In this document: positions 1 to 64,000 of the stretch, one piece after another | Position numbering within the stretch: position 1 is the stretch's first letter | How the letters are laid out: every line of letters begins with the position of its first letter | Virus record (IMG/VR): IMGVR_UViG_3300009169_000014 | Location: 44,741-108,740 of that record | DNA: 64,000 nucleotides | Origin: a virus | Lineage: Duplodnaviria > Heunggongvirae > Uroviricota > Caudoviricetes | Reading direction: 5' to 3' (one strand) | Notes under the pieces: generated by a model | The model's input: the letters and a program-made list of their open reading frames with translations, nothing else | What the model was told of the DNA's origin: nothing | The model's database searches: none | Translations under genes and position numbers: made by a program

Positions 1-593
1 TACTGCTTCCGCGTCGGAGCTTTGTGTCCGCAGATGGTGCAGACGTCGTACTTGATGCGGCACCCCATCGAAACAGCGGGGTACTCACCGGAAGCAATCC
101 GTTCCGCCAGATCAGGGGCGAGCTCATTCCTGAGTCCCAGGAGCAACTCAACCCGATGCATCTGCGGATTCCAGAACGACTTGAGCACGTCGCCGCAAGC
201 CTTCAGCGGGTCTTTGTTCTGGTGGTGACGGTAAATCTTGCCGTGCTCTTCGAAAGACTTGTAGTGGTTCGGAAGGATCTCAGACTGCGTCACCCACGCA
301 CCATCGGTCTGACAGCAGCCGCAGGTTGGTTTGAACCCGGTCTTGAAGGGGAACTCGTTGAATCCATCGCCGTTCCGGTTGAGGTCGTACGTCTCGTACG
401 CCCCCAGGGCGAGAACGAGAACAACGCTCATCCCAGGCTTCGGCTCAACGGCTTTGATGTAGTCCGAGGCTTCACTGGCAGTCTTGGTGAACCGTTCACG
501 CAAGGGTCGACCATTCGCGCCCCAGAGGAGCACGGGCTGAACCGTCGCTTCGCCCGTGGCGAAGTGCGTGTCGAGCTCATAGACCTTACGCAA
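1..593 (-). CDS. Partial CDS (C-terminus runs off the left edge): Cys-rich hypothetical protein, possibly virion-associated
   Basis: The reverse complement of 1-600 gives a clean ORF that is not in the supplied track because it has no stop inside the window. It reads ...GANGRPLRERFTKTASEASDYIKAVEPKPGMSVVLVLALGAYETYDLNRNGDGFNEFPFKTGFKPTCGCCQTDG...AVSMGCRIKYDVCTICGHKAPTRKQ. This is protein-like, unlike the Arg-rich + strand ORF 24..749. The start is uncertain (TTG at 593 or an internal GTG/ATG). Confidence 0.5.
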   Translation of the reverse strand, partial: MRKVYELDTHFATGEATVQPVLLWGANGRPLRERFTKTASEASDYIKAVEPKPGMSVVLVLALGAYETYDLNRNGDGFNEFPFKTGFKPTCGCCQTDGAWVTQSEILPNHYKSFEEHGKIYRHHQNKDPLKACGDVLKSFWNPQMHRVELLLGLRNELAPDLAERIASGEYPAVSMGCRIKYDVCTICGHKAPTRKQ

Positions 594-975
594 AGAGACC
601 TCGCATCAGATTTACTGCATACTCTCGTCCCAGAAGCTGGACCTTGCGAGCGGCGTCGTACTCTTCCCCGGACAATTTCTCAAGCTGCGCGGAGAGAACG
701 CCATCAACGTACTCAGCGGTGGCGAGCTTTTGAACAAAGTCCGCCGTGACCTCAGGGGAAGCTGCGAGCTTCTCCCCAGTGATGCGGTGGCTGTCTCGCA
801 TCTTGAAGATCGCAGAGAGCACCGCACCGGCCTTCTTCACCGAAGAGTACATGTCGTCGCACGCCAGAGCGAGCGCTTGCTGCGCGTCAACGGACACCGA
901 CAGATCGTCCGAGCTCGCCAGCTTTTCGAGGCGCTCCAATGCCTGGAGTTTGAACCAGAAAGTCGGGTAGTGCAT
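586..975 (-). CDS. Hypothetical protein (129 aa)
   Basis: Minus-strand ORF with balanced, non-repetitive composition. It sits in the co-oriented leftward gene block. Confidence 0.5.
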   Translation of the reverse strand: MHYPTFWFKLQALERLEKLASSDDLSVSVDAQQALALACDDMYSSVKKAGAVLSAIFKMRDSHRITGEKLAASPEVTADFVQKLATAEYVDGVLSAQLEKLSGEEYDAARKVQLLGREYAVNLMRGLFA

Positions 976-976
976 G

Positions 977-1186
977 TCAGCCCTCGAGGTCTTTCAACGC
1001 CGCCAGCCCGGAGTCGATGGCCTTCCACTCAGCCAAGCGGGTCATCAGCTTTCCGCCGATGATTTCGGAAGCAGTCTTCCCGTTGATCTCTTCCACCCCG
1101 AACATCGCGGCAGCGACCTTGTTGAAACCAAAGCGCTGTACCGCGGCACGGAGCTCAGGCGAGATGAGCTTGTCGATGTCGTTCAT
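977..1186 (-). CDS. Small hypothetical protein (69 aa)
   Basis: Minus-strand ORF tightly packed between its neighbours, with start/stop overlap at 1186. Confidence 0.4.
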   Translation of the reverse strand: MNDIDKLISPELRAAVQRFGFNKVAAAMFGVEEINGKTASEIIGGKLMTRLAEWKAIDSGLAALKDLEG

Positions 1187-2037
1187 TAGCGTTTCCCTCC
1201 GCCAAACGTCGGCTTGGACTCTGAGATGGATTTCTCGGTATCCACCAGATTCTTGATCGTGGCGTAGTTTACCCCGGATCCGCCCATCACAGCTTCACGA
1301 AGGAACGACCGTGTGGCGTTGATGTCCAGCGACAGAGTCGGAGCGAACTTGGTCATCGTGCCGTACGACTCGAGCAGCATGTTCTTGCTCTCAGGATGCC
1401 GTGTGAGAGCGTCCTTGATGACAGGGTCCGTCTTGAACAGGTTCTCGAGAAGAGCCCGGCGCTTGGGGTCGCTGGACAGGATGTTCTTGAGGTTGCTCAA
1501 AGAACCGCCAACAGTTCCCGCCAAGAGAGCGACAAGGCTTCCCGCCGCTCCGGTGGCAAGACCCTTCAGCATCTCCTGGCCAAATGAAATTGGTGCGCTG
1601 CCCGCAGCGGCCGCTTTCTTCTCAAGGAAGGTGTCCAGGCTCGCTGTGATGACCCGAGTCGGGTCGCGGTATGCGTTCATGAGTTCATCCTGGTAGCGGT
1701 GCTGTGACTGCCCAAACGCCTTCGAAAGTATAGGCGCCAGCAGAGCTGTACCAATGGCCGCCCGCGGATGCTCCATTACGAGGTTGCTGATGCCGCCAAG
1801 AGCACGGCCACCTAGGGCGCTACCGCCAGAGAGAAGCTTCTCCGCGACATTGGCACCCCCGCGAAGAATCTTCTCGCCCCCTGCTGCGGCTGCGTGCGCT
1901 CCACGCTCCAGAGCGAGACCCCGGCGGATTGGTCCCTTCAGATCGGGATTCGCATCCGCAACAGCGTAGGGGTCCTGCCCGAACGAGGTCTTCTCGAACA
2001 GTGCCTCCACCTGCGCTTTGAACACGGGGTTCTTCAC
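1186..2037 (-). CDS. Hypothetical Gly/Ala-rich protein (283 aa), possibly virion-associated
   Basis: Minus-strand ORF in the structural-like block. The opposite-strand ORFs are Arg/Pro-rich shadows. Confidence 0.5.
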   Translation of the reverse strand: MKNPVFKAQVEALFEKTSFGQDPYAVADANPDLKGPIRRGLALERGAHAAAAGGEKILRGGANVAEKLLSGGSALGGRALGGISNLVMEHPRAAIGTALLAPILSKAFGQSQHRYQDELMNAYRDPTRVITASLDTFLEKKAAAAGSAPISFGQEMLKGLATGAAGSLVALLAGTVGGSLSNLKNILSSDPKRRALLENLFKTDPVIKDALTRHPESKNMLLESYGTMTKFAPTLSLDINATRSFLREAVMGGSGVNYATIKNLVDTEKSISESKPTFGGGKR

Positions 2038-2038
2038 G

Positions 2039-2851
2039 TTACCGCCCCAGAGCAGGCATGTTCTTGTCGACCCAGGCGAGGGCGCCAGTCATCTTCTCGT
2101 AGGTCTGCCGAGCGTCGTGTGCTTCCTTCAGCAGCTTGAGCTCAGGGGTCTCCTCAACCACCAGGCGCTCCTGCAGGAAGGCCACCTTCTCGAGAGCGGG
2201 ACGGGTATGCTTGACCCGGAGCTCCTCGTAGAGGAAAGCCATCTCAGGTGACGCATCAGCGCCGAGCTCGGCCCAGGCGCACTTCTCGAAGTCCACGAAT
2301 TTGGGTCCGTAGCCCGGCGCACGCTTGAACACCTTGGCAAGGGAAGCCAGCTTCTCTTCCCACTGAGCGCCTGCGGAAATCTTGGCGATGGTGAACTCCG
2401 ACGCCAGCTTGCGGAGGTTCATCACGACGATGTCCTCACGGGCGGGCTTCTCGGAGTATTCGGCGACCTTCTCCGCCTCGGGGACGGGGTCGAACTTCTT
2501 CCCCAGACGCTTCTCCCGCATCATGTCGGGAACTTCCCCGGCGAGCTTGTCGTTGTTGATGTTCGCCGTCTGCGGCGGTTCGCTGGCAGAGGACACCATG
2601 TTTCGGATGACCGCCTCAGGGTCGCCGGTGTCGAATTCAATCATCTTGTCTCCACCGTCCTTCCTCTTGAACAGTTCCTGGAACGTCGCCACATTCGCCA
2701 GGCGCACGAGGGTCCGGATTTCCTCCGGGTTGAGCTTGTTCTCCGTGGCAAACTTCTCTGAGAGCTCATTCAAGCTCTTCTTGCTTACGAGGTGCTGCTC
2801 CGCAAGCTCTTGGGCGTACTTGATGTACTCACTCTCGTTCCAACGTGCCAT
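2039..2851 (-). CDS. Hypothetical charged/helical protein (270 aa)
   Basis: Minus-strand ORF. The K/E-rich composition resembles a scaffold or assembly-type protein. No motif was recognised. Confidence 0.5.
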   Translation of the reverse strand: MARWNESEYIKYAQELAEQHLVSKKSLNELSEKFATENKLNPEEIRTLVRLANVATFQELFKRKDGGDKMIEFDTGDPEAVIRNMVSSASEPPQTANINNDKLAGEVPDMMREKRLGKKFDPVPEAEKVAEYSEKPAREDIVVMNLRKLASEFTIAKISAGAQWEEKLASLAKVFKRAPGYGPKFVDFEKCAWAELGADASPEMAFLYEELRVKHTRPALEKVAFLQERLVVEETPELKLLKEAHDARQTYEKMTGALAWVDKNMPALGR

Positions 2852-2860
2852 GGCTATATC

Positions 2861-3556
2861 CTAGTGAAGAATGTCTGCGAGTGGCACCGGAGATTTCTCC
2901 ACCGGGGTTGTCTCATCGACGCCCTCAAGCGCGATGCGAAGTTCTTCATAGGCCTGCTTCGTAGCCTGAGGGTCCATCTTCTCCAGGATCTCAGCATTAC
3001 GGATAGCCGTCGCCCACCACTTCTGAGCTTCCTTGGCCACACCACTCGTAAGGCTGTTGCCTTTGTGCGACATGCCCCGGAAAAACGAGTCGATCATGGT
3101 GTGGCGTACAATGGCACGCGTATCAACGGAGTCCTTCCCGCCGTAGGTCCAAAGCAAGTAGTCCGCGCCCACCATGACGCCGGTCTTTAGCAGTTCCGCT
3201 GCGTAGGCGTCACCATCGTAATTCGAGGCGTAGGAGATCTTCTCCAAGCGATTCCGGAACGTGGAAGTGTCGAAGAAGAAGTACTCGTACATCAGCAGAA
3301 CGGACTCCGGGATATCGAGAACCTTTGCCACCGTAGCGCGTTCAGCCCCGGCCAAGATGAAAGCATCCAGTACGGCCCGGTGCTGGAGATCCAGATAGAG
3401 GTCGTAGGCGTAGGACACGCCAGCGTTGGGCTGGCCGGTACGTGTGATGAGCCCGTGCAACGCCAACTCCAACTCCTCCGGGGGAGGCGGAGCAGACGTC
3501 TTGACGGTCGCGAGAACAGCCTCGAACCGGTGCCGTGGCGAAACGGATTTCATCAC
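2861..3556 (-). CDS. Hypothetical protein (231 aa)
   Basis: Minus-strand ORF. Its start overlaps the stop of the 884-aa gene at 3556. Confidence 0.5.
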   Translation of the reverse strand: MMKSVSPRHRFEAVLATVKTSAPPPPEELELALHGLITRTGQPNAGVSYAYDLYLDLQHRAVLDAFILAGAERATVAKVLDIPESVLLMYEYFFFDTSTFRNRLEKISYASNYDGDAYAAELLKTGVMVGADYLLWTYGGKDSVDTRAIVRHTMIDSFFRGMSHKGNSLTSGVAKEAQKWWATAIRNAEILEKMDPQATKQAYEELRIALEGVDETTPVEKSPVPLADILH

Positions 3557-6210
3557 TACCCTTGGTAGGCGCTCGTGTCATTCTGGTCCCGGAGGATCAG
3601 AGTGTTTTGGTTGATCTTCAGAATCAGGTCACCCATACCACGGAAGGTCGAGCGAAGGTTGTCCTCGAGCGAAATGTACGCATCATCACCGATGTCACCC
3701 TTGATGCGAACCTCGTCCATCCAGAGGGTGAGCAGCACGCGGCCAAGGTTATCGAGTGACTTCTCGAGGTTCGGCAGATAACCCGCGACCATCTCCTTGA
3801 GTGATGGCGTCTGCGCCATCGACGACAGCGCCGCCGCGTCGAAAGTGCCTGCGTCGTTAAGCTGTCCCGCCTGCTCGATGAACTGCGGGTTCACCTGCTG
3901 CTGCATGGTGTCAACGGACCCGTCGTCCGACGCCATCATTGCCTGAGGCGGTTGCTGCTGCGCCTGAGCGTTGGGGTCCTGCCCCTGCTGAGCGGCGGCG
4001 TTCGGGTCCATTCCCGGCTGCGCTTGCTGCATCTGGGCGTTGGGATCCATGCCCGGCTGCGGCTGCCCCTGCGCCATCTGGGCGTTGGGATCCATGCCCG
4101 GCTGCGGCTGGCCGCCCATCCCTTGCACCGGAGCACCCGCCCCCATCATCGACGGGTCCATGGGACCGCCCATTGCGGCAGCCGCGGCAGCCGGAGCAGC
4201 GCCGGCTCCGCCGCCACTGGCGATCATGCTTGCCCGCTGCTGGATGGTCTGCACCATCTGCTGCATCTGCGTCAGCGCCTGCATCTGGCTCTGGATGCTC
4301 TGCATCTGCTCGGCGACCGCCATGTCGACGGGCGACGGACCTTGCGGCTGCTGCATCTGCGCCTGCTGCATTTGCATCATCGCCTGCTCGGCGGGATCCG
4401 GCTGCTCGGGCTGTTTCTCGGCGGCGACACTAAGCCGCGCCGCCACCTTCTCAAGCCCTGCGGGCTCGATGATCCAGAAGGAGTAGGCCCCCTGCTCCGC
4501 AGCCGTCTTCAGCGCGAACTCTGCGTCCTCGATGGTGATGACGGCTTCGGTGGCCAGCTTGCGCAGAGCCGAAACGAAGTTCGGCGTGTACTCGCCGCCG
4601 ACGTTGAAGCCGTTCTCCCCGGTGTACTTCGACACCTTCACCTTCTCGGCGCCCTCAGACAACATGGCGTCGGTGGTCCAGTTGAAGATGTCCTTCGGAG
4701 TGGTCAGGAAGTCCTTCTTGGTGAGCTCGTTCTTGGCCGGGAACCATACGAAGTTGCTCGGCATGTAGACTACGTCGCTGTTCGACGGAACCATCAGCTT
4801 GCTGCCGGGATGCTGCGCATCCGTTACCAAGGTCTTCTTGCCCCAGGCGCCCACCACCTCAATACGTCGACCCCCTTCGAAATCAGAGGTGATCGATTCG
4901 ATGGTGACAGGCGCTGTCGCGATGAAAGAAGCGCCGCGGCGCTGAACGAAGATACCCCTCTGGCCTTTGCGAGGGCCAGCAGCCGACGCCTCGCCAACGG
5001 TCTTCTTGAAGACCTCGGACCCTTCGAGTTGGCTCATCGCCACCTCTGTACCCAAGAGGTCAGTTGAGTCGATCAGGTCCCCGTCCTCGGTGACGCCGAC
5101 GTAGCGGTCGATGTGAAACTCATCTCGGCGACCGGTTTCACCAGGCACGCGGTAACGCTGGTTGTACCCGTCCAACTCGTTAGCGGGACCCGCCGACTGA
5201 TTGATGAATCGGATGTTCCGCGCCGGGATCCGCTTACCGGAGGGATCGCCAAACATGTTGATCGGATTTGCGATGACCAGCGCCACGACGGGCTTGCCAT
5301 CCTTCTTCCAGAGCTTGTAGGCCCCGGCGTTCTTGGGCTCCTTCAGGTCCAGGTACGGCTGAACCGCCAGGGCACGGTTGACCTTTTTACGGTCGTCCTT
5401 GGCGTAGTAGCCCTTCACCTTCACGCCCTGGAACGCCGCGGGAGACTGCGAGCCGAAGATGTCCTTGAACTCCGTCGAGGTAGTCTTGTCGTCGGCGACG
5501 TAAAGCGCGCCACCGTGGTTCTTGATGCCTCCGCCGTAGTCGGCGAGCTTCAGCGCGTCGACGAGCGGCTTCTCGCCGTAGAACCACACCGCCTGCTTCA
5601 GCATGGTGGGGCGTGTCTCCAGCATCTTCGCCGCTGCCTTCTTGATACGGTTCGGAGCCTTCGAGAGAAAGTCGAGGAACGCGAGCTTGGGCTCCGTTTG
5701 GCTGCGCGCTTCGTCGAAGACGCGTCCGGCCTGCTTAACGGCGCTCGACGTGTCTGAAGCGTAGCTGTACCGGCCCGTGGTGGGCGGCACGACCGTGTTT
5801 CGAATGTCGACGTCCGTCGGCATGGTCTTGGGCGGCGTGACGCCTTTCCCCATTTCTCCGAGAGACTGCTTGTCGAGCTCCTCGAGCCACTCCTTGCTCA
5901 AGGGCATGAAGGCGTTCAGATCCTTGAAGTAGAGAATGTCGAGCGGCTTGATTTGGTTGTCCGCCATCACGACCGGGACGTAGAGCGTCTGTCCGCGTCG
6001 GATGATGACGAAGGCGCCAACACCAGAACCCTCTTCGTGGTCTGTCTCCAGAACCTTGAAGGTGACGACGTCCGGCGCCACGTTGGGCAGCTTGCTCAGC
6101 AGAACATTGTAGGCCATCTGCGAGAGGCCCTGGTCGAACATGGCTTTCGCCTGATCGCTGGTCCCACCCATCTGTCCCATCGCTTGCGTCCGAGGCGAAA
6201 TTGCGGGCAT
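3556..6210 (-). CDS. Large virion-type protein (884 aa) with Q/P/M-rich low-complexity segment and triple coding tandem repeat
   Basis: Long minus-strand ORF with a globular N-terminal 600 aa. This is followed by QMQQ-rich low complexity and three copies of PQPGMDPNAQM(A/Q)QGQ, encoded by a direct nucleotide repeat at about 3960-4110. No enzymatic motif was seen. Confidence 0.6.
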   Translation of the reverse strand: MPAISPRTQAMGQMGGTSDQAKAMFDQGLSQMAYNVLLSKLPNVAPDVVTFKVLETDHEEGSGVGAFVIIRRGQTLYVPVVMADNQIKPLDILYFKDLNAFMPLSKEWLEELDKQSLGEMGKGVTPPKTMPTDVDIRNTVVPPTTGRYSYASDTSSAVKQAGRVFDEARSQTEPKLAFLDFLSKAPNRIKKAAAKMLETRPTMLKQAVWFYGEKPLVDALKLADYGGGIKNHGGALYVADDKTTSTEFKDIFGSQSPAAFQGVKVKGYYAKDDRKKVNRALAVQPYLDLKEPKNAGAYKLWKKDGKPVVALVIANPINMFGDPSGKRIPARNIRFINQSAGPANELDGYNQRYRVPGETGRRDEFHIDRYVGVTEDGDLIDSTDLLGTEVAMSQLEGSEVFKKTVGEASAAGPRKGQRGIFVQRRGASFIATAPVTIESITSDFEGGRRIEVVGAWGKKTLVTDAQHPGSKLMVPSNSDVVYMPSNFVWFPAKNELTKKDFLTTPKDIFNWTTDAMLSEGAEKVKVSKYTGENGFNVGGEYTPNFVSALRKLATEAVITIEDAEFALKTAAEQGAYSFWIIEPAGLEKVAARLSVAAEKQPEQPDPAEQAMMQMQQAQMQQPQGPSPVDMAVAEQMQSIQSQMQALTQMQQMVQTIQQRASMIASGGGAGAAPAAAAAAMGGPMDPSMMGAGAPVQGMGGQPQPGMDPNAQMAQGQPQPGMDPNAQMQQAQPGMDPNAAAQQGQDPNAQAQQQPPQAMMASDDGSVDTMQQQVNPQFIEQAGQLNDAGTFDAAALSSMAQTPSLKEMVAGYLPNLEKSLDNLGRVLLTLWMDEVRIKGDIGDDAYISLEDNLRSTFRGMGDLILKINQNTLILRDQNDTSAYQG

Positions 6211-6318
6211 GTAATTCTCCTACCGCGTGCGGTATACCACGTAAAGCGAAACGGCCGTCAGGTCCAAGTATAGGACCCAACGGCCGTTTTTGGGCCCTCT
6301 CGTTGGGGAGCCGAGGCC

Positions 6319-7677
6319 TTAGCTCGCCGAGGCTGAAGACGACGCGGCGATTTCACGGATCCGGCCGAGGAGAGCACTCTCCTTCTTCTGCTCGCCTCCA
6401 ACTTCGTCCTTGTGCTCCGGATCCTTCTTGTACTTGTCGTGCTTCGAGGCCTTCGACTCATCCGCGCCCGCGGTCTTGTGCAGGCCCGTCAAGTACTCCT
6501 GGCGCCCGTCGTGATCGAAGCCGATCATCCGGGTGATGTGTGCGACCTTCTCGTCGTCGCTCATCTTGGGAAGATACGGCCCCACGTCTTCCGCGGTCTT
6601 CTTGAAAAGAACCAGAAAGGCATCCTCTTCAGAGGTCTTCGACGCCTGGATAACCGAGTTGGTGCCCGAGGGGCTGTTCTTCGGCCCGTTGGGATGCGGC
6701 TCCTCGTGGCCGATGCGGTGGGTCTGCGGCTCAGAGAAGTTCGCGTTGCCCATGCCGACCAGGTACTTCCCCTGAGGACGGTTCTTGTTGTCCAGCTGCG
6801 CGAGGGTGTCGACCTTCGCAGCGTCGGTGAGCTTGTTCTTGTCCGTGCCGTCGTGCAGGCCGACCAGCTTGTTGGCGATCTTCTTCAGTTGCTCATCCAG
6901 GCCCGCGGCTTTGGACGCATCGCTGCTCACCGAATTAGTGCCCGACGGAGAGTTCGCGGGACCGCTGGGGTGATTGCTCAGGTCACCCAGGTGACCCTTC
7001 ATGGTCTCGAGCTCAGTCTTGCCGACACCGTGGTGGTACGCACCCTCGGGGCGCTGCTTCTTGTCGAGCGCGGCGACCTCGCCGTGCGTCGCAGCCTGCG
7101 ACGCGTCGTTGCCCTTGTCGCCGCCCTGAATCAGCGCGCCGCCTGCAGCGGCCTTCACCTCGTAGGCCGCTTTCTCCATGCACTCGACCGCGATGGCCTG
7201 TGCCAGCGACTCGTAGTCCGCCTCGGCGGCGGTCTTGGTCAGATCCATGGCAGCCTTGGCCGCCTCGGGCGACGGGGGCGGACCCTCGGGAGCCGCGCCC
7301 TCGTGTTCCATGCCCGGCGGCATTCCACCAGCGCCGGGAGCGGATGCGCCTGCCTGCTCCATCAGAGCGTGCGCGATCTCCATGAGCTTGTTCGCCACGG
7401 CGGCGAGCTCCTCAGGGGAGTGGCCGCCCTCGGGCGACATCTCCGGCATTCCTCCGGCCGCGGGAGAATCGGCGACTGCGTCAGCCGCTTCGTCCATCGC
7501 TTCCTTGGTCGGGAACGCGACAACACCCCGGCGAACGAGTTCGTGTGCTACTCCACGTGCTGCGGCGCGCTTGAAAAGGCCCATGAAAGTTTGCTCCTTC
7601 TTACGTTGGCCGGAGTGTAGGCCAGGGGTTGTGGTTTTACAATTGAGAATGTCGGCCAGCGCCGGTACCCCCAACAT
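6319..7677 (-). CDS. Hypothetical protein (452 aa) with internal duplicated HP(S/N)GP(A/K)NSPSGTNSV module
   Basis: Minus-strand ORF. Two copies of a roughly 35-aa module are present (…HPSGPANSPSGTNSVSSDASKAAG… and …HPNGPKNSPSGTNSVIQASKTSEED…). It also has a Gly/Pro/Ala-rich middle section. Confidence 0.5.
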   Translation of the reverse strand: MLGVPALADILNCKTTTPGLHSGQRKKEQTFMGLFKRAAARGVAHELVRRGVVAFPTKEAMDEAADAVADSPAAGGMPEMSPEGGHSPEELAAVANKLMEIAHALMEQAGASAPGAGGMPPGMEHEGAAPEGPPPSPEAAKAAMDLTKTAAEADYESLAQAIAVECMEKAAYEVKAAAGGALIQGGDKGNDASQAATHGEVAALDKKQRPEGAYHHGVGKTELETMKGHLGDLSNHPSGPANSPSGTNSVSSDASKAAGLDEQLKKIANKLVGLHDGTDKNKLTDAAKVDTLAQLDNKNRPQGKYLVGMGNANFSEPQTHRIGHEEPHPNGPKNSPSGTNSVIQASKTSEEDAFLVLFKKTAEDVGPYLPKMSDDEKVAHITRMIGFDHDGRQEYLTGLHKTAGADESKASKHDKYKKDPEHKDEVGGEQKKESALLGRIREIAASSSASAS

Positions 7678-7685
7678 AGGAAAAG

Positions 7686-8135
7686 TCAGCCATCATGCAC
7701 AACATCAGAACTACGTGGAGAATCAAACGCCTTTCCAACGGCGTGTCCTACTGGCGCCAAGAACATACCGCCTCCGATTTGTCCGAAGGCTCCTAGCGGA
7801 GTTCCTAGCAAAGCTCCAGTCGTGCGCCCAAGGAAATCTCCCGTGAGCTCGCCGGCCCCAATGTCCGGATTCGCTCGAGACGCCAAGAGTGCCCCCATCA
7901 GGGGCCACGCCAAGGTAGCCGCGAGCTGCCCCGGTGACTTCGGGAGAACCTGTCCTAGAAGTCCTTTGCGCGGATGAAAGAGCTGTCCCTTCTGAAACTG
8001 CTGCCAAGCTTTCTCTGGCTGCCCGATCCCCTGGCGCTTGACCTCTTCGAGGTAGTCATCCCAACTTCCAGCGACCTTCACCCCAAAGGCGGAGAGAGCG
8101 GCACGGGCACCCGCAGTTTGTGACAGACCCCGCAT
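7686..8135 (-). CDS. Hypothetical protein (149 aa)
   Basis: Minus-strand ORF immediately upstream in coordinates of the beta-prime C-terminal gene. Its start overlaps at 8135. Confidence 0.45.
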   Translation of the reverse strand: MRGLSQTAGARAALSAFGVKVAGSWDDYLEEVKRQGIGQPEKAWQQFQKGQLFHPRKGLLGQVLPKSPGQLAATLAWPLMGALLASRANPDIGAGELTGDFLGRTTGALLGTPLGAFGQIGGGMFLAPVGHAVGKAFDSPRSSDVVHDG

Positions 8136-9934
8136 TAGTATTTGCCTTCCGGTCCCATCCCGAATTCAGAACCGTAAGCGTAGGCCGGTACCGGGTGAGT
8201 GCTATGGCGATCTGACACTGCGCCGGTACGAGCTCCCTGAAGAAGACTGTCCTTCAAGAAGCGATGAGCCAGACGGGCCATCCAGTCCGGGTGGAGCAGC
8301 GGGTTTCGCGCCATCGGCCGCATCATGAACTCGACGCGCGGAAGTGAAGAGGCCACACCAACACTGGTGACCCCGTGGGTCTTGAGGGTGTTGAGGATCG
8401 AAGGAGTAAGAGGCGTACCCGCGGTGTAGTGGAGGACCTCTTTACCCAGTACGCCGCCCACGGCGTGAGCGAGTAGCGTATCCCGACTGCCCTTCTCCGC
8501 GGCGTTCCGATACGCCTCGTAGGGGACTACTTCTCCTTTGAGGAGCTCCGGATGCTCATCTGTGTGCTCGAGAACTTTGACGTGGTTGAGGTCTGCGCGG
8601 GCGACCAATTCAAAGTGCCGCTTGTCGACGTTGACGCCTTCCCGCCCATAGATGTCATGAAGTGCGTCCACGAGGTACTGTCGTCCAACGCCAAAACCTT
8701 TGTGGTGGATGAGCTCATCTGGTTTGGGGATTCCTTCTGAGAGTACATCACCAGCTTCCACTTTCTGATGGACACGCACAAGCGGCTTCAAATTCGGCCC
8801 AACGTAGTGCTGTACCTCATTGACGTAGATATGCGTACCGCCATGGGGCGCGGGTACGATCTTCGTAACGACCCCGGTACGCTCTGCCAGCGCCGCCTTA
8901 TTGATGAAGTTCTGCGGCACCTCGAGAAGCTGCCGAACCCCCGGCATTCCAGTGAGCTGAGAAGAAGACCCCTTGATGCTCTTCCCGCCGTGCTTGGCGC
9001 TCAACGCCATCTGGGTCAAAGGCTCAGAGATCGACTGCGCGGCACGGACACCGACATTGATGCCGATTGCGTGCGGACGTCCTCGCTCATCAAGACCTTG
9101 ACACTTGCGGCAGAGGCCTGGCGTGGCCTTACACGTCATCGGCGAGCGGACATAGACCGTCTTCACTTTGTTGCGGAGGCCCGACGCAACTGCCTTCGTC
9201 ACCAAGTCGTTCCGGCGGTAACCCGCCTGATCTCTGGAGAGGTACCTATCAATGATGTTCCCATCAGTGCTGGCGAGCGCTATACCGTTCGGTGTTCCAC
9301 AGTCGTCGGCGGTAACGACCATTGGATACATCGAGTTTGTCATGATCTTGAGCATGTCGCCAGGCTCAGAGATAGAGATGGCCGCCTGCACGGTGTTGTG
9401 CCGCACATCGTTTCCAGCGGCCCAGTAGTCCGCGGAGTGGAGCCCCTCTGAATAGGAGCGGTCAACTATCCAGGGCATCGCCCGCCCTTGGCTAGACGTC
9501 ACTGTGACCGGAGAGGATACGGTCTTGGCCAGCTGCTCCATGTTGCCGCGAGCTCCTGACATCGCCATCGCGGTCATCGTGCCTGGGTGCAGCTTGGTCT
9601 GCGCCAGCATCTTCACTTTTGCGTCGAGAAGAACCTTCTCCTTTGCCGCTGAAGTAGTGGCACTTTTCAGAGCCGCGGTCGTCGCCGTGATGAGCGCATT
9701 ACGCTCTTTGTACTGCGGCGTGATGTCATCGATGCCGACGGAGACCCCTTCGAGCGTGGAGATGTCATCCCCGAGACGCTTCAGGCTGCTGACGATCTCA
9801 ACGTAGGCAGAAGGGTCCTCTCGAGCGAGGTCCAGCAGCTTCTGCGTGAGCTCTTTCTTCCCCAGCGCCCCCGTCGTGTGGAGATGCTTGGGCAGCAGGT
9901 CGTTGACCAGGTATTTCCCAAGCGTCTGCGCCAT
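8135..9934 (-). CDS. DNA-directed RNA polymerase beta-prime subunit, C-terminal portion (regions F-H: bridge helix and trigger loop)
   Basis: Matches to conserved beta-prime blocks: MAMSGARGNMEQL (SGARGS..QirQL block); TADDCGTPNGI (DDCGT block); CRKCQGLDERGRPHAIGINVGVRAAQSISEPLTQMALSAKHGGKS (CxxCYG…[25 protein letters not shown] block). Confidence 0.8.
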   Translation of the reverse strand: MAQTLGKYLVNDLLPKHLHTTGALGKKELTQKLLDLAREDPSAYVEIVSSLKRLGDDISTLEGVSVGIDDITPQYKERNALITATTAALKSATTSAAKEKVLLDAKVKMLAQTKLHPGTMTAMAMSGARGNMEQLAKTVSSPVTVTSSQGRAMPWIVDRSYSEGLHSADYWAAGNDVRHNTVQAAISISEPGDMLKIMTNSMYPMVVTADDCGTPNGIALASTDGNIIDRYLSRDQAGYRRNDLVTKAVASGLRNKVKTVYVRSPMTCKATPGLCRKCQGLDERGRPHAIGINVGVRAAQSISEPLTQMALSAKHGGKSIKGSSSQLTGMPGVRQLLEVPQNFINKAALAERTGVVTKIVPAPHGGTHIYVNEVQHYVGPNLKPLVRVHQKVEAGDVLSEGIPKPDELIHHKGFGVGRQYLVDALHDIYGREGVNVDKRHFELVARADLNHVKVLEHTDEHPELLKGEVVPYEAYRNAAEKGSRDTLLAHAVGGVLGKEVLHYTAGTPLTPSILNTLKTHGVTSVGVASSLPRVEFMMRPMARNPLLHPDWMARLAHRFLKDSLLQGARTGAVSDRHSTHPVPAYAYGSEFGMGPEGKY

Positions 9935-9940
9935 GGAGCC

Positions 9941-10483
9941 TCAGTACTGATTGTTCTGGTTGCCAGAACTGGAGAAGGCATTCATCATCAGGGGGAGACC
10001 TGCCGACATGGCGAGCATCGGCGCCTGCTGCATCGCCGCCTGCCCCAATGAGTGGCCGAACGTTTTCCCTTCTTCGCCCTTCACACCCCCCATGAAGTTC
10101 TGGAAGAAGCCAGCGGGCTTTCCACCAGCAGCAGGAGCGCCAGCAGCAGGAGCGCCAGCAGCAGGAGCGCCAGCAGCAGGAGCGCCAGCAGCAGGAGCGC
10201 CAGCAGCAGGAGCACCGGCGCCAGCAGCGGGAGCAGCGACAGGCGCCGTAGGCTGCGGCTTCTTAGTCACGCCGGGACCCACCTGCTGCGGAAGCATGGG
10301 ACCGGGAGCGGCGGAGTTCGACGGCCCCTTGACCGGAGCGGCGGCGCCCATAACCGGCGCAGAGTTCGTCTGGGCTGCGACCCGCGGACCGCGGAACACC
10401 TGCGTGGGCATTGGCGCTGCCCCTTTGAAGAAGACACCCCACGCAGCGCGATACCCCTCATTGTACGCAGCTTCCTTGATCAT
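9941..10483 (-). CDS. Hypothetical protein (about 180 aa) with (PAAGA)n Ala-Gly-Pro repeat
   Basis: The track ORF 9941..10543 has an Arg-rich N-terminal artefact. The ATG at 10483 (MIKEAAYNEGYRAAW…) overlaps the upstream stop in an ATGA arrangement. A 15-bp unit gcaggagcgccagca is repeated about 6 times at 10121-10215. Confidence 0.5.
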   Translation of the reverse strand: MIKEAAYNEGYRAAWGVFFKGAAPMPTQVFRGPRVAAQTNSAPVMGAAAPVKGPSNSAAPGPMLPQQVGPGVTKKPQPTAPVAAPAAGAGAPAAGAPAAGAPAAGAPAAGAPAAGAPAAGGKPAGFFQNFMGGVKGEEGKTFGHSLGQAAMQQAPMLAMSAGLPLMMNAFSSSGNQNNQY

Positions 10484-10770
10484 ATTGCGGCTCCATCGCG
10501 GCCAATGCCGGAGTAATCGTGCGAAGAAGCGCCGACGCCCCAAGGAGACGTCGGGTTGCCCCAGCGCGTTGGGTTGCCGAACCGCTTGTGTCCCTCATCC
10601 TTCGACGGGACGACCTGGCTGTCCAGATTCGAAAGGGTCTTAGCGAGACGCTCCGCCGACACGTTCATGTCGCCGTGAGGAAGAGCGCGTTGAAAGGCAT
10701 CACCTGCGGTACGAAGACCGAAGTCCTCTTCCGCACGGGCCTTCCCTTCCTCGTAGGCGAGATTCATCAT
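10480..10770 (-). CDS. Small hypothetical protein (96 aa). Its N-terminus resembles that of the downstream 180-aa protein
   Basis: MMNLAYEEGKARAEEDFGL… compared with MIKEAAYNEGYRAAWGVFF… suggests a tandem paralogous start. The gene sits between the RNAP parts. Confidence 0.4.
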   Translation of the reverse strand: MMNLAYEEGKARAEEDFGLRTAGDAFQRALPHGDMNVSAERLAKTLSNLDSQVVPSKDEGHKRFGNPTRWGNPTSPWGVGASSHDYSGIGRDGAAI

Positions 10771-10926
10771 CGTGGGAGCGTAGGTGACTTGGCAGCGTTG
10801 GACAACCGAGCAGGGGCCTTCGACTGCTCTTTCCAGCCCACCAGCGCCTCGCGTCGTTTCACAGCGTCCTTCAACTTCTGCGCAAGTTCTTCCGCGGCCA
10901 GCTGCTGTCCTTCTTCGAACGCCTGC

Positions 10927-11535
10927 TTAAGGAATTGCTCCACCGCCGCCTCCTTCGCAGAACATCATGCGACGCAGATCGTCTGCATGCTGCTGGTCGG
11001 TGAAGACCATCTGTTCGAGCATGACCTTGAGCGACAGATTCTCCCCCGCCATGAGGGAGAGGTTTCGCAGCTCCTGGATGATCTGCTTCTCCGCCTGGAG
11101 CAGGACCATGAACATCTGGTGCAAGTCGTTGATGTCGGGGATGGTGCTCACCTTCGGAGTGGGCTCACCGCCCAACGCCGTGATCTTCATCGTCAGGTGG
11201 TAGGCGTCCTGACGCTCTTCGTCGGCGTGCTCTTTGAAGTGGTCGTAGATGACATCCCGGAAGTGCGCCCGGATCCGGTCACCGTAGTTGATGTACATCA
11301 TCATCATCGTGTACTTGAGCTTGAGCAGCTTCACGCACTGGCCGACGACCTTCTCCTGAGGAACTGCGAACAGCCCCTCCTCGGGAGACACCGCCAGCGG
11401 GTGAACGCCCTCCGAAGCGGTTGGCTGGGGGAGAGGAACAACAGCGCCAGCGGCTTCGGTGGCTTGGGCGTCAGGGGACTGCACCTGCTCTGGAGGCACC
11501 TCGATGCCGTCAACTGCGATCTTGTAACGAGACAT
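10927..11535 (-). CDS. Dps/ferritin-like protein with N-terminal extension (202 aa)
   Basis: …RIRAHFRDVIYDHFKEHADEERQDAYHLTMKITALGGEP… fits the Dps helix pair (lH..fee…iD.lAERi..LGG.P). Its start overlaps the RNAP stop at 11535. Confidence 0.5.
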   Translation of the reverse strand: MSRYKIAVDGIEVPPEQVQSPDAQATEAAGAVVPLPQPTASEGVHPLAVSPEEGLFAVPQEKVVGQCVKLLKLKYTMMMMYINYGDRIRAHFRDVIYDHFKEHADEERQDAYHLTMKITALGGEPTPKVSTIPDINDLHQMFMVLLQAEKQIIQELRNLSLMAGENLSLKVMLEQMVFTDQQHADDLRRMMFCEGGGGGAIP

Positions 11536-14500
11536 CAGCCCACCTCAACTTTGGTATGCAGCCCGATTTCGCCGCGCTTGTACGCGGCCATGGCATCGGC
11601 TTTGGTTTTGAACTTGTGCGTCTGCCCGTTTACGGACCCTTCGGCTTTCGTAGCCAGGTGCACGCCTAGCATAGCTTCCATGCGGGGAGCGACCATCAGG
11701 CTGTTTTGCTCGCGGTCCGAAAAGAGCAGGTTGGAGAGGGTCATTCCCTTCACCTCCGCGACGGCGGCGGGAAGAATAGGGACGTGGATCTGGAACGTGT
11801 CACCGTCGTAGTCCGCGTTCATGCCCTGTTCGATGAACGGATTCACACGGATGGTTTTGCCTGCGACGGGGACAGGGTTGGCTCCGACGAAGCCGTAACG
11901 GTGGAGCGTCGGCGCGCGGTTCACCATCACTGGACGTTCTTTGAGCTCCGCCATCATGGCGTCTCGAGCTGCCGGGTGCTTCTCGTCCAGCATCTCCTTG
12001 GCGCGAACAGCGTTGAAGCCTCGACGGATCAAGCGCCCGATGATGAACTTCCCGTACATGCCCCAGAGCATGTCTTCGGGGAGACCGATTTCGTCCATGC
12101 CCAGCGAACCGTCGGGGGCGATGGTTCCGCGGCCAGAGATGTCCTGCTGACGCTTCATGATCTTTTTCTGGAAAAAGCTGCTCTTGGGCGTCGTCTTGCC
12201 GGTGAGGTGCTCGAGCAGGCCCTTCACATTTCGCTTCTGGAGCTTGGGGTTGTCGGACTCGTGCGTGCCGACCGCAGCACCGACGGCGAGGAACAAGTTC
12301 TGGCGCAACTTGGAATGCTCATCAGGCGGGAGCACCGGCTTGTCGACCTGTGTCTGGAGGGACCGATTGTGCAGCATGAGGCTCTGATAGAGGTAGTTGG
12401 AGTCTCCGACCACGAGCTCTGAACCACTCTTCCCCGCGAGTATGGGCCGCATGATGGGCGGGAGAACAGGCATCTTCGACAACACGTAGGCATCACCAGG
12501 TCGGAGGTTCTGCTTGTCGAGGGCCTCGAGGAACTTGAGCTGCTTCACGGCGTCATCGAGCTTCACCCCGTTCAGACTCTTGATGGACGCCCGAACCTCT
12601 TTCAAGCGGGCCTTTACGTCGATCCCGTTGAGACGCTGCTTCAGCGCTGACCCTCCTGACTGGAATCGGTAAGCATCAAAGTCCTTTGATGCCATACCAA
12701 GCAGACGACGAGCTGGTTCAGCGAAAATGGGATTCACCATCGGCTCCGCGAGCTCAATGTGGCTCCACCGCGTCCCGTCGGGACCACCGGTAACAGCGGG
12801 GTCGAACAAGCCCCCGCGTTCCGGAGCCAGGTCCTTCGCACGGACCAGTTTCTCATTCTGCACGGCGCCGGCGGACATTCGCGTGATGTCGTTGTCCGTC
12901 AGCGGCATGAGCGTGCTGAGGCTTCCTCGAGTGTCCACCTTCACCCCAGCGCCGTGAAGCATGCCAATGAACTTGTCGTAGGCGAACGACGCCTTCAAAG
13001 GCGGGAGAGGCAAGCCCAGCTGTACGGCCTTCCAGAACTCATCATTCTTCTGGCTCTTGATCGACGCTGTCTCTTTCAACACGTTGCGAGCGTTATGCGC
13101 CACCAGCGCGTTGAACTCCATCTTGCCGACGGCCTTGGCGCCTTCGTCCCCGCCTTTGATGGGCTGCTGGTTGACGTCGTAGGCCCCGGTCCCACGAGCA
13201 GCGAAGTTGGTCTCTGTCGTCTTGAACAAGCGCAGCACGTACTGCGGTCCGACGAGGATGTTGGGAATCTTCTTCCCCGACACCGGGTCGAACAACGTCT
13301 CCTTGTCCTTGACTCCGTGCTCCTTCATCAGGTCCTTGGTCCACTGTACGTTGTCGCGACCGGAGAAGTTGGCAACGGCGATGGGCTTCCCCATCTTCTT
13401 AGCGACCTTGGCGACGCAGGTCTCAAGGATCTGCGCGGGGTTGATACGAGAGACGACGCCCGCCGAGGTATAGAGAACGTCGAGCGGCTTCCCCGCTTCG
13501 TCCTGGAGCATCTTGTGGTTCGGTACGATCAGGGACACGACGCCCTTATTCCCGTGACGCCCCGTGAGCTTGTCCCCGACGCGCATCGGTTCCTTGGTCC
13601 TGACAGTGACGACGACGCGCCTGTCGGTCACGTGGACGTCCATGACCTCACCCTCGAAGTCATGGTCCCAGGTCCGAACGAGCTCGCGATAGGGGTGAAC
13701 CAGTGTCTTCTTCAGATTCGACAAAAGCATGTCGGACGCGGAGAGTTTTCCACGCGTCACGCCCGCGATGAGCAGGTCGTGAGGCATCACCTTCGTGCCC
13801 TTGCGAACTACGCCGTTGGTGTCGAGCTTGCGATACTGGTCCGCCATGTACTTGGGCCCGTAGTACTGCCGATGAATCTCGCGCCCCAGAGTTGCATCGC
13901 GCTCAACCTCGAGGACCTCCTTGTACATGTGCTCGGAGGTGAGCTTGTCCGCGGCCCCTTCCGAGATGACGACGGCGTCGTTCGAGTTCATGCCGTAGTA
14001 GGGCACGTACCCGATGGTCATGTTCCGCCCCAGAGCAAAGGCACCGTCACGAGTGAAGTTCGAATCAGCTAGGCGCTGGTTCGCGTCAACGTGGTCGCCA
14101 GGCTTCACGAGTAGGTCGTGGTGAAGGTATGTCTTCGAAGCGAAGGGGAAGTTGTCCTCGTACGGGATGCGGAGGAGGTCCTTCTCCGCCGCCGCCTTCT
14201 CTCGACCGCGCTCTGAGAGGTAGTCGTCCTTGAACTCGTCCCAGGTGTACTCGGTCAACGAACCGTAGCCCCAGGGTGGACCGTGCTTCTCGTAGGCGTC
14301 CTTCGCGGCGTCCTTGGAGTCGAAGCCCACCATGCACTTGTCTTCGTCGTGCGAGCCGTCCTTCTTCCGCTGATGCACGATGTAGACGTTGTCGAACGTG
14401 CCCTCTTCCTTCAGGTAGATGTCGACGGTTTCGCCATCATCGCCAACGGTCTTGGGGATGTGGCCGTACGCCACGTACATCTTCTTCTCCCACTTTTCGC

Positions 14501-16346
14501 CCTTGTCGTTCGTCCCCGTGCGTACATCACCAGGCTCGAGCTCGATCTTCATGAGCAGGCCGTTGATGGTCTTCTGTCGTTTGACGGCGCCGCCACGCTT
14601 CTCGAACGAATTCTTCTCAATCCCAAAGTCTTCTGCGTGCTTCTTCCCAGTAGGGTCGATGTAGATGTACTGCCCGTCGACCTTCACAACCTTGCCTGCG
14701 ACGGGAGACGACGGGAGCTCCAGCATCGCGAGTGCCTTCTCCCAACTCGAGAAGACCTTGCCCGTCGCATCAGCGACACCCGACTGCACTAGGGGTGCTT
14801 CTCGGTGCACGAGCGGGAGCGCCTGCGTCATCGACTTGCCTCCCATGATGCCGCGGTTCCCCTGCACGGACTCCAAAAAGGGAACGAGGTTCGTGGCGGG
14901 AGAGTACAAGTCTGAAGCATCACTGATCTCGTGCGTAACCTCCGACCATGGAACGCGCTCCATCTTCCCGTACTTCATGACCGCGACGACCCCAAAGTGC
15001 TTCTGCCTCGGGAAGGCGACGACTGCCCGACTCATCCGCGCTGCGGACAGAAGCTCCGACTTACCGGTCTTGACGTCCCGCACCATGGAGTACAGGTTCC
15101 CCTTGGGGTCCCGGTGCGCGAACATCGAAGTACGGATGTCGATACCGGCGCGGAACGTCTCGGACGTTCGCACAGGATCAAGGATACCAAGGTGGCTCGA
15201 GTGAATCGCCCGAGCCTCGCCAGGGATTGCACGCTCGTTGGCGATGCCACCCTCGCCCAAGGAGGTCACCCGCACCGCGTGGTCAATGGCCTCCATCGGG
15301 TTGATGTGCGTTGGGATCGAGCTCAGCTGCGATCCTGTGAGGAAGCTTCGAATGCCCGCGGAAAAAGGAGAAGGCGGAAGAATGGTCCGGAGTTCCGTCT
15401 TGTGCGTGGCCCTCCCCTTCACCTTACTGGCGAGCGCCCGAGCATCCAGGGTGATGCGCTCTTTGATGAAGTCGTCGACCGAGTGGTACGTCTTGAACCG
15501 TAGAGCGTCTCGGTCGTCAGTGTCCTCGTTGTTCTTGTAGACGCTGAGGAGGCGCTTCGACGCCACCAAGAGAGACTGCGGAGTGACGCTGGAGAACTCG
15601 TGGCCCAGTGTCTCCTTGGTAACCTCAGGGTCCATCGCCGTAGCGGCGTAGGCTGTCCTGATGGCAGCGAGCTGCGACTCCGGGTCCTTTGCCATCCGCT
15701 TCGAAGGGTGCACCAGCTTCTCGTAGAGCTTCGACAGATTCTTGTCGTGCTTCCCTTCAAACGCAGACTCATTCTGCTTCGCAACGTCGGAGCCCCAGTG
15801 CGAAGAAATGTCCGTGTGTGGTACTCCCAGCTTCCGGAGTACTGAGTAAAGTGGAATGGACGTCGTGCCGTACTCGATGTACGGATGCCCCTGCGTCGGA
15901 TCCATCGACAGCCGGAAGTTGGACCCCTTCGACAAGTTGAAGGCGGCCTCCAGATCTTCGTTGCCGCGGCGACGGGTGTATACGCCCGGCTTCAGACGGA
16001 GTTGGTTAGAGACGTTGTACTCGTTGCCGTCCAAGATGAAGGTGTGCCGCCCCGTGAAGTAGGGCAGGTTAAGCAGAGTGAAGTTCTTTACCCGCTCGAG
16101 CTCCTTCCCGTCGGCCCCCCGGAGGATGACCGTCCCCTTCACAGGCTCAAAAAGAGACCCACCGCTGAGCAAAGCGCTCTTCTGATCGTGCGGACCGAAG
16201 TCCCTCTCGTGCACCTTGAGATCAACGACCTCGATTTTCTTGTCCCGAAGTGGAAGGGGAAAAGCTGTACGCAGCGCATCAAGCGCTTTCGAGCGGATTT
16301 GAATCCGCCGCGACTCGGGGTCGGTCATCACAGGCGTGAGCTGCAT
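11535..16346 (-). CDS. DNA-directed RNA polymerase, fused beta subunit plus beta-prime N-terminal portion (through the catalytic NADFDGD region)
   Basis: Beta motifs: MRVGDKLTGRHGNKGVVS (GDK…GRHGNKGV) and KAVGKMEFNALVAHNARNVLKE (GGQRFGEMEVWALEAYGAA). Beta-prime N-terminal motifs: WSHIELAEPMVNP (GHIELA.PV), VLPPIMRPIL…LYQSLMLHNRSL, and NADYDGD at 11797-11817, followed by 87 aa to the stop. The track ORF extends to 17171, but the first 275 aa are Arg-rich junk. The real start is proposed at the ATG at 16346 (MQLTPVMTDPESRRIQIRSK…). Confidence 0.85.
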   Translation of the reverse strand: MQLTPVMTDPESRRIQIRSKALDALRTAFPLPLRDKKIEVVDLKVHERDFGPHDQKSALLSGGSLFEPVKGTVILRGADGKELERVKNFTLLNLPYFTGRHTFILDGNEYNVSNQLRLKPGVYTRRRGNEDLEAAFNLSKGSNFRLSMDPTQGHPYIEYGTTSIPLYSVLRKLGVPHTDISSHWGSDVAKQNESAFEGKHDKNLSKLYEKLVHPSKRMAKDPESQLAAIRTAYAATAMDPEVTKETLGHEFSSVTPQSLLVASKRLLSVYKNNEDTDDRDALRFKTYHSVDDFIKERITLDARALASKVKGRATHKTELRTILPPSPFSAGIRSFLTGSQLSSIPTHINPMEAIDHAVRVTSLGEGGIANERAIPGEARAIHSSHLGILDPVRTSETFRAGIDIRTSMFAHRDPKGNLYSMVRDVKTGKSELLSAARMSRAVVAFPRQKHFGVVAVMKYGKMERVPWSEVTHEISDASDLYSPATNLVPFLESVQGNRGIMGGKSMTQALPLVHREAPLVQSGVADATGKVFSSWEKALAMLELPSSPVAGKVVKVDGQYIYIDPTGKKHAEDFGIEKNSFEKRGGAVKRQKTINGLLMKIELEPGDVRTGTNDKGEKWEKKMYVAYGHIPKTVGDDGETVDIYLKEEGTFDNVYIVHQRKKDGSHDEDKCMVGFDSKDAAKDAYEKHGPPWGYGSLTEYTWDEFKDDYLSERGREKAAAEKDLLRIPYEDNFPFASKTYLHHDLLVKPGDHVDANQRLADSNFTRDGAFALGRNMTIGYVPYYGMNSNDAVVISEGAADKLTSEHMYKEVLEVERDATLGREIHRQYYGPKYMADQYRKLDTNGVVRKGTKVMPHDLLIAGVTRGKLSASDMLLSNLKKTLVHPYRELVRTWDHDFEGEVMDVHVTDRRVVVTVRTKEPMRVGDKLTGRHGNKGVVSLIVPNHKMLQDEAGKPLDVLYTSAGVVSRINPAQILETCVAKVAKKMGKPIAVANFSGRDNVQWTKDLMKEHGVKDKETLFDPVSGKKIPNILVGPQYVLRLFKTTETNFAARGTGAYDVNQQPIKGGDEGAKAVGKMEFNALVAHNARNVLKETASIKSQKNDEFWKAVQLGLPLPPLKASFAYDKFIGMLHGAGVKVDTRGSLSTLMPLTDNDITRMSAGAVQNEKLVRAKDLAPERGGLFDPAVTGGPDGTRWSHIELAEPMVNPIFAEPARRLLGMASKDFDAYRFQSGGSALKQRLNGIDVKARLKEVRASIKSLNGVKLDDAVKQLKFLEALDKQNLRPGDAYVLSKMPVLPPIMRPILAGKSGSELVVGDSNYLYQSLMLHNRSLQTQVDKPVLPPDEHSKLRQNLFLAVGAAVGTHESDNPKLQKRNVKGLLEHLTGKTTPKSSFFQKKIMKRQQDISGRGTIAPDGSLGMDEIGLPEDMLWGMYGKFIIGRLIRRGFNAVRAKEMLDEKHPAARDAMMAELKERPVMVNRAPTLHRYGFVGANPVPVAGKTIRVNPFIEQGMNADYDGDTFQIHVPILPAAVAEVKGMTLSNLLFSDREQNSLMVAPRMEAMLGVHLATKAEGSVNGQTHKFKTKADAMAAYKRGEIGLHTKVEVG

Positions 16347-16430
16347 GTCCGTAAGTATAGCCCTGAAATTGGTATTAGTAGTTGAGCCCCACTGACGGGG
16401 CTTTGACGCAGTACCACGCGAGGGGAACAA

Positions 16431-17213
16431 ATGGCCAACAAAGTAGCGGGGAAGACGAAGAAAAAGAAGGTCGTAAAACGAGCGGCGCCTCCGATCCACA
16501 AGGAGGAGGCATCGTTCCTCATCGACGTCCGAGAGATTCCACCGGACAAAATCCTCCGCGCTTCGCTCGTCTGTGAAGTTGACGACCGAAAACGGTGGGA
16601 TGCGATGAGCGAGGGGATGGTGGCGAACCAGTTGCCGAGGATCGCCCGCATCGCAGCCACGCTGACCAACACCAAGGCGCGTTGCCACTTCTGCAACAAG
16701 CCGCAGGAACCGCTCTCCAAGGAGCGGATGTTTCATTTCAGCAGCGACTACAAGTTGTGCGAGTGCTTGATGGTTCTTCGCAAGCGCCCGTACGAGTACA
16801 TCCCGGGGTGGAGTCATCCTGAGAAGCTGAAGCAAATTCTCAGTCAAGTGGAAACCGGCGAGCTGCTTCCAGTGGCGCCGGTCTACCAAATCGTATGCCA
16901 CTGCGGAGAAGGCCCTGTCGTTGTTAACGCGGGACTGATCGCACAGAGCGTACTGAAGTTCGGAGCGCACGCGCGAAAGAGGCAATGTGATCGGTGCCAC
17001 TTGAAACACATGCGGGCGAAGGTCCGCCCCAATGCGCCGTTGCGTGCGCCCGTGTCGGAACTCATCGCTGTTCCTCAGGACGGGCCCGGTGGCAAGTTCA
17101 AGAGGAACCGCAAGAAGGGGCACCAGGGACCGCGGCAGGGGGCCGTGATCATCCCAGAGGGTAGCCTTCAACCTTTGACCGCGCTCGAGAAAGCGCCTGA
17201 GACACCTGCTTGA
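16431..17213 (+). CDS. Cys-rich (zinc-finger-like) basic protein, 260 aa
   Basis: A GAGGGGA Shine-Dalgarno lies 6 nt upstream of the ATG. The N-terminus is Lys-rich and there are multiple CxxC/CxC pairs (CHFCNK, CECLMVL, VCHCGEGP, RQCDRCHLKH). It is divergent from the RNAP gene. Confidence 0.5.
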   Translation: MANKVAGKTKKKKVVKRAAPPIHKEEASFLIDVREIPPDKILRASLVCEVDDRKRWDAMSEGMVANQLPRIARIAATLTNTKARCHFCNKPQEPLSKERMFHFSSDYKLCECLMVLRKRPYEYIPGWSHPEKLKQILSQVETGELLPVAPVYQIVCHCGEGPVVVNAGLIAQSVLKFGAHARKRQCDRCHLKHMRAKVRPNAPLRAPVSELIAVPQDGPGGKFKRNRKKGHQGPRQGAVIIPEGSLQPLTALEKAPETPA

Positions 17214-17318
17214 ACATCCGTTACGTGATCTGGATTTCGCTCGTTCGGTTCGGGCGTTAAGCCAGATCGGCTCTCCCGCGGGGATTATTTCCCGCGGGGG
17301 AGTTCGGGCGCGGAAGAC

Positions 17319-17819
17319 TCAGATAGACGGTTCCGGAACGGTGCCATCAACGCCCGGCTGCGGAGCTTTCTTTTTCTTCGACGGAATTTTTTCGTACCAA
17401 CGCAGGGAGACGAGGACGCTTCCGTCCTTCTGCGTGATCTCCTGCTCCGACCCGAACAGAAGCTTTCCGGCGAGGATGTCGTTCACCGTGGCTTCGTAAT
17501 CTTCCAGGCTCACGTGCGGGCACTCGTAGTCCCCTGTGGCGGGGATGCTTGACGCACCGGAAGCGATGTCCTGTCCACAGCGGGCGCAATCGCCCCAGGG
17601 ACGGAAGATGGTGAAGACCTTGCGGTGAATCTTGAAGTCGAACGCGGCAACGCCGGGGATGCCCTCCTGCTCGGAGTCCACCATCCGGTGGGTAGGATCC
17701 TTCTGGAAAGGAAAACCATCAGGCAGATCCTTACCATTGCTCTCGAATGCCTCAGGCACCCGCCCGGCGGAGTTCAAGATGGACGCAAAATCAGATCCAG
17801 CTTCTTGCTTCAATGGCAT
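17319..17819 (-). CDS. Hypothetical protein (166 aa)
   Basis: Minus-strand ORF between the portal-like gene and the RNAP region. The composition is protein-like and contains a CxxC…C…H element. Confidence 0.45.
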   Translation of the reverse strand: MPLKQEAGSDFASILNSAGRVPEAFESNGKDLPDGFPFQKDPTHRMVDSEQEGIPGVAAFDFKIHRKVFTIFRPWGDCARCGQDIASGASSIPATGDYECPHVSLEDYEATVNDILAGKLLFGSEQEITQKDGSVLVSLRWYEKIPSKKKKAPQPGVDGTVPEPSI

Positions 17820-17828
17820 GTGCTCTCC

Positions 17829-19559
17829 TTACATCGGGGGCTGAGCGCCCGCCTGAGCCTTCGCTTGAGCGCCCTGTTGGTTCTGCATATCCTCGAGCCG
17901 CTGGACCACGACCGCATACATGACCGCGTCTTCGGCCTGGAGGCTATGCATCTGTGACCGACGTGACCCGGGGTCCAGCCCCATGAGCTGCTGCACGAGC
18001 TGGTCGGCCTGCGCGATGACCGCCTGCTGGTCGTAGTTGAGCCCCGTCGATGCCTGCGCCTGCTGCTGGACCTGCTGCGCCAGGTTGTTCTGGAGCGCCT
18101 GTACCTCGCGCTGTACGCGTTGCTGGTGGCGGGCTTCGTCCAGCGTTTCCTGAAGCCGCTTCTCGCGCTCTTCATCGAGGTCGATGTCGAGCCGCTCACA
18201 GACGGTCGTCATGGAAACGAACTGCTGCCCCGTCTGCCCCGTCGCCATGTTGATGAGCATCTGCTTGGACTCGGTGTCGTCCACCATCTTCAGCGGAGTG
18301 AGCTTCGCTTCGATCTTCTCCCAGCCCAGGAACCGAGCCATCTGATCGGAGTACCACTGGAGCAGGTCGTTCATGTCATCTGCGTGACCCTGCGTCTGGT
18401 TCTGAATCAGGCGAAGCGTGGCTTCCATGCCCGCCTTGGTGAGGCCGCCGTACAGGAACTCCTGCGGAATGCCGAGCGCCGCCATGATGCTCTTCTCAGC
18501 CTCTTGGAGCTCGCCGATGGTGAGCATCGCACGGCCGTCGCCGCCCAGGTTGGAGACGCCCAAGGCAACAGGCGCCATCATGATGTGCAGCGGATCGCGG
18601 CGCCAACGCCGGATGTTCTGCTTCATCTCGTCCTGCCAGCGGGCGAGAGAAATCATCTGCGTGAAGTCCTGCTGGCCGTTCTGAGCCGGGTGCAGGATGC
18701 GCATAGGCACAACGTGCTCGAGCGCGATGGCCTCGTTCGCCTTGCGGAGCACCAAGGTGTAGAGGAACAGCTTGATGGTCGAGGCGAGAGGAGGGAAGCC
18801 CCACTGCTGGTCGATGCCCGACGGGCTCGCGACCTTGATGTGGAAGAGGGCGTCCTTCTCAAAGCGGAACGTCTTGTTGTCGCGGATGTTCTCGAGGAAC
18901 TCCATCGGCATGGAGTTGATGAGATGCTTCGACCCCGACTTCACCTGGTCTTTGATGTCCTGCGGGATGTTGTAGTAGTACACCGACTGCCCCGTGATCG
19001 GGTTGTAGTCGATGTCCATCAGCTTCGGGTCCCAGCGGATGATGTGGACCTTACTGGCCGCCAGGATCTTTCGGTCAACAACCGCACCCTGGACGTGCTT
19101 GCGGCACTTGAGACAGTAGTACGTGAACGACAGCTTCTTCAGGTCGAACTTGTAGTCGACGTGATTGATCGACGTAAGCTGCTGACACCCAGGGCACTTG
19201 AGGCTGCGCACGAAGGGCTTGTAGATGGAAGTGAAATGGTTCCCATAGACGTGCTTGTCGAGAGACGCCATCAACAGCGCACCTTTGATCTTTAGCGTCT
19301 TCTCAAAGAGCCGTCGGTAGTTACGACGGAGCGCTTCATTCGAGGTGCTGTACTCAATGTCGGTGACGACCAGCTCACCAAACTTCCGAAGCGCCGCGTA
19401 GACGTGCGCGCTGTTGTAGAGTAAATATTCGCACCATTTGAAGAGATCTTTGAGCTTGCGGGGAACGAATCCCGTGAGGAAGTCGAACGCCGGGTTCGGA
19501 TGCGACGCGGCCCTATCAAAGGCCGACATCGCATCAACGTTGGGGACTGAGTCAGACAT
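17829..19559 (-). CDS. Large virion protein, possibly portal (576 aa)
   Basis: It is the first gene of the leftward block, after a divergent promoter region. Its size is in the portal range and it has a Q-rich C-terminal tail. No diagnostic motif was found, so the assignment rests on position and size only. Confidence 0.3.
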   Translation of the reverse strand: MSDSVPNVDAMSAFDRAASHPNPAFDFLTGFVPRKLKDLFKWCEYLLYNSAHVYAALRKFGELVVTDIEYSTSNEALRRNYRRLFEKTLKIKGALLMASLDKHVYGNHFTSIYKPFVRSLKCPGCQQLTSINHVDYKFDLKKLSFTYYCLKCRKHVQGAVVDRKILAASKVHIIRWDPKLMDIDYNPITGQSVYYYNIPQDIKDQVKSGSKHLINSMPMEFLENIRDNKTFRFEKDALFHIKVASPSGIDQQWGFPPLASTIKLFLYTLVLRKANEAIALEHVVPMRILHPAQNGQQDFTQMISLARWQDEMKQNIRRWRRDPLHIMMAPVALGVSNLGGDGRAMLTIGELQEAEKSIMAALGIPQEFLYGGLTKAGMEATLRLIQNQTQGHADDMNDLLQWYSDQMARFLGWEKIEAKLTPLKMVDDTESKQMLINMATGQTGQQFVSMTTVCERLDIDLDEEREKRLQETLDEARHQQRVQREVQALQNNLAQQVQQQAQASTGLNYDQQAVIAQADQLVQQLMGLDPGSRRSQMHSLQAEDAVMYAVVVQRLEDMQNQQGAQAKAQAGAQPPM

Positions 19560-19612
19560 TCGAGTTCCTCGTCATACCGCGAATCTAGGCGATTCTACTA
19601 CGCAAAGAGACG

Positions 19613-19642
19613 TTGGCGGGATAAACCTACTTAGTGTAGTAT
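19613..19642 (+). promoter_or_regulatory. Candidate sigma70-type promoter (TTGGCG, 18-bp spacer, TAGTAT) driving the rightward replication block
   Basis: It lies in the relatively AT-rich 100-bp divergent gap between the portal-like and SNF2 genes. The -35/-10-like hexamers have near-consensus spacing. An AGGGAGAAAAG RBS precedes the ATG at 19662. Confidence 0.3.
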
Positions 19643-19661
19643 CGCAAGGGAGAAAAGTACC

Positions 19662-21719
19662 ATGCCTCTGATTTCACTGGAGACCATAAACGGTACCCCG
19701 GTCTTCGTCTCATCCGGGATGGTTCCCGGTTTCGAGCGGGTACACGCGGGGATGCTGGACGTAGAGAAGAAGCGTTGGATGTTCCCTGCGTACCCTCCTT
19801 TTGGGTTGCTTGCCGCCAACGATCTCAGGAAGGTACAGAAGGACACCAGCTTCACCCCAGAGGCAGAGCAGCAGATTGCGGTCCTCCAGTCCGTACCACA
19901 GCGCCTGAAAGAACGCACCCTTCCCGCGGGGTTCCAGTTCGCTACGAAACCGTTCGACCATCAAATCGACGGGCTCACGCATCTTCTGAACTACCCCAGG
20001 TTCGCCCTGTATTGGGACCCCGGAACAGGGAAGACCAAGGTAATGGTCGATCTGAAACGGAATTTCCCCGGACAAAGAATGCTCGTCCTGACGCCAAAGG
20101 TCACCGTGCCTGGATGGGTGCGAGAAGCGACACTGCACTCTGGCGGTGAGCTCAAAGCGGTGGCGCTCATAGGGTCCCCGGAGCAGAAAAGGGATATCAT
20201 ACGGAGGTACAAGGAGTACGACGTAATCGTAGCTTCCTACGGCACGGCGAGAAACCTTGGGCACCCGAGGCTATATCCATCGACGTTGTCAGCCCTGAAG
20301 GTGGCGAAGGAAGCAGGGGTTCCCCTGAGTGAGAGCGGCCTGGCGTCGCTCGTCCGGGGTATACGTTTTCTTTCGGATCCCGATAGGCAGCTCGACCTGG
20401 CCTTGGCTTGGGCGCTCGGAGCTCCCATCGCGCACGTCGCTCGCTGGGCTGAACAAGAGTCAGAGCAGAGCCCGCAGTGGTTGAAAGACATCGACTTCAA
20501 GATCATCGCCGCGGACGAGAGCCAGAACCTCAACAACATGAGCGCTGATCAAACGAAGGCGGCGCTGGCCTTGGCAAAGCAAGCTACTCGGCGATACCTG
20601 ATGTCAGGAACCCCGACGCTTGGGGACCCGCGACACCTCTACCCGCAAATGAAATTTCTTTCGCCTGCGATCATCCCGGAGGACTGGCTCAAGTTCTCTG
20701 ACATGTTCCTAACGCGGAACCCGTACAACAAGAGAATCGTCACAGGGTTCAAGAACATCAACATCCTGAACGAACGCGTGAACCGCGTCGCAATTCGAAA
20801 GACAAAAGAGGAGTGTCTCGACCTTCCTGAGCGGACGATCATCGACGTCCCAGTAGAGCTGTCCGGGGAACAGAAGAAGCTCTACAACAAGCTGGTCGAA
20901 GACATGTCGGCCGACCTGCAGGAGTACTTCAGCTCGGAGTCGACGCTCGCCGTACAGAACGCAGCCGTGCTGCTGAACAAGTTGGCGCAGGTGACCTCGG
21001 GCTTCATCATCGACAGCCAGCGTAAAGCGGGCATCTGTGACAGTTGCGAACATCTGGTGAAGTGCGTTGACGGCAACGTGCAGCCCTACACCGCACGGTG
21101 TCAGGTGGTGCAGAAGCCACCCCCTGGACTTCTGAACGTCCTGAAGGAGAACCCGAAGCTCGATGTCCTCGAAGGGCTCCTCGACGAGATCCTGGAGAAC
21201 GAGACCACCAAGGTCATCGTCTGGGGGCAGTACCACGCGGAGCTCGACGCCATCGAGGCGCTGCTCCAGAAGAAGAAGCTCGAGTTCGTCCGTGGTGGCG
21301 AAGGCAACATTCAGAAACGCATTGACACGTTCAACCTGGATCCGAAGTGTCGCGTGTATCTGAGTCACGTTGCGACGGGAGTCGGCATCACGCTGAACTC
21401 GGCTGCCTACATGATCTTCTACGCTCTTCCGTGGTCCTTGGGGCACTACCTCCAGGCCATCGACAGAAATTTTAGAGCCGGGCAGAAGATGAAGACGTTC
21501 GTGTACCGCCTCATCGCCGCGGGGACGGTCGACTTCTTCAAAGCAACGGCGCTCTCTGAGAAGAAGGACCTGAGCGCGCTGTTGACGAACAAGATCGCGT
21601 GCGCTACCTGCCACCGGCAAGAGCGCTGTCTGCGTGAAGACGTGGCGGTCTTTGACCCGGACTGCATTCACCCAAGAAGCGTCAAACGCACCGTAGCAAA
21701 AGCGAGGGTACTGACATGA
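19662..21719 (+). CDS. SNF2-family (SWI2/SNF2) DNA helicase
   Basis: Walker A GTGKT in …ALYWDPGTGKTKVMV…, a DESQ box (IAADESQNL), and the C-terminal helicase domain …LSHVATGVGITLNSA…IDRNFRAGQKMKTFVYRLIAAGTVD. Confidence 0.85.
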   Translation: MPLISLETINGTPVFVSSGMVPGFERVHAGMLDVEKKRWMFPAYPPFGLLAANDLRKVQKDTSFTPEAEQQIAVLQSVPQRLKERTLPAGFQFATKPFDHQIDGLTHLLNYPRFALYWDPGTGKTKVMVDLKRNFPGQRMLVLTPKVTVPGWVREATLHSGGELKAVALIGSPEQKRDIIRRYKEYDVIVASYGTARNLGHPRLYPSTLSALKVAKEAGVPLSESGLASLVRGIRFLSDPDRQLDLALAWALGAPIAHVARWAEQESEQSPQWLKDIDFKIIAADESQNLNNMSADQTKAALALAKQATRRYLMSGTPTLGDPRHLYPQMKFLSPAIIPEDWLKFSDMFLTRNPYNKRIVTGFKNINILNERVNRVAIRKTKEECLDLPERTIIDVPVELSGEQKKLYNKLVEDMSADLQEYFSSESTLAVQNAAVLLNKLAQVTSGFIIDSQRKAGICDSCEHLVKCVDGNVQPYTARCQVVQKPPPGLLNVLKENPKLDVLEGLLDEILENETTKVIVWGQYHAELDAIEALLQKKKLEFVRGGEGNIQKRIDTFNLDPKCRVYLSHVATGVGITLNSAAYMIFYALPWSLGHYLQAIDRNFRAGQKMKTFVYRLIAAGTVDFFKATALSEKKDLSALLTNKIACATCHRQERCLREDVAVFDPDCIHPRSVKRTVAKARVLT

Positions 21720-22156
21720 GGTTGATTCTGGAAAAGGACGAGATCGTAACCATCCTGGGCAAACACTTCGACGTGGCCCTCGACCCGGAGAGAGTCATCA
21801 TCCGGACGGATCCTCTCGAAATCGAGGTAAGCGGCATCCCGATGTCCGATGCCCCGACCAAGGAGGAAACAAACGTCGTGTCCCTCAACACGACAGCCCG
21901 GCGACAGAGCCAGGCGCGCGATGAGGAAGAGAAGGTCGCCGTACTTCGAGACGACCCTGACGCAACGACCGAACCTCCGCCGCCGGGGAAAGACGGAACA
22001 GAAGGTGAGGGGAACGCCGACGTTCACCCCGCGGCTGTCTTGGCGGCATCCAAAGCGCTCGAGAACGAGCTTGACCGTGAAAACCCCCAACTGAAGCGAC
22101 GCGCTGGCAAGTGGTCCGCTATCGCGCCGAAAGACTTCAACGACGAGATCCCATGA
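21716..22156 (+). CDS. Hypothetical acidic protein (146 aa)
   Basis: Start overlaps the SNF2 stop. Protein-like composition. Confidence 0.4.
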   Translation: MRLILEKDEIVTILGKHFDVALDPERVIIRTDPLEIEVSGIPMSDAPTKEETNVVSLNTTARRQSQARDEEEKVAVLRDDPDATTEPPPPGKDGTEGEGNADVHPAAVLAASKALENELDRENPQLKRRAGKWSAIAPKDFNDEIP

Positions 22157-23055
22157 CCAAAGGCAACGTCATCGAACACCCCGAGGCTGTCACCATGAAA
22201 GAATCCCGGACAGACGCACTGCTCCGTAAGCTGAACATCACCTCCGACTTCCTCGACCCGAAGCTCCCCAAGGGCTTCTTCTCGAACTCGCAGTACAACA
22301 GCTGGCTCATCTGCGGTAAGGCGTACGAGTTCAAGTACGTGCAGCAGATCTCCACCCCGGACTATGCATCGACGAGCCGTGGGAACGCAGTTCACGCCGG
22401 GGTCGAGCACGTCCTCAAGGCGAAGCTGGAAGGGAAGGTACCCAGCGTCGAAGAAGGGCGCGAAGTAGTGAGCCGCACCTTCGACGAAAAGGCGAAGGGT
22501 GTTCTCGACTGGGGCGAGGAAGACCCTGGAAAGACGAAGGACCTGGCACTGAACTTGTTCAAGACGTACGCCACGTACGCCCTGCCCAAGATCAACCCCG
22601 TCGCAATCGAGAAGGGGTTCGCCAAGAAGGTTGGGGACGTCCCCATGATTGGGTGGATCGACCTCATCGACGAACAGCCCAGCATCAACACGGCTGGGAT
22701 GCGCCCCGAAGACGCTGCCCTCGCGCCGAAGCGGCTCGTTACAGCGGATCTGAAGACGGGGAAGGCGAAGTGGAGTGACAAAGAAGTCGCGCTGGACCCG
22801 CAGCTGACCCTCTACTCACACGTGGAGGGGACGCCTGATGTACGCATCGACCAGCTCATCGCTCACAAGAAGGCACCCACCTTCCTGCAGGCGGAGAGCG
22901 CGCGGACCCCGCGAGACGCAGAAATCCTCATCGACCACGTGAACGAAGTTGCGGAGTACGTCCGGAAGGGTGTATTCCCTAAGACGGAGATCGACAACTG
23001 GGCCTGCAACAAGGACCACTGCTCGTTCTATCACTTGTGCCGCGGTAAGAAGTAA
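22153..23055 (+). CDS. PD-(D/E)XK nuclease, Cas4/RecB-like, with C-terminal Cys cluster
   Basis: …IGWIDLIDEQ…TADLKTGKAKW… gives the D…D-x-K core. The C-terminus carries CNKDHCSFYHLC (C-x4-C-x5-C). The ATG at 22153 overlaps the upstream stop. Confidence 0.65.
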   Translation: MTKGNVIEHPEAVTMKESRTDALLRKLNITSDFLDPKLPKGFFSNSQYNSWLICGKAYEFKYVQQISTPDYASTSRGNAVHAGVEHVLKAKLEGKVPSVEEGREVVSRTFDEKAKGVLDWGEEDPGKTKDLALNLFKTYATYALPKINPVAIEKGFAKKVGDVPMIGWIDLIDEQPSINTAGMRPEDAALAPKRLVTADLKTGKAKWSDKEVALDPQLTLYSHVEGTPDVRIDQLIAHKKAPTFLQAESARTPRDAEILIDHVNEVAEYVRKGVFPKTEIDNWACNKDHCSFYHLCRGKK

Positions 23056-23073
23056 CCCCCCAAGGAGACCAAG

Positions 23074-23418
23074 ATGGCCATCAAGATGAGCATGACGTGC
23101 ACCCGGTGCCACCGGGAAGACATCCACGAGATCGAAGACCTCGCTACGGCGCAGGCCTTCGAAGCGCTGCAGAAGCGTAAGGTCGCCACCCTGGCAAAGC
23201 TGGAGGCGTTCATCGCGACCCTCCCCGCTGACGAGCTGCCTGACTTTCTCGCGGTGCTCGGGGACAAGAAGCTTGTGCACACCTACCTGTGCGACCCCGC
23301 CGAGGCGAAGCGCTCCTGCGCCAAGCGCGTCGGAGACTTGCTCGAGGGTGTGAGCGAGCTCGGCGAGCGGAAGCCGCGGACGAAGAAGGACAAGACCGAA
23401 GCCGCCGAAAAGGCGTAA
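23074..23418 (+). CDS. Hypothetical protein (114 aa)
   Basis: Plus-strand ORF, K/E-rich, with paired Cys residues (CTRCH). Confidence 0.4.
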   Translation: MAIKMSMTCTRCHREDIHEIEDLATAQAFEALQKRKVATLAKLEAFIATLPADELPDFLAVLGDKKLVHTYLCDPAEAKRSCAKRVGDLLEGVSELGERKPRTKKDKTEAAEKA

Positions 23419-23421
23419 CGA

Positions 23422-23640
23422 ATGAACAAGGGGACCCCTGTGCCAGACATGGAAAAGTACGGCGTAGAAGAGACCGGCGAAGAGGTGAAGACCGCAGCAG
23501 ACGGGAAGTTGAAGTGCCCCGCCTGTGGCCATGCCCTTCGTCCCCCGGATGAGACAGGGGTCCTTTTGTGCACGAAGTGTGGCTCACAACCATTCGAAGC
23601 GGGAGCTCAGTCTCTCCATGACAAGCCGAAGCCCCGTTAA
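23422..23640 (+). CDS. Small zinc-ribbon protein (72 aa)
   Basis: CPACGH…CTKCG gives a four-Cys ribbon. Confidence 0.4.
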   Translation: MNKGTPVPDMEKYGVEETGEEVKTAADGKLKCPACGHALRPPDETGVLLCTKCGSQPFEAGAQSLHDKPKPR

Positions 23641-23875
23641 CAAGAACACGGCGCGAGTTCAACGCCACCTGGCGGCGCAAGAGCATCTCGTTTACAAGCT
23701 CAAAGCCGTGCGAGCTTTGTGGGTCACCGCCCACAACACACCACAAGCGGTAGAGAAGATGGAACGAGAATTCCTCTTCCTCATCGGCGAGATCGTAGAA
23801 GGTACCGCCGTTGAGAAGTTGCACATGACGAACATCAGCAAAGAAGCGTTCCTGCGCGAATTCCACGACGGGTAA
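23618..23875 (+). CDS. Small hypothetical protein (about 85 aa)
   Basis: The internal Met (MTSRSPV…) of track ORF 23525..23875 was chosen to avoid a long overlap with the zinc-ribbon ORF. Confidence 0.3.
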   Translation: MTSRSPVNKNTARVQRHLAAQEHLVYKLKAVRALWVTAHNTPQAVEKMEREFLFLIGEIVEGTAVEKLHMTNISKEAFLREFHDG

Positions 23876-23915
23876 CGCATCCCCAACAGTTCACCCCCTC
23901 ACCTGGAGGAGCCGA

Positions 23916-24872
23916 ATGGCTACCGCCGAGACACCCGTGTCATCTGAAGAGACCCCCGAAGCCGTCATCGCCGCCGTAGCACCGAAGGCGGCTTCCCCGC
24001 TGGCCACCAATCGCTTCGTGGAGCTGCCCGTCAAGGACATCGTCACCAAGGCGGGCGACAACATCCGCAGCGGGGAGCTTCCGGAAATCGAAGAGCTCGC
24101 CAAGAGCATCAAGGCTGAAGGGCTCGTGGAGCCCATCGTCGTCACCATGTCAGAGACGCCGGGGAAGTACACCGTCGTCGCCGGACACCGACGCCTCACC
24201 GCGGTACGCAGCTTGGAGTTGGCGACCATCCCCGCGATGATCGTCGACGCTGACGTGAACCGTCGCATCAAGCTGGCGCTCATCGAGAACATCCAGCGCA
24301 AGGACATGGCCCCGTTGGACAAGGCCAAGGCGTTCGCGAAGCTCATCAAGAACACCGGGCTCGAGCAGCAGCAGGTGGCGGAGGCCATCGGCATGGCGCC
24401 GGGCTACGTCTCGCAGTACCTCGCTCTGCTGGAACTGCCGGAGTCCGCTCTCAGCGCCCTGCGCGACGGAGAGCTGTCGTTCACGCAGGCACGGGCGCTG
24501 TGCCGCCTCCTGCCCAACACCAAGGCCATCGACGACCTGGTGTTCGAAGCGAGCGATCTGACGGTCGCGGCGATGGAGGCAAAGATCGCCCACATCCTCG
24601 GAACCACCGAGGCCGCGGCGGAGGAAGAAGAGGAAGAGGAGGACGGGGAGGCCAAGCCCAAGAAGAAGAAGGCGGCGAAACCCGCTCCGTCGGAGAAGGC
24701 CATCGAGTACTACGTCGACGCCGAATTCCACCCTCTCAAGAAGGATGACATCCGCGAGCTGATGGTCAGCTACAAGCGAAAAGAGGTCAACGCCGACACC
24801 GCGAAGAAGCGGGAGGAGTACCGGCTGATCCTCAAGGGGATCACCCTCGCGGCTGACCTGCGGCTGAAGTAG
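23916..24872 (+). CDS. ParB/Sulfiredoxin-like N-terminal domain protein (ParB-like nuclease or partition protein)
   Basis: …VEPIVVTMSETPGKYTVVAGHRRLTAV… carries the GxRR ParB box. The HTH-like segment is …GLEQQQVAEAIGMAPGYVSQYLALLELP. The C-terminus has an acidic Glu run and a KKKK tail. Confidence 0.7.
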   Translation: MATAETPVSSEETPEAVIAAVAPKAASPLATNRFVELPVKDIVTKAGDNIRSGELPEIEELAKSIKAEGLVEPIVVTMSETPGKYTVVAGHRRLTAVRSLELATIPAMIVDADVNRRIKLALIENIQRKDMAPLDKAKAFAKLIKNTGLEQQQVAEAIGMAPGYVSQYLALLELPESALSALRDGELSFTQARALCRLLPNTKAIDDLVFEASDLTVAAMEAKIAHILGTTEAAAEEEEEEEDGEAKPKKKKAAKPAPSEKAIEYYVDAEFHPLKKDDIRELMVSYKRKEVNADTAKKREEYRLILKGITLAADLRLK

Positions 24873-25706
24873 CTACTCCGCGAAAACGTCCCTGGTGGCT
24901 GATACGTGATTGGCCACCAGGTACATTTTCAACTGCGCCATCGTATTTTTCTTGATCTGCCGTACCCGCTCAGAGGATAGGTCCAAGCGGTTCGAAATTT
25001 GTCGGAGGTTCTTAGGATCCTCCCGTGCTCCGAAGTACGCCAGCACGATGTACTTGTCTCGCTCCCGTAGGGCGAGCTCATCCAGGGCCTGCCGCAGAAG
25101 TGTAAAGCCGTATGTGTTCACGAAGTCCCGCTCAAGGACATCGTCGCTGTGCCCAGCCGCGTCGATGGACTCCACGGTGTCCAGCGTCACATGAGGAGCT
25201 TCAACGTCCGTCCCACTACCGTGCTTTCGCTGAGCGCGCAGGGCCTTCTGCTTGTGCGCTGGGACACGAATGATCCCCTGACTGTCGAGCTCTTCCAGAA
25301 TCTTCTCTCGGACCCACCAAGCGGCGTACGTCAAAAACTTGGTGTTTCGGGAGGAGTCAAAACGATCCGCGGCGACAAGCAGTCCGATGTTACCGGCGGA
25401 GATGAGAGTAGTAAGAACGTCGTTGTCGAAGTTGGGCCCCTTCGTACGGTAGGCGTACTCTTTGGCGACCTTCACGACGAAACGAAGAGCGCCGGAGATG
25501 AGACGGTCACGGGCCTTAAAGTTGCGAGGAGCCTTGCACTTGGCGCAATGCGTGGCTGAAGACCCAAGGGCGTATGACGCACGGCACGAGGGGCAGGTAC
25601 GGTAGCTCTTGACGAGTTCCTGCTCTTCCTTCTGGGGAATGAACACGTTACCGCGTAAATCGGTGAAGTAGGCCGCGATGACACGGTCGTTATCGGTCGA
25701 GCTCAT
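24873..25706 (-). CDS. Sigma-70 family RNA polymerase sigma factor (regions 2 and 4) with zinc-ribbon insertion
   Basis: Region 2-like: VVKVAKEYAYRTKGPNFDNDVLTTLISAGNIGLLVAADRFDSSRNTKFLTYAAWWVREKI. Region 4 HTH: LSSERVRQIKKNTMAQLK. The N-terminal CPSCRA…CAKCK is a Zn-ribbon-like insertion. It is the only minus-strand gene within the + strand block. Confidence 0.7.
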   Translation of the reverse strand: MSSTDNDRVIAAYFTDLRGNVFIPQKEEQELVKSYRTCPSCRASYALGSSATHCAKCKAPRNFKARDRLISGALRFVVKVAKEYAYRTKGPNFDNDVLTTLISAGNIGLLVAADRFDSSRNTKFLTYAAWWVREKILEELDSQGIIRVPAHKQKALRAQRKHGSGTDVEAPHVTLDTVESIDAAGHSDDVLERDFVNTYGFTLLRQALDELALRERDKYIVLAYFGAREDPKNLRQISNRLDLSSERVRQIKKNTMAQLKMYLVANHVSATRDVFAE

Positions 25707-25828
25707 TCCCTAATGATCCTCGCTTTTGCACTTGAAACACGCCCTACGAAGCGGTAGGGTCGCCGCGCCAAAAACAACATCTCTTAAGCACAAAACCTAC
25801 AAACCCGCAAAAACAATGGAGTACAGCA

Positions 25829-26884
25829 ATGGCCAAGAAGCCCGACGCAACCCCTGCCACTGAAGCACCCGCAGCACCGGAAGCTGCTCCCACTGCCGCT
25901 CCCGCTGAAACCACCGCTCTCGCTACCGCCGAGAGTGTCTCTCCGGAGTTCGCGGCGCGCAAGGCCCTGGCGAACCGGCTCCCTCCCGAAGTCCGAGCGA
26001 AGGCGATGATGCTCAAGCGCCCCACTCCCATGGAGCTCATGGACATCGTCATGGCGCTCCCGGAGGCCAGCCAAGAAGCAATGATGACGCTGGTTTCCAA
26101 GACCAACCCGGAGAAGCAGGGCCTGCACTCGTCCACCAGCGGATTCGAACCTACGGAACTCAAGGTGTTCCACGGCGTCGGCAATGACCCCACCAGGCCG
26201 CGTCAGTGCCTGCCGGGGCAGTTCTACTCGAAGGACTCCCGCGTTCTCGGGGAGAAGTTCAACGCGGTCCCCCTCGCCATCTACGAGGGCCAGATCCTCT
26301 GGCCGCCGCAGACGCCGGGAAGCAACGAGAGCAAGGCGCCTCTCTGCGTCTCGATGGACCGGAGGACCGGGAGCAAGTACGGCTCCTGCGCTTCCTGCCC
26401 TCTCGCCCCGGAGCTCCGTCCGTACACCCAGGGCGGCTGCATGCGGGAGATCACCGCCTACCTGCTGGACCAGGACATGACGTCCATCTACGTCTTGAAG
26501 TTCGCCAAGACCAGCGAAGGCGCTGGCAAGGCGATGATGGGCATCCTCAAGAAGTCGAACACGCTGTGGGACCGGTGGTTCACCTTCGAGGCCAAGGAGC
26601 GCGTCGACGGGACCAAGAAGTACTACGTCCTGCAGGCCAGCCCGGTGGCTGACGCTGCGAAGGCGAACACCGACGCGAAGTTCCACCCGCTGTTCACGTC
26701 CCTGTCGAAGGTCATCGACGCCGACATCTACTACCCGGCGCTCGCTGGTGTGCACGACAGGCTGAAGAACAGCGCAGAAGCTGGCGGCGCCGCCGCAACG
26801 GGCGCGGCAGCCGTACCGTTCGACGAGAAGGCGTTCCTCAAGGGCGACACCGAGGCTGCGCCGGACTACTCCAAGGACGTCTGA
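25829..26884 (+). CDS. Hypothetical protein (351 aa) with Ala/Pro-rich N-terminus. Possible DNA-binding or annealing partner of the flanking nucleases
   Basis: ORF preceded by a purine-rich RBS. The globular core has conserved Cys residues (CLPGQ, CVSMD, CASCP, GGC). No Walker motif. The functional guess is from gene context only. Confidence 0.4.
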   Translation: MAKKPDATPATEAPAAPEAAPTAAPAETTALATAESVSPEFAARKALANRLPPEVRAKAMMLKRPTPMELMDIVMALPEASQEAMMTLVSKTNPEKQGLHSSTSGFEPTELKVFHGVGNDPTRPRQCLPGQFYSKDSRVLGEKFNAVPLAIYEGQILWPPQTPGSNESKAPLCVSMDRRTGSKYGSCASCPLAPELRPYTQGGCMREITAYLLDQDMTSIYVLKFAKTSEGAGKAMMGILKKSNTLWDRWFTFEAKERVDGTKKYYVLQASPVADAAKANTDAKFHPLFTSLSKVIDADIYYPALAGVHDRLKNSAEAGGAAATGAAAVPFDEKAFLKGDTEAAPDYSKDV

Positions 26885-26936
26885 GCCGCAATGTCGGGCT
26901 CGTACGCTCTCCGCTAGTGTCGGGGAGAGATCAGTA

Positions 26937-27797
26937 GTGCCGATGCGGGGCTCCTGCAATGTCGGGGAGCCTCCATCGGTTTACTCGTCGACCTTTGGTG
27001 ACCCCATGGATCTAGTCATCCCTGAGTATGTTCAAAAAAACGGTCCGTGGTCTTTCTCCAAGGCCGGGGTCATCTCGAAGTGCTCGCTGCAGTACGACTA
27101 CAAGTACGGCGCGCAGAAGCGGCCAGAGGAGCCTCGAGCGTCATCTGAGGACAGCCGCATCGGCGTCGCCGTGCACAAGGCGCTCGAGTTCGCGCTCGAC
27201 AACATCCCCACCAAGAAGGCGTTCCAGTTCGCCATCGACCAAGGGGAGTTGACCACGGACGAGAGTGAGAAGGTGATGAGCTTCTTCGACCAGGTGGATC
27301 GGTTCGTGAAGCGCATCGCAGCCTTCAAGGAGAAGCACGGGGTTCGCCCACAGAACGTACTCATCGAGTACAAGATCGGAATGGGCGCGGACTTCAAGAG
27401 CTGCCAGTTCTTCGACAAGACCGGGCTCTTCCGCGGCGTACTCGACTTCACCATGCTCACAGCGCGTGGGGACGCGGTCGTCATCGACCACAAGTCGGGC
27501 AAGCAGAAGGACATGAAGCACTACGAAGACCAGTGCAAGGCCTACTGCGTCCTGGCGCTGGCATTCCGTCCTGAGCTCAAAGGCGTACAGACGGCCATCA
27601 ACTTCGTTCAAACGGATCAGCTGCTGTGGAACCCCCGCGTCACGGCGGAGACAATCCGCAACGAGTACCACCCGTGGCTCGTCAAGTTTCTCGCAGACTC
27701 CTGTGCCGGTCTCCAGAAACCCCCTGAGCCCCAAGAGGGCTGGTGGTGTGACTGGTGCGGGTACAAGGGGGTCTGTCCCAAGTTCACCAACAAATAG
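26937..27797 (+). CDS. Second PD-(D/E)XK nuclease, Cas4/RecB-like, with C-terminal CxxC-x5-C
   Basis: …GVLDFTMLTARGDAVVIDHKSGKQKD… parallels the motif of the first nuclease (ID..K(S/T)GK). The C-terminus is WWCDWCGYKGVCPKF. Start may be GTG at 26937 or ATG at 27006. Confidence 0.6.
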   Translation: MPMRGSCNVGEPPSVYSSTFGDPMDLVIPEYVQKNGPWSFSKAGVISKCSLQYDYKYGAQKRPEEPRASSEDSRIGVAVHKALEFALDNIPTKKAFQFAIDQGELTTDESEKVMSFFDQVDRFVKRIAAFKEKHGVRPQNVLIEYKIGMGADFKSCQFFDKTGLFRGVLDFTMLTARGDAVVIDHKSGKQKDMKHYEDQCKAYCVLALAFRPELKGVQTAINFVQTDQLLWNPRVTAETIRNEYHPWLVKFLADSCAGLQKPPEPQEGWWCDWCGYKGVCPKFTNK

Positions 27798-27805
27798 GAG
27801 TGCTC

Positions 27806-30778
27806 ATGCCGAAGCCGCATGCGTGCTGTGCGGGGTGCCCGCGGGAAAACCCCACGAGCACGCACTCGCACGGGTACGCTGTTTCGCCCATTGCCTCTGA
27901 CGCAAACCTCATCATCATCGCAGAGAATCCCGTCTGCGACCGCTACGGAAAATTCTCCACAGCGTTCGACGATGACAGCGGAAAGATCATCAAGAAGGCT
28001 GTCGCGGAGCTGAAGAGACGTGAAGAGTACCGCGGGCTGAAAGTCGCCTACAGCTACGCAGTCCGCTGCACCTGCAACCAAGGGGATAAAGAGCCCCCGA
28101 AAGCAGTGCTGGAGAAGTGCAGGACAATTCTCCAAGAGGAGCTCACCCTCACACGACAGAAGCCCGTCCTCTTGCTCATGGGGATGACTGCGCTCCGTGC
28201 CCTCGATATCAAGGCAGCGAAGCTGAGGGACATGCAGGGGCGTTTGCTCTCCCAGCAGGTTGTGGGCAACATCTTGACCGGGGAGCAGCGCTTCGACACG
28301 GTCATCACCATCTCGACGAAGCAGTTGGTCGCCGTCCCAGGGCTCTACACAACGTTCACAGCCGACCTTCAAAGGGCCGCGGACGCTGCTCGCTCTGGGG
28401 GGCTCTCCACCGTACCTGCGCTCGACGCGCTGACGAAGAACTACCGCCTCCCGACGACAGTCGAAGAGGTCAGGGCGGTCTGCCAAGAGATCCTCAACTA
28501 CGCGGAAGGAAACGTAGCGCCAGAGAACTGGCCCATCTCAGTGGACACGGAGACCAACACCAAGTTTCCGCACAGAGACAAGCTGAAGGTGCTGGCGGTC
28601 TCTTTCGCGTGGGCAGAGGGGAAGGCGACGGCTATCCCGCTGTGGCACCCAGAGGTCCAGTACGACCCGAAGGAGGTCGTGCCGTACATCCTCGAAGTAC
28701 TGAAGAGCAAGAAGCCGAAGTTCTTCCACAACGCCAAGTTCGACCTCAAGGTGTTCATGAAGGTCGGGTGGGAGTTGGTCAACTTCATCTGGGACAGCAT
28801 GACTGGCGAGCATGCGCTCGAGGAAGACAAGAAGGGCCAGTACGGCTTGAAGCCGCTGACCCGGACCAACTTTCCGGACTTCGCTTCGTACGCAGACTCC
28901 CTGCACGAGATCCTCACAAAGGAAGAGGGGGACTCGCAGCTCCACAACCTCCGTAAGGTGCTCAAAGCCACCGTCACGGGCGGTCGGAAGAAGAAGGCGG
29001 GAACAGAGAATGATGGCGGGTTCGAAAAGATTCCGCTGGCCACACTGATGCTCTACGCGGCGGTCGACGCGGACATGACTCGAAGGCTCGTCTACCTCCA
29101 AGAAAAGAGAATCCTCGCGGAACAGAACACCGTGATTGGGACCCAAAACCGAACGGTGCGAGAGCAGGCGCTGGCTGCATCGGGAAAGCAGAAACTGGAA
29201 GAACGGGCGCGGCCCAACACAGAGGAGCTGGATGCGATGATGAAGCATCCCGTTGCTCACCCGATCCCCAAGCTCTGTGACGCTGAGCGGCCTGTTCGGC
29301 GATTGGCGCTGAAGAACATCTTCCCCGTCACTCCTTCCCTCGCGGCCATGGAGTTCAGGGGGATTCGCATCGACCGCCCCTACCTCACGACGCTACAAGC
29401 GGACCTGGGGAAGGTGGTGCAAGAAGCCACGGAACAGCTGTACGCCATGGCGGGCGGGGAGCTCAAGCTCAACAGTCCCGCGGAGATTGCGCGGGTCTTG
29501 TTCGACACGGGGTTCACGCACCCCGACACGCAGGTGCTGACGCGGTACCCGCTAGCGGGCATCTCGAAGACAAAGACGGGGCAGACACAGACTACCGAGA
29601 AGGTCATGCAGTTCCTGGTGGCACGGTACGGATGCCCCTTTGCGTCCAAGAAGCTGATCTACGCCAAAGCGTTCAAGGCGAAGAACACCTTCTGTCAGAA
29701 CGTGGCGGACCTCTCAGAGCTCGATGGGTACCTGCACACCAACTACAACCAGCACGGCACGTCTACGGGGCGGCTCTCATCCAACGATGAGAACATGCAG
29801 AACATCCCGAAGAAGCTGGCGGGCGTGAACATCAAGAAGGTGTTCATCCCAGACGACGACTCGTACCTTTTCGTCAACGCGGACGCAAAAGGCGCAGAGG
29901 TCCGAATCCTCACGGCCTACTGCAAAGACCAAGCGTTGATTGACTCACTGAACGCAGGGCAGGACACGCACTGCTTCATCGCTTCAAAGATCGTGGAGAT
30001 CGTACGCCAGAGTCCGGGCGCTGCTGACGTGCTGGCCAGCATGAACCTGGACGACCAGTACCTTCTGACGTACGACGACTTCGCCAACAGAGGGAAGATC
30101 GAGAACACGAACGCGAAGTACGGAAAGATGCTGGACAAGTTCCGAACGGCGGTGAAGCGCGTTGTGTTCGGGATCTTGTACGGCGCGGGACCTCAGAAAA
30201 TCGCGGAGACAATTGGTATCAGCTTGGGACAGGCCCAACAACTCATCGACATGCTGTTCACACTGTTCCCATCGATCAAAACGTACATGGCCCAGACGAA
30301 ATGGGAGCTGCAGACGTTTGGATTCGTGGAGACGTTCTTCGGACGCCGCCGTCGTTTTAGCGTCATCGGTGCGCCCAAGTACCTCATGGGCAAAGCCGAA
30401 CGACAGACTGTGAACTTCAAGATTCAGAGCACGAGCTCTGACATCGTCATGGGGCGCTTGGTAGCGCTCGAAGGTCCCCTTCGGGACATGGGTGGGCGGC
30501 ACCTGCTGACCGTGCACGACAGCCTCGGTTTTCAGATCCTCAAGAAGTACGCCTCGCAACTGCCGGACTTCATCTATACGCACCTCGAGAAGGGCGCGGC
30601 TGACCAACATCCCTGGCTTCCTGTCGCCTTCAAGTGGGACTACGAAGTCGGCCCGTCATACGGAGAACTCAAGTCACTCGATGCTTACCTAGAAAATATC
30701 GCGATCAAGGAGTACTCAAACGATGCCGCCGAAGCCTACACGGAGGAAGAAGTCCGGACCGCGCTTGCCGAAGTTTAA
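27806..30778 (+). CDS. Family A DNA polymerase (PolA-like) with N-terminal uracil-DNA-glycosylase-like domain
   Basis: An AGGAG RBS lies 5 nt before the ATG at 27806. N-terminus: CAGCPRE…ANLIIIAENPV (UDG family 4-like GEAPG-type motif). Pol motifs: motif A FVNADAKGAEVRILTAYCKD (DYSQIELR-like), motif B RTAVKRVVFGILYGAG (RRxxKxxNFGxxYG), motif C LLTVHDSLGFQ. A 3'-5' exo-like region lies between. Confidence 0.85.
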   Translation: MPKPHACCAGCPRENPTSTHSHGYAVSPIASDANLIIIAENPVCDRYGKFSTAFDDDSGKIIKKAVAELKRREEYRGLKVAYSYAVRCTCNQGDKEPPKAVLEKCRTILQEELTLTRQKPVLLLMGMTALRALDIKAAKLRDMQGRLLSQQVVGNILTGEQRFDTVITISTKQLVAVPGLYTTFTADLQRAADAARSGGLSTVPALDALTKNYRLPTTVEEVRAVCQEILNYAEGNVAPENWPISVDTETNTKFPHRDKLKVLAVSFAWAEGKATAIPLWHPEVQYDPKEVVPYILEVLKSKKPKFFHNAKFDLKVFMKVGWELVNFIWDSMTGEHALEEDKKGQYGLKPLTRTNFPDFASYADSLHEILTKEEGDSQLHNLRKVLKATVTGGRKKKAGTENDGGFEKIPLATLMLYAAVDADMTRRLVYLQEKRILAEQNTVIGTQNRTVREQALAASGKQKLEERARPNTEELDAMMKHPVAHPIPKLCDAERPVRRLALKNIFPVTPSLAAMEFRGIRIDRPYLTTLQADLGKVVQEATEQLYAMAGGELKLNSPAEIARVLFDTGFTHPDTQVLTRYPLAGISKTKTGQTQTTEKVMQFLVARYGCPFASKKLIYAKAFKAKNTFCQNVADLSELDGYLHTNYNQHGTSTGRLSSNDENMQNIPKKLAGVNIKKVFIPDDDSYLFVNADAKGAEVRILTAYCKDQALIDSLNAGQDTHCFIASKIVEIVRQSPGAADVLASMNLDDQYLLTYDDFANRGKIENTNAKYGKMLDKFRTAVKRVVFGILYGAGPQKIAETIGISLGQAQQLIDMLFTLFPSIKTYMAQTKWELQTFGFVETFFGRRRRFSVIGAPKYLMGKAERQTVNFKIQSTSSDIVMGRLVALEGPLRDMGGRHLLTVHDSLGFQILKKYASQLPDFIYTHLEKGAADQHPWLPVAFKWDYEVGPSYGELKSLDAYLENIAIKEYSNDAAEAYTEEEVRTALAEV

Positions 30779-31064
30779 GCCGATTCAGGACGACATCCTC
30801 GACGAATGGAAGGACACCCTCGTAAAGGTGTTCACGGTGACAGGGGGATGCTTGACGGGGCGACTCATCAAGTATGACCACAAGTCACTGATCATTTCAC
30901 CCAAAACCTGTGTGCAGCGGAAGCACATAGTCTCGCTGTACCAGGCCAACAATGCTCCCGACAAACAAGCCGCAGGACCTGCTGTTCGTGGACACCGAAA
31001 CGACGGGGCTCGACCCCACGAAACACGAGCTGCTGGAAGTCGCAGCGATTCGAACGAGTCCTGA
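30723..31064 (+). CDS. Doubtful small ORF overlapping the PolA end and the DnaQ start
   Basis: The first about 75 aa are protein-like (…DDILDEWKDTLVKVFTVTGGCLTGRLIKYDHKSLIISPKT…). The tail is Arg/Gly-rich and overlaps the DnaQ gene in another frame. Confidence 0.2.
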   Translation: MPPKPTRRKKSGPRLPKFKPIQDDILDEWKDTLVKVFTVTGGCLTGRLIKYDHKSLIISPKTCVQRKHIVSLYQANNAPDKQAAGPAVRGHRNDGARPHETRAAGSRSDSNES

Positions 31065-31524
31065 CGGGAAGACCGTCATCAAGACGTACGAAGCAAAGCT
31101 GAAGCCGCTCCACCTCGAGACTGCGGAGCCGAAAGCTCTCCAGGTCAACAACTACAAGCCTGAGGAGTGGACGGACGAGAAGTGCGTGAAGCCTGAGCTC
31201 GTTGTGGATGCGCTTCAGCAGATGGCGGGCAACACGGTGCTGGTCGGACAGAACGTCTCGTTCGACGAGGGCTTCCTCACGCCGCTCTTCACGAGGCTGA
31301 AGATGAAGGCCCCCTGGGGCTACCACAAGGTCGACACGGTGGCGCTGGCCTGGCCGCTGTTCTGCTACACGGGGCTGCCCGGACTGAGCCTCGAGAAGCT
31401 GTGTACGTTCCTCGGAGTCACTGAGATGCCGAAGCACCGAGCGATGGCCGACGCTGAGGCCTGTCGCCAGGTGTACTTGAGTATAATGGGGCGCTGGACA
31501 GCGGTAGTGGCGCCTACGAAGTAA
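30952..31524 (+). CDS. DnaQ-like DEDDh 3'-5' exonuclease
   Basis: Exo I motif LLFVDTETTGLDP at the N-terminus. Exo III-like …HRAMADAEAC… near the C-terminus. Confidence 0.8.
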   Translation: MLPTNKPQDLLFVDTETTGLDPTKHELLEVAAIRTSPDGKTVIKTYEAKLKPLHLETAEPKALQVNNYKPEEWTDEKCVKPELVVDALQQMAGNTVLVGQNVSFDEGFLTPLFTRLKMKAPWGYHKVDTVALAWPLFCYTGLPGLSLEKLCTFLGVTEMPKHRAMADAEACRQVYLSIMGRWTAVVAPTK

Positions 31525-31529
31525 ACGCT

Positions 31530-32320
31530 TCAAAAAGATCTTGCACCGGTACCTATCCGGCGTCTCCGTAGTGGAGACATTTCCCTCCCGGTGGTCTCCT
31601 ACAGCCTAGCTGAACGGAGACCAGGATGTCCTCGAGGGAGACGTCGTCGATGAGCTGAGGGTGGTTTCGTTATGCAGCGCCATCGCCGAGCTCTTCAGAC
31701 ATGTTGGAACTCAGAAGATCTGCTTTACCTTTCCTGCACCGGTACCTATCCGGCGTCTCCGTAGTGGAGACATTAACCCGTCCGGTCGGCGCGCAGCCTA
31801 GCTGCTTTGCCGACACCGAGGGTCATCATGAACGCGGCGCCGTCGTCGAGCTCCTCCTTCATCTCGAACACCCCAGTCCTGGACCAGGCTCATCGATAGA
31901 ACACAGAGGAAAAAACGTTGTGAACTCTTGCTCCGGTACCTACCCGGCGTCTCCGTAGTGGAGACAATGAGGCCGTGGGTGATACGCAGAGCCTAGCTCT
32001 CGCTACACCCAGGATGTTTTCGTACGGCCGTGCTTCGACGAGGTCCTCCTCGAAGATGTTCGCCGCGGCCGCCTCGAGCTGCTGCAGATGATAAAACAAA
32101 GAAGAGTTCTGTAGAACCTGGTGATTCGATCAGGTGCTGTACGCACCGACCGCGTAGTGCGGTCTTTTGCTCCAAAGCTACCCTCGAGATATTTCCCTGG
32201 GGTGTGAGGAAATATCATCACAGGAGTCACCACGTGCCGCAGGTTCGGATCAGAGGTGATCCTCACCTACGCGCTAAGGAGTCACCACCATCGTGCCGCG
32301 GCCTCCGGAGCCTAGCTCCT
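31530..32320. repeat. Non-coding repeat region: three roughly 193-bp-periodic modules, each with a GATCT box, a conserved 38-nt box carrying the hairpin GTCTCC-N5-GGAGAC, and a downstream AGCCTAGCT box. A second repeat family AGGAGTCACCAC…CGTGCCGC occurs 3 times
   Basis: 38-nt boxes at 31542-31579, 31735-31772 and 31931-31966 (tgcaccggtacctaYccggcgtctccgtagtggagaca). GCCTAGCT at 31604, 31795, 31991 and 32310. AGGAGTCAC at about 32222, 32277 and 32357. The region lies between the convergent DnaQ and terminase genes. Confidence 0.6.
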
Positions 32321-32367
32321 GCTTCTAGTCGGCCGCGAGCTGAAGCCAAGCTTCTTAGGAGTCACTA

Positions 32368-33984
32368 TCAGGCGTAAAACTTCAAGTCGTTGAGGACAAG
32401 CTTGTGCGCGAACCAGCCAAATAGCTGCGCGTGCAAGCAGTCATCGGGAAGCTGTGGGCTGTGGCGCCACACCTTTTTGCCGGCGAGGGTGACCTCTTCG
32501 TAGATGTTGAGGATGTCCTTGATAGGCTCCCGCATCTCTTCACGCGGGGGATAGATGACAGCGCCCCGCTTGAGGTACATGAGAAAGTTGTCGATGAGCG
32601 TAGTGCGGTCGGCGAGGTACCGGTCAAGTCCGTTGTGCTTGATCGGTTGCCCCAGCGCACCGTACTGAACCATGTGCACGCGGTGATGCCCGAGACGCTC
32701 ACGCAGTGTTGCGTTGGGCAGGGCGCCTTCACCAGCGTCACCGATGACCATGGCCACAGAGTACTGCTGGCAAATCTTGGCGATGTCCTCGACGTCCGTG
32801 ACGGCGTTGTTGCCAGGGTAGATGCGGTAGTACAGCGTCCGCAGCTTCTGCTGCCCCGGGACAAAGCCCCAGATCCACAGCACGGTGCGGCTCACCCCAG
32901 AGGTCCCCCCGCCTGACCAGTCGACGCCAGCGACGGTGAGGCTGCAGCCGTTCATGTTCGTATTGGGAGTGGGGGAGATGGACGGACCAACACAGAGGGC
33001 CTCAAGCTCCTCCAAGGAGATGAGACGACGACCGATGGCGTCAGAGACACCCAGCACCTCGTTGCGGAACTTCGCAGACGAGAACATGTCGTGGTCGCGA
33101 AGGATGTCGTTCCAACGGTCCTGGGCGTCCTTCACGGCGTTAGGCTTCTCCGGAGTGTTTTTTACGCACGACGGAATGTTCAATGGCATGATCAGCTGAG
33201 GAATGTGGAACCCCTTCACGGAATGCCGTCCCGTGTCCGGGTCCACCTTCTTCATGTCGATCCACTGCCCCGTTCGGGGGTTCAACACGTGCCCGCAGTT
33301 GAGGCAGATGGGGCCGTGCTTACCCAGGGACTTCTCTGAGACGACGAAATTGTACTTGCTGCAGCCCTCGCACTTCATCACCCACTCGCTCTGAGACGAC
33401 TTGTCCCAGAGGTACTGGATGCTGGCTTCCATCGTCTTCGGCGTGCCTGCGTAGGTCTCAAACCGGTAGTTCGAGTTCTTCATGCAGGCGTTGATGACAG
33501 GGACCACCGAGTCGTACAGCATGTCCTGAAACTCATCGTAGCTGACGCGGTCAGCGGAAAAGCCTCGAGCGCGGTCGGCGTCGTCACAGGCGTAGGTGAA
33601 CGCGTTCTCAGAGCCGTTGGTGTACGACCGGTGGAGCACGCGGTCCGCGTGTTCCGGGGACTGGAAGTACTTCTTCACGATGGGGGAGTAGGAGAGCGTT
33701 TTCCCGACGCGCGTATTAGAGAAGATCAGCGTCTGTTCTTTGGACGGAGAGACGTAGTACTCACGGAAGAACGGGATGGCCACCGACTCCGCGATGATGA
33801 AGTTCGCTAAGGAGGTGCTCTTTGCCACCTGCCGCCCACACATCAGGAGGGTGGACTTGTAGCGCCCGTTGTAGATCTGTCGGTACATCGGATAGTCGTT
33901 CAAACTGAACGGCGCGCCGTCCAACCAAAGCAACCGCTCAGCGACATCCGACAGACGTTTCGTAGCAATGTTCAGGTCCATCAA
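32368..33984 (-). CDS. Terminase large subunit
   Basis: N-terminal ATPase with Walker A (MCGRQVAKSTSLANF). C-terminal nuclease-like region (…VMKCEGCSKYNFV…, …MVIGDAGEGA…). The size of 538 aa is typical. Confidence 0.85.
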   Translation of the reverse strand: MMDLNIATKRLSDVAERLLWLDGAPFSLNDYPMYRQIYNGRYKSTLLMCGRQVAKSTSLANFIIAESVAIPFFREYYVSPSKEQTLIFSNTRVGKTLSYSPIVKKYFQSPEHADRVLHRSYTNGSENAFTYACDDADRARGFSADRVSYDEFQDMLYDSVVPVINACMKNSNYRFETYAGTPKTMEASIQYLWDKSSQSEWVMKCEGCSKYNFVVSEKSLGKHGPICLNCGHVLNPRTGQWIDMKKVDPDTGRHSVKGFHIPQLIMPLNIPSCVKNTPEKPNAVKDAQDRWNDILRDHDMFSSAKFRNEVLGVSDAIGRRLISLEELEALCVGPSISPTPNTNMNGCSLTVAGVDWSGGGTSGVSRTVLWIWGFVPGQQKLRTLYYRIYPGNNAVTDVEDIAKICQQYSVAMVIGDAGEGALPNATLRERLGHHRVHMVQYGALGQPIKHNGLDRYLADRTTLIDNFLMYLKRGAVIYPPREEMREPIKDILNIYEEVTLAGKKVWRHSPQLPDDCLHAQLFGWFAHKLVLNDLKFYA

Positions 33985-34010
33985 CCACCAACACCAGTCG
34001 AGGGGAAGTT

Positions 34011-35285
34011 ATGAGCAACGCGGCACAGGACAAAGTCGTACAGGGAGAAGCGTACTGGGATCGCTACTCGATTCCCAGGATGACGCTCCACGAGGCGATG
34101 TGGCAAATCGACCTCAGCCTCGAGCAGGAGCAGACCCGTGGCGTCTGGTGCCTCATCTCCGAAGCCGGAGAGGGGAAGTCCCAGGGGATTCACCAGCTGG
34201 CCCGGAAGCACGGAAGGCGTGTCGTCGACATTCGCACGTCGCAGTTCTCCATGATTGGCGCCGGTGTTCCGCAGCGCGCTGATGAGACGGGGCACTTCAA
34301 AATCGCCATTCCGAATGACTACCCGAAGCCGGGGGAGAAGTGTGTACTCATCTTCGATGAAATCAACCAGGGCCAGCAGCATGCGATTGCGCTCTTCTTC
34401 AAGTTTCTCGAGGACCGCGGGATCTACGACTACACCCTACCCGATGACTGCGTGATTGTCGCGCTGATGAATCCGTCGACGGCGGGATACAACGTCACGA
34501 AGATCGAGACCAACTCCGCGTTCAACCGCCGCCTGATGAAGGCATACGTGTACAACACGTTCTCCGACTGGAAGAAGCACGCGCAAACCAACGATTTCCA
34601 CTTCACGGACGGACTCGAGAAGCCGTGCCACCCGATGGTGCTGCGGCTGCTCACGGCGACTCCGGCGATGCTGTACACCGCCAAGGACCGCGACGGGAAC
34701 AAGCAGTTCGCCTGCCCTGCTACCTGGCAGACGGTGTCGCTGTCGCTCTACAACCTCGAGGCGGCCAAGGTCGACCTCACCAGCGAGAAGGCGGAGAACC
34801 GAATCGCGGCGTCCATCAACACGGTGAACGCCAGGACCCTCGCCGAGTTCATCAAGAACAACGAGATCCTCATCGGGCCGGAGGAGGTGCTCTTCAAGTA
34901 CAAGGAGAAGAGCAAGCTCCGTGAGCGCGTGCTGGCCCTCCAGAAGGAAGCAGGGGGCACCTACACCCAGCTGGTGCAGGACGTCGCCCAGCACATCTTC
35001 CGGGAGCGCCCGGATGCTGAGCTCATCGCACCTCAGCTCGTGCGGTTCTGGCATGACATGCCGGTGGAGCAGGCGCAGCCGTTCTACCAGATGCTTGACG
35101 CAGCGTGTCAGGCGCACGGAGGGATTGGGGAGCCGAAGAACCTGGCCTACATGCAGGCATTGACGATTGCAAATCGTCAATATCCGCAGTGGAAGGAGAT
35201 CAACGACCGCATCAACCGCATCCACGACGAGATGGAGAAGAAGGTCCACGGACGGGGTCAGACCAAGGATCCGATGGAGGCTTAG
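34011..35285 (+). CDS. MoxR-like AAA+ ATPase
   Basis: Walker A-like ISEAGEGKSQGIHQLARK, Walker B VLIFDEINQGQQ, and sensor region. It starts 27 bp from the divergent terminase start. A vWA partner lies downstream at 38065. Confidence 0.7.
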   Translation: MSNAAQDKVVQGEAYWDRYSIPRMTLHEAMWQIDLSLEQEQTRGVWCLISEAGEGKSQGIHQLARKHGRRVVDIRTSQFSMIGAGVPQRADETGHFKIAIPNDYPKPGEKCVLIFDEINQGQQHAIALFFKFLEDRGIYDYTLPDDCVIVALMNPSTAGYNVTKIETNSAFNRRLMKAYVYNTFSDWKKHAQTNDFHFTDGLEKPCHPMVLRLLTATPAMLYTAKDRDGNKQFACPATWQTVSLSLYNLEAAKVDLTSEKAENRIAASINTVNARTLAEFIKNNEILIGPEEVLFKYKEKSKLRERVLALQKEAGGTYTQLVQDVAQHIFRERPDAELIAPQLVRFWHDMPVEQAQPFYQMLDAACQAHGGIGEPKNLAYMQALTIANRQYPQWKEINDRINRIHDEMEKKVHGRGQTKDPMEA

Positions 35286-36007
35286 AGCTGCTCAAGCTCT
35301 CCACGCAGACGCTTCGTCTTCTCAGAGACGTACACCCAAGACGCAGCCAGCTTCTCCAACTGTGCCCCCAAGGGGGAGTCGTCGAACTTCTTCTGTTCGA
35401 GCTTCTCCTTGGGGAGCGCGGTCCATGCCTTCTCGGTCTCCCCGAGAAGGAGGGCTGCGCTCTTCGGCAGTCTTGCTTTTAGCTCGTCCGCAACGACGTG
35501 AAGGCCCGCGGGCGGGTAGACGAACCCTTCGTCGAAGAGGGCGACAGCGATGTACGCCTGCACGCAGTCATCGAACTCCGGCCTCGTACTCTCGCCGTCC
35601 GAGAGTGCGAACAGGAGCTCAGCCTCAAACGCGGCCCAAGCCATCGGTCCGGCGTCGCAGTGCGGCACCTCTTCGGGCTGCACGTGGCCGTTGCTCAGCG
35701 CGTGGACGGTGGCGCCGAAGACGCGGTAGTCCCAGTAGAAGCTCGGGGTCATCGCCAGAGCAATGGCCGCCATCAGCTTGTCGCGGTTCGAAGCGCAAGG
35801 GTCCAGCTCCAGCCACAAGGTCTCGGGTTCGTATGAAACGAAGGTCGGGCCCAGCAGGTGGCGGGCTGCCACGAAAACTGCAGTGGCGGTGGCGTCGCAA
35901 TCCTGCAGCACTGCCTTGGCGTGATCCTTCTGAGCGTGAGTGGGCGAGCGGAAAAACGCCGCATAGGCCTCCTTCACGACGAGACGCTGTTGATCGGAGA
36001 GGGTCAC
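35282..36007 (-). CDS. Hypothetical protein (241 aa)
   Basis: Minus-strand ORF. The stop of the MoxR gene overlaps its stop, giving convergent ends. Confidence 0.45.
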   Translation of the reverse strand: MTLSDQQRLVVKEAYAAFFRSPTHAQKDHAKAVLQDCDATATAVFVAARHLLGPTFVSYEPETLWLELDPCASNRDKLMAAIALAMTPSFYWDYRVFGATVHALSNGHVQPEEVPHCDAGPMAWAAFEAELLFALSDGESTRPEFDDCVQAYIAVALFDEGFVYPPAGLHVVADELKARLPKSAALLLGETEKAWTALPKEKLEQKKFDDSPLGAQLEKLAASWVYVSEKTKRLRGELEQL

Positions 36008-36618
36008 AAAGAGCCTGCGGCACGGAGGTGACGAACAGCGCGAAGACGCTTCTCATGCTGGTCCAGCGACGGCTCTCCCCCTGGAGCGATGGGGGCGATG
36101 GGCTCAGGTTTCGGACCCACAAGGTCTTTGAGGCGATCCCCGGTGAGGAGGGACTCTGGCTTGTTCGGACGCTTGAGGCCCTGGTCGTACTTCGCTTGGA
36201 CGTCTCGAGGAAGAATCGTGAACTTGTCTAGACCCCAACCCGGCGAAGGTCCAAGTACGTCGTTCACCCTCTTTTGCGCGGTGAGACGCTTGTCACGGCT
36301 GCGCTCGTTGACGTCCTTCCACGCCCCAGTAGGCATGAGAGGTTTGCTCAGTGTGGCGACTGAGAGCGGCAGCGTGAACAGATTCACCCCTAAGTTGAAC
36401 AGGCGCTCAAGGCCGTGCATCTCCTTCAGCTTGGGCGGAAGCGCCTCAGCCCTGGCCCCTTGGCGAGCAGAGAATTCCTGCGCGCTCTGCGCAGCAGCAC
36501 CGGGACCGAGACGCGTCATCCTGGAGGCAAGACCGCCTTGAAGTTTCTTGTTGATCCAGTCATAAGAGACGGCGAACTTCTCGAAGGCGTCTCGCTGTCC
36601 TAGCCCGTAGAAGTTCAT
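36004..36618 (-). CDS. Hypothetical protein (204 aa), MNFYxLGxRD-family paralogue A
   Basis: N-terminus MNFYGLGQRDAFEKFAVSYDWINKKLQ. Start/stop overlap with its neighbours. Confidence 0.5.
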   Translation of the reverse strand: MNFYGLGQRDAFEKFAVSYDWINKKLQGGLASRMTRLGPGAAAQSAQEFSARQGARAEALPPKLKEMHGLERLFNLGVNLFTLPLSVATLSKPLMPTGAWKDVNERSRDKRLTAQKRVNDVLGPSPGWGLDKFTILPRDVQAKYDQGLKRPNKPESLLTGDRLKDLVGPKPEPIAPIAPGGEPSLDQHEKRLRAVRHLRAAGSL

Positions 36619-37010
36619 CGCGCTTTGGTATTGATGAGAGAAGGAAACTCTTTGGCTACGTTCACAGCGGCACTGGTAGCCGCGGAGCGGTTCGCAGTCA
36701 TACGCTGTAGGTTCTGCAGCCGCTCGACGTCCGGGGGCTGTTGTCTCACCGCCGCCATGGTGCGCCGCAAGAGACGCATAGACGCGGGGGGCTGTCGATC
36801 AACAAAGGTTGTCACCCTTTTAGCGTTGTTCATTCCCTCTACGCCGTGTTCAAGCCCGCCTTCCAGGCCGCCACCCCCTCGGTAGGGCGCTACTGCGATG
36901 GCCTGCTGAAGGAGATTTCGAGTGGCGTCGGTCGTATGACTCTTGATCCACTCAGGGCTAACGGCGAACTTCTCCAGAACATCCCGGGTACCCAACGCGT
37001 AGAAGTTCAT
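36615..37010 (-). CDS. Hypothetical protein (131 aa), MNFYxLGxRD-family paralogue B
   Basis: N-terminus MNFYALGTRDVLEKFAVSPEWIKSH. Tandem with paralogue A. Confidence 0.5.
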   Translation of the reverse strand: MNFYALGTRDVLEKFAVSPEWIKSHTTDATRNLLQQAIAVAPYRGGGGLEGGLEHGVEGMNNAKRVTTFVDRQPPASMRLLRRTMAAVRQQPPDVERLQNLQRMTANRSAATSAAVNVAKEFPSLINTKAR

Positions 37011-37028
37011 TACTTATTCTCCAATAAG

Positions 37029-38045
37029 TTAGCGACAGTGCGCCTTCAGCTGGAGCTTCAGATCCAGAGGAAGCGTGTCCACCACGGTGGCCAACTTCGA
37101 CTGGTCAACGACTCCGCCGGGGGCGATCTCGTCACCGAGCTCCTTGCCACCGAGGTCTTCCCAGAAAGACGCAGGGAGTTGTGCAAGCTTGGCGACTGTA
37201 ACGAACGTGCCGCCCAGGTCCACAGAGTTCCCTGCAAGTTTTTCGGTGTTGAACACCGTCCGCAGTGCGTCAGGCAGCTTGCGGTCGTAGTGCTTGTCGA
37301 GGCCCGACTGTGCGTCGAGCTCACCAATGGCCGACGCCACCTTGAGCAGGCCCGCGCGCTCTGAGAGCTCTTCCGGTCCTTTCCTCATGTGTGTGGCGAG
37401 GGTCTGGTAGGCCGTCTTGAACACGTCTCCCTCGGGGAACCGCGAAGCTCGTGCATCGAGCCACTGGGCCGCCAGCTTGGTGCTGGAAACCACGAGGCCA
37501 GACAGCTGGAGCACTTCAGGGCGGAGCTCCACCTTGAGCTCGTCCGCCCGCTTCACCAGGTTGGCGCAGGCGGTGGCGCGGTTCGCGAGGTCCAGCTTGG
37601 GGAGCTCTGCGACCAGGCGGTCCTGCGCCAGCTTCACCTGAGCTTCGGTGTGGAGGGGGAGGAACTTGAACTCGGGGAGGACGTACAGGTCGTCCGACGC
37701 CACCTTCTCAGCCAGCTCAGCGAAGGTGGTCTCCGGGACCTCGTACACCTCGAGAGCCTTCACGATGTTGCTGCGGACTTCCGCGGGAAGGACAGAGGCA
37801 ACCTTGCTGTACGCGTAGGACAGAGCGGCATGCTCTGGCGTGTGGATCGGGAACTTGCGTTCCGCGGGCCATGCGAAAGCCGAATCGGGCAAGGAGCGAG
37901 CCTCCTCAGGCTCCACAGCGGCCTGCTTCACGAAGTCCTCGAGGGCGGGCATCTTATTGACCTGCCGGTAGAGGGTGCCAAAAGCAGGGTCACTGAATTG
38001 ATCGACAGTCGGCATTTTGCCACCTCGAAAAGGGTACAGAACCAC
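37029..38045 (-). CDS. Hypothetical protein (338 aa)
   Basis: Minus-strand ORF preceded by a GAGG-type RBS. Globular composition. Confidence 0.5.
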   Translation of the reverse strand: MVLYPFRGGKMPTVDQFSDPAFGTLYRQVNKMPALEDFVKQAAVEPEEARSLPDSAFAWPAERKFPIHTPEHAALSYAYSKVASVLPAEVRSNIVKALEVYEVPETTFAELAEKVASDDLYVLPEFKFLPLHTEAQVKLAQDRLVAELPKLDLANRATACANLVKRADELKVELRPEVLQLSGLVVSSTKLAAQWLDARASRFPEGDVFKTAYQTLATHMRKGPEELSERAGLLKVASAIGELDAQSGLDKHYDRKLPDALRTVFNTEKLAGNSVDLGGTFVTVAKLAQLPASFWEDLGGKELGDEIAPGGVVDQSKLATVVDTLPLDLKLQLKAHCR

Positions 38046-38064
38046 TTGAGTATAGGAGAATCAC

Positions 38065-39705
38065 TTGAGCTCTCACAACGACGAGAATGAGCTCGCGAAG
38101 TCCCTGGTTTACTGGGTATCGCGACGCGGAGCAAACAACTACTGGGCCACGCTCATCAATGGCTGCGACAAGAAGTACACCAACGAAGACGGTACGATGT
38201 CGGTCCAGCTGGCGCCGAATTGGCGCTACCTACTGACCTGCCACCTGCCGTTCTTCGAGAAGTGCTCGCCGGAAATGCGCCTGTTGGTTCTGGTGCACGA
38301 GGCGGCGCACATCGCGCTGAATCACATCCCTCGCCTGTTCAAGCTGCTGGCGAACTGCACGGACCCGTTCGTGCGCAGGGCGATTCTAGCCACCTTCAAC
38401 TGGGCCGCGGACTTTGCAGCCAACGACGCCATCGTGCGGCTCGAGCCTGGATTCGAGAAGGCGCACAAGGCGTTCATGCACGTCGGCAAAAACGGAGAGA
38501 TGGTCAATGTCACCGAGGAAGAAATCGAGAAGCTCCCTGGTGAGTTTCCGTTCCTGCTGCCCGAGGAGTGGGGCTTCCCCAAGGGTCTCTCTATGGAGGA
38601 GTACTTCATCCTCATCCTGAAGGACCTGCCGAAGTTCAAGCAGAAGGTCGAGCGGATGATGGAGGACCTCAAGCGACAGCTGGAAGAGATGGGAAAGAAC
38701 GGAGAAGGCGAGCTTCCCTCGGAAGAGGAAGGCGACGTAATGGCTTCCCCGTTTGGCCGCGGGAAGAGTGGGCTGCCCAACAGCGTTCCGGGTCTTCCGG
38801 AGTCGTTGATCGGCCACGCCATCAATTCTCCTGAAATCTTCGACATGATGCAGAAGGCCTTCGACAAGATCTCCGGAAATTCGCACAAGCAGTGGAACGA
38901 GAAGGCTGAGGGGATGACGCCTGAAGAGGCCATCTCCGCTGGGTCGAAGATGAAGAAGCACGCCCAGCAGCTGGCTCGCTCTGCGAACGAGCGCGTCCAT
39001 CGGGACCGCGGGTACATGTCGGGGAATGTTCAGCGCATCATCGACGCGCTGCTCGAGCCTGAGCAGCTCCCGTGGGACATGTTCCTGCGTGACATCATCC
39101 AAGGCGCCATCACCGCCCGCGTGATGGAGGAGATGACCTCTCCCAACTTGTCGCTCATCAACGAGGACTACCTCGAGCCCTGGCCCGGCCAGACGCTGGA
39201 GTTCGGCTTCAACATCACCTGGATGACGGACACGTCTGGGTCGATGGGTGACGACGAGTACGCCCGTGCCTGCGCCTGCATCAACTCACTGCTGGCCCAG
39301 AACAAGTCGGTCTTCGTGACCTACTGCGAGTGCGACGCGGCCATGCAGAAAGAAGTGAAGGTCACCAACGTCGAGCCTCCGACTGAGGAGTACATCAAGG
39401 AGCTCCAGAACCGCCGTGGCCATGGGGGCACGGTCTACACGCCGTTCTTCAAGCGAGTCGCCGGGGCGGACAGCCCGGGGGATTGGGTGCGCAATGCGCC
39501 CAGGCTCGAGGACAAGCACCCGAAGCCGGACCTGATGGTCATCTGCACCGACGGCGGTGTGGGCCTGATGGGCGAGTGCTTCCCGCAGTACCAGCCTGAG
39601 TGCCCCATCATCTGGCTGCTGATGCCTGGGTGTCACCCCTGCGAGGGCATGGACAACATCGCACCGAATCGGTTGATCGAGATGTTCAAGATGAAGGAGG
39701 AGTAA
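38065..39705 (+). CDS. Putative zinc metallopeptidase (HExxH) fused to a C-terminal von Willebrand factor A domain
   Basis: LVLVHEAAHIALNHIP carries HExxH. The vWA MIDAS motif is ITWMTDTSGSMGDDEY (DxSxS), with …TDGGVGLMG downstream. It pairs with the MoxR ATPase at 34011. Confidence 0.65.
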   Translation: MSSHNDENELAKSLVYWVSRRGANNYWATLINGCDKKYTNEDGTMSVQLAPNWRYLLTCHLPFFEKCSPEMRLLVLVHEAAHIALNHIPRLFKLLANCTDPFVRRAILATFNWAADFAANDAIVRLEPGFEKAHKAFMHVGKNGEMVNVTEEEIEKLPGEFPFLLPEEWGFPKGLSMEEYFILILKDLPKFKQKVERMMEDLKRQLEEMGKNGEGELPSEEEGDVMASPFGRGKSGLPNSVPGLPESLIGHAINSPEIFDMMQKAFDKISGNSHKQWNEKAEGMTPEEAISAGSKMKKHAQQLARSANERVHRDRGYMSGNVQRIIDALLEPEQLPWDMFLRDIIQGAITARVMEEMTSPNLSLINEDYLEPWPGQTLEFGFNITWMTDTSGSMGDDEYARACACINSLLAQNKSVFVTYCECDAAMQKEVKVTNVEPPTEEYIKELQNRRGHGGTVYTPFFKRVAGADSPGDWVRNAPRLEDKHPKPDLMVICTDGGVGLMGECFPQYQPECPIIWLLMPGCHPCEGMDNIAPNRLIEMFKMKEE

Positions 39706-39707
39706 CT

Positions 39708-39920
39708 ATGGAATTCTTGGATTGGCTGCTCACACAGGAAAAAGAACAAGGGGCTATCGGAGACCTGGCGAGGGACGCCGCGAGAGATCTCAAGTACGGG
39801 GAATGGAAACCCCTGACGAAGAAACCAGAGTCCTTACACCACAGGATGTGGACCACCAACGCGTGCGCAGAAGCCCACCAAGCCTTCGAAGACGCGGTGG
39901 CCGCTTGGCAGGAGGGATGA
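39708..39920 (+). CDS. Small hypothetical protein (70 aa)
   Basis: AGGAGG RBS before the ATG at 39708. Sequence MEFLDWLLTQEKEQGAIGDLARDAARDLKYGEWKP…. Confidence 0.35.
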   Translation: MEFLDWLLTQEKEQGAIGDLARDAARDLKYGEWKPLTKKPESLHHRMWTTNACAEAHQAFEDAVAAWQEG

Positions 39921-40192
39921 TGTCGAAGAAAGCAATCCGACGAGAAGACGTAGAAATCCGCTGGTTCACCGACGACAAGTTCGACGGGACCCGCATCGAC
40001 AAGAACCGCCACATCTTCCAGCGGGCAGATGGGACGGAGTACATCACCAACGGCGGGGACGTCACTCGAGACCCGGCCACCGGAAAGCTGTTCGTTGAAC
40101 GGCGCTGCAAGACGATTCAGCCGATCAACATTCACGACTGGGTCAAGAAGGTCAAGGAGTCCGGCGGGCAGATCGTCATCCTGCCTCCCTAA
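39917..40192 (+). CDS. Small hypothetical protein (91 aa)
   Basis: GGAGGG RBS, then ATGATG. Sequence MMSKKAIRREDVEIRWFTDDKFDG…. The Arg-rich N-terminus of the track ORF was discarded. Confidence 0.4.
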   Translation: MMSKKAIRREDVEIRWFTDDKFDGTRIDKNRHIFQRADGTEYITNGGDVTRDPATGKLFVERRCKTIQPINIHDWVKKVKESGGQIVILPP

Positions 40193-40195
40193 GCC

Positions 40196-40720
40196 ATGGG
40201 CTACTCCCTCGCAACGCCGATCAAGAGTGAGAAGGCCAAGAAGGAGATGATGGCCTTCCTCCGGAGGCACTACAACCACACGCTGGACCCCTACGCGCGG
40301 GGACCGATGGATCGTGACCTCTCGTACGACCACGGTCCCTGTCGCATTGGGTTCGATTTCACCGTGCAGCATGACTACCCAGTCTCGGTGTGCGCTTGGA
40401 TCGCCCTCAAGGTGGGGAAGCGAAAGACGTACCCCACCAAGCAGTGCGACAAGGTCCACGGGCCCTACAAGTACATCGTGTACGACGGTTACGAAGACTG
40501 GCCGCTGTACATCACATCGACGTGGCGGACTGGACTACCTCAGCTGGTGAAGATCAACTGGGTCGGCTGCCTGGTACCGCAGCCACAAACGTGGGACCGC
40601 CTGACAGGGCGTAAGAAGCAGCTCAAGCGCATCGAAGAAGAGCTCAAACGACTCGACGCGCTTTGGACCTCAGGAAAGTGGCGGAACATCCGAAGCGAGT
40701 TCGCTGCTCAGCGGTACTGA
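40196..40720 (+). CDS. Hypothetical protein (174 aa)
   Basis: Plus-strand ORF with protein-like composition. It is upstream of the RT module. Confidence 0.45.
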   Translation: MGYSLATPIKSEKAKKEMMAFLRRHYNHTLDPYARGPMDRDLSYDHGPCRIGFDFTVQHDYPVSVCAWIALKVGKRKTYPTKQCDKVHGPYKYIVYDGYEDWPLYITSTWRTGLPQLVKINWVGCLVPQPQTWDRLTGRKKQLKRIEEELKRLDALWTSGKWRNIRSEFAAQRY

Positions 40721-40745
40721 CCACCAACCACCACCAGGAGATCCG

Positions 40746-41372
40746 ATGGACCTGTATTGCCTCCGTGTCCGGCGGGAAACCGCCGGCAAGCAGTTCCCGT
40801 TTGACCGGGTGTACCTCGCCAAGAACGGCGAGCACGGCGTCTTCAAGAAGCTGTTCCGCTACGCCTTGGTGTTGCCCGTCGAGAGCAGCCTCAAGAACAT
40901 GCTGCTTGACTACGTGAAGATCGACGCAGGCGAGACGCACGAGCATGACCGACGTGACGACGCCCCTCCGCCCAGCGACACGGAGTGGAAGGAAGCGCTC
41001 GAGACTGGGGACTGGGTGATGTGCGTGCCCATCCTGGCGAAGTACGTGGCGTCGAACATGCCGCGGTATCTCACAGCGGCGGGGGCCTACCGAGCTCCCA
41101 CCAACGGTAAAACCAAGCGCCGACGCCGAGGGGCTTCAATCATGCCGGGGATCAAAGAACCGTTCCCCACCCTGACGTACTTACAGACGCCCGAGCAGAA
41201 CATCCGGCCTGTCTGCATCGCCTGCCCGAACTTCATCAACCACCAGAACGGTCACTGCCGCCTGGGTGAAGAGATCTGCTACACCTCTCTCTCCCTCGGG
41301 ATGCACAACCACTTCAAAGAAGGGCTGGAGGTTCCTGAACCTTCGGCGCTCCCTGCTTTCGAGGAAGACTGA
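40746..41372 (+). CDS. Hypothetical protein (208 aa), translationally coupled to the reverse transcriptase
   Basis: Its stop overlaps the RT start (TGATG at 41370-41374). A Cys/His cluster lies near the C-terminus (CIACPNFINHQNGHC). Confidence 0.5.
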   Translation: MDLYCLRVRRETAGKQFPFDRVYLAKNGEHGVFKKLFRYALVLPVESSLKNMLLDYVKIDAGETHEHDRRDDAPPPSDTEWKEALETGDWVMCVPILAKYVASNMPRYLTAAGAYRAPTNGKTKRRRRGASIMPGIKEPFPTLTYLQTPEQNIRPVCIACPNFINHQNGHCRLGEEICYTSLSLGMHNHFKEGLEVPEPSALPAFEED

Positions 41373-42568
41373 TGCCCACCTACAAGCAGAACTTCCTCGA
41401 GAAGATCGAGGTCAAACCGCTCCTGGTGAACTCGCCCGACGTACCGCTGATCGTCGATGACTGGACGCTGGCCTTCCGGCTGGGGTTCACTGGCAAGACG
41501 TTCTGGTACATCGTGGACAACCGCGCCAAGATGTACAACGAGTTCATGATCAAGAAGAAGTCTGGCGGCCTTCGCCGGACATTCGACCCGAACGGGCTCA
41601 TCCGCATCTTTCAGCAGCAGATGCGCGCTCGTATCCTGCTACCCCTGTGCTCCAAGCTCGGGGCGCATGTCTCGGCCTACCAGGTGGGGAAGAGCACGCT
41701 GGACGCCGCTCAGGCGCACCTGCGTGACTGCCCCATCTGTGTGGAGACCACCAAGCCGGGGACCAACCCGGTGAAGCACGACTGCCCGCGGCGGGGCGTG
41801 AAGTTCAAGATGGACCTCAAGGACTTCTTCTTGTCGACCCGCCGGTCATGGATCCGCCAGTACTTCCACGAGGTCGTTGGCTACAACCACTACGCCAGCA
41901 GTCTGTTGGGCCAGCTGCTCACGACCGACTACCGCGACGAGAAGAAGAGGAAGCGGACAGGCGTTCCTCCGGGAGCGCTCACCGCCGGGGACATCTGCAA
42001 CCTGGTGTGCGACTGGAAGATTGACCAGCCGCTGTTGAAGGCTCTGCCAAACGGGTGGCGCTACACCCGGTACGCAGACGACTTGTACTTCAGCAGTGAT
42101 ACGCCCCTGCCCACAGAAGAGGTGAACAAGGTCATCCAGCTGGCGACCGACATCATCAAGGGCTCAGGCTACCGAGTAAACTGGAAGAAGCTCCAGGTCC
42201 AGCACTGGCGGCGGCCTCAGCGAGTGCTGGGGATCAACATCAACCGCAAGCTGAACATCCCAGCGAACGAGTATCGCAAGCTGCACATGCTGCTGTACAA
42301 GGCCAATCAGCACGGCTTCGAGGCGCAAGTGAAGTACGCCAAGAAGGACGATGTCGTGAAGCTGCATGCGTGGATCGTCGGCAAGCTGAACTACTTCACC
42401 CGGTTCGCGCCGGAGAAGACAGAGAAGCTGCGGAAGCTCTACCAGCGGGCGAAGGAAACCCACAAGACTTCGGACATCACCATGTTCGAGTTCGTAAACG
42501 GGGAACTGACGAGCGAGCCCATCGATCTCGAGAACCAGGATCCGCCGTTCGAGGTGACAGGCACATGA
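41372..42568 (+). CDS. Reverse transcriptase (retron/DGR/Abi-like RT domain, motifs 1-7)
   Basis: Motif 1/2: IKKKSGGLRRTFDP. Motif 2a: AHVSAYQVGKSTLDAAQAH. Motif 3: FKMDLKDFFLS. Motif 4 variant: GVPPGALTAGDICNLV. Motif 5: YTRYADDLYF (YADD at 42071-42082). Motif 6/7: RVLGININ. A Cys insertion DCPICVETT…HDCPRRG lies between motifs 2 and 3. Confidence 0.8.
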   Translation: MPTYKQNFLEKIEVKPLLVNSPDVPLIVDDWTLAFRLGFTGKTFWYIVDNRAKMYNEFMIKKKSGGLRRTFDPNGLIRIFQQQMRARILLPLCSKLGAHVSAYQVGKSTLDAAQAHLRDCPICVETTKPGTNPVKHDCPRRGVKFKMDLKDFFLSTRRSWIRQYFHEVVGYNHYASSLLGQLLTTDYRDEKKRKRTGVPPGALTAGDICNLVCDWKIDQPLLKALPNGWRYTRYADDLYFSSDTPLPTEEVNKVIQLATDIIKGSGYRVNWKKLQVQHWRRPQRVLGININRKLNIPANEYRKLHMLLYKANQHGFEAQVKYAKKDDVVKLHAWIVGKLNYFTRFAPEKTEKLRKLYQRAKETHKTSDITMFEFVNGELTSEPIDLENQDPPFEVTGT

Positions 42569-43830
42569 AATACACCGTTTGTCTCGCTACCTCTCGAAGC
42601 CCAGCCCTGCTCTTTCAGACACTGGACGTCGAGAAGGTAGCTGCGCTGCCGGAGCTCGAGAAGATCTTCTCCAACGGGTACTTCGTGACTCAGGTGGGGG
42701 AGAGGAACCCCGAAGCGCGCTCCTGGTACAACAGGAACGAACGAGAGCCACCCGAGAAGAAGCTCCATGTACTGGTCTCGACGCACCTGAAGGACCAGAA
42801 CCCGGACGAAGCTCCCCTCGAGGGGGCCGATCTCCGGTTCTTCATCAACGGCAAGCCCCACGCGTTGAATCTGCGTACCAGGTACAACCAGTGCCTGTCG
42901 CTCTTCAAAGCGGTGGGCTGTTCGCACTGCCCCGACCGAGGGATGAGGTGTCTCTCGGAAGGGGTGGGGTTCGAACTGCCTCAGCGGCTCTCGCCAGCGC
43001 ACCAAGAAGAGGACCTGTGGGACCACGTGCGAGAGAACTTTCCCAAGCTGGGGGAGTTCACTCTCGTGAAGCCGGGGTCAACGCGGACAGCGGCCTTCTC
43101 GAAAGCGATTCGCTCCTACTGGGAACACGACTTCGAGGAAATGGAGAAGAACCACAAGAAGCGCTCTGAGGCGTCAACGCAAGGCGCTGAGACCAAGAAG
43201 TTCAAGAAGGAACAGTGCGGCAAGTGCCCCATCAAGAGCAGCTGCGACCGTTCTCGATGGTGCAAGGGTGCTTACCCGCCAGTCGAAGACATCGTCGAGA
43301 TGAGCGAGCGTCGTCTCACCGAGACGCTTGCGAAATCCCCCTGGCCTGAGTGGCAGCTGTGGGAAGTCGCTCGAGCCATGGGCGCGACAGCGAAGGTCTC
43401 TCGCTGGAACGTCATGCTGACAGGGCTCAAGCTGCAGGGGACTGACGGCGTCGTTGCGACGGTGCATCGGGCCAAGGGAGACATTCAGCCGTTCGGGATG
43501 CTCAAGACGTACGAGGACATCGCCAAAGCGTTCGACCTGGCGCTGACCGAAGCAGATGTGCCTGCGAAGCGTGGGCCAGTCAAGGACAAGACCACTCGAG
43601 CGCTGCTGTGGTTGACGCTCAAGACGGGGAGAGGAAACAAATCGTACGGTTGGGGCTGCCGTAGCTACATCACCGCGGTCGGCTGCGACAATCACAGTGT
43701 CAGAGTAAAATGGACTAACGGGTCCTACATCTCGGACTACTACGACGACACTCTCACGGAGATCAGCCAGGTAGCGTCCCGGCTGTCCGATGGGCAACTG
43801 GCTGACATCGACAAGGAGGAGGTTCGGTAA
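42565..43830 (+). CDS. Hypothetical protein (421 aa), translationally coupled downstream of the RT
   Basis: The ATG at 42565 overlaps the RT stop (ATGA). Cys-containing segments (CSHCPDRGMRC, CGKCPIKSSCDRSRWC). No known domain recognised. Confidence 0.5.
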   Translation: MKYTVCLATSRSPALLFQTLDVEKVAALPELEKIFSNGYFVTQVGERNPEARSWYNRNEREPPEKKLHVLVSTHLKDQNPDEAPLEGADLRFFINGKPHALNLRTRYNQCLSLFKAVGCSHCPDRGMRCLSEGVGFELPQRLSPAHQEEDLWDHVRENFPKLGEFTLVKPGSTRTAAFSKAIRSYWEHDFEEMEKNHKKRSEASTQGAETKKFKKEQCGKCPIKSSCDRSRWCKGAYPPVEDIVEMSERRLTETLAKSPWPEWQLWEVARAMGATAKVSRWNVMLTGLKLQGTDGVVATVHRAKGDIQPFGMLKTYEDIAKAFDLALTEADVPAKRGPVKDKTTRALLWLTLKTGRGNKSYGWGCRSYITAVGCDNHSVRVKWTNGSYISDYYDDTLTEISQVASRLSDGQLADIDKEEVR

Positions 43831-44012
43831 TGTTTCTCTGCTACATGACGCTGCGACGTGATGATCCGCGTTGGTCCGCCTTCGGAAACGGAGACGAGAT
43901 AGTCGTCGCACAAGCACTGACGCGCGAAGCAGCTGAAGCGGTACAACGGCTCTTCGCTCCCACGAAGTTGCAGGTGTGGGAAGCGAAGCAGCCGCGAAAC
44001 GTCTACCTCTAA
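43830..44012 (+). CDS. Small hypothetical protein (60 aa)
   Basis: Start overlaps the upstream stop. Ends convergently against the minus-strand gene at 44009. Confidence 0.3.
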   Translation: MFLCYMTLRRDDPRWSAFGNGDEIVVAQALTREAAEAVQRLFAPTKLQVWEAKQPRNVYL

Positions 44013-45142
44013 GGAACCGTGCGCTCCGCGGTGGGGCACACTTCCTGGAGTGCCAGAAACGCGGCGGTATCCGCGGCGAGGGCGGCCGCAGTAGCTTTGT
44101 CGGCCGCCTTTTTTTCGGTTGCAGCGTCCGCAGCGGTCCTGTCTGCCTCTGTCTTGGCGTCCGCGGCGATTGCAACCTCGGAGATCTTGGTAGTGCAGGC
44201 CGCCGACATGTTGGTGGCGAACGTCGTCATGACGGGCTGCCCACCAACCGCCTCCGCCTGAGAAGCCGTCGTCGCAGCGGTGATGGCGGCTTGCCACGTG
44301 GCCTTCACGCCGTTGAAGATTCCGGTCGCTGTGTCGAGGGCGGTTTCGTCCCCAGAGCCCGGGTTGTCGATGGCCCGGTACACAGCGACGGCGGCCTGGT
44401 AGGTCGTGCACGCCGAATCGAAAAGCTTCGACTGTGTCAGCAGATTGTTCATCTGCGTGCGGAATGTGTTGATCGGAGCGATACCGCTGTTGTACTGCCC
44501 CAACAGAGTGCTGCACTTCTGGCTTTCAGCGACAGCGCTCGTGGCGTTGTCGTTGGCGGCGGATGCAGTAGCTGTTGCTGCGGTCAGCGTCACCGCTGCT
44601 ACCGCGCTCGTAGCCGTTGCGTCCAGGAGCTCAGCGTGCGCCGCGTTGTACGCGTCCTGCCGTTCGGAAACGATACTGGTAGTCAGCGGAAGCGTGATGT
44701 CCGAGTACGTGTACGGCGGGCCCTCTGGTGTAGGCGCATTGAGCGGGTACAGGAACTGCTCGTTGTACGCATGCCAATCAGCGATGAGGTTATCGACCCG
44801 CTGCTGAATGAGCAGCTTCGCCTGGTTCGCTGTAGCGATGTCGTCGTAGATGACGACGAAGTTCGCCGACAGGTAAATCGTCTTCCCGGAGCTCAGCGCG
44901 GATTCACGCCCCTGGGGAAGGGTGGTCAGGTCAGCGACGTTAGCCACTCGCAGGAACGTGTCCTGCTTCGGATCCGTCGGCGCGACGATCTGATGCACGA
45001 AGACGTTTGAGGTATAAGGAGCAGGACCGTAAATTGGCAGGTCCCCCGGCAGCACCTCGTCGATGGACGACTCGATCTTGAAGCGCTGAACACTCTGTTC
45101 GTCGAGAAAGACGGTGCAGCGCTGCCCAAGAATCGTAGCCAT
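44009..45142 (-). CDS. Ala/Thr-rich hypothetical protein (377 aa), possible fibre or receptor-binding-like protein
   Basis: Minus-strand gene embedded in the + strand block. The N-terminal region is shared with the next gene (…VFVHQIVAPTDPKQDTFLRVANVADLTTLPQ…). The C-terminal half is A/T/N-rich low complexity. Confidence 0.4.
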   Translation of the reverse strand: MATILGQRCTVFLDEQSVQRFKIESSIDEVLPGDLPIYGPAPYTSNVFVHQIVAPTDPKQDTFLRVANVADLTTLPQGRESALSSGKTIYLSANFVVIYDDIATANQAKLLIQQRVDNLIADWHAYNEQFLYPLNAPTPEGPPYTYSDITLPLTTSIVSERQDAYNAAHAELLDATATSAVAAVTLTAATATASAANDNATSAVAESQKCSTLLGQYNSGIAPINTFRTQMNNLLTQSKLFDSACTTYQAAVAVYRAIDNPGSGDETALDTATGIFNGVKATWQAAITAATTASQAEAVGGQPVMTTFATNMSAACTTKISEVAIAADAKTEADRTAADAATEKKAADKATAAALAADTAAFLALQEVCPTAERTVP

Positions 45143-45151
45143 GTGGTGTCC

Positions 45152-45568
45152 TTACGGAAGGTTGACAGGGCCGGTGACGCCGACGAAGGTGCTCGCCGTG
45201 ATCTCGTACTCATTACAGAGTGACTTCATGCGAGAGATCAGCGTATCCGCGAAATCCTGTGCCACTTCCATCGTTGCGAAGTCTTTAGTGACGGACATCA
45301 GTCGGTAGTACGGCTGATTGGCGCCTTGCGCCGCGAGCAAGCTGTTCGGGAACGTCTGCATGTCCAGCACAGTGGCCACGTGGCTGAAAAGCCCGTCGGC
45401 GACCTTGTGCACGAACACGGACGCCGGAGACGTCGGGCCCGGCGACAAGCTCTCAGGGAACCCTGTCGAAGAGTTGATGACGTCCACTACGCGATACGGC
45501 GCGGAGACCGAAGCCGCGGGAGGAACGGACGCGGTACGGGTCTGAGTGTGGTTGAGCGTAGCTGCCAT
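45152..45568 (-). CDS. Hypothetical protein (138 aa), paralogous to the N-terminal region of the 377-aa neighbour
   Basis: …SVFVHKVADGLFSHVATVLDMQTFPNS… resembles the downstream gene's N-terminus. Co-oriented, with a 10-bp gap. Confidence 0.4.
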   Translation of the reverse strand: MAATLNHTQTRTASVPPAASVSAPYRVVDVINSSTGFPESLSPGPTSPASVFVHKVADGLFSHVATVLDMQTFPNSLLAAQGANQPYYRLMSVTKDFATMEVAQDFADTLISRMKSLCNEYEITASTFVGVTGPVNLP

Positions 45569-45725
45569 AGTGGCCCCAGTATAGGTGTTGCCTCAGTGGA
45601 GTAGAAGCAGTAAGAAGCTTTCCCCCTGGACGTCTATCACCGTCCACCCCAAATTCACAGAAGGCCGAAAGGCCTCCCCGCTGAGCGTGTGATAGCGCTC
45701 GCGGGGGTAGTTTGTTCGGAGCCCC

Positions 45726-45947
45726 ATGAGCGAACGAGCTCGTTGTGCGGCGTGCGACGTTGTGCGGACCCTCAAGACCTACGAAGAAAACATCCCTGGA
45801 AGCCTGAAAACCCAGCCCACGAAGTTGTGCTCGACGTGCGCCGACACCGTGAGCCTCGGGTTCCTCCGGAACGACAGCCTCGGCAAGGTGCTGCTGCAGA
45901 TCAACGCGAAGTTGGATGTACTTTCTCGACGCAAGAAGGGGGAGTGA
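45726..45947 (+). CDS. Small Cys-containing protein (73 aa)
   Basis: CAACDV…CSTCAD gives a Zn-ribbon-like pattern. It is the first of a run of tightly overlapping small + ORFs. Confidence 0.4.
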   Translation: MSERARCAACDVVRTLKTYEENIPGSLKTQPTKLCSTCADTVSLGFLRNDSLGKVLLQINAKLDVLSRRKKGE

Positions 45948-46132
45948 TGAAGCCCAAGAAAGTGAAAGCCGAAGACTGCGTCAACGGGAACTGCGAGATC
46001 TGTGAACTCGCTGAGATGCCCCTCGACCACAAGCTGATGAACGCCTTCCAAGAAGGGGGCATGGGTGCCGTAGCGAAGGAGATTCAAGCGAGGGAAGAAG
46101 AGAAGCGGAACGCTCTGGAGAAGAAGGCATGA
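45947..46132 (+). CDS. Small zinc-ribbon-like protein (61 aa)
   Basis: TGATG overlap with the previous ORF. Sequence MKPKKVKAEDCVNGNCEICE…. Confidence 0.4.
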   Translation: MKPKKVKAEDCVNGNCEICELAEMPLDHKLMNAFQEGGMGAVAKEIQAREEEKRNALEKKA

Positions 46133-46422
46133 CGCCCGATGGCTATCCGGACGACGCAGAGCTCAAGAAGATCGCCAAATGGTCTCCCTTTGACCTCGAG
46201 GGACTAATGGCGTTCGTGCGGACACTCTGGGGCGCCGCCGACATGGGCTACTGGCGCCAGCGTGGCGGGAAGTACTGGATCTCGACGGCGGGGTGGAGCG
46301 GCAACGAGTCGATCATCGGGGCGCTCGAGGAGAACTACGTCTTCTGGGCCATCTGCTGGCTCCAGTCGCGACGAGGAGGTCACTACATCTTTCAGCTACC
46401 GAAGAAAGGGAAGAAGAAATGA
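46129..46422 (+). CDS. Hypothetical protein (97 aa)
   Basis: ATGA overlap chain. Trp-rich, protein-like composition. Confidence 0.4.
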   Translation: MTPDGYPDDAELKKIAKWSPFDLEGLMAFVRTLWGAADMGYWRQRGGKYWISTAGWSGNESIIGALEENYVFWAICWLQSRRGGHYIFQLPKKGKKK

Positions 46423-46877
46423 ACCAAGAAGAACACGGCGAGAAGTGCCAACGCTGCGGTGAGGTTGGAGAAGACAGACGCACGCTGTGGATGGCGTGCT
46501 TCTACGAGATGCAGGAGCTTGGGCTGCCCTTCGAAAGGAAGTCCCTGCTGGAAGCTGACCCCGTGCACCTCAAGCTGCACAAGCCTGCGCCCACTCTCCC
46601 TCTTGGGAACGGTGTGTCGATCAACATCGGCTCGGGCGAAGTCACCACGGACCAGCCTCTTGGGGTTCGTGGCTTCTACACGCTGCGCGTCTGCAAGGAC
46701 TGCCGGTCGACCTGGATGTCGGCCATCCAACGCTGGTTCAACGAGCCACAGCGGTGGCCTGAAGTGGACTCAGGCATCTTCGTTCGGCGTAACGGAGCGA
46801 ACGTGGAGATCACCGAAGAAGAGTGGAAGCGGATGCACACCGACCGAACGCCGATTCGAGCTCCGAGGACGAAATGA
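46419..46877 (+). CDS. Hypothetical zinc-finger protein (152 aa)
   Basis: ATGA overlap. Contains CQRCGE…C and RVCKDCRSTW. Confidence 0.45.
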   Translation: MNQEEHGEKCQRCGEVGEDRRTLWMACFYEMQELGLPFERKSLLEADPVHLKLHKPAPTLPLGNGVSINIGSGEVTTDQPLGVRGFYTLRVCKDCRSTWMSAIQRWFNEPQRWPEVDSGIFVRRNGANVEITEEEWKRMHTDRTPIRAPRTK

Positions 46878-47269
46878 CCAGCAAGAACGATGACGATGTG
46901 CTGGAAGTTCTGATGGGAGTTCGAGACGCGATGCTTGCGTCAGGGCAAGGGCCCGACATGCCTGAGCTGCACAACTTCACAGGGAACCGTGACAACTGGT
47001 TCGACCCTCGACGGCCCCTCGCTACCGATGTGTGGCGCGTCCTGGCGGGGCTCCCTCGGAAGTACAAGAAGGTGGTCTTGACCGAAGTCGAAGAGCATGC
47101 AGCGCATGGGCGACGGTACTTCGGGGGCGCTCAGTGCTCCTGCCCTGTCTGCGTCAAGCACCGCCAGGAGCAGCTACCTTCAACTTGCTCTGCCTGTTGG
47201 GGCACCAAGAGAGTCCTCGAGGACCACGACGGACGAAGCGGGTATCACCCCTGCGGAGAATGCACGTGA
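46874..47269 (+). CDS. Hypothetical zinc-finger protein (131 aa)
   Basis: ATGA overlap. Contains CSCPVCVKH…CSACWG…HPCGEC. Confidence 0.45.
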   Translation: MTSKNDDDVLEVLMGVRDAMLASGQGPDMPELHNFTGNRDNWFDPRRPLATDVWRVLAGLPRKYKKVVLTEVEEHAAHGRRYFGGAQCSCPVCVKHRQEQLPSTCSACWGTKRVLEDHDGRSGYHPCGECT

Positions 47270-47535
47270 TCGAACAGATGATGTCGAAGGAGGCGATGCT
47301 CAAGGACGCGGAGTCCCTCGAGTACTTCGAAAACACGCGCTGGGCGTTCCTCGGACGCCAGAGGGAGCTGCCCGGTACAAAGCTCATCGGGGTTGGCGGG
47401 TACCCGAAACCAGGTCAAGAGAAGTACGGGCAGGAGATCTGGGAATTCTCGAAAGAGATACAGGAGAAGGCGCTTCGGTTCGCCCGGTGGGCGCAGGACG
47501 AGTACATCAAGTCGGCGAAGGCGAGGAAGAAATGA
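47260..47535 (+). CDS. Small hypothetical protein (about 90 aa)
   Basis: Sequence MHVIEQMMSKEAMLKDAESLEYFENTRW…. The exact start (ATG 47260, GTG 47266 or ATG 47278) is uncertain. Confidence 0.35.
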   Translation: MHVIEQMMSKEAMLKDAESLEYFENTRWAFLGRQRELPGTKLIGVGGYPKPGQEKYGQEIWEFSKEIQEKALRFARWAQDEYIKSAKARKK

Positions 47536-47795
47536 CTGGGAGAGAGAAGCTCCGTGAAGATCGGATCGACTGGCTCACTCGAGCCGTTCGTGGGCTCCTG
47601 AAGATGGAGTTCGACGGCACGTTCGGGAGCAAGAAGTACGAAGAGATGGCCGTGGGCCAGCAAGACGCGGCGCTCATCGAACGAGAGAAGAAGTACGCAG
47701 CGGTGGAGAAGGAGTTCGCGGACTTCATCAAGGAACCGGACCAGGCAAAGGCGGAGGAAAAGCTCCAGCAGATGCTGGGGAAGGAGAAGCCATGA
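47532..47795 (+). CDS. Small hypothetical protein (87 aa)
   Basis: ATGA overlap. K/E-rich, helical composition. Confidence 0.4.
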   Translation: MTGREKLREDRIDWLTRAVRGLLKMEFDGTFGSKKYEEMAVGQQDAALIEREKKYAAVEKEFADFIKEPDQAKAEEKLQQMLGKEKP

Positions 47796-48046
47796 AACCT
47801 CGGTACAGCGCAGCGATGACCGAAGCGAAGAAGAGAGAAGAGAAGCTGCGGGCAGATGATCCGCGGCTTCACTGTGGCGGCGTGTACCTGTCGCACGACG
47901 ATGGTTCGTCGTTCTTCTGGCAGAGCGCCTTCGTTGAACGATGGAAAGGCTACGTGATGGTCTTCACGGAGCACCACGGCTTCCACGTCTACGACAACGA
48001 CGACGTTGTCATCGTGGCCGAGACACAGAGGAACAACAGAACATGA
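47792..48046 (+). CDS. Small hypothetical protein (84 aa)
   Basis: ATGA overlap chain. Confidence 0.4.
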   Translation: MKPRYSAAMTEAKKREEKLRADDPRLHCGGVYLSHDDGSSFFWQSAFVERWKGYVMVFTEHHGFHVYDNDDVVIVAETQRNNRT

Positions 48047-48273
48047 CTCTCTTCGAGTGGATGACGATTTTCAACTCTGCGACGCTGGCACTGTGGATCA
48101 TCCTGCAAGTGCGAAAGTGGTACCTCGACCGTCTCGACCTGGACGCCAAGGTACTTGCTCTCGCGGAGAACTACCCCGCGGGCGTGAAGAAGCTGACAGC
48201 TCGCATGGGTTGGACAGATGAGCAGATGGCTGCGTTCTTGGAGAACGCGAAGAAGAGGATCAACAAGCCATGA
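48043..48273 (+). CDS. Small membrane-associated hypothetical protein (76 aa)
   Basis: MTLFEWMTIFNSATLALWIILQV gives a hydrophobic N-terminal helix. Confidence 0.4.
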   Translation: MTLFEWMTIFNSATLALWIILQVRKWYLDRLDLDAKVLALAENYPAGVKKLTARMGWTDEQMAAFLENAKKRINKP

Positions 48274-48488
48274 AGTGCCCCTACTGCCAGCACGAAATGC
48301 TTTGCGACATGGTGGATGTCGGCGTCGGGGAGATTCAAAGCGGGCCCTACGGCTGCGAGAACTGCCACGCCGTTGCAGTGTCCTGGGAAGATCGTAACTC
48401 GCCGGAGCTGGATGCCGACGAGAAGAAGTTTCAAGTCTGGAAAGGGAGGAAAGAAAATGGGTCTGAAGATCAACAGAAAGAAGCCTGA
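48270..48488 (+). CDS. Small zinc-ribbon protein (72 aa)
   Basis: MKCPYCQHE…GCENCH gives a 4-Cys ribbon. Confidence 0.4.
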   Translation: MKCPYCQHEMLCDMVDVGVGEIQSGPYGCENCHAVAVSWEDRNSPELDADEKKFQVWKGRKENGSEDQQKEA

Positions 48489-48720
48489 GTCGTTCTACGT
48501 GGAGAAGGCCCTGCGAGAGCAGAACGCCAAGCTCCGCGACATCATTCGAGAGATGCACTCTGCGTCGCGAGAGCAATCAGCGTTCGTGCACGCCGTGCTC
48601 GTGTGCGAGCTCATCGACAACCCCAGCGAGAACCGCGCGTTCGAGAAAGCGGAGATGCTTCTGGGCAACTTCGCCACGAGGATCACGAGGCTCGCCACCC
48701 AAGACGTCGTGGGGAAGTAA
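48457..48720 (+). CDS. Small hypothetical protein (87 aa)
   Basis: A GGGAGGAAAG RBS precedes the ATG at 48457. It overlaps the previous ORF end by 32 nt. Confidence 0.35.
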   Translation: MGLKINRKKPESFYVEKALREQNAKLRDIIREMHSASREQSAFVHAVLVCELIDNPSENRAFEKAEMLLGNFATRITRLATQDVVGK

Positions 48721-49739
48721 TGGGCTACGGGACCTCTGTCGCAACTGTCTACATCGAGAAGCTGCACTACCACATCTTCCCCATCCGACAGATCTTCGGA
48801 GCGGGAACAGACAATCCACGCTGCGACTGCGTGGATGAGACCTGCCCCAACGTGGGGAAGCACCCTCGTATCGCCTGGTCGAAGGAAGCTGGGACGCCTG
48901 CAATGTGGGAGAAGTGGCCCAATGATGGCTTCGGCATCGCGACGGGGAAGAGAAGCGGAATCTGGGTGCTGGACATCGACCCGAAGAACGGCGGCATCGA
49001 AACGTTGTCCGCACTGGAGCAGAAGCATGCACCGCTTCCGAAGACAATCAGCGTGGTCACCGGATCTGGAGGGCTCCATTTCTACTTCCAGTATCCGGGT
49101 CCCGACTACCGCAACACCGCGGGTGCTCTGGGTCCAGGGCTCGATACACGAGGGGATGGGGGCTACGTCGTGGGCCCCGGTTCTCTGCACCGAAGCGGAA
49201 AGCGCTACAACTGGCAGAACGGACCCGCCGACGCGCCCCTGGCTGTGGCGCCCGAGTGGCTCCTGAAGCTGGTGCAGCAGCCTGCTCGACGCTCCTCGGG
49301 GTACACCCCTGGCGAAGAGAAGCAGGGGATGCACTCTGCGCCGGCTCCCAAGTCTGAGGCGAAGTTTCTGCTGGAGGAGATGCTCTCCGAAGAAACTGCG
49401 ATGACTCAATGGATGCGGGACTACCCAGACGAAGTAGATCGAGAGACGTGGCGAGGCTTTGCCACGAACCTCGCATGCGCCTGTCTCGACTACCCGGACC
49501 TCATGGAAGAAGCGTGCAAGGCCTTCCACGAAATTTCGGCGGAGTACATAGGCTACAAGCCGATGGAGACGGAGCGTGTGTTCCGCGACTCCATCAGCGT
49601 TGCAGCAACGTACGGACCCATGTCGTTCGAGCACATGGTCCGTTCGGGTATGCCCGCGGAGTACGTCTACCCGCCTGACGCGAAGAACCTGTTGCACTCC
49701 GCGAGGTTGGAGATGTGGCGGCAAAGAACTCGACGGTAA
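48720..49739 (+). CDS. Bifunctional primase-polymerase (PrimPol, archaeo-eukaryotic primase fold) N-terminal domain protein
   Basis: …NDGFGIATGKRSGIWVLDIDPKNGG… (acidic DxD), …GGLHFYFQYPG…, …DTRGDGGYVVGPGSLH… give the Prim-Pol signature. The ATG at 48720 overlaps the previous stop. Confidence 0.7.
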   Translation: MGYGTSVATVYIEKLHYHIFPIRQIFGAGTDNPRCDCVDETCPNVGKHPRIAWSKEAGTPAMWEKWPNDGFGIATGKRSGIWVLDIDPKNGGIETLSALEQKHAPLPKTISVVTGSGGLHFYFQYPGPDYRNTAGALGPGLDTRGDGGYVVGPGSLHRSGKRYNWQNGPADAPLAVAPEWLLKLVQQPARRSSGYTPGEEKQGMHSAPAPKSEAKFLLEEMLSEETAMTQWMRDYPDEVDRETWRGFATNLACACLDYPDLMEEACKAFHEISAEYIGYKPMETERVFRDSISVAATYGPMSFEHMVRSGMPAEYVYPPDAKNLLHSARLEMWRQRTRR

Positions 49740-49815
49740 GCGGAAATCGTGCTAATGAGCGCGCCCCGCGGACAGCTGACACTGTCTACACTTCTCAACC
49801 TTCTGCCGGTCTTCG

Positions 49816-51813
49816 GTGGACCCCCGTGGTGGCATGTCAGTGCCGCCCGGGGGGTTGTCTTTCTTTTTGGGGGACGGGATGCCGGTTCCAAGCCCAGCAG
49901 AGCTCAGAGAGATGTTGGTTGGAACGACATTTCACAGCGACGCCTTCACCGTAGCAAAAGGCCAGAAGACACAGTGGATGCTGGAGACGGAAGCGGACAA
50001 GAACGCCGCGGCTGCTCTGGCGCGACAACAAGCGGGACAGCCCGCGATACCGCCAAAGACCTCCGCACCGCCGGACCCCGCTCAGCCTCCAGTACTGGAG
50101 AAACTGGCCGGGGTCCTGAAGTATTTTGTGGGTGGAGATCCCGTCCTCGATGCGGCTACGAAGATCAGATTCAAAGCAGAGTTCGCGAACGTCCTGACGC
50201 AGGGGCAGCTCGTACTCGCTCCGCTGTGTGATGGCATCTATGACGCGGCGAAACCTGAGGACGTCGAGTATCGGGTCCTGCGGAAGCTCGGCATGCATCG
50301 GGGAGGCGAGCCGCTGGGCATCGACTCCATGTGCAAATGGGTCAAGAGCAAGACGTACGGCTCCTGCATGCCCAACGGCGACATGGCAGACGACTTTGTC
50401 TGCTTGGTGACGCTGATGCGAATGGACCCGGCGCTACTCGGGGGAAAACTCGAGTGGAACATCATGGACTGCTGCGTCACCATTGATCGTAAGCGACTCC
50501 CCGACGGGGTGCTGAACGGTCGGGTGCGCATGGCCATCGGAGAGACCTACTCCGTAGCCACGCCGGGGAAGCGGGGAATGCGTCGTTTCGTGCCCAGCGA
50601 CACATACGTGCAGCAGGCCATCGAACTACTGGCCCACGAGAATGAGTACCACGAGTCTCGAGAGTACTTCGATGCGCTGCGCGGGACGTGGGACGGTAAG
50701 GACTACATGCTTGATACCCTCAAGGCGTTCGGTGGGTACATGGAGATCGAAGAAGGTGAAGAGAACAACATCATCAAGCAGAAGGTCGTCGCCAATCAGA
50801 AGAAGATCAACGACCTAGCGCTGTCGATGTGGACCAAGACGCTGATTGGCTGCGTGGCACGTACCTACGTCCCCGGCTGCCAGATGGACACCATGCTGGT
50901 GCTGAAGTCGAAGCAAGGCACCAAGAAGAGCTCGCTGTTTCGGGCCATCGCACCAGCGGGAAGGTTCTCCGACGCCCACATCGAGTTCGGCAACAAGGAC
51001 TCGTACATGTCGATGCAGCAGAACACCATCTACGAGTGCGCGGAGCTCTCAGGCATGGTGAAGAAGGAAGTACAGATCACCAAAGGCTTCATAACGACGC
51101 GTAGTGATGACTTTCGACTGCCCTACGCGAAGGCGATGACGAAGAACCCTCGCCACTGCATCCTCGTAGGAACAACGAACGACGACACGCCATTCCGAGA
51201 CCAGACGGGATCTCGCCGCTTCTGGATCATCGTCGTAGGCGACCAGACAAAGACGGACATCGTCTACATCGAAATGGTGAAGCCGCAGATGTGGGCTCAG
51301 ATCCTCGAGCTCTACTTTGCTGCGGACTCTTGCCCTGATTGCAAAGCGGCGTTGGATGGCGAGCTCCGCTGCACCAAGCACCGCTGGTGGTTGTCCCGTG
51401 ATGAGGACGAGCTTCGAGAGAAGTACAACCTCGAGTTCACGGAGCACGAGCCGTACATCACATGGCTCCAGAACTGGGTAGCCAACAACGTCACGGCGAA
51501 GAACTCGTCCAAGCAGGGAATGCACTCGGCGTACAAGAACACCGACGCGCTGACGGTCAGTGAGCTCTTGGAGGCGGCCGGTTTGCCGGCTGAGAAGTGC
51601 CATGACCTGGTGCATCAGAAGCGCATGGTGGTGGCCCTCAAGTTTTGCGGGTACATCAAGCGCCACACAGAAGCAGGTAACGTTTGGATTAGCCCTGGTA
51701 TGGCGAACCGACCGAACCTCAGCGTAGTAACGACGCCCGGACAATCAGGGTCTAGTGGAAACAACGGAACGCCTCCCAGCGGATTAACGGGCTCGGGAAC
51801 AGGTAATCCGTAG
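49816..51813 (+). CDS. Primase-associated helicase (VirE / D5-like SF3 NTPase family)
   Basis: P-loop-like VLKSKQGTKKSSLF. Walker B-like HCILVGTTNDD…RRFWII. The C-terminal region has CPDCKA. The true start may be the internal ATG at 49879. Confidence 0.6.
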   Translation: MDPRGGMSVPPGGLSFFLGDGMPVPSPAELREMLVGTTFHSDAFTVAKGQKTQWMLETEADKNAAAALARQQAGQPAIPPKTSAPPDPAQPPVLEKLAGVLKYFVGGDPVLDAATKIRFKAEFANVLTQGQLVLAPLCDGIYDAAKPEDVEYRVLRKLGMHRGGEPLGIDSMCKWVKSKTYGSCMPNGDMADDFVCLVTLMRMDPALLGGKLEWNIMDCCVTIDRKRLPDGVLNGRVRMAIGETYSVATPGKRGMRRFVPSDTYVQQAIELLAHENEYHESREYFDALRGTWDGKDYMLDTLKAFGGYMEIEEGEENNIIKQKVVANQKKINDLALSMWTKTLIGCVARTYVPGCQMDTMLVLKSKQGTKKSSLFRAIAPAGRFSDAHIEFGNKDSYMSMQQNTIYECAELSGMVKKEVQITKGFITTRSDDFRLPYAKAMTKNPRHCILVGTTNDDTPFRDQTGSRRFWIIVVGDQTKTDIVYIEMVKPQMWAQILELYFAADSCPDCKAALDGELRCTKHRWWLSRDEDELREKYNLEFTEHEPYITWLQNWVANNVTAKNSSKQGMHSAYKNTDALTVSELLEAAGLPAEKCHDLVHQKRMVVALKFCGYIKRHTEAGNVWISPGMANRPNLSVVTTPGQSGSSGNNGTPPSGLTGSGTGNP

Positions 51814-51821
51814 GTCAGTGG

Positions 51822-52130
51822 CCTCGGCTGAACCTTCGGCTGCTCGTATGGTACAGCCGAGGCCCCCGCTGTAAAGCCTTGCCGCGTTTGAGGATTTCGA
51901 CAAAAATTGGAAGCGGCTGAACCACTGAACCTGCTGAACCATATTTCGCCAAACTCTGCTGGGGGACACAGAACCGGAGGTAGTGCGGCTAAATAGCCAC
52001 ACATATGGTCATTTTGGCTGAACCTCTTAAAAGAATATAGAAATTTAGGTTCAGATGGTTCAGTGGTTCAGAAGAATAAGAGTTTTGGATACTTAGAGCT
52101 GAAGCATGCCCCTTAAAAACCTGAACCATA
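51822..52130. repeat. Candidate replication origin: cluster of at least 9 copies of the heptamer CTGAACC / GGTTCAG (both orientations) in an AT-rich intergenic stretch
   Basis: CTGAACC at about 51824, 51915, 51924, 51934, 52019 and 52118. GGTTCAG three times at 52049-52075. Local AT-rich track (aagaatatagaaatttagg). It lies directly downstream of the primase/helicase genes. Confidence 0.5.
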
Positions 52131-52328
52131 GTCCACCGACCTTCACCCACAGACTCCTACGAAAGAAGTGGTTGCTGGAGCCTTCCGGCACCATTGGGTC
52201 TGTGCCGGTTGTTGTAATCGCCTTTCTTGGCTCGGCGGAGACACCCACCCCGCGGACACGCACGCAACCCGTCGTTCATCGCTCAGGCGCCCCGCTGGGC
52301 CCGCTGGCAACGCTTTCCTGAGGTACTC

Positions 52329-52517
52329 ATGGTTGATGAGACGCTGGTCGGCGAACCGATTCCCTGGGTCACGCCGGTCTATTTGGAGAAACTGGGATTG
52401 GAGCAGTTCGCGGTGTGCAAGCACTGCAACCAGATTCGGAGAGACCACGCTGGTGAGGAAGAGAAATGCCTTTTCGACGCGAGTACCTTTGTCGTCCTCA
52501 AGAGCCTGTTGAAGTGA
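52329..52517 (+). CDS. Small Cys-containing protein (62 aa)
   Basis: A GAGG RBS precedes the ATG at 52329. Sequence MVDETLVGEPIPWVTPVYLEKLGLEQFAVCKHCNQIRRDHAG…C. Confidence 0.4.
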   Translation: MVDETLVGEPIPWVTPVYLEKLGLEQFAVCKHCNQIRRDHAGEEEKCLFDASTFVVLKSLLK

Positions 52518-52519
52518 AC

Positions 52520-52927
52520 GGTATGCCGACACGGATACACGACGAAATCATCAAAGAGTTTGTCCCGACGTGTCGTCACTGCAAGAAAACGGCGGAGGTT
52601 CATGTTGGCGGGAACATGTTCCCTCGTAAAGCCGACCCGAGGGATTTGATGTTCCCTCGGCCTTGGCCGTGTCTCTTCGATTCCACAGCCTGGGACCCAA
52701 TGTCTCAGTCCGAGTGGATGGAGTGGCGCAAGAAGCTGTGGGCGGAGCTCGGCGGAATCGGCGCTGACTTCATCCGCGACAAGCTGAAGCAGGCAGGCTT
52801 CGCTCAACGCATGGTGATGGACCTCCACGTCTACGGCAACGCCACGCTGGAAGTAGAAGACCTGGACGACGGCAAGGTGAATGTTCGTCTCTTGGACCCA
52901 CGAGACGTAGTGAGGAAAGATGACTGA
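52520..52927 (+). CDS. Hypothetical protein (135 aa)
   Basis: Contains MPTRIHDEIIKEFVPTCRHCKK…. Start overlaps the upstream stop. Confidence 0.4.
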   Translation, partial: GMPTRIHDEIIKEFVPTCRHCKKTAEVHVGGNMFPRKADPRDLMFPRPWPCLFDSTAWDPMSQSEWMEWRKKLWAELGGIGADFIRDKLKQAGFAQRMVMDLHVYGNATLEVEDLDDGKVNVRLLDPRDVVRKDD

Positions 52928-53135
52928 GCTCTCCAAGCGTGAAGTTCTCCGCCGCTATCTCTACAACGATGGCCGTAATCTCACCGACATTCATCCTGGG
53001 CGGCAAGATCTGCTGCAGCGTTGCCTTGCTGATTGTGCGCGTCATTACGTCGAGGCAATGGACTTCGGAGACGACGAACTTTTGCGAGAAGCTGAAGGGA
53101 ATCTTCGTCTCGCTGTGAAGCAGCACTGGGCCTAA
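52920..53135 (+). CDS. Small hypothetical protein (71 aa)
   Basis: Overlapping start. Helical composition. Confidence 0.35.
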   Translation: MTELSKREVLRRYLYNDGRNLTDIHPGRQDLLQRCLADCARHYVEAMDFGDDELLREAEGNLRLAVKQHWA

Positions 53136-53147
53136 GCTAGGAGTCGC

Positions 53148-53702
53148 ATGTACCTCGGAATTGACCAGTCGATGCGTAGTTCCGGGGTGGCGGTAATCTC
53201 AGAGAAGCAGACTGTACAGTTCGTTGGCACGGTGGCTCCTGGGAAGCGTACAGGAGCCCCTCGACTGGCCTGCATTCGCGACGCTCTGCGTGACGTCTTG
53301 GCCGCGGAGCCTGACATCAAGTACGCCGCCCTCGAGGGCTATGCGTACGGCGTTGGCGTTGGGCAGGTGTTCGAGCTCGGCGAGGTCGGCGCAGTGGTGA
53401 AGCTCGTTCTCCACGACGCCGCCGTTCCTTTTATCGTCGTTCCGCCTGCTTCGCTGAAGCAGTTCGTAGCAGATCATGGACAAGCTAAAAAAGAACAGAT
53501 GCGCCAAGCCGTACTCAAGAAGTGGGGGCAAGACTTCGCGCAGGACGATATCTGCGACGCATTTGGTCTCGCTCAAGTAGCGCGGTCTTTCCACCTCAAC
53601 AAGGGGACAACCCGCTCAGAGCTTGAAGTATTGAAGAAACTCCGAGACACAGACAAAAAGATCTCGCTGGTGAGTTTTACGGCGAACACCATCTCCACAT
53701 AA
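53148..53702 (+). CDS. RuvC-like Holliday junction resolvase (RNase H fold)
   Basis: N-terminal MYLGIDQSMRSSGVAVI gives the catalytic Asp in LGID. Later acidic residues are …ALEGYAYG… and …DDICDAFGLA…. Confidence 0.65.
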   Translation: MYLGIDQSMRSSGVAVISEKQTVQFVGTVAPGKRTGAPRLACIRDALRDVLAAEPDIKYAALEGYAYGVGVGQVFELGEVGAVVKLVLHDAAVPFIVVPPASLKQFVADHGQAKKEQMRQAVLKKWGQDFAQDDICDAFGLAQVARSFHLNKGTTRSELEVLKKLRDTDKKISLVSFTANTIST

Positions 53703-53714
53703 CCAAGGTGACCC

Positions 53715-56465
53715 ATGGACGTTCAAGTAATCCCCTCCCACGGCGGCGGGGCTGCGAAGGTTGCACCCGCGAAGTCCCATCTCTCGCTCGATATGTACTT
53801 CAACAAGCACGGACATCCGCTTGACTCCGTAAAGTGGACGAAGCGTGACGCGGTCATCAAGAACGCCAAGGGTGAGGTAGTCTTCGAACAGAAGGACGTC
53901 GAGGCGCCGGAGTCCTGGAGCGACAGAGCCGTCAACATTGTCGCGGAGAAGTACTTCCGCATGGTGAACGGAGTGAAGGAGAACTCCGTCAAGCAGCTCG
54001 TCACTCGTGTGGCGCACACCATCGCGAAAGCGGGCTATGAGCAGTTCCTCTTCTCCCTCGAGACCTCTCTCGTGTTCGAGCAGGAGCTCACGTACCTGCT
54101 GCTGCACCAGATGTTCGCGTTCAACTCGCCTGTGTGGTTCAACATCGGCGTTCCCAACGTGGCGCAGCAGGCGTCGGCCTGCTTCATCAACCACGTCGAA
54201 GACACGATGGAGAGCATCACTGACCTCGGCAAGACGGAGATCATGCTCTTCAAGGGCGGCTCGGGAGCAGGCAGTAATCTCTCGAATCTCCGCAGTAGCT
54301 ACGAGCGTCTCTCCGGTGGTGGAACGCCTTCAGGCCCGGTGAGCTTCATGAAGTGGCTCGACGCTGGCGCTGGTGTCACCAAATCAGGAGGCACTACGAG
54401 ACGCGCTGCGTTGATGCGTGTTCTCAACGTAGATCATCCCGACATTCTCGAGCTGGCCAACGGTGAGGCAGGCTTCATCACCTGCAAGGCTCACGCAGAG
54501 AAAGTGGCGCAGGCCCTCATCAACGGCGGGTTCAGCGCAGAGTTCAACAAGGCGGGCAACGCGTACGACCTCGTGCCGTTCCAGAACGCCAACAACTCCG
54601 TTCGCGTGACCGACGAGTTCATGCACTGCGTTGTTGCGGATAACGAGTTTTACACTCGGAGCAGGACTACGGGCGCGCGCGTCCATCTTTACAAGGCGCG
54701 GGACCTCTGGGATAAGATCGCCGAGGCGGCTTGGGCCAGCGGTGATCCGGGCATTCAGTTCGACACTTCGACTAATGCCTGGCACACGCTACCTAACACG
54801 GGGCGTATCAACGCGAGTAACCCGTGTTCCGAATTCCTCCACCTCGACAACACGAGCTGTAACCTCGGTTCGTTCAACCTGATGAAGTTCGTCTCTGAGC
54901 GCGGGTTTCACGTGGAGGAGTTCATCGCGGCTACAGAGGTCTGTATAACGGCCATGGAGATCCTGTGCGGCTACAGCGTCTACCCGTCTGAAGAAATCAC
55001 GAAGCAAACGAAGGCGAGCCGTCCGCTGGGAATTGGCTACGCCAACCTCGGCACGCTGCTGATGACGGAGGGCCTGGCCTACGACTCCGACGAGGGTCGT
55101 AACTTGGCCGCGGGCATCACGTCGCTCATGTCCGCAGTGGCGTACAGGCAGAGCGCCAAGATGGCCGCAGTCTCAGGCCCGTTCGACTACTACGAAGCGA
55201 ACAAGGCTCCGATGCTCAAGGTCATCGACAAGCACCGGCACGCTTCTGGCGGAATGGACTCCAACGACGTCTCTCGCCCGGCTCACCTCATCTGGAGTGA
55301 AGCGTTGGAGCTCGGAAAGCTTCACGGCTTCCGCAACAGCCAGGTCTCCGTGCTGGCACCGACGGGAACCATCGCGTTCATGATGGACTGCGACACCAAC
55401 GGCATCGAGCCGAATCTGGCGCTGACGCAGTACAAGAAGCTCGTCGGTGGTGGCTTCGTCAAGATTCCGACGCGGGCTGTTCCTCAGGCGCTCAACAAGC
55501 TGGGCTACAACGGGGCAGCGAAGGGGATTCTCGAGACCATCGAGAAGACGGGTTCTCTTCCGGAAGACATGGACCCGACGCACAAGAAGGTCTTCCAGAC
55601 GGCCATTGGGGACGACCAGATCTCAACTGACGGCCACCTGCTGATGATGGGCGCTGTTCAGCCCTTCCTCAGTGGTGGCATCAGCAAGACGGTGAACATG
55701 GCGTCCACGGCTACGGTGGGCGACGTGTCCAACGCTTTCATGCGTGCCTGGCAGCTGGGCTTGAAGTGCGTCACCGTGTACCGGGACGGTTGCAAGGCCA
55801 GTCAACCCGCCAGTGCGAAGCAGGAGAAGACGCTCAACGCCGAACAGTCGGATGAGCTCAAAGCGGCTTTGACGAAGACCATCATGGCCTTCGAGCAGAA
55901 CCGCGGAGAGCCCGTTCTGCTGTGGGGCGAGCGGAAGCGCCTCCCCGATGAACGCTTCAGCGTCACGCACAAGTTCAGCGTGGGCGGCCAGGACGGCTAC
56001 TTCCACGTCGGACTCAACCCCGACGGAACGCCTGGCGAGGTGTTCATCAACATCAGCAAAGCAGGATCAACGCTCCATGGTCTCGTCGACATGGCCGCTA
56101 CAGCGATGTCACTGGGGCTCCAGTACGGCGTTCCGCTCAACACGCTGCTCGAGAAGTTCAAGGGCGTGCGCTTCGAGCCGTCAGGCTTCACTGGCAACGA
56201 GAAGATTCCCCGAGCAGACTCGCTCGCGGACTACTTCGCTCGCTGGATGGAGAACCGCTTCACCTGGACTGAAGACAAGCTCACGGAGTTCGAGGAGAAG
56301 AAGAAGGAACTCACCGAATTCTTTGGGAATCAGCAACCAGTCGTTGCCAAGAAGACGGGGGTGAGCTATCACGGAGCTCCTTGCAGTTCATGCGGTAACA
56401 TCACCGTACGCGCTGGCACCTGCTGGGTGTGCAACACGTGCGGTACAACAACGGGATGCGGATGA
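53715..56465 (+). CDS. nrdJ: Ribonucleotide reductase, class II-like (adenosylcobalamin-type large protein) with C-terminal zinc ribbon
   Basis: Catalytic NPCSEF (NPCGE-type) loop at …ASNPCSEFLHLDNTSCNLGSFNL…. Also …TVYRDGCKASQP…. The length is 916 aa. The C-terminus is CSSCGNITVRAGTCWVCNTCG. Confidence 0.8.
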   Translation: MDVQVIPSHGGGAAKVAPAKSHLSLDMYFNKHGHPLDSVKWTKRDAVIKNAKGEVVFEQKDVEAPESWSDRAVNIVAEKYFRMVNGVKENSVKQLVTRVAHTIAKAGYEQFLFSLETSLVFEQELTYLLLHQMFAFNSPVWFNIGVPNVAQQASACFINHVEDTMESITDLGKTEIMLFKGGSGAGSNLSNLRSSYERLSGGGTPSGPVSFMKWLDAGAGVTKSGGTTRRAALMRVLNVDHPDILELANGEAGFITCKAHAEKVAQALINGGFSAEFNKAGNAYDLVPFQNANNSVRVTDEFMHCVVADNEFYTRSRTTGARVHLYKARDLWDKIAEAAWASGDPGIQFDTSTNAWHTLPNTGRINASNPCSEFLHLDNTSCNLGSFNLMKFVSERGFHVEEFIAATEVCITAMEILCGYSVYPSEEITKQTKASRPLGIGYANLGTLLMTEGLAYDSDEGRNLAAGITSLMSAVAYRQSAKMAAVSGPFDYYEANKAPMLKVIDKHRHASGGMDSNDVSRPAHLIWSEALELGKLHGFRNSQVSVLAPTGTIAFMMDCDTNGIEPNLALTQYKKLVGGGFVKIPTRAVPQALNKLGYNGAAKGILETIEKTGSLPEDMDPTHKKVFQTAIGDDQISTDGHLLMMGAVQPFLSGGISKTVNMASTATVGDVSNAFMRAWQLGLKCVTVYRDGCKASQPASAKQEKTLNAEQSDELKAALTKTIMAFEQNRGEPVLLWGERKRLPDERFSVTHKFSVGGQDGYFHVGLNPDGTPGEVFINISKAGSTLHGLVDMAATAMSLGLQYGVPLNTLLEKFKGVRFEPSGFTGNEKIPRADSLADYFARWMENRFTWTEDKLTEFEEKKKELTEFFGNQQPVVAKKTGVSYHGAPCSSCGNITVRAGTCWVCNTCGTTTGCG

Positions 56466-56752
56466 ACCGACGAAGCTTTCTTTCCCTCGGTGGGCTGTTC
56501 GGTGTGGGCGCTGGGCTTGCCGCCACAGTGTCCCACGCCAGCCGTCCCACAGATCCTCGAGCCATGGTTTCGTGTGAAGGAGCTCACGAGCCCGTGGCGG
56601 CCTACATCGACGGTGACCCCGCCATCTGCATCGGGACGACGGACGACCCCGCGCGAACTCTCGTACCGTGCAAGCGTTGCGGTGCGTTGTTTGCGTTGCC
56701 CTTGAAGGCGGCGCAAGCGCCGTCGATGCTCTTCAGTGGGCGTATCCGATGA
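56462..56752 (+). CDS. Small protein with twin-arginine (Tat-type) signal peptide, 96 aa
   Basis: MNRRSFLSLGGLFGVGAGLAATVSHA has an RRxFLS motif, then a hydrophobic stretch and an AxA-like site. Its start overlaps the RNR stop (ATGA). Confidence 0.35.
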   Translation: MNRRSFLSLGGLFGVGAGLAATVSHASRPTDPRAMVSCEGAHEPVAAYIDGDPAICIGTTDDPARTLVPCKRCGALFALPLKAAQAPSMLFSGRIR

Positions 56753-56952
56753 AATGCTCAAATTGTAACGCAGAGATTGTAGACCACACGAACGCCCTGC
56801 TGGTGGTTCGTGGGAATGGGAGGGCGCAGATCGCGGCGCTGTGCAAGACCTGCGAGACGGGCGTCTTGACGATGAAAGTAGTACTGTCGCGGCAAGATCC
56901 GTTGAAGGAGTTCACCTTCGAGGGGTACCTCCCAGTTTCCTCGGTAAAGTGA
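56749..56952 (+). CDS. Small zinc-ribbon protein (67 aa)
   Basis: MKCSNCNAEI…CKTCETG. ATGA overlap with the previous ORF. Confidence 0.4.
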   Translation: MKCSNCNAEIVDHTNALLVVRGNGRAQIAALCKTCETGVLTMKVVLSRQDPLKEFTFEGYLPVSSVK

Positions 56953-56959
56953 GGGCGTC

Positions 56960-57391
56960 ATGCCGATTCTGAGCGCCGCGTACAAGAGCGCGCTGGAGAA
57001 CATTGGCTTCCCTGAGACGGTCGGGGAGGCCCAGCAGAAGTGGGAAGCTGCTTGGAAGAGCTGCGTGAGTGGTTGTACGCAGGCAATTGCTACGGGACTG
57101 TCGTACACCTTGGCAGGAGCCTTTGAGCCTACGGACGACCCCACGGCGTTCTTCAAGAAGTTGGAGTCAGCGGGGAAGGCGGACATCGCCTCCTTCGTCC
57201 TGATTCCAATTTACGGCACGACGACACCCCCTACAGGGATGATCTCCCCCATCACGGGGACCTCGGACAGCATCGGGCCTCCCTTGGAGAAGCTCAGCGC
57301 ATCTGTAGCGGCCTTTGCTCAGTCCGCGGGGTACACCGGATCTCCGCTTCCCCCGCCTTCGGGGACACCACCAGGGACAAGCCTGTCGTAA
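56960..57391 (+). CDS. Hypothetical protein (143 aa)
   Basis: Plus-strand ORF. Pro/Gly-rich C-terminus. Confidence 0.4.
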   Translation: MPILSAAYKSALENIGFPETVGEAQQKWEAAWKSCVSGCTQAIATGLSYTLAGAFEPTDDPTAFFKKLESAGKADIASFVLIPIYGTTTPPTGMISPITGTSDSIGPPLEKLSASVAAFAQSAGYTGSPLPPPSGTPPGTSLS

Positions 57392-57409
57392 TCGTAGTAG
57401 GAGTAGGGC

Positions 57410-57616
57410 ATGTCTTTCGAATACGACGACGTTCCCGAGCCCGTAACTGAGCCTGGTTTCATCTTCACCGTTTCGCTGACGTTGGAGCAGCGAGCAGCGC
57501 TCGATGAGATCAAGGCTCTTCGCCAGAAGAAGACGGGAGTCCGCCCGTCTGTTCGAGACCTGATGAACGACGCAGTGAAGCAGTTCATCGCCCACGAGTT
57601 GTCTCAGCGGTTCTAG
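57410..57616 (+). CDS. Small hypothetical protein (68 aa)
   Basis: Plus-strand ORF with a good RBS (gtaggagtagggcATG). Confidence 0.4.
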   Translation: MSFEYDDVPEPVTEPGFIFTVSLTLEQRAALDEIKALRQKKTGVRPSVRDLMNDAVKQFIAHELSQRF

Positions 57617-57632
57617 CTAAGGAGCAACTGGC

Positions 57633-57989
57633 ATGACGCCCGGTGGAATCGACGCAATCATCGCAACGAGTCACCCTGTCGAGCTGATGGAGCTCGCTGT
57701 GCGGTGGCTCTTTACCCACTGGAAGCACGGGGTGGCCTGTGACGCGGAGGGAGCTCGACTCTGGTTCCCTCAGTCGTATTACCGAATTCCCTTCGGGGAG
57801 AGCACAGAGCTCTTCGTGTACCCTACGGATAAAGCGTTCGTAGCCTCGAGGGAAGACCCCACCAACATCGACCAGATCCACCTTCTCCGTACGAGTGGTG
57901 AGCTGACAGTCGTTCGGGACGTGGAGTCGCAAGTCGGGGAAGAGCTCGTAGACATGCTGAGGGCCACGAAGTTTCCTGGTGATGTGTGA
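57633..57989 (+). CDS. Hypothetical protein (118 aa)
   Basis: An AAGGAG RBS precedes the ATG. Confidence 0.45.
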   Translation: MTPGGIDAIIATSHPVELMELAVRWLFTHWKHGVACDAEGARLWFPQSYYRIPFGESTELFVYPTDKAFVASREDPTNIDQIHLLRTSGELTVVRDVESQVGEELVDMLRATKFPGDV

Positions 57990-58306
57990 CCTCCGCCACG
58001 GAGTTTCCTTTGACCCAACTATCCCCGGGCGGCTCGATGTTTCCGTCTTGGATCCCATGTACCTCTTGCAGCCAGCCGCTAAAATACCACACCGACAAGA
58101 AGTGCCCCTTTGACTCAACGGAGTTTCGTCCAGATGAAACGACGGTTGAGATGATCTTGGGTGAGATGCGTTACGCAGAGGCGACTTCGCCCAGTCGCGG
58201 AGATGACACGTGGTTGTTGGCGGTAGTTACCCGCCGCTACCTTCAGGCGTTCGAAGTCGTCGTGGACAAGCTCGCAGACCACATCAAGTTCGTGGAGGAA
58301 TCTTGA
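57986..58306 (+). CDS. Hypothetical protein (106 aa)
   Basis: ATGA overlap. Contains CTSCSQP…C. Confidence 0.4.
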   Translation: MTSATEFPLTQLSPGGSMFPSWIPCTSCSQPLKYHTDKKCPFDSTEFRPDETTVEMILGEMRYAEATSPSRGDDTWLLAVVTRRYLQAFEVVVDKLADHIKFVEES

Positions 58307-58602
58307 AGCTAAAAGAAGGCGTGAAGCACGATGCTCAGAAACGCAGATTCAGCCTCTTCCCGACGAAGGCGCTGTACGCCGTGGTCGATGTGCTCGAGTA
58401 CGGCGCGAGGAAGTACGAGGAAGACAACTGGCGCAAGGTCCCCGACTCGAGGAAGCGCTACTACGACGCCTCGATGCGGCACATCAACGACTGGTGGATG
58501 GGAGAGACGCACGACCCGGAGTCGGGTCACCATCACCTGGCCCATGCGATGTGCTGTTTGGTTTTTCTTTTGACCGTCGAACTTGAACAGGAGAGCAAAT
58601 GA
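58303..58602 (+). CDS. dATP/dGTP pyrophosphohydrolase-like phage protein (DUF-type nucleotide pyrophosphatase fold)
   Basis: KRRFSLFPTKALYAVVDVLEYGARKYEEDNWRKV…YYDASMRHINDWWMGETHDPESGHHHLAHAMCCLVFL matches the conserved phage family often annotated dATP/dGTP diphosphohydrolase. The TTG/GTG start near 58303-58321 is uncertain. Confidence 0.5.
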   Translation: MKLKEGVKHDAQKRRFSLFPTKALYAVVDVLEYGARKYEEDNWRKVPDSRKRYYDASMRHINDWWMGETHDPESGHHHLAHAMCCLVFLLTVELEQESK

Positions 58603-59081
58603 GCGACATGATCTTTAGCGTCAAAGAAGGGTTCCGTGACGTAACTCCAGAGGACAATGTTCCTCCGGCGGAGATGAAAGGATCTTGGGATGCGTGGCTT
58701 CGTGACGCGAAGTTCAAACGACTGGAGCTGTCCGCCCACGAGGATATGTCCGGTGAGCTCGCGTATGAGATGTACGAACGTGAAGAGGGTCCGTGGCGTT
58801 TTCTTGTGATGATGAACGACTCTTCCTCGAGTCAGGCTGTCTACATGAAGGAGTTCGCCGCTCTCATCGAGCTACGCTTTCGCTTGGCCGCGCAGGCGAG
58901 CGCTGAGCGAACCGCTTATCTCCTGACAGATCTTCACCGAATGGCGGACATCATGTTCAAGGTCACACACGGCCACTCCTTCGAGGCCATCTGCAGAAAG
59001 TGCGACCCTGAAGGTTACGAGAAGATGCTTGAGGCTCGGCGTCTTCGCGAAGAGAAAAAACGAACCGCAGCAAGCATGTAG
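58599..59081 (+). CDS. Hypothetical protein (160 aa)
   Basis: ATGA overlap. Protein-like composition. Confidence 0.45.
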   Translation: MSDMIFSVKEGFRDVTPEDNVPPAEMKGSWDAWLRDAKFKRLELSAHEDMSGELAYEMYEREEGPWRFLVMMNDSSSSQAVYMKEFAALIELRFRLAAQASAERTAYLLTDLHRMADIMFKVTHGHSFEAICRKCDPEGYEKMLEARRLREEKKRTAASM

Positions 59082-59103
59082 TCGGCGTAGGGTTGAGAAA
59101 CGA

Positions 59104-59826
59104 ATGCCCGGTAAGAAGTGGAAAATTGGACGCCGTCCCCCCGGGTATTGGACCGGCCCTGAGGCGCTAGAACATCTTCGGGCGGAGGCTCAAAAGTTTT
59201 CTCGCCGTGGTGATTTCATGGCAGGTAGCTTTGGGGCGTATCTCGCTGCAAAGAAATTGGGAGTCTACGAAGAGATTTGCGCGCACATGGGCCCGTCTAG
59301 ACGGCGAGCGCACAACTGGACGCGCGCCGAGATCTTGGAAGGGGCCCGAGGCGCTCTCTCAGCGTCGGATCTTTTGGCAAGAAATCCTAACGTGTACAAA
59401 GCTGCACTGAAGAAGGGGCTTCTCCAAAAACTGTTTCCTGGTTTTGAGGTTGGGGCAGCTAAATATTCCCTCTCTGAGGTGTTGGCGGCTGCACGCAAGT
59501 ACTCCTCGGTTAAGGAGTTTCGCGCGGGAGACGCCAAGATCTACAAAAGTGTTCTTAGGCTACAGCGCGACGGGACGGGACCCAAGCGTGAGTGGTTCAA
59601 GCAGGCTACCGCCCACATGGTCCCCGACACGTGGAATTGGACGTACGAAGTTTTTCTGGAGGTGACAGCTTCGTACCTTACAAAAATGGATCTCCTTGAG
59701 TGTCTTGGTTGGGGTATCTACGAGAAGTCGTTAAGGGAAGGGTGGATCGACCGTAAGTATGGCCGAGCCCCCTGCGCTAAGAACCCGCGCCCAATGTTAC
59801 GCCCTTCCAGAGCAAAAAAACGATGA
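59104..59826 (+). CDS. Hypothetical protein (240 aa) with four internal repeats of a W…E…A…Y/K module, in a lower-GC island
   Basis: MPGKKWKIGRRPPGYWTGPEALEHL… The local GC content is visibly lower than the flanks (many aaa/ttt runs). Possible mobile or homing-endonuclease-type insertion, but no nuclease motif was identified. Confidence 0.4.
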   Translation: MPGKKWKIGRRPPGYWTGPEALEHLRAEAQKFSRRGDFMAGSFGAYLAAKKLGVYEEICAHMGPSRRRAHNWTRAEILEGARGALSASDLLARNPNVYKAALKKGLLQKLFPGFEVGAAKYSLSEVLAAARKYSSVKEFRAGDAKIYKSVLRLQRDGTGPKREWFKQATAHMVPDTWNWTYEVFLEVTASYLTKMDLLECLGWGIYEKSLREGWIDRKYGRAPCAKNPRPMLRPSRAKKR

Positions 59827-60116
59827 GTAAAGAGCAACAACTGCAGGGGATCACCCCGTACGTCCTGCGCCTGGCAAGCTACTACGCTTGCTTGGGCGTG
59901 GGCACGTACAGGCCCCGCGGGTACGCTCAGTTCGACCGCATCGAGGTGAGGGTCAAGCAGCCGTGGCAGCCTGGTGAGCTGTTCACGGAGTCCTGCTTGA
60001 TCCTCGTGGTCGAATTTTTTAGCTCCGACGAGATGCTGCGCTACGTGGAGTTCGCCCTGACGCCCGCCGGGTTCAGCGGGAAGCCGGTAGTTCGGGAGGT
60101 TCCTCGTGAACAATGA
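59823..60116 (+). CDS. Hypothetical protein (97 aa)
   Basis: ATGA overlap with the upstream gene. Confidence 0.4.
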   Translation: MSKEQQLQGITPYVLRLASYYACLGVGTYRPRGYAQFDRIEVRVKQPWQPGELFTESCLILVVEFFSSDEMLRYVEFALTPAGFSGKPVVREVPREQ

Positions 60117-60291
60117 CGCCTGCAAGCATCAGGTTCTTGCGGACAAGTTCCGGAAGTACGGCTCACCTTCGGCGCTACCCTGGATTTTCTGCGACGAGTG
60201 CTCGAAGCCAGTTCACCAAGAGACGCTGAAACAGATCTACCCCAAGGACACCAATGTACGAATACCGCGCCAAGCTGCTCAAGGTCATTGA
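60106..60291 (+). CDS. Small Cys-containing protein (61 aa)
   Basis: MNNDACKHQ…CDECSKPVH. It overlaps the next gene start by 38 nt. Confidence 0.3.
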   Translation: MNNDACKHQVLADKFRKYGSPSALPWIFCDECSKPVHQETLKQIYPKDTNVRIPRQAAQGH

Positions 60292-60628
60292 CGGAGACAC
60301 CGTCGATCTCGACATCGACCTGGGCTTCGACGTTCACCTGAATCCAATGCGCTTCCGTCTCGCGGGGATCAATGCCCCTGAGAAGAACGCCAAGAACGCC
60401 TTGGAGCGCGCTGCTGCTCTCGCAGCCACCACAGCCCTCGAGGCGATGCTCAAAGATGCCCCGCTCGTGGTGAAGACGGAGAAGGACAGCCAAGAAAAGT
60501 ACGGGCGATACCTGGCGAACATCTGGGTTCGCACCATCTGCGTCAACGTCGAGATGATCCGCCTTGGTCACGCGGTGGGATACAACGGCGTTGGGCCCAT
60601 GCCTGTGTGGCCGTGGACGCCCGCGTAA
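60254..60628 (+). CDS. Staphylococcal-nuclease-like (thermonuclease, SNase fold) protein
   Basis: KVIDGDTVDLDIDLGF…RFRLAGINAPEK…YGRYLANIWV…VNVEMIRLGHA matches the SNase Ca-binding and catalytic signature (DGDT, R…GIDAPE, YGR). Confidence 0.6.
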   Translation: MYEYRAKLLKVIDGDTVDLDIDLGFDVHLNPMRFRLAGINAPEKNAKNALERAAALAATTALEAMLKDAPLVVKTEKDSQEKYGRYLANIWVRTICVNVEMIRLGHAVGYNGVGPMPVWPWTPA

Positions 60629-60641
60629 CCTAAACTGTTGC

Positions 60642-61202
60642 ATGCGCGTCGCCATCTACGACAAGAATCCGGGCACCGGTTTCAATCAGTGGTTTCTCGC
60701 ACTGACCTGGAAGATCGGTTGCTTCCTGCACAAGCTGTTCGGAAAGCTGGACGACTACCGCGCAGCGACGTCGTGGGAGGACGCCTTCGCCTGGCTCGAG
60801 CACCAGCCCAAGCCGCTGACCAGCATCCAGTACTGGGGCCACGGTAGCCCTGGGAGCGTCTGGCTGGCGCAGAAGGCCATGCCCGCTACTCGCTTTCGAG
60901 CTCTCATCCCGTACGTCACCCCCGACACCGTCATCTGGTTCCGCACCTGCTCAACGTTCCAGGGCCAGCGAGGCTACGACTTCTCGAAGTACCTCGTAGA
61001 TCTACTCCAGTGCACCGTCGCTGGCCACACCCGCATCATCGGCCTCCTGCAGGGCGGCCTTCACACCAGGAAGCCGAACGAGCTCCCCAGCTGGCCGTTG
61101 ACCGAGGGGGAGCATCCGAAGTCCTTCTGGGCGAGCTTGGGGCTCAAGGGCGGCAACCACACGATCTTCTGTCTCAGGGCTTCTATCCCGAAGGGGTGGT
61201 GA
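60642..61202 (+). CDS. Hypothetical protein (186 aa)
   Basis: Sequence MRVAIYDKNPGTGFNQWFLALTWKIGCFLHKLFGKL…. Trp-rich. No motif recognised. Confidence 0.4.
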   Translation: MRVAIYDKNPGTGFNQWFLALTWKIGCFLHKLFGKLDDYRAATSWEDAFAWLEHQPKPLTSIQYWGHGSPGSVWLAQKAMPATRFRALIPYVTPDTVIWFRTCSTFQGQRGYDFSKYLVDLLQCTVAGHTRIIGLLQGGLHTRKPNELPSWPLTEGEHPKSFWASLGLKGGNHTIFCLRASIPKGW

Positions 61203-61690
61203 TGCTCTTCGCACTCTTGTGGGCTCCCTTCTCGTTCCTCCTCCACAACGTCATCCATGAGGGCGCGCATGCGCTGGTTACCGTTGCCTACGGAGGCAAG
61301 GTCACCGCCTTCTTCCCGTTCCCCAGCAAGAGGACCGGCTACTTTACTTGGGCCCACGTAGCCACTACGACGATCCGTCAAGGAACCGCCTTGATGCTTG
61401 TTGCCCCCGTGCTGGCGGAGCTCCTGTGGCTCTCCATCTTCTTGAGCCTGTCCTTCGTGACCGACGGCGTTCTCCAGAAGATTCTCCTGGTCGAAGTCGT
61501 GAGCTCGAACGTGGACATCGTGGTGTGGCTCTTGGGTTGGTGGAACCCGAAGCCGACCCCGTACTGCGACGCCGAGAGGTTCCGTAGCCTGCTCAACTTC
61601 ACGCGGACCAAGGGGAAGCTTCTCAGCCTCGTCCTCCTGCCTGTCGCGCTGTTCAGTGGCTTCGCACTGGTGCGAGGCTACGTAGGCTAG
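61202..61690 (+). CDS. Integral membrane protein with HExxH in a transmembrane helix (site-2-protease-like motif)
   Basis: MLFALLWAPFSFLLHNVIHEGAHALVTVAYGG gives HEGAH within a hydrophobic segment. There are 3-4 further hydrophobic helices. Confidence 0.4.
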   Translation: MLFALLWAPFSFLLHNVIHEGAHALVTVAYGGKVTAFFPFPSKRTGYFTWAHVATTTIRQGTALMLVAPVLAELLWLSIFLSLSFVTDGVLQKILLVEVVSSNVDIVVWLLGWWNPKPTPYCDAERFRSLLNFTRTKGKLLSLVLLPVALFSGFALVRGYVG

Positions 61691-61694
61691 GCGG

Positions 61695-62013
61695 CTACTT
61701 CGAGCTCGCAACGGTCGGAGGCGCGGCTGCAGCAGCTTGCTGCGCTTTAATCAGATCCGTCAGAACCTTACCGCGCGTTTGGGCCACGTCGGCGTGGTGC
61801 CTCGGTGTCCCGCGGTAGGCGATGACGCTCGGAGCTTGGGGTGCCTGCGGCGCAGGCATCTGGTGCATCACTCCCGCCGTAGCGAAGGGGATCGCCAAGA
61901 GCGTGCGGCGCATGTACTTCGCCACTTCCGGTCCCAGAAAATCGAGCGCAGCTTCTTTGTCGAAGCCGAAAGCCAGCGCTGCGTCACACTGTCCGATTGC
62001 GTAGTTACTCATC
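61695..62013 (-). CDS. Hypothetical protein (about 105 aa)
   Basis: ATG at 62013 (MSNYAIGQCDAALAFGFDKEAALDFLGPEV…). The upstream extension in the track ORF is Arg-rich. Confidence 0.4.
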
Positions 62014-63021
62014 GTTCCTCGACAGGAAGTGGTGCGCCAGCGCTGCCGCGGTTGCTGTGGCCCCGAGAGCCAGCGCTGCCTTGGGAGCGACGCGCCGGAT
62101 CCCCGCAGCACGGCGGTTCTTCACGAGAGCTTGGACCGCCGCGTCGGTCGCCTTGACGCCGCCGACAGCGCCAGCAGCTCCGCCGAGAACACCGCCTGCG
62201 CCACCGCCCAAGATAACTCCAGGGATCCAGGGTGCACTTCCTTCGACCCCGCGAACGGCCCGTACCCCGGCAAGGGCACCCAGCGGCGCTCCAGCGCCTA
62301 CTCCAGCAGCCCCTCCGCTGATCCCGCCCAGGATCTTCGCAGCCAGGGGCGTCTTCATGGGAGCAACTTTCCCCCACACGTCGGCCATAGAATCAGCGTA
62401 GTCCGCTTCCTTGGTAGGCTCGTCGACCTTCGACAGGAAGTGATGCGCCAGGGCCGCAGCTGTAGCCGTAGCGCTGAGCCCCAACCCTAGACGGGTCGTC
62501 GCACGGCGTTCGCTTCGAACGGCCTGCCGTTTGATGTGGGTGGTTAGGGCAGGAATCCCGAATCGTCCAGCCACGGAGCCCGCGGCAGCCCCGCCGTAGT
62601 ACCCGATGGCGCTTCGAGCCCCCGGCGAGAGTTTCAGCTTGTCTCCGGGGCGTGCCCCGGCGGGTGCCTTTGTCTTCGGCGCGGCGGGGCGTCCGTCGTG
62701 CTTGGTCATCGCCCTTGTAGAGATGTCCTTCTCCGCCGCCGGCGGGTGCGACATCGTGTGGAGCGTAGGATCGGTCATGTCGCCGATAAGCGATCCCGCC
62801 AAGGAGCCGAGGCCTCCGCCCATCGCGCCGCCGTAGCTTTTCAGGAGACTGTGAGCTCCTGGGTCGAGGCGCGTGGGTGACGCTTTCTCCCAGCGATCCA
62901 GCAGCTTGTTCTCGAGGTCCGTGTACCCGGCGTTCTTGAAGAACGTTGCCGCAGCATCGCCCCGTCCAAGGGAGTAGAAGTCCATGGGCGAAGTATAGGC
63001 GCTACTTTGCGACGTAGACAC
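62005..63021 (-). CDS. Gly/Ala-rich hypothetical protein (338 aa). Third member of the (N/D)FYxLGxRD family, with an internal duplicated LGxxATAAALAHHFLS(K/R)xDE module
   Basis: N-terminus …MDFYSLGRGDAAATFFKNAGYTD, compared with MNFYGLGQRDAFEKF. The C-terminal repeats are …LGLSATATAAALAHHFLSKVDE… and …LGATATAAALAHHFLSRNDE. Glycine-zipper-like segments are present. Confidence 0.45.
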   Translation of the reverse strand: MSTSQSSAYTSPMDFYSLGRGDAAATFFKNAGYTDLENKLLDRWEKASPTRLDPGAHSLLKSYGGAMGGGLGSLAGSLIGDMTDPTLHTMSHPPAAEKDISTRAMTKHDGRPAAPKTKAPAGARPGDKLKLSPGARSAIGYYGGAAAGSVAGRFGIPALTTHIKRQAVRSERRATTRLGLGLSATATAAALAHHFLSKVDEPTKEADYADSMADVWGKVAPMKTPLAAKILGGISGGAAGVGAGAPLGALAGVRAVRGVEGSAPWIPGVILGGGAGGVLGGAAGAVGGVKATDAAVQALVKNRRAAGIRRVAPKAALALGATATAAALAHHFLSRNDE

Positions 63022-63436
63022 CCAGGAGAACCCCTGCGACCACGCCGACCGCGATGCCTACGCCAGCGCCGATGGCCCACGCAGGGAAGGGCCCAGGCTT
63101 CGCCTCAGCCTTGTTGGCTCGAGTCGTCTCCTTGACCAGCATCTCGTTCAGCTTGGTGTTGCTCTGCTGGAGTGTGAGCGTGGCACTCTTCTGCGCCTCG
63201 AGAGCCTCCTGCAGGCTCGTCGTCGCCTTCTTGAGATCAACGCTCATGCCCGTCGTGAGCTTCACCTGCTGAAGCAGCAGATGCAGGTCGGCGTCGAGCT
63301 CCAGAAGCTTCTTCGCTTGGTCGAAGTCGTAGCACGCTTTCTCGCCGCACATCGACCACTTGGGGATGTACCTGAGCTCGTCGGCGAGAACCGAGCTGGG
63401 GAACACCAGGAGTAGCAGGAGGGCGGTCTTCTTCAC
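63002..63436 (-). CDS. Secreted/membrane protein with N-terminal signal peptide and C-terminal TM helix (144 aa). Possible lysis or spanin-type component
   Basis: MKKTALLLLLVFPSSVLA signal peptide. Coiled-coil middle region. C-terminal AWAIGAGVGIAVGVVAGVLLGVYVAK. Confidence 0.4.
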   Translation of the reverse strand: MKKTALLLLLVFPSSVLADELRYIPKWSMCGEKACYDFDQAKKLLELDADLHLLLQQVKLTTGMSVDLKKATTSLQEALEAQKSATLTLQQSNTKLNEMLVKETTRANKAEAKPGPFPAWAIGAGVGIAVGVVAGVLLGVYVAK

Positions 63437-63831
63437 GGCGTCACCCCGGCGAGCTTGTTCAACGCGTCCCAGTCCTTGTCCTTCACTGCTTGAAGCTGTG
63501 CGATCTCTCGCTTGTGCGCTGCGTCGAGTGTCAGCAAGCTGTCCTGGCTCTTCTTTGCGTCTGCCAGCGCCGTCGTAGCGGCGGCCTCCGCCACCCGGCG
63601 CTTGTTGACGTCGGTTTCGACCTTCGCATCGACGGCAGCCTTCTCAGCGGCCAGTTTCTTCTTGTCCGCCTCGGTCTTCAGCGCCGCCAGAGCCTCGGAG
63701 CGCTTGGACAGCAGGTAGCTGATCCAGATGGCCATCACCAGGAAGATGAGCCCGCCAAGAACCTTCCACCACCACGATGGAGGGTTCTTCACCTTCTCAG
63801 CGAGGTCGAGGATGCGTTCTTGGGTGGTCAA
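63433..63831 (-). CDS. i-spanin-like protein (N-terminal TM anchor plus periplasmic coiled coil), 132 aa
   Basis: WWWKVLGGLIFLVMAIWISYLL TM helix followed by a K/A/E-rich helical region. ATGA overlap with the downstream gene. Confidence 0.45.
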   Translation of the reverse strand: MTTQERILDLAEKVKNPPSWWWKVLGGLIFLVMAIWISYLLSKRSEALAALKTEADKKKLAAEKAAVDAKVETDVNKRRVAEAAATTALADAKKSQDSLLTLDAAHKREIAQLQAVKDKDWDALNKLAGVTP

Positions 63832-63838
63832 ATGGTCA

Positions 63839-64000
63839 GTCCTCCTCGATGAGATCCGCCTGCAAGGCTAGCTTCTTTAGAATAGCGTCCTTTTGTTGTG
63901 GATTGAGGGCGGTCCACTTCTTCTTTGGGTTGTCTCGGAGTTCTTTGCGCTTGGCTTCTATTCTCGCCGCATGCGCTGGGATCACATCCTTGATTTTTCT
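63839..64000 (-). CDS. Partial CDS (N-terminus beyond the right edge), unknown function
   Basis: The reverse complement of 63839-64000 is an open frame ending …RKIKDVIPAHAARIEAKRKELRDNPKKKWTALNPQQKDAILKKLALQADLIEED, with its stop at 63839-63841. It is not in the supplied track because no start lies inside the window. Confidence 0.35.

What the first reader, a model, noticed from the sequence alone, without database searches (positions are those of the whole stretch)
24873..25706. Phage sigma-70-family factor with Zn-ribbon insertion, encoded antisense within the replication block. It is a likely partner for the phage RNAP
Region 2 (…FLTYAAWWVREKI…) and the region 4 HTH (LSSERVRQIKKNTMAQLK) are recognisable. 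An N-terminal C-x2-C…C-x2-C element is inserted. Together with the beta/beta-prime genes this would give the element a self-contained, sigma-dependent multisubunit transcription apparatus. It is the only minus-strand gene in the 19.6-31.5 kb block, which implies separate regulation.
Basis: partly seen in the sequence, partly recalled or inferred. Interest (0 to 1): 0.7.

Follow-up and report, generated by a model that had tools for sequence, protein, structure and literature searches.

The report
Zinc-ribbon sigma factor of RNAP-encoding phage
This gene encodes a real sigma-70-family transcription initiation factor carrying a conserved zinc-ribbon insert, in an uncultivated ~187-kb phage that also encodes its own bacterial-type RNA polymerase; recent reviews say phages have either a sigma or a multisubunit polymerase, not both.

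Summary
ORF 24873-25706 (-) encodes a 277-aa sigma-70-family protein. Pfam Sigma70_r2 and r4 both pass their cut-offs, and the AF2 model matches SigA/SigB/RpoS structures. A CxxC-x12-CxxC ribbon sits between regions 1.2 and 2.1. Three of its Cys are invariant and the fourth is >=90% conserved across 91 homologues, and the model is confident there. The window also encodes a bacterial-type RNAP: a fused beta-beta'N of 1603 aa with a pyrophosphatase insert, plus a separate beta'C. The sigma is the only opposite-strand gene in the replication block, and four related lineages keep that slot. Cultured relatives exist (Salmonella phage Arash, Vibrio phage D69). Published Arash virion proteomics found the polymerase and a different sigma (Gp10) in particles. 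The window's sigma is the ortholog of Arash Gp196, which is not in the virion table. The best-supported reading is a post-infection sigma that redirects the phage's own core polymerase. This is an inference (about 0.55), and use of the host core is the main rival. The 43-nt boxes at 31.5-32.0 kb are local repeats, not a dispersed promoter consensus. A separate motif, CTAC-N15-18-TATACT, lies just upstream of several start codons. The sigma is a new variant of a known kind.

The parts
24873..25706 (-). Sigma-70-family factor gene, 277 aa
   Evidence: ORF. Pfam r2 and r4 pass their cut-offs. NCBIfam and PHROG matches. Identical protein P0001 on other assemblies.
25599..25685 (-). Region 1.2-like helices (aa ~8-36)
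   Evidence: The family profile aligns aa 9-177 to M. tuberculosis SigB and aa 8-153 to SigA structures. AF2 predicts helices at 2-18 and 25-36.
25524..25598 (-). Zn-ribbon insert (aa 37-61; C38, C41, C54, C57, R61), at the position of the sigma non-conserved region
   Evidence: The Cys are invariant or nearly so in 24 and 91 homologues. AF2 pLDDT is 92-95. The insert is absent from Arash Gp196 and the D69 sigma.
25263..25523 (-). Sigma domain 2 (regions 2.1-2.4, aa 62-148), with core-binding helix LISAGNIGLL and promoter-melting motif FLTYAAWWVREKI
   Evidence: 39% identity to E. coli sigma70 residues 374-455. Pfam r2. Invariant S103, N106, T126, Y127, A128, W131.
25143..25262 (-). Region 3.0-like helix (aa 150-161) and acidic region 3.2-like linker (aa 162-188). 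The sigma3.1 helices are missing.
   Evidence: AF2 predicts one helix followed by a disordered stretch at 166-187. There is a 29-column gap against E. coli region 3.1. D182 and D188 are >=90% conserved and E192 is invariant.
24912..25142 (-). Sigma domain 4 (aa 189-265), with HTH LSSERVRQIKK
   Evidence: Pfam Sigma70_r4 at aa 213-260. AF2 pLDDT is about 79-89.
25729..25757 (-). Conserved bipartite element upstream of sigma: CTACC-N17-TCAAGTG
   Evidence: CTACC is identical and CAAG(T/G)G near-identical in four loci whose sigmas are 47-100% identical. It occurs once in the window.
24891..24921 (.). 13-bp hairpin with flanking A- and U-tracts, inside the last ~16 sigma codons and 19 nt past the ParB stop. 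Candidate bidirectional terminator.
   Evidence: Found. Free energy -32.9 kcal/mol, z=-3.4, 0 of 200 shuffles as stable. Not conserved in distant relatives.
11535..16346 (-). Phage RNAP large subunit: beta fused to the N-terminal part of beta', 1603 aa, with an InPase insert. It lacks the beta' Zn-binding domain.
   Evidence: Pfam Rpb2_3, InPase, Rpb2_6, Rpb1_1 and Rpb1_2. About 28% identity to E. coli beta 127-1295 and beta' 175-550, with an NADYDGD motif. P0121 is 100% identical at 1603 aa. The beta/beta' junction has no Cys.
8135..9934 (-). Phage RNAP beta' C-terminal subunit, 599 aa
   Evidence: Pfam Rpb1_5. Aligns to E. coli beta' 573-1331 without SI3, with the second Zn site retained. 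34% identity to Arash Gp216.
16354..16381 (-). CTACT-N17-TATACT, 7 nt upstream of the RNAP gene ATG. Candidate promoter for a leaderless mRNA.
   Evidence: L006 keeps GGGC-TATACT-N6-ATG at its RNAP gene.
45578..45604 (-). CTACT-N16-TATACT, 9 nt upstream of the ATG at 45568
62992..63017 (-). CTACG-N15-TATACT, 6 nt upstream of the ATG at 62985
   Evidence: An independent gene call starts a 326-aa product at this ATG.

Best explanation
The gene encodes a functional sigma-70-family initiation factor. Its architecture is region 1.2, Zn-ribbon, sigma2, region 3.0 helix, acidic 3.2-type linker, sigma4. It has no region 1.1 and no sigma3.1. It belongs to a large lineage of ~180-197-kb phages, whose cultured relatives include Salmonella phage Arash and Vibrio phage D69. 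These phages carry a bacterial-type two-polypeptide RNA polymerase (beta-beta'N fusion plus beta'C) in the virion gene module. Shown here: family membership, the conserved Zn-ribbon, co-occurrence and conserved synteny with the polymerase, and orthology to Arash Gp196. Inferred: the sigma is made after infection from its own promoter on the opposite strand of the replication block. It then binds the phage-encoded core, with sigma2 on the beta' clamp helices and sigma4 on the beta flap tip. This redirects the core from early promoters to a later class, plausibly the TATACT-type -10 promoters found in front of virion-module genes, including the polymerase gene itself. The Zn-ribbon sits where group 1 sigmas carry their non-conserved region. 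It is predicted to add a contact to the beta' clamp or to DNA just upstream of the -10 element.
For: Sigma identity rests. The Zn-ribbon is conserved and confidently modelled. The polymerase is bacterial-type and catalytically intact. It retains a clamp-helix hairpin and a flap-tip LLxxL segment, the two sigma docking elements. Sigma and fused RNAP occur together in every lineage sampled: the window and L001, L006, L003's contig, the P0184 clade, the double-ribbon sister clade L012, Arash and D69. In Arash, virion mass spectrometry detected Gp206, Gp216 and a sigma-family protein, Gp10, together. A sigma-family protein thus co-purifies with this polymerase, though a physical complex was not shown (PMC10585845). 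The window's sigma is the ortholog of non-virion Gp196. The core-binding helix 2.2 reads (S/A/N)AG(N/C) in three distant phage lineages from different hosts or sources (Salmonella, a seawater/oyster sample, and this ~60% GC phage of unknown host), where E. coli sigma70 has QEGN and Pseudomonas RpoS has EEGN. SA or AA also dominates the closest 150 protein clusters. That is a shared derived surface, as expected if the partner is co-inherited with the sigma. On the core side, the beta' positions aligned to E. coli R275 and E295 also differ. A distinct conserved upstream element and a terminator-like hairpin insulate the sigma gene. CTAC-N15-18-TATACT occurs 4 times against 0.21 expected, and three sites lie 6-9 nt before start codons of genes in or near the virion module.
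Against: Clamp helices and the flap tip exist in all multisubunit polymerases, so their presence does not discriminate between partners. The clamp-helix surface is slightly less conserved than the protein average, 0.59 against 0.66. Many phages use their sigmas on the host core. Phage N4 (my own knowledge) shows that a phage with a virion polymerase can still use host polymerase later. Arash proteomics may include abundant non-structural contaminants, as its authors note. No Gp10-like early sigma was found in the ~84 kb of this phage that could be examined, so the two-sigma cascade is extrapolated from Arash. The TATACT motif fits any group-1-like sigma, including a host one, and the motifs are not conserved in the sister clade.
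Confidence: 0.55

Rival explanations
1. The sigma redirects the host core RNA polymerase to phage middle or late promoters, as T4 gp55 and SPO1 gp28/gp33-34 do. The phage polymerase would transcribe only early genes, using a different specificity factor.
For: This is the standard role of phage-encoded sigma-70 homologues, according to reviews PMC7824862 and PMC13282480. Its closest matches are cellular group 1/2 sigmas. It keeps the aromatic -10 melting residues and a sigma70-like 4.2 helix, SERVRQI. In Arash, the sigma that co-purifies with the polymerase in virions is Gp10, not the ortholog of this protein.
Against: The core-binding helix 2.2 departs from the cellular QEGN/EEGN pattern in the same way in phages from very different hosts or sources. 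That is unexpected if each had to fit its own host's beta'. The sigma has been co-inherited with the phage polymerase over deep divergence, down to 36% RNAP identity. No host-RNAP takeover factors were recognised in the window.
Confidence: 0.3
2. It is the sole, general sigma of the phage polymerase in this lineage. It would be used at all stages and possibly packaged with the enzyme, with no Gp10-type partner.
For: Only one sigma was detectable in the window plus 10 kb on each side (about 84 kb), and only one per locus in relatives. A search with Arash Gp10 found only close Arash relatives.
Against: About 100 kb of the genome was not examined. The ortholog in Arash is absent from the virion table. 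Its separate strand and unique promoter suggest stage-specific expression.
Confidence: 0.1
3. It is not an initiation factor. It would be a sigma-derived decoy or anti-sigma-like inhibitor of host transcription, or a plain HTH regulator.
For: It lacks region 1.1 and most of sigma3, and it carries an unusual Zn module.
Against: Both sigma2 and sigma4 are intact. The melting residues (Y127, W130/W131), the 3.0 helix, the acidic 3.2 linker and the 4.2 recognition helix are all conserved. ECF sigmas work without sigma3 (my own knowledge). All top structural matches are sigmas within holoenzyme structures.
Confidence: 0.05

Closest known systems
Salmonella phage Arash Gp196, annotated 'RNA polymerase sigma factor RpoS' (OQ632216; PMC10585845)
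   Same: It is the ortholog: 41.6% identity over region 2, E=2.7e-18. It holds the same lone opposite-strand position among the helicase/nuclease genes next to the portal-RNAP module. It shares the AAGN/SAGN helix 2.2 and the LTYA(G/A)WW motif.
   Different: Gp196 has no Zn-ribbon. It keeps a sigma3.1-like segment and has a divergent region 4.2. Its function has not been studied experimentally.
Cellular group 1/2 sigma factors (RpoS, M. tuberculosis SigB/SigA, Streptomyces HrdB, E. coli sigma70)
   Same: These are the best profile and fold matches. Region 1.2, regions 2.1-2.4, the 3.0 helix, an acidic 3.2 linker and region 4 are all present. Identity to sigma70 region 2 is 39%.
   Different: There is no region 1.1 and no sigma3.1. 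A Zn-ribbon stands at the position of the non-conserved region. Helix 2.2 reads SAGN rather than QEGN/EEGN. All equivalog scores are far below their cut-offs, for example RpoS at 94 bits against 379.
Phage sigmas that reprogram host RNAP (T4 gp55, SPO1 gp28 and gp33/34, jumbo-phage 'group 2' sigmas)
   Same: They are phage-encoded sigma-family proteins that switch promoter class during infection (PMC7824862; the T4 and SPO1 details are my own knowledge).
   Different: Those phages encode no multisubunit polymerase. Here the sigma is co-inherited with one.
Promoter-specificity subunits of jumbo-phage non-virion RNAPs (phiKZ gp68, AR9 gp226)
   Same: They are the proposed functional analogues: a phage-encoded specificity factor for a phage-encoded multisubunit core (PMC13282480).
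   Different: gp68 and gp226 have no recognisable sigma-70 sequence similarity. Their cores are split into 4-5 highly divergent polypeptides. Here both the sigma and the core are readily recognisable bacterial-type proteins.
Archaeal TFB / eukaryotic TFIIB N-terminal Zn-ribbon
   Same: It is an initiation factor that combines a Zn-ribbon with HTH-containing promoter-binding domains. This is an analogy only, from my own knowledge and PMC4581349 (listed).
   Different: In TFB the ribbon is N-terminal and docks near the RNA exit channel. Here it is inserted between sigma regions 1.2 and 2.1. Homology was not tested.

Membership tests
Sigma-70 family (Pfam Sigma70_r2 + Sigma70_r4; NCBIfam TIGR02937) | Region 2 profile match above the curated threshold | tested here: met
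   PF04542 scores 35.7 bits against 24. TIGR02937 scores 76 bits against 42.9.
Sigma-70 family | Region 4 (HTH) profile match above the curated threshold | tested here: met
   PF04545 scores 37.0 bits against 24.1.
Sigma-70 family | Conserved aromatic/basic promoter-melting motif in regions 2.3-2.4 (sigma70 Y430, W433, W434, R436) | tested here: met
   FLTYAAWWVREKI aligns to FSTYATWWIRQAI. Y127 and W131 are invariant and W130 is >=90% conserved.
Sigma-70 family | Sigma fold (sigma2 and sigma4 helical domains) | tested here: met
   AF2 mean pLDDT is 77.9, with sigma2 at 85-95. The top 50 Foldseek matches are all sigma factor chains or sigma-containing models, E~1e-8, probability 1.0.
Sigma-70 family | Binds RNAP core and confers promoter-specific initiation | not testable with these tools
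This needs biochemistry.
Group 1/2 (primary-like) sigma factors | Region 1.2 present | tested here: met
   The profile aligns aa 9-177 to SigB and aa 8-153 to SigA, spanning region 1.2. Y13, E28 and Y35 are invariant.
Group 1/2 (primary-like) sigma factors | Complete sigma3 domain (regions 3.0-3.1) and score above an equivalog cut-off | tested here: not met
   Only one helix is present, aa 150-161, and aa 166-187 are disordered. There is a 29-column gap at region 3.1. There is no Sigma70_r3 hit. RpoS/RpoD models score 67-94 bits against cut-offs of 354-555.
Zn-ribbon (four-Cys knuckle pair) | Two CxxC knuckles conserved across homologues | tested here: met
   All four Cys are invariant in 24 sequences. 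In 91 sequences three are invariant and C41 is >=90% conserved. A sister clade has a double ribbon.
Zn-ribbon (four-Cys knuckle pair) | Match to a curated Zn-ribbon profile | tested here: inconclusive
   DZR has E=0.14 and 12.8 bits against 27.3. Zn_ribbon_4 has E=0.46. Short ribbons often fail such models.
Zn-ribbon (four-Cys knuckle pair) | Metal binding | not testable with these tools
   Needs metal analysis of purified protein.
Specificity subunit of a phage-encoded multisubunit RNAP | Strict co-occurrence with the phage core genes | tested here: met
   All sampled lineages carry both genes. At least 5 of the 7 sigma-bearing contigs longer than 100 kb match an RNAP-bearing contig by length.
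Specificity subunit of a phage-encoded multisubunit RNAP | Physical association with the phage core | not tested
   The only indirect evidence concerns a different sigma, Gp10, found in Arash virion preparations with the core.

The most novel reading that the evidence does not exclude
A widespread, largely uncultivated phage lineage runs an orthogonal bacterial-type transcription system. The core is a beta-beta'N fusion plus beta'C. It has lost the beta' Zn-binding domain and no alpha or omega was found. Dedicated sigma-70 factors serve this core. In this clade the stage-specific sigma has gained a Zn-ribbon at the non-conserved-region position. That ribbon would make a new contact with the phage clamp or with spacer DNA, possibly compensating functionally for the missing beta' zinc module. 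The result would be a holoenzyme insulated from host sigmas and host core.
Probability: 0.3. Interest if true: 0.85.

Novelty: new variant of a known kind. Interest (0 to 1): 0.62.

Why it matters
Reviews as recent as 2026 divide large phages into two groups. One group carries highly divergent, sigma-less multisubunit polymerases. The other carries sigma factors that hijack the host enzyme. This lineage has both a readily recognisable bacterial-type core and sigma-70 factors, and it has cultured members (Arash, D69) in which the idea can be tested directly. If the sigma serves the phage core, three things follow. First, it would be the first canonical sigma/core pair encoded by a virus. Second, it would be a natural minimal holoenzyme, apparently working without alpha, omega or the beta' zinc domain. 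Third, it could be a ready-made orthogonal transcription module for synthetic biology. The conserved Zn-ribbon at the sigma non-conserved-region position, single here and double in a sister clade, was not found described in the literature searched.

Tried and rejected
1. Near-identical DNA search in GenBank phages found no match.
The docking test therefore could not be run.
3. The 43-nt box occurs only at its three tandem positions, so this was rejected.
4. The canonical TTGACA/TATAAT scan of 19-34.5 kb found 1 site against 2.9 expected, which is uninformative.
5. The sigma-upstream element CTACC-N17/18-CAAGTG was tested as a dispersed promoter class. It occurs once in the window and is not conserved in the sister clade.
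6. Clamp-helix conservation was tested as a discriminator of sigma dependence. The structure is retained but the surface is not specially conserved, so the result is inconclusive.
7. A second, Gp10-type sigma was sought by HMM in the window, both 10-kb flanks and the relatives, and through the protein database. None was found, but about 100 kb of the genome remains unseen.
8. Rfam and tRNA scans of the window were empty.
9. PHROGs gave nothing for ten unknown neighbours.
10. A search for DGR template/variable repeats near the reverse transcriptase found none of 40 nt or more.
11. Host identification was not attempted.
Full report
OBSERVATION. Its codon-position GC pattern is coding-like, 0.59/0.41/0.71. 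An identical protein was called independently on other assemblies (P0001). Pfam Sigma70_r2 scores 35.7 bits against a cut-off of 24, and Sigma70_r4 scores 37.0 bits against 24.1. NCBIfam's sigma-70 superfamily model scores 76 bits against 42.9. PHROG 351, 'RNA polymerase sigma factor', matches at 1e-30. No equivalog model (RpoS, RpoD, RpoH, FliA, SigK) comes near its cut-off. So this is a sigma-70-family protein that is not a member of any named cellular orthologous group.

ANATOMY OF THE PROTEIN. A profile of 91 homologues matches solved sigma factors. RpoS scores 1.5e-27, and M. tuberculosis SigB is aligned over residues 9-177, which includes region 1.2. Region 2 is 39% identical to E. coli sigma70 residues 374-455 and keeps the promoter-melting motif: FLTYAAWWVREKI against FSTYATWWIRQAI. 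The AlphaFold2 model (A2 alignment; mean pLDDT 77.9) is very confident over residues 21-140 (85-95). It shows one helix at 150-161 that corresponds to region 3.0. Residues 166-187 form a disordered acidic stretch, and sigma4 spans 189-265. The top 50 Foldseek matches to the PDB are all sigma factor chains or sigma-containing models, mostly from holoenzyme and initiation complexes. The best are actinobacterial SigA/HrdB, SigB and RpoS. Compared with E. coli sigma70, about 29 alignment columns covering region 3.1 are missing. The acidic linker equivalent to region 3.2 is kept: D182 and D188 are at least 90% conserved and E192 is invariant. The architecture is therefore region 1.2, Zn-ribbon, sigma2, 3.0 helix, 3.2 linker, sigma4.

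THE ZINC RIBBON. The element is C38-x2-C41-x12-C54-x2-C57, followed by invariant R61. All four Cys are invariant in 24 homologues down to 45% identity. In the 91-sequence alignment three are invariant and C41 is at least 90% conserved. The segment is modelled with pLDDT 92-95 as short strands. Curated Zn-ribbon profiles match only weakly (DZR E=0.14). The ribbon lies between region 1.2 and region 2.1, which is where group 1 sigmas carry their non-conserved region. It is a true insertion: the orthologs in Salmonella phage Arash and Vibrio phage D69 align straight through this junction without it. An exhaustive profile search of 1.84 billion cluster representatives found 86 clusters at E<=1e-30. 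Of the top 150 representatives, 18 carry CxxC...CxxC. These comprise the single-ribbon form, a sister group of ~335 aa with a double ribbon, and three proteins with a ribbon inserted after region 2.2. The literature searches found no description of a Zn-ribbon at this position in a sigma factor.

GENOMIC SETTING. The window is phage DNA, with a terminase large subunit at 32368-33984 and a portal homologue at 17829-19559. It does encode a multisubunit RNA polymerase. The gene at 11535..16346 (-) is a 1603-aa fusion of beta with the N-terminal part of beta'. It matches Pfam Rpb2_3, Rpb2_6, Rpb1_1 and Rpb1_2 and carries an inorganic pyrophosphatase (InPase) domain inserted in beta. The mechanical ORF of 1878 aa is over-extended, because database homologue P0121 is 100% identical at 1603 aa. 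The gene at 8135..9934 (-) encodes the beta' C-terminal part (Rpb1_5). The two proteins are about 28% identical to E. coli beta (127-1295) and beta' (175-550 and 573-1331, without SI3). They keep the NADxDGD catalytic motif (NADYDGD) and the second beta' zinc site. This is a bacterial-type enzyme, unlike the highly split and divergent phiKZ/AR9 polymerases. The beta' N-terminal Zn-binding domain (E. coli C70/C72/C85/C88) is deleted, and the junction has no Cys. The clamp-helix hairpin and a flap-tip LLxxL segment are retained. No alpha, omega, anti-sigma or second sigma was found in the window.

PLACEMENT OF THE SIGMA GENE. It is the only credible minus-strand gene between 19662 and 31524. That block reads SNF2 helicase, PD-(D/E)XK nuclease, ParB, [sigma], unknown 351-aa gene, PD-(D/E)XK/Cas4-like nuclease, UDG-exonuclease-PolA, RNase T-like exonuclease. 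The slot is conserved. In relatives whose sigma is 47-51% identical (L003, L004, L006), in a clade whose RNAP lacks InPase (P0184) and in the double-ribbon sister clade (L012), the sigma is again the lone opposite-strand gene in the same position. Its 3' end abuts or overlaps the convergent neighbour, and the fused RNAP lies nearby. It is not universal, because in Vibrio phage D69 the sigma gene is co-directional with its neighbours. Upstream of the sigma, a bipartite element CTACC-N17/18-(T/G)CAAG(T/G)G is conserved in four divergent loci. It occurs only once in the window. In this phage a 13-bp hairpin lies inside the last ~16 sigma codons, 19 nt past the ParB stop. Its free energy is -32.9 kcal/mol (z=-3.4; 0 of 200 shuffles as stable) and it is flanked by A- and U-tracts. 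It looks like a bidirectional terminator, but it is not conserved in distant relatives. Together these features fit separate, stage-specific control of the sigma gene.

CULTURED RELATIVES AND PUBLISHED DATA. A protein-level search of GenBank phages found the same fused RNAP in Salmonella phage Arash (180.8 kb; 36.5% identity, 91% coverage) and in Vibrio phages D69, D148 and D181 (~187 kb). The window is collinear with Arash across portal, RNAP, beta'C, structural genes, helicase, sigma, nuclease and terminase. The Arash paper (PMC10585845) reports virion mass spectrometry. The fused subunit Gp206 was the most-detected protein (3516 spectra). Gp216 (beta'C) and a sigma-family protein, Gp10 (100% coverage), were also present. 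The authors caution that abundant non-structural proteins might contaminate the preparation. Arash has a second sigma, Gp196, which is not in the virion table. The window's sigma is the ortholog of Gp196: 41.6% identity over region 2, E=2.7e-18, in the same genomic slot. It shows no meaningful similarity to Gp10. No Gp10-like protein was found in the window, in 10 kb beyond each edge (L015, L016), or in the loci of relatives. A database search with Gp10 recovered only close Arash relatives. Whether this lineage has a virion-type sigma is therefore open.

WHICH CORE DOES IT SERVE? This cannot be settled computationally here. Four lines of evidence favour the phage core. First, the sigma and the fused RNAP co-occur in every lineage sampled, down to 36% RNAP identity. 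Second, in Arash a sigma-family protein co-purifies with this polymerase in virion preparations, which is consistent with sigma use by this core, although no complex was shown. Third, the core-binding helix 2.2 reads LISAGNIGLL here, LIAAGNEGLL in Arash and LYNAGCEGLA in D69, where E. coli sigma70 has LIQEGNIGLM and Pseudomonas RpoS has LIEEGNLGLI. SA or AA also dominates the nearest 150 clusters, with 68 against 5 for QE. A shared derived binding surface in phages from different hosts or sources is what a co-inherited partner would predict. Fourth, the beta' positions aligned to E. coli R275 and E295 differ in the phage enzyme. I recall from the mutagenesis literature that these residues are important for sigma70 binding; that is my own knowledge and was not checked here. 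Several points count against the phage core. Clamp helices and flap tips are universal among multisubunit polymerases. The clamp-helix surface is not specially conserved, at 0.59 against 0.66 for the protein average. Host-core use is the textbook role of phage sigmas. The sigma detected in Arash virion preparations is not this one. I put the phage-core model at about 0.55 and the host-core model at about 0.30.

PROMOTERS. They are 43 nt long, at 31539, 31732 and 31926, spaced 193-194 nt apart. They are the conserved heads of three ~193-nt tandem units and occur nowhere else in the window. They are not a dispersed promoter consensus. A different motif looks promoter-like. CTAC-N15-18-TATACT occurs four times, all on the minus strand, against 0.21 expected from shuffles. 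Four of the seven TATACT sites carry the CTAC. By my own binomial estimate from base frequencies, that is roughly 1e-6. At three sites a start codon follows 6-9 nt downstream: the RNAP gene at 16346, the gene at 45568, and the gene at 62985, whose start is confirmed by an independent gene call. That is the geometry of leaderless mRNAs. A relative with 66% RNAP identity keeps GGGC-TATACT-N6-ATG at its RNAP gene. The sigma retains the residues that read a TAnnnT-type -10 element, so it is a candidate reader of these promoters, but so is a host primary sigma. The motifs are not conserved in the sister clade.

COMPARISON WITH WHAT IS KNOWN. Iyer et al. 2021 (PMC7824862) and a 2026 review (PMC13282480) say that phage multisubunit polymerases lack sigma homologues. 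They also say that sigma-encoding large phages lack polymerases and presumably use the host enzyme. This lineage breaks that dichotomy. Its genomes are ~180-197 kb, just under the 200-kb jumbo threshold, which may be why those surveys missed it. The Arash genome paper annotated beta, beta' and two sigmas but did not analyse them. The sigma itself is a new variant of a known kind. It is a bona fide sigma-70-family member with an undescribed Zn-ribbon insert and a reduced sigma3, and it is tied to a phage-encoded bacterial-type core.

VERDICT. The sigma identity, the Zn-ribbon and the conserved separate placement are solid. Partnership with the phage polymerase is the best-supported inference but remains unproven. 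The suggested link to the 31.5-32.0 kb boxes is rejected.

Noticed in passing
window 11535-16346 (-), InPase at about aa 588-707 of the 1603-aa protein: An inorganic pyrophosphatase domain (PF18823, 110 bits) is inserted within the beta part of the fused RNAP subunit, between the segments aligning to E. coli beta 709 and 763. Related phages carry a GNAT acetyltransferase, inteins or nothing at or near this site. A built-in PPi-removing module in an RNA polymerase appears not to have been described.
   Followed up: partly
window 11535-16346 (-), beta/beta' junction (ORF aa 1440-1500): The beta' N-terminal Zn-binding domain (E. coli C70/C72/C85/C88) is deleted in the phage enzyme, and the junction has no Cys. 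The second beta' Zn site, in the separate beta'C protein, is kept.
   Followed up: partly
window 16354-16381, 45578-45604, 62992-63017, 31480-31507 (all minus strand): The bipartite motif CTAC-N15-18-TATACT occurs 4 times against 0.21 expected. Three copies lie 6-9 nt upstream of start codons, which is the geometry of leaderless mRNAs. The RNAP-gene copy is conserved in L006.
   Followed up: partly
window 31525-32112: There are three tandem ~193-nt units. Each starts with a near-identical 43-nt box containing two small hairpins. A GCCTAGC-centred hairpin follows, whose stem changes in a compensatory way between copies, and a fourth copy lies at about 32308. The units sit in an 843-nt non-coding gap between the convergent exonuclease and terminase genes. 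A TGAGTATAAT sequence at 31478-31487 points into them. Rfam has no match. They could be a pac/centromere-like site, small RNAs, or decayed small ORFs.
   Followed up: partly
window 24891-24921: A 13-bp hairpin with flanking A- and U-tracts lies inside the 3' coding end of the sigma gene. It looks like a bidirectional terminator shared by the convergent ParB and sigma genes, and it is specific to this phage's close lineage.
   Followed up: yes
window 41372-42568 (+): A reverse transcriptase gene (RVT_1, 55.6 bits) is followed by about 1.4 kb without a convincing ORF. No template/variable repeat pair of 40 nt or more was found nearby, so its type (DGR, retron-like or other) is unresolved.
   Followed up: partly
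window 27755-30778 (+): The family A DNA polymerase has an N-terminal uracil-DNA-glycosylase-superfamily domain fused to the exonuclease and polymerase domains. Relatives encode a ~1140-aa DnaG-type primase-helicase just upstream of PolA. This phage lacks it there and instead carries PrimPol (48603-49739) and a VapE-like helicase (49816-51813).
   Followed up: no
window 10927-11535 (-): A ferritin-like protein gene (PF00210, 42 bits) lies between the two RNAP subunit genes.
   Followed up: no
window 36551-36618 and 36943-37010: A 68-nt direct repeat at 71% identity covers the 5' end of the minus-strand gene 36004-36618 and a second site 392 nt away. Both copies read as ATGAACTTCTAC... on the minus strand. 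This suggests a duplicated gene start or a small paralogous ORF.
   Followed up: no
P0271-P0283; L012 10001-11014: A sister clade of the same sigma carries a double Zn-ribbon (three to four CxxC pairs, ~335 aa). It occupies the same syntenic slot next to a fused RNAP that contains an intein.
   Followed up: partly
window 17829-19559, 6319-7677, 3556-6210, 25829-26884 and others: Ten conserved neighbours of the sigma and RNAP genes have no PHROG match at all. They include the portal homologue and the gene divergent from the sigma.
   Followed up: no

Follow-up and report, generated by a model that had tools for sequence, protein, structure and literature searches.

A tandem family of folded RNA units beside a phage Hfq gene in uncultivated jumbo phages

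The gap between the exonuclease and terminase genes in the 64-kb stretch of jumbo-phage DNA analyzed here (the window) contains, in four tandem copies, a strongly covarying folded RNA unit that is previously undescribed and matches no described family. The units are best read as a new family of tandem sibling structured RNAs, probably with a protein partner, whose function we infer. In its specific form, to which we assign a probability of about 0.5, this reading takes the gap to contain four paralogous structured RNAs on the + strand, acting in trans as a sibling set with the phage's own Hfq homolog as candidate partner. The initial annotation had offered three readings of the region, of which the tandem small-RNA array is the sole fit, while neither an origin or pac region nor a set of promoters for the phage RNA polymerase or sigma factor held up.

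What had been described as an 850-bp non-coding region is gene-free according to ORF maps and Pfam/PHROG matches and measures 843 bp (31525-32367), extending from the stop of a DEDDh (RNase T/DnaQ family) 3'-5' exonuclease gene (30952-31524, +; Pfam RNase_T, 1.4e-22) to the stop of the large terminase subunit gene terL (32368-33984, -; PHROG 675, 1.4e-41; Pfam GpA_ATPase). The polA, hfq and exonuclease genes lie on the + strand, the array's own direction, and end 11 nt upstream of the first unit; terL converges with the array, which so sits exactly between two convergent transcription units. Its placement between replication and terminase genes, also proposed initially, is borne out by Pfam and PHROG, with polA, exonuclease and primase genes as well as terL among its neighbors. 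The Hfq homolog (30723-31064, +), identified through an orthologue profile, Pfam Hfq and alignments, overlaps the exonuclease start and carries a C-terminal extension absent from its orthologues. A profile built from ten orthologues matches more than 30 solved Hfq sequences at E < 1e-3 (best 1.5e-7), and six of the ten members of the set match Pfam Hfq. The Hfq homolog and the exonuclease stand directly upstream of the gap in the window and in all ten relatives examined for these genes; NCBIfam does not separate DNA from RNA as the exonuclease substrate. The phage encodes its own RNA polymerase and a sigma-70-family factor, and the cumulative GC-skew minimum is broad, covering 14-30 kb of the window.

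Three 43-nt boxes, 93-100% identical, start at 31539, 31732 and 31926 (+), spaced by 193 and 194 bp, and their 34-nt core is matched three times at up to three mismatches against an expectation of 0.00 from 100 shuffles, which confirms the modules of roughly 193-bp period first seen by eye. The 6-bp inverted repeat GTCTCC/GGAGAC with its 5-nt loop was likewise recovered, at 31562-31578, 31755-31771 and 31949-31965, and the same loop caps a fourth hairpin, at 32148-32164. Four copies of AGCCTAGCT are present as annotated (31603-31611, 31795-31803, 31990-31998 and 32309-32317), the second having been placed one position off, and they share their coordinates with the P4 apices described below. 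The three copies of AGGAGTCAC (near 32222, 32278 and 32358) are also real, and are the 3' strand of the closing helix of the terminal unit instead of the separate second family that had been supposed. The suggested search for further boxes returned none in the rest of the 64 kb, and the ACUAC/GUAGU hairpin is likewise absent from the 64 kb outside the gap, and a genome-wide terminator or processing motif was rejected on that account. Assembly collapse, named at the outset as a possible source of the periodicity, is excluded because at least 15 independent assemblies carry this array in sequence-diverged form. The 43-nt boxes make up the 5' portion of larger units, ~186 nt long, whose fold is on the + strand.

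A unit opens with a 7-bp closing helix (P1), one invariant G, a short hairpin (P2) and a 6-bp hairpin (P3) whose loop, G-UAG-U, is a triloop closed by G.U or G-C; it continues with a long hairpin (P4) of fixed apex AGC-CUA-GCU, a fast-evolving arm and a purine-rich junction strand, AAC-N-NAG, before ending on the 3' strand P1'. All four units lie on the + strand, and the P3 hairpins of units 1-3 are the inverted repeats located above. Unit 1 (186 nt, 31536-31721; fold z = -3.1; CM R1 87.8 bits; A4 covariation) pairs AGAUCUU (31536-31542) with AAGAUCU (31715-31721) in P1 and has its G at 31543, P2 at 31546-31560, P3 at 31562-31578, the P4 apex at 31603-31611 and the junction strand AACUCAG at 31708-31714; its MFE fold is a P1-closed multi-helix junction. 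Unit 2 (185 nt, 31729-31913; z = -2.2; 89.4 bits) pairs CUUUCCU (31729-31735) with AGGAAAA (31907-31913), the outermost pair being C.A where its orthologues have CUUUCCU/AGGAAAG, and has P3 at 31755-31771, its P4 apex at 31795-31803 and AACACAG at 31900-31906. Unit 3 (186 nt, 31923-32108; z = -2.6; 95.5 bits) pairs AACUCUU (31923-31929) with AAGAGUU (32102-32108), a helix present in compensated form (AAUUCUU/AAGAAUU) in the orthologue from relative L003, and has P3 at 31949-31965, its P4 apex at 31990-31998 and AACAAAG at 32095-32101.

The terminal unit, unit 0, is shorter than the other three (110 nt when taken in its shortest form, 32121-32230; CM R1 15 bits, E = 0.0036). Its P1 joins GUGAUUC (32121-32127) to GAGUCAC (32224-32230), enclosing P2 (32133-32147), P3 (GACCGC-GUAGU-GCGGUC, 32148-32164, the fourth hairpin mentioned above) and a hairpin with a CUGGGGUG loop, and the P1 helices of its orthologues covary (GUGACUC/GAGUCAC in L089, GUGACUU/AAGUCAC in L098 and AGGGAUU/AAUCCCU in L090). 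The tail beyond it (32231-32367, +) contains two further copies of the P1 3' strand GAGUCAC, at 32279-32285 and 32359-32365, and a P4-like hairpin, CGCGGCC...GGAGC-CUA-GCUCC...GGCCGCG, with its apex at 32309-32317. In L003 and L004 the last AGGAGTCACC serves as the Shine-Dalgarno sequence of a small Zn-ribbon ORF that the window lacks.

Across 22 units of the window clade, 99.6% of cells are paired, as opposed to 82.2% after shuffling and 40-47% with slid partners, and changes on both sides were seen at 13 of the 22 pairs (86 cells). All seven P1 pairs covary in alignment A4, although their strands are ~180 nt apart; a fully covarying 7-bp closing helix of this span means that a promoter or a double-stranded protein-binding site fails to explain the modules. 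For helices found by Watson-Crick count only, a + strand reading yields 22 G.U wobbles against 3 A.C mismatches, the excess appearing on that strand only, in keeping with the orientation first proposed, and the pair closing the P3 loop is G.U in 17 units and G-C in five. This wobble asymmetry and the G.U/G-C alternation led us to drop a model of TerL-sense RNA (- strand) that had been based on its slightly lower MFE (-77.8 versus -72.7 kcal/mol) and on a few G.U pairs in P4; the whole-array MFE and z-scores (z = -4.0 for +, -3.6 for -) do not separate the strands. Folding each unit, as the initial annotation had advised, gave mostly the shared architecture for the four window units, with z between -2.2 and -3.1, and unconstrained MFE folds of units from five distant genomes gave mostly the same. 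A kissing interaction of the P3 loop (UAG) with the P4 loop (CUA) was considered and rejected: the two are complementary in the window clade, with no covariation in other clades.

A relaxed detector found ~0.12 matches per kb in the rest of the window versus ~3.6 per kb in the arrays, and the strict detector and CM R1 returned nothing convincing elsewhere in the 64 kb. The family comprises 65 distinct units with 41 different P1 5' strands. The junction motif has its C in 62 of the 65, at a position where the search did not require it; the G after P1 is present in all 65, for most of which the detector required it, and in 22 of 22 alignment units, where the window-clade search scored it without requiring it, so that the G and the AAG of the units should be read as partly imposed by the search rule.

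Uncultivated jumbo phages with TerL 64-90% identical to that of the window carry 1-10 units at the same genomic position, and the gene order (TerL, gap, exonuclease, Hfq, PolA) holds in relatives as low as 64% in TerL identity. Among them the gap measures 156 to ~1570 nt and the unit 97 to 198 nt, with linkers of -6 to 17 nt, so that units abut; in L093 and L096 neighboring P1 strands overlap by 4-6 nt, and the units there cannot all hold a full P1 together on one transcript. In distant relatives the box sequence is wholly changed and the fold retained. The variable arms are close to saturated, with 47-63% identity (except against L004) while terL is 80-83% identical, a divergence compatible with a mere spacer no less than with a specificity element. 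At 56% TerL identity, L095 has a structured gap of 984 nt, no Hfq or exonuclease gene beside it and one unit that is doubtful by the detection rules, which counts against the link to Hfq. The best TerL match from a cultured phage, Salmonella phage Arash, is 30% identical, and no such gap occurs there; a search of the phage collection gave no DNA match to the window. When metagenome and genome collections were scanned with loose patterns, most results were single chance matches; L025, L037 and L044 were genuine.

Rfam 15 gave no gathering-level match in the window and 11 relatives, the best sub-threshold matches in the gap reaching at most 18 bits, at E values no lower than 1. With no Rfam match to E 10 and no core motifs on inspection, we rejected hammerhead, hairpin, twister, hatchet and other ribozymes and riboswitches. 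ARAGORN found no tRNA or tmRNA gene in the 64 kb, and a tRNA-like or D-arm-like reading of P2 and P3 fails on this and on an unfit arm order. The Ser-rich micro-ORFs noted initially exist as strings; their ATGs are lost in the closest relatives (to ACG in unit 1 and CTT in unit 2 of L004, and to AGG in unit 3 of L003), and the region is indel-rich, with 9-33 gap columns in the variable arms (none, however, for unit 3 against L004). Small peptides on either strand, including a RiPP-like 'EELDD' motif on the - strand as well as the Ser-rich ORFs, were set aside as not conserved. Also rejected were a CRISPR array or anti-CRISPR repeat mimic (the repeats have a 193-nt period and stems that vary among units and genomes, and there are no cas genes) and a type III toxin-antitoxin array (units are 97-198 nt and their neighbors are the exonuclease and terL). 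An sRNA-target search gave one notable match, in which unit 2 (31851-31870) is complementary at 19/20 positions to the RBS of a small gene at 39708; we give it low weight because it is not kept in L004.

We suggest the following scenario for the sibling RNAs. Each unit, which by itself adopts the multi-helix junction, would derive from transcripts of the polA-hfq-exo operon, either by read-through or from their 3' ends, with the adjacent DEDDh exonuclease as a possible 3'-end trimming enzyme; that the units are transcribed, processed and stable is likewise put forward from sequence. Siblings would share a putative protein-binding scaffold (P1-P4 and the junction), differ in the variable arm, and serve in trans, many copies together, as regulators, decoys or a sponge. 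As candidate partner we propose the phage's own Hfq homolog, encoded two genes upstream, a link to which the gene neighborhood points; the junction motif AAC-N-NAG is a loose match only to an (ARN)n Hfq site, and no unit ends in the U tail that marks Hfq-dependent sRNA terminators. P3 of unit 0 alone resembles a terminator, and relatives have not retained its U run. In broader terms, a new class of phage RNA, built as a compact 4-5-way junction in 1-10 tandem copies and acting in trans with a phage Hfq-family protein or another partner, is a tentative proposal that we hold at somewhat less than even odds. Such a set would be a self-contained RNA system of a jumbo-phage lineage and might consist of decoys or regulators whose variable arms turn over fast under host-phage conflict. 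Its retron-like geometry, a closing stem followed by a G that faces a conserved purine strand, would allow for a priming or branching chemistry without precedent.

The units could instead constitute a cis-acting 3'-UTR element at the end of the polA-hfq-exo transcript, blocking 3'-5' decay and/or stopping phage RNA polymerases that converge from the terL side, in the manner of bacterial REP/BIME arrays. An array between convergent transcription units, 11 nt past the exonuclease stop, is well placed for this, and the free copy number (1 to 10), the little sequence constraint on the variable arms and the good folding of both strands agree with it. For such a purpose, however, hairpins would suffice: a P1-closed junction with an invariant G and AAC-N-NAG is not needed, nor does a stabilizer or insulator call for P3 and P4 loop sequences fixed across 64-90% TerL divergence. 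Given also that the hairpins of relatives lack following U tracts and that this hairpin type is found nowhere else in the 64 kb, we regard a cis-acting element as unlikely.

Retron-like or primer RNAs, in which P1 would be an a1/a2-like stem and the invariant G would lie beside the template AAC-N-NAG, could direct msDNA-like synthesis or prime the family-A polymerase encoded upstream. In retron msr-msd sequences, inverted repeats flank the RNA, a G immediately follows the first of them, and conserved hairpins on the 5' side precede a 3' hairpin region that varies; the units match this geometry, the repeats being present as the 7-bp P1 in 41 distinct sequences with all pairs covarying; polA, exonuclease and primase genes neighbor the array, and the broad GC-skew minimum at 14-30 kb was counted in favor. 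Against this, no reverse transcriptase (RVT) was found among the 29 window ORFs scanned or, in 12 relatives, among the genes called no more than 3-6 kb from terL; we know of no tandem arrays of 4-10 msr-msd units, and the G and AAG are in part products of the search rule. The prospect appears slim.

It is still less probable, in our view, that the units are ligand- or sensor-binding domains, the copies of which soak up a small molecule or a host defense protein. A P1-closed junction whose nucleotides and loops are conserved while its peripheral arms vary has the usual look of an aptamer, and copy-number expansion fits a stoichiometric sponge, but there is no riboswitch or other Rfam match, most units have no regulated downstream gene, and no candidate ligand emerged. 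A CsrA-type, CsrB-like sponge, suggested by CAGGAUG after P4, was tested and rejected, as GGA is not enriched (16 in the window array against 12.9 +/- 3.0 expected) and is depleted in L092, L093, L096 and L097.

Structures in + strand single-stranded DNA for replication initiation or packaging (an origin or pac site) are very improbable: the position between replication genes and terL suits them and DNA hairpins tolerate G.T wobbles too, yet helices with strands ~100-190 nt apart and 4-5-way junctions over 0.8-1.5 kb would need long persistent single-strandedness, there are neither iterons nor an AT-rich unwinding element, and copy number varies from 1 to 10. That the boxes are phage RNA polymerase or sigma promoters, each driving a Ser-rich micro-ORF, can be dismissed almost entirely, since despite the phage's own polymerase and sigma factor and a TTGC(A/T) within the box, the 64 kb has no further copy of the box, which is replaced in distant relatives with pairing kept, the micro-ORF starts are lost in L004 and L003 amid up to 33 gap columns in the variable arms, and the search for sigma-70-type promoters found no + strand consensus site in the array or boxes, its sole site in 31000-33000 being on the - strand (a phage sigma may prefer otherwise).

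Jumbo phages are known for their protein machinery, such as their own RNA polymerases, nucleus-like shells and anti-defense proteins, and to our knowledge very little is known of their non-coding RNAs. The locus described here is a well-supported RNA fold at one genomic position in a diverse uncultivated phage lineage, in 1-10 copies and beside a phage Hfq gene. If the units bind the phage Hfq, they would form a virus-encoded chaperone-plus-RNA system that is independent of the host sRNA machinery; as decoys or primers, they would represent a new RNA-based tactic in phage-host conflict or replication. Strong covariation and compact size (~100-190 nt) make them good targets for probing, binding assays and structure determination.

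Several known systems resemble the array in part. REP/BIME arrays also lie between convergent genes as stacked stable hairpins, but REPs are ~35-nt palindromes in hundreds of scattered copies, whereas the phage element occupies one locus and has the long-range P1 pairing. ToxI-type antitoxin and CRISPR arrays share the tandem RNA repeats, the setting of phage-host conflict and a conserved hairpin at fixed period; the phage units are 97-198 nt and not ~36, their conserved part lies inside a larger fold, the 'spacer' is ~150 nt, and no ToxN-like or cas gene adjoins. The protein-sponge RNAs CsrB/CsrC/RsmZ and CrcZ repeat a short element many times per transcript, in hairpin loops or single strands, and their stoichiometric logic would explain the copy-number expansion, but GGA is not enriched in the phage array and the repeated element is a whole folded domain instead of a loop motif. 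ROOL and GOLLD are likewise elaborate phage- or prophage-encoded folds without known role and are far larger, while bacterial Y-RNA-like genes can stand two to four in tandem and have a 5'/3' closing stem; the phage units match neither in Rfam, and no Ro/Rsr gene was seen. Retron msr-msd RNAs are of similar size and likewise have a closing stem, hairpins conserved on the 5' side and a 3' region that varies, as well as a G following the 5' repeat (in the phage units a feature partly imposed by the search rule); the phage units differ in their arrays of 1-10 and the want of a nearby reverse transcriptase, and we know of no retron counterpart to either the P4 apex or the AAC-N-NAG strand. Sibling (multicopy) small RNAs encoded in tandem are exemplified by LhrC1-5 of Listeria and the Qrr sRNAs of Vibrio, but these sRNAs are simple hairpins with individual promoters and U-tail terminators, whereas the phage units abut, lack U tails, form a P1-closed multi-helix junction and reach ten copies. 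What the phage units have in common with LhrC1-5 and Qrr is a side-by-side arrangement of paralogous, independently folding small RNAs of ~100-200 nt, with shared and diverged parts and a variable copy number.

The window comes from a jumbo-phage genome whose closest relatives are 188-190-kb IMG/VR contigs. Its + strand carries a family-A DNA polymerase gene with a UDG-like N-terminus (polA, 27755-30778), a small ORF (30723-31064) and a DEDDh exonuclease gene (30952-31524), convergent with the large terminase gene (terL, 32368-33984, -), and no credible gene lies in the 843 bp separating the exonuclease and terL stop codons (31525-32367). The repeats described there in the initial annotation were all found again: three 43-nt boxes starting at 31539, 31732 and 31926 (spacing 193 and 194 bp, identity 93-100%), whose 34-nt core has three matches against 0.00 expected, four copies of AGCCTAGCT and three of the AGGAGTCAC family.

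The boxes belong to larger units. A closing helix (P1) joining both ends of each module of about 186 nt was first seen with RNAalifold (18 units). On the + strand each unit opens with the 7-nt P1 5' strand and one invariant G. Hairpins P2 (CCGG-UACCUAU-CCGG) and P3 (6 bp and G-UAG-U) come next, then P4, a long hairpin whose lower stem covaries and whose apex (AGC-CUA-GCU) is fixed, then a variable arm often containing CUCGAGCUC, AAC-N-NAG and finally the P1 3' strand. All four window units, unit 1 (31536-31721), unit 2 (31729-31913), unit 3 (31923-32108) and the shorter, terminal unit 0 (32121-32230), all +, reach this architecture in unconstrained folds (z -2.2 to -3.1). In an alignment of 22 units from the window and its close relatives, 99.6% of cells pair, against 82.2% when shuffled and 40-47% with slid partners; both sides have changed in 13 of 22 pairs (86 cells), and P1 covaries in 7/7. 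Pairing between the P3 loop UAG and the P4 loop CUA was rejected, the two being complementary among these close relatives but without covariation in other clades.

Boxes with compensated stems recur in seven close relatives (the uncultivated phage contigs L001, L003, L004, L025, L099, L098 and L090), where P3 changes from GUCUCC/GGAGAC to GCCUCC/GGAGGC, GUCAGC/GCUGAC, GCCAGC/GCUGGC or GCCUGC/GCAGGC. The periodicity is therefore genuine, excluding the assembly collapse considered earlier and indicating a folded nucleic acid. While the terL-sense strand was favored at first for its slightly lower MFE, a wobble tally over helices chosen beforehand by Watson-Crick count only overturned that assignment: non-canonical pairs on the + strand comprise 22 G.U/U.G against 3 A.C/C.A, P2 adds three wobbles, and these become A.C mismatches when read on the opposite strand. 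Together with the P3 loop-closing pair, which is G.U in 17 units and G-C in 5, this excess identifies the folding strand as that in the direction of polA-hfq-exo transcription. Unit 1 begins 11 nt past the exonuclease stop, with no terminator-like site found between them.

A second repeat family had been proposed at the terL end; its three copies stand (32224, 32279, 32359), but they are the junction and P1 3' strand of unit 0 (AAG + GAGUCAC), whose 5' partner GUGAUUC lies at 32121-32127. This helix is compensated in orthologs (L089 GUGACUC/GAGUCAC, L098 GUGACUU/AAGUCAC, L090 AGGGAUU/AAUCCCU). Between the 32279 and 32359 copies sits a P4-like hairpin, which accounts for the fourth AGCCTAGCT. 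The last AGGAGTCACC of L003 and L004 is the Shine-Dalgarno sequence of a small Zn-ribbon ORF, which again indicates that this region is expressed from the + strand. On the array strand, the interval from unit 0 to terL (7618-8030 in L003; also in L004) holds this CxxC...CxxC gene and, after it in L003, a lipoprotein gene; both genes are missing from the window, L001 and L025, which have the P4-like hairpin instead.

Homologs sharing 56-90% identity with TerL are common in metagenomes, and no cultured phage was found with the locus. The order terL, gene-free gap, exonuclease, small ORF, polA holds in every readable contig except L095 (TerL 56%), where polA directly follows the gap and the Hfq and exonuclease genes are not beside it; that gap is strongly structured (984 nt, z = -6.5) and yields one doubtful unit by the unit-detection rules. 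Gap length varies widely: 156 nt in L089, 496 in L090, 704 in L098, 817 in L099, 843 in the window, 1208 in L093, 1235 in L097, 1281 in L092, 1314 in L094, 1362 in L096, 1380 in L003 (two small genes inside), 1524 in L091 and 1573 in the contig of TerL homolog P0014. Genes for a MoxR-like ATPase (PHROG 1297; window 34011-35285, +) and a DUF2201 VWA/metallopeptidase protein (38065-39705, +) are conserved beside terL in all relatives, and some TerL homologs (P0011, P0026, P0051) contain intein/LAGLIDADG domains.

We searched for further units as two Watson-Crick-complementary 7-mers 80-240 nt apart, the first followed by G, the second preceded by ARG, and with a 6-bp hairpin nearby. This detector gave 60 matches over 16 loci, a few judged spurious, and 15 in the remaining 127 kb of the window (both strands), a roughly 30-fold lower density; a stricter version gave none outside the array. 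Combined with the units of the window and its close relatives, duplicates removed, the family comprises 65 distinct units of 97-198 nt (median 165) with 41 different P1 5' strands, and the C of AAC, which was not a search requirement, is present in 62/65. The gaps are often filled by abutting units (linkers -6 to 17 nt), and neighboring P1 strands overlap in some arrays. Four consecutive units in the L093 gap (593-1003, TerL-antisense) share closing-helix strands, the junctions alternating GUGCGUA and UACGCAC, so that each can pair with the previous or the next in mutually exclusive P1 helices. In distant clades (TerL 64-76%) the units are unrelated in sequence to the window's own, while MFE folds mostly keep the helix order, with P3 loops G-UAA-C or G-UAC-U and P4 loops CAAAGC or AUC-AUA-GAU. 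Two more IMG/VR contigs match a pattern modeled on units of this type, and one of the two, L101, has a six-unit array. What is shown for the arrays is strand-specific folding unit by unit, conservation of nucleotides in the junction and loops, tandem copies in varying number, fixed synteny and no known family.

Orthologous units retain their order and P1 identity (AGAUCUU, CUUUCCU, AACUCUU, GUGAUUC). Compared with its relatives, the window is 80-83% identical in terL DNA and 69-97% in unit 5' domains, against 47-63%, near saturation, in the variable arms; their divergence at constant unit length indicates that arms turn over or are exchanged quickly. L004 is an exception, its unit 3 being 97% identical to the window's throughout and its unit 2 arm 63%. 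The Ser-rich micro-ORFs of the initial annotation do not survive this comparison, since their ATGs are lost in L004 and L003 and the arms contain up to 33 gap columns. The unit 2 arm (31851-31870, +) is complementary to the Shine-Dalgarno region (39683-39702, +) of a 70-codon gene whose start lies at 39708 (14 contiguous + 5 = 19/20 pairs, BLAST E = 0.011), a match lost in L004.

Profile comparison identifies the small ORF preceding the exonuclease gene as an Hfq homolog: over 30 solved Hfq sequences are matched at E < 1e-3 by a profile of ten orthologs (best E = 1.5e-7), and six of the ten match Pfam Hfq. The window copy extends about 24 codons beyond the ortholog stop (...RPxVR*), and shares 113 nt with the exonuclease gene. 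For the exonuclease, of the DEDDh (DnaQ/RNase T) family, available models do not separate DNA from RNA substrates; as the polymerase carries its own 3'-5' exonuclease domain, there may be room for an RNA role of the separate enzyme. The polA N-terminus is a uracil-DNA-glycosylase-superfamily domain, and the L090 ortholog contains an intein. Elsewhere, a 1878-aa ORF (11535-17171, -) joins Rpb2 domains 3 and 6 of RNA polymerase beta to Rpb1 domains 1 and 2, the N-terminal portion of beta', in a single fusion with an inorganic-pyrophosphatase-like insert (PF18823, 8.9e-32, residues 863-982), the remaining beta' being a separate 599-aa ORF (8135-9934, -); a phage sigma-70-family factor with regions 2 and 4 (24873-25706, -) adjoins a ParB-like gene (23916-24872).

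We suggest that the units are RNA from the polA-hfq-exo transcription unit, in which a common partner would recognize the shared scaffold while one arm differs, phage Hfq being the most economical candidate. Confidence is moderate, given the P1 strand overlap in some arrays and the missing U tails. The main rivals begin with units acting only in cis, as a 3'-UTR stabilizer or insulator. The unit geometry fits a retron-like or primer RNA, but no reverse transcriptase was seen, nor were cas or ToxN-like genes nearby, in the scanned window ORFs and relatives' gene tables. An aptamer or decoy array, and single-stranded DNA structures of the origin or pac site proposed initially, complete the main rivals. 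A CsrB-type sponge was rejected, GGA motifs showing no enrichment, and reading the boxes as promoters fails for want of a sigma-70-like site on the + strand.

Rfam gave no match in the window and 11 relatives (gap searched up to E = 10), and no tRNA was found. Apart from the four units, a covariance model built on the 5' domain returns just one weak match in the 64 kb, to P2-P3 within an ORF (63544-63585, +; 12 bits, E = 0.036), which is probably chance. Sibling sRNAs arranged in tandem are a known kind of RNA, as are sponge and retron RNAs. Neither in Rfam nor in a limited keyword check of the literature did we find this fold, its array form (up to 10 copies) or the phage-Hfq link, and there is a real chance that the units represent a new functional class.

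Follow-up and report, generated by a model that had tools for sequence, protein, structure and literature searches.

A divergent copy of the N4 gp24/gp25-like ATPase and peptidase–vWA module, split by two conserved orphan genes in a clade of uncultivated viral contigs

Results

A Known Gene Pair in a Clade-Specific Arrangement

Two plus-strand genes of a large uncultivated phage, coding for an AAA+ ATPase and for a putative zinc metallopeptidase fused to a vWA domain, are a divergent copy of a widespread two-gene module, which phage N4 has as gp24/gp25 and which is also found in the AAA_5 and DUF2201 operons of bacteria (Table 1). Positions refer to the window, i.e., the whole stretch of 64,000 nucleotides that was analyzed (IMGVR_UViG_3300009169_000014:44741-108740). 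The pairing is already known. What is specific to this clade is that two orphan genes split the pair, that the same orphans lie near unsplit pairs, and that small genes sharing an MNFY motif are sporadically inserted between them.

An independent gene caller applied to the source contig returns the same set of genes (537, 424, 241, 204, 131, 328, and 546 aa). All six genes listed in the sequence-only reading of this region are present, and the layout that it described, four minus-strand genes between the ATPase gene and the peptidase–vWA gene, is borne out. Both genes of the pair are real and look intact; the ATPase gene has the ribosome-binding site GAGGGGA 5′ of its ATG, and the peptidase–vWA gene has a TTG start preceded by the ribosome-binding site AGGAGA.

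Table 1. Features of the module and of the genes that split it (positions in the window)
Feature	Position	Strand	Basis or context
AAA+ ATPase, 424 aa, AAA_5/MoxR-midasin kind, N4 gp24-like	34011-35285	+	PHROG, tblastn, conserved residues, PDB profile
Walker A, GEGKS	34167-34181	+	ATPase motif
Walker B, DE	34356-34361	+	ATPase motif
Sensor 1, N154	34470-34472	+	ATPase; role from alignment position
Arg finger, R174	34530-34532	+	ATPase; role from alignment position
Conserved orphan gene, 241 aa, acidic, pI 5.0	35282-36007	-	Synteny in clade
Two small basic MNFY genes, 204 aa (pI 10.1) and 131 aa (pI 10.6)	36004-37010	-	BLASTP
Conserved orphan gene, 328 aa, acidic, pI 5.3, mostly helical	37029-38015	-	Synteny in clade
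Putative Zn-metallopeptidase–vWA fusion, 546 aa, N4 gp25-like	38065-39705	+	Pfam, PHROG, AlphaFold model
N-terminal zincin-like domain, residues ~63-350	38251-39114	+	Extent of DUF2201_N match
HEAAHIALNH (HExxH)	38296-38325	+	Peptidase–vWA protein motif
Acidic/Gly-rich linker, low-confidence, residues 210-242	38692-38790	+	Within zincin-like domain
C-terminal vWA domain, complete MIDAS	39121-39702	+	Invariant columns, PDB profile, Foldseek
MIDAS DTSGS, D389-x-S391-G-S393	39229-39243	+	vWA domain
MIDAS T456	39430-39432	+	vWA domain
MIDAS D496	39550-39552	+	vWA domain

The ATPase

The window ATPase matches no Pfam model at E ≤ 0.01. It is assigned because it matches PHROG 1297 “ATPase” (3.2e-36), because members of its family match AAA_5 (26 of 36 aligned sequences, with AAA_3 matched by 6 of the 36), and because midasin AAA modules are the best matches of the family profile in PDB (2e-20), followed by ClpB, RNF213, dynein, and McrB. 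The earlier description as a MoxR-type AAA+ ATPase is therefore correct in a broad sense, the protein being of the AAA_5/midasin kind, although the expected profile matches are seen in its family members and not in the window protein itself. Matches in tblastn, at 22%–28% identity, include MoxR-like ATPases of the N4 gp24 type and those of PA5oct, Bacillus phage G, and S-TIM5. The Walker motifs are conserved, as the same reading supposed. In the Walker A sequence SEAGEGKS, G53 and G55 are present in at least 90% of the 36 sequences and K56 is invariant; in the Walker B sequence VLIFDE, D116 is present in at least 90% and E117 is invariant. N154 and R174 are also invariant, and their roles as sensor 1 and Arg finger are assigned from alignment with AAA_5 proteins, not from a structure; there is no invariant Arg in this alignment beyond R174/R175.

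The Peptidase–vWA Protein

The partner protein contains DUF2201_N (residues 63–350, 28.9 bits for a cut-off of 23.2, 1.1e-6) followed by DUF2201 (residues 387–466, 30.4 bits for a cut-off of 26.4, 4.6e-7), both above the Pfam gathering thresholds, and it matches PHROG 1314 (7e-30). This confirms the putative N-terminal HExxH peptidase domain that had been recognized on the vWA partner. The fusion is not the peculiarity that had been implied: it is the norm in the family, with earlier descriptions from N4-like as well as jumbo phages.

In an alignment of 29 sequences, which takes in proteins of N4-like and Bacillus phages, H78, E79, H82, H87, D116, and N120 of the zincin-like domain are invariant, as are the MIDAS residues D389, S391, G392, S393, T456, and D496, in line with the conservation expected of both motifs. 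Both proteins of the pair retain all those predicted catalytic or ligand residues for which a check is possible. In the AlphaFold model (pLDDT 79), the HExxH helix of the zincin-like domain comes after a sheet of three strands, and profile comparison finds a weak, local similarity to M48 peptidases (BepA) at this helix. The vWA domain has profile matches to vWFA domains in PDB, and its best Foldseek match is the MIDAS domain of Rea1/midasin (6qt8), followed by integrin I domains. To our knowledge, no DUF2201_N member has a demonstrated peptidase activity or a known client, and a literature search found no experimental report of either for any member of the family.

PHROG 1314 and the annotations of some N4-like phages label these proteins as HNH endonucleases. 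We reject this label, as the proteins are composed of DUF2201_N and DUF2201, and Pfam shows no HNH-family match for the window protein, for N4 gp25-like proteins, or for those of BpSp.

One might suppose that such a pair inserts a metal cofactor or activates a metalloenzyme of the phage or the host, e.g., the phage ribonucleotide reductase (RNR), in the manner of CoxD/CoxE, NorQ/NorD, CbbQ/CbbO, and CobS/CobT, with the HExxH motif binding the metal without cutting. The authors of the 0305phi8-36 study named its pair “MoxR-type metalloprotein chaperonin,” the vWA domain of the BpSp protein has a weak VWA_CoxE match, and the window carries a large RNR gene. The ATPase is also of the AAA_5 kind, a family that includes CbbQ, NorQ, and CobS. 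However, the predicted catalytic Glu of HExxH is invariant along with the His ligands, a pattern suggestive of an active hydrolase, and across the lineages examined no metalloenzyme gene is consistently linked to the pair. We also know of no metal-insertion vWA partner carrying this peptidase domain, and we regard such a role as very improbable.

Obligate Partnership

The two genes are obligate genomic partners. In a set of 153 loci (87 viral, 66 cellular), wherever a peptidase–vWA gene has enough flanking sequence, an AAA gene accompanies it on its own strand. The partner is found in 76 of the 87 viral loci, always on the same strand, and each of the other 11 is truncated by a contig end lying within 2 kb; in cellular genomes it is adjacent, again always on the same strand, in 63 of 66 loci, the remaining three being truncated. 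Co-occurrence is thus all but obligatory in loci that allow a test (76/76 viral and 63/63 cellular loci), and all relatives examined keep the pair in synteny, as would be expected if the sequence-only reading was right to treat the two as a pair.

The Genes That Split the Pair

All four intervening genes lie on the minus strand, as had been noted, but only those coding for the 241-aa and 328-aa orphans are conserved. The 241-aa orphan gene converges on the ATPase gene, with a 4-bp overlap, and is syntenic in all clade relatives; its product has no match in Pfam, PHROG, NCBIfam, PADLOC, or PDB. The other orphan corresponds to an ORF of 338 aa that probably starts at the ATG at 38015, which gives 328 aa. 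Its family comprises 2082 representative clusters at E ≤ 1e-3; it has a weak DUF6582-like motif at the N-terminus, and no annotated structure matches its model (pLDDT 84). In 20 related viral loci, down to vWA identities of ~24%, this orphan and the 241-aa one both stand within the pair and split it.

The same two orphans are found in the same order 4–5 kb from an unsplit AAA–vWA pair in two distant jumbo-phage contigs, L010 and L059. In both, a 264-aa homolog of the 241-aa orphan (in L010, hmmsearch 5e-7, positions 39–238) lies beside a 480-aa protein related to the 328-aa orphan. Besides the orphan pair and the AAA–vWA pair, these contigs share no further detectable gene with the window neighborhood. 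The ATPase, the peptidase–vWA protein, and the two orphans might form a single system of four components, confined to a large group of uncultivated jumbo phages, in which the orphans would be dedicated clients or cofactors of a MoxR–vWA protease, a reading that we consider doubtful. The sandwiched position of the orphans in the 20 loci and their proximity to the unsplit pair in both distant contigs fit it.

The two MNFY genes had been taken for tandem paralogs. Their products do share an N-terminus (16 of 22 identities in BLASTP, confined to residues 1–22, MNFYxLGxRDxxEKFAVSxxWI) but show no further similarity and hence are not paralogs over their full length; at the DNA level the repeat is 68 nt with 71% identity. 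The motif occurs four times in 2.1 Mb, three of them within the window. The genes are absent from L001–L003, L008, L009, and other loci of the clade, where the two orphan genes abut, and L004 is the only relative with any counterpart, a short ORF of 78 aa at this site. They are a lineage-specific, sporadic insertion and probably not part of the module.

Discussion

Genomic Neighborhood and Probable Function

The neighbors of the module in the window code for a DNA polymerase, exonucleases, helicases, a primase, and RNR; a retron-like RT lacking DGR repeats is also encoded in the window. In N4-like phages the pair lies between the RNAP2 genes and dCMP deaminase/thymidylate synthase, in BpSp it adjoins gyrase B, in L010 it adjoins RNAP, a SNF2 helicase, and UDG, and in 0305phi8-36 it is listed among the nonstructural genes. 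Because replication, nucleotide-metabolism, and transcription genes surround the pair in this phage as well as in four further lineages, we think that an intracellular phage or host protein complex is a more probable client than a virion protein.

On balance, we think it probable that the module is a two-subunit, ATP-dependent chaperone-protease targeted by a MIDAS adaptor and acting on such an intracellular complex. By analogy with MoxR–vWA, midasin, CoxD/E, and NorQ/D systems, the ATPase ring would spend ATP in remodeling a client protein, the MIDAS metal site of the vWA domain would grip an acidic residue of the client and couple it to the ring, and the zincin domain fused to this adaptor would cut the client or the adaptor itself. 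The client may be handled in the early or middle phase, but the neighborhood is weak evidence on timing, given that the large terminase gene (terL) adjoins the ATPase gene and that gene order is scrambled in jumbo phages.

The protease or maturation role and the anti-host role suggested from the sequence alone coincide with options in the literature. For jumbo phages of “group 2.2,” which have a MoxR protein and a vWA cochaperone with an N-terminal metallopeptidase, a role in virion assembly was favored by analogy with the tail-development proteins p618/p892 of Acidianus two-tailed virus (Iyer, Anantharaman, Krishnan, Burroughs, and Aravind 2021, Viruses 13:63). The pair would then be a chaperone and cochaperone for head or tail assembly, with the fused peptidase trimming structural proteins. 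Besides this explicit proposal for the same architecture, terL is the immediate neighbor of the ATPase gene here and across the clade, the record of the PA5oct ATPase bears an “ESI-MS/MS” note, and the acidic and helical nature of the two conserved orphans is compatible with scaffold-like proteins. Yet terL is the only structural gene identified within ~10 kb on either side, and regions of replication or nucleotide metabolism, not structural modules, contain the pair in N4-like phages, BpSp, L010, and 0305phi8-36. Furthermore, the module is common in cellular genomes lacking any phage context (Streptomyces, cyanobacteria), and the 328-aa orphan shows a degree of conservation equal to that of the DNA polymerase, unlike scaffolds. 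We thus find a virion role rather unlikely.

A client of host origin would be involved if the machine served in anti-defense or host take-over, capturing and then cleaving or remodeling a host protein such as a component of an immune system. According to a transposon screen, a MoxR ATPase gene of phage Bas54 is specifically needed against the predicted Escherichia coli defense system DS-28, but this ATPase may be of another subfamily and may lack a peptidase–vWA partner. Cellular homologs adjoin LRR, ankyrin, or pentapeptide-repeat proteins or SNF2 helicases, which are typical contexts of conflict systems, and the placement of the phage pair is compatible with early or middle expression. Against this, PADLOC models match none of the phage proteins (the ATPase, the vWA protein, either orphan, and the MNFY proteins) and none of the bacterial homologs, and the pair is a core gene set across very divergent phages (the N4-like core and whole jumbo clades), whereas anti-defense genes tend to be sporadic. 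We therefore see this role as quite unlikely, and keep the chaperone-protease acting on an intracellular phage or host complex as the preferred reading.

Comparison with Known Systems

In vWA–MoxR–VMAP ternary conflict systems, a MoxR–vWA core comes with additional dedicated components; peptidase domains sometimes take the place of the effector, and in some cases reverse transcriptases are encoded close by (Kaur, Burroughs, Iyer, and Aravind 2020). The window differs in lacking VMAP, iSTAND, and an effector array, and neither the 241-aa nor the 328-aa orphan has a detectable relation to VMAP. The p618 (MoxR)/p892 (vWA) proteins of Acidianus two-tailed virus are a viral pair whose chaperone role in tail development has experimental support; the likeness is by description, and this archaeal virus pair has no peptidase domain.

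Among solved structures, midasin (Rea1/Mdn1) is the best match, by its AAA_5 modules for the ATPase and by its MIDAS domain for the vWA domain, and it offers the standard example of an AAA ring pulling a client held by a MIDAS site. The similarity is at the family level only, midasin being a single eukaryotic polypeptide of 5000 residues with six fused AAA modules and no peptidase, which acts in ribosome biogenesis.

The bacterial and archaeal operons of AAA_5 and DUF2201_N–DUF2201 genes, the latter annotated as “predicted metal-dependent peptidase” (which we take to be COG3864), contain the same two families, adjacent and codirectional in 63 of 66 loci, with HExxH present. Unlike in the phage module, their neighbors are lineage-specific repeat proteins or SNF2 helicases, and the cellular loci have no homologs of the two orphans.

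Among phages, the “group 2.2” pair (ASV44729.1 and ASV44728.2) has, by its description, the same domain architecture, though the neighborhoods found here disfavor the virion-assembly role proposed for it. The window clade differs from that group in consisting of uncultivated GC-rich contigs, of 168–197 kb where assembled to full length, with the split gene arrangement. Bacillus phage BpSp gp083/gp084 are the same module as the window pair. So are gp24 (AAA ATPase) and gp25 (vWFA) of N4 and of N4-like phages (Schitoviridae). Identity with the window proteins is only ~20%–22%, the N4 proteins are shorter (~395 and ~410 aa vs. 424 and 546 aa), and the N4-like genes are codirectional with one small ORF between them, where the window has two conserved and two variable genes on the opposite strand. 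Nevertheless, the families are the same (PHROG 1297 and 1314), N4 gp25-like proteins have the same DUF2201_N and DUF2201 composition, the gp24-like and gp25-like proteins of roseophages align with the window proteins with all predicted catalytic and MIDAS residues conserved, and both pairs lie among genes of replication and nucleotide metabolism.

Gene Organization of the Region

The six genes that the sequence-only reading had proposed between 34011 and 39705, four of them on the minus strand inside the pair formed by the AAA+ ATPase and peptidase-vWA genes, are all present, and the motifs it quoted are found at the expected coordinates. A second, independent gene caller applied to the public source contig gave identical proteins (537, 424, 241, 204, 131, 328, and 546 aa). 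GC3 is strongly raised in all frames of the region's genes, including the large terminase gene (terL). Ribosome-binding sites lie 5' of the ATG of the ATPase gene, the TTG of the vWA gene, and the ATG at 38015, the latter being a likelier start for the 328-aa gene than 38045. Scanning the region for Rfam families and tRNAs gave no match.

Coordinates of the features discussed, in window positions (MNFY genes: two genes with a shared N-terminus; RT: reverse transcriptase)
Feature	Position	Strand	Product
RNA polymerase beta-like gene	8135-9934	-	599 aa
Gene with RNA polymerase beta-like segments	11535-17171	-	1878 aa
ParB-like gene	23916-24872	+	
Sigma-factor-like gene	24873-25706	-	
ORF-poor gap	31525-32367		
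Three 43-nt elements	31539-31968		
Large terminase gene, gpA type (terL), directly left of the ATPase gene	32368-33984	-	
ATPase gene	34011-35285	+	424 aa
241-aa orphan gene	35282-36007	-	241 aa
MNFY gene 1	36004-36618	-	204 aa
MNFY gene 2	36615-37010	-	131 aa
328-aa orphan gene	37029-38015/38045	-	328 aa
Peptidase-vWA gene	38065-39705	+	546 aa
Gene upstream of the RT	40746-41372	+	
RT gene	41372-42568	+	
Gene downstream of the RT	42370/42565-43830	+	
Further gene with MNFY-type leader	62005-62985	-	326 aa
Gene upstream of the latter	63002-63436	-	144 aa

Conservation of the Two Proteins

For the window ATPase itself, no Pfam model scores at E<=0.01. It matches PHROG 1297 (3e-36), and tblastn retrieves N4 gp24-like proteins, ATPases of PA5oct-like and Bacillus jumbo phages, and cyanophage "MoxR-like ATPases," all at 22-28% identity. 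The alignment of 36 ATPases bears out the conservation of the Walker motifs, with K56 (Walker A) and E117 (Walker B) invariant, as are N154 (sensor 1), R174 (Arg finger), G85, and P87. Pfam identifies AAA_5 in 26 of 36 family members and AAA_3 in six, and the family profile finds its best solved relatives in the AAA modules of midasin (2e-20), with ClpB, RNF213, dynein, and McrB coming next. Hence, the earlier designation "MoxR-type" is right in the broad sense, the protein being on sequence grounds a predicted member of the AAA_5/midasin/MoxR clade, whereas membership in the narrow MoxR subfamily (AAA_3) goes beyond the evidence.

The partner had been described as a vWA protein with an N-terminal HExxH putative peptidase domain. 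Pfam agrees, as residues 63-350 match DUF2201_N ("putative metallopeptidase") and residues 387-466 match DUF2201 ("VWA-like"), both above the curated cut-offs. The protein also matches PHROG 1314. The "HNH endonuclease" label carried by this family and by some N4-like annotations was rejected, because the proteins consist of DUF2201_N and DUF2201 and lack an HNH domain; in PHROG 1314 and in N4 gp25-like proteins (e.g., orf20 of a Roseovarius phage, 5416-6648 of locus L005) it appears to be a propagated error.

Among 29 aligned vWA sequences with 21-87% identity, including an N4 gp25-like protein and gp084 of Bacillus phage BpSp, the residues H78, E79, H82, H87, D116, N120, and G316 are invariant in the N-terminal part. 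The proposed MIDAS also stands, since every residue of the set (D389/S391/G392/S393/T456/D496) is invariant, together with its neighbors T495, G454, and G455 and with D424 and W517. In the AlphaFold model (pLDDT 79), the HExxH helix comes after a three-stranded sheet, a long helical region contains an acidic/Gly-rich linker modeled with low confidence (residues 210-242), which breaks it, and the C-terminus forms an alpha/beta domain. This disordered linker is a candidate site of autoprocessing. The best solved-structure matches of the C-terminal domain are the MIDAS domain of Rea1/midasin, integrin I domains, and the vWA domains of calcium-channel alpha2delta. Single-sequence PDB searches with the ATPase and with the vWA protein returned chance hits only; the vWA family profile matches vWFA domains among PDB sequences and, at the HExxH helix, gives no more than weak matches to M48 peptidases.

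Co-occurrence in Viruses and Cells

The two genes are obligate neighbors. Among the 87 fetched viral loci encoding a relative of the vWA protein, 76 have an ATPase relative, in every case on the strand of the vWA gene, either upstream (42) or downstream (34) of it; in each of the other 11, the contig ends less than 2 kb from the vWA gene. Within bacterial genomes and MAGs, the ATPase gene is adjacent and co-directional in 63/66 loci, and the remaining three are truncated. The pair suspected from the sequence alone is thus found wherever the flank suffices. Among the sources of the cellular loci are actinomycetes, Streptomyces included, as well as filamentous cyanobacteria, sulfur-oxidizing Gammaproteobacteria, and Clostridia. 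HExxH is kept in nearly all full-length cellular proteins, and a representative cellular pair is composed, by Pfam, of AAA_5 and DUF2201_N/DUF2201.

A Split Pair and Two Orphan Neighbors

The clade of the window is made of uncultivated phages, with 168-197 kb in the contigs that are most complete; these phages code for a split multisubunit RNA polymerase, a family A DNA polymerase, a primase/helicase, RNR, and a retron-type RT. Synteny of the pair in relatives is clear: 20 related loci, down to ~24% vWA identity, share the order DNA polymerase, terL(-), ATPase(+), 241-aa gene(-), 328-aa gene(-), vWA(+), 208-aa gene, RT. In most other lineages examined the two genes are adjacent or have small co-directional ORFs between them, whereas in this clade they are split by the conserved opposite-strand 241-aa and 328-aa genes (the orphans). 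PA5oct is another case of a pair pushed apart by insertions, as its ATPase and vWA genes (3905-5020 and 7871-8707 of the fetched locus) have between them three small ORFs plus a gene of 498 aa, for which the annotation is putative homing endonuclease and the Pfam matches are weak and REase/Vsr-like.

Because the whole block is collinear, sandwiching alone is no proof of a functional link between orphans and module. More telling are two distant jumbo-phage contigs, L010 (183 kb) and L059 (107 kb), in which no further gene shared with the window neighborhood was detected beyond the pair and the orphans. There the ATPase and vWA genes are adjacent, overlapping by 4 bp in L010, and the orphan homologs neighbor each other in unchanged order, 4-5 kb downstream of the pair and on the opposite strand (profile E of 6e-21 for the 328-aa protein; 5e-7 in L010 and 8e-6 in L059 for the 241-aa protein).

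Both orphans are acidic, and neither has a match in Pfam, PHROG, NCBIfam, PADLOC, or PDB, with the exception of a sub-threshold DUF6582-like N-terminal motif; profile searches with both against PDB sequences were empty. The model of the 328-aa protein (pLDDT 84) is mostly helical and has no annotated structural match in BFVD or PDB. Its family comprises 2082 representative clusters in a search of 1.84 billion representatives, which provided no functional lead, and tblastn gave no match among isolated phages. Neither orphan was found in the N4-like or cellular loci examined.

The two MNFY genes between the orphans had been regarded as tandem MNFYxLGxRD paralogs, but their likeness is limited to a 22-residue leader (16/22 identical residues, a 68-nt repeat with 71% identity in DNA), with no similarity beyond. 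They encode small, strongly basic proteins. Elsewhere in the clade, the 241-aa and 328-aa genes lie directly side by side and there is no space for MNFY genes, except in L004, the closest relative of the window among the fetched loci, where a 78-aa ORF that shares this N-terminus occupies the same site. Given this near-absence in relatives and the leader-only similarity, the MNFY genes were left out of the module; they look like a lineage-specific accessory set that has a leader in common and has been inserted between conserved genes. Possibly, this leader serves as a signal for targeting or processing.

A fourth gene with the leader (MDFYSLGRGD..., or M-x-F-Y-x-L-G-x-x-D) codes for a Gly/Ala-rich protein with a weak glycine-zipper match. 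The product of the gene upstream of it has an apparent N-terminal signal peptide and a C-terminal TM, as read from its sequence, and the two genes may form a lysis or membrane cassette.

Possible Role of the Module

The predicted residues for ATP binding/hydrolysis, MIDAS metal binding, and zincin catalysis are all strictly conserved. By analogy with MoxR-vWA, midasin, and CoxD/E and NorQ/D systems, the ATPase ring would remodel a client protein, the vWA domain would hold this client at the MIDAS, and a cleavage step would be contributed by the zincin domain fused to it. In view of the invariant catalytic Glu, metal insertion seems the least likely role for the pair.

Virion maturation is a live alternative, as the ATPase gene adjoins terL and Iyer et al. 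proposed virion assembly with proteolytic processing for the pair, by analogy with Acidianus two-tailed virus. Yet, in five independent phage lineages the pair is surrounded by genes for replication, nucleotide metabolism, or transcription, and cells commonly carry the module, so we lean to an intracellular, non-virion client. An anti-defense role is also retained: a recent transposon screen found a phage MoxR ATPase gene to be necessary against a predicted defense system, and the cellular homologs neighbor LRR, ankyrin, pentapeptide, and SNF2 genes. However, the pair is conserved like core genes, and a PADLOC scan of the module gave no match, both of which speak against this role.

Other Features of the Window

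Every clade relative, down to ~25% identity, has the RT at this position, two genes past that for the vWA protein. It matches Pfam RVT_1 (7.6e-15) and PADLOC RT_XIII (1e-46), with NCBIfam retron models below their cut-offs, and no space for a typical ncRNA was seen upstream of it. A DGR-linked MoxR-vWA system was rejected, as the RT is retron-like and no DGR template/variable repeat pair was found in the 30-50 kb searched. A conserved RT is unusual in a lytic-looking jumbo-phage clade.

The ORF-poor gap between the exonuclease gene and terL contains three near-identical 43-nt elements with a spacing of 193-194 nt, each with a GGCGTCTCC...GGAGAC hairpin. The 37-nt core of the element has no other copy in the window (0 expected by chance), and the elements match no Rfam or tRNA model. 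Relatives have a long gap at the same place, which could contain promoters, small RNAs, an origin, or a packaging signal.

The 1878-aa protein has RNA polymerase beta-like segments and, in addition, a region with matches to families carrying minor head, virion structural, or endolysin annotations; the nearby 599-aa protein is also beta-like. These genes point to a multisubunit RNA polymerase of the phage that is split or fused and may be associated with the virion. Beside its AAA-vWA pair, L010 has a fused beta/beta' gene of 2169 aa. The replication region of the window also contains genes for a sigma-factor-like protein (PHROG 351) and a ParB-like protein, a hint at phage-directed transcription control and at partition or nuclease functions.

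Comparison with Described Systems

The AAA_5 and peptidase-vWA module is a core pair of N4-like phages, several jumbo-phage groups, and many bacteria, and we know of no client or phenotype for it. The window adds a well-sampled and highly divergent clade, and the alignments fix invariant residues in both proteins, providing targets for mutation (H78, E79, H82, H87, D116, N120, and the MIDAS set in one; K56, E117, N154, and R174 in the other). The two orphans are candidate partner proteins, testable as clients. By itself the finding leaves existing knowledge unchanged; it is useful for the design of substrate traps in a tractable relative such as N4.

Lists of genes conserved in N4-like phages have long included gp24 (AAA ATPase) and gp25 (vWFA protein) of N4, both of unknown function. 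In a roseophage, the gp25-like gene is one small ORF downstream of the gp24-like gene, and its product has DUF2201_N (1e-17) and DUF2201 (2e-19), as does the window vWA protein; in Bacillus phage BpSp both genes are adjacent. The genome paper of 0305phi8-36 (2007) reported a two-subunit "MoxR-type metalloprotein chaperonin" among the non-structural genes. Iyer et al. described the architecture in jumbo phages, where a MoxR ATPase accompanies a vWA protein fused to a metallopeptidase. Given these precedents, the peptidase-vWA fusion, which the sequence-only reading had singled out, is the defining architecture of a described family. In conclusion, the window pair is a divergent member of an already described phage and bacterial module, the new elements being solely its split arrangement and the two recurrent orphan neighbors.
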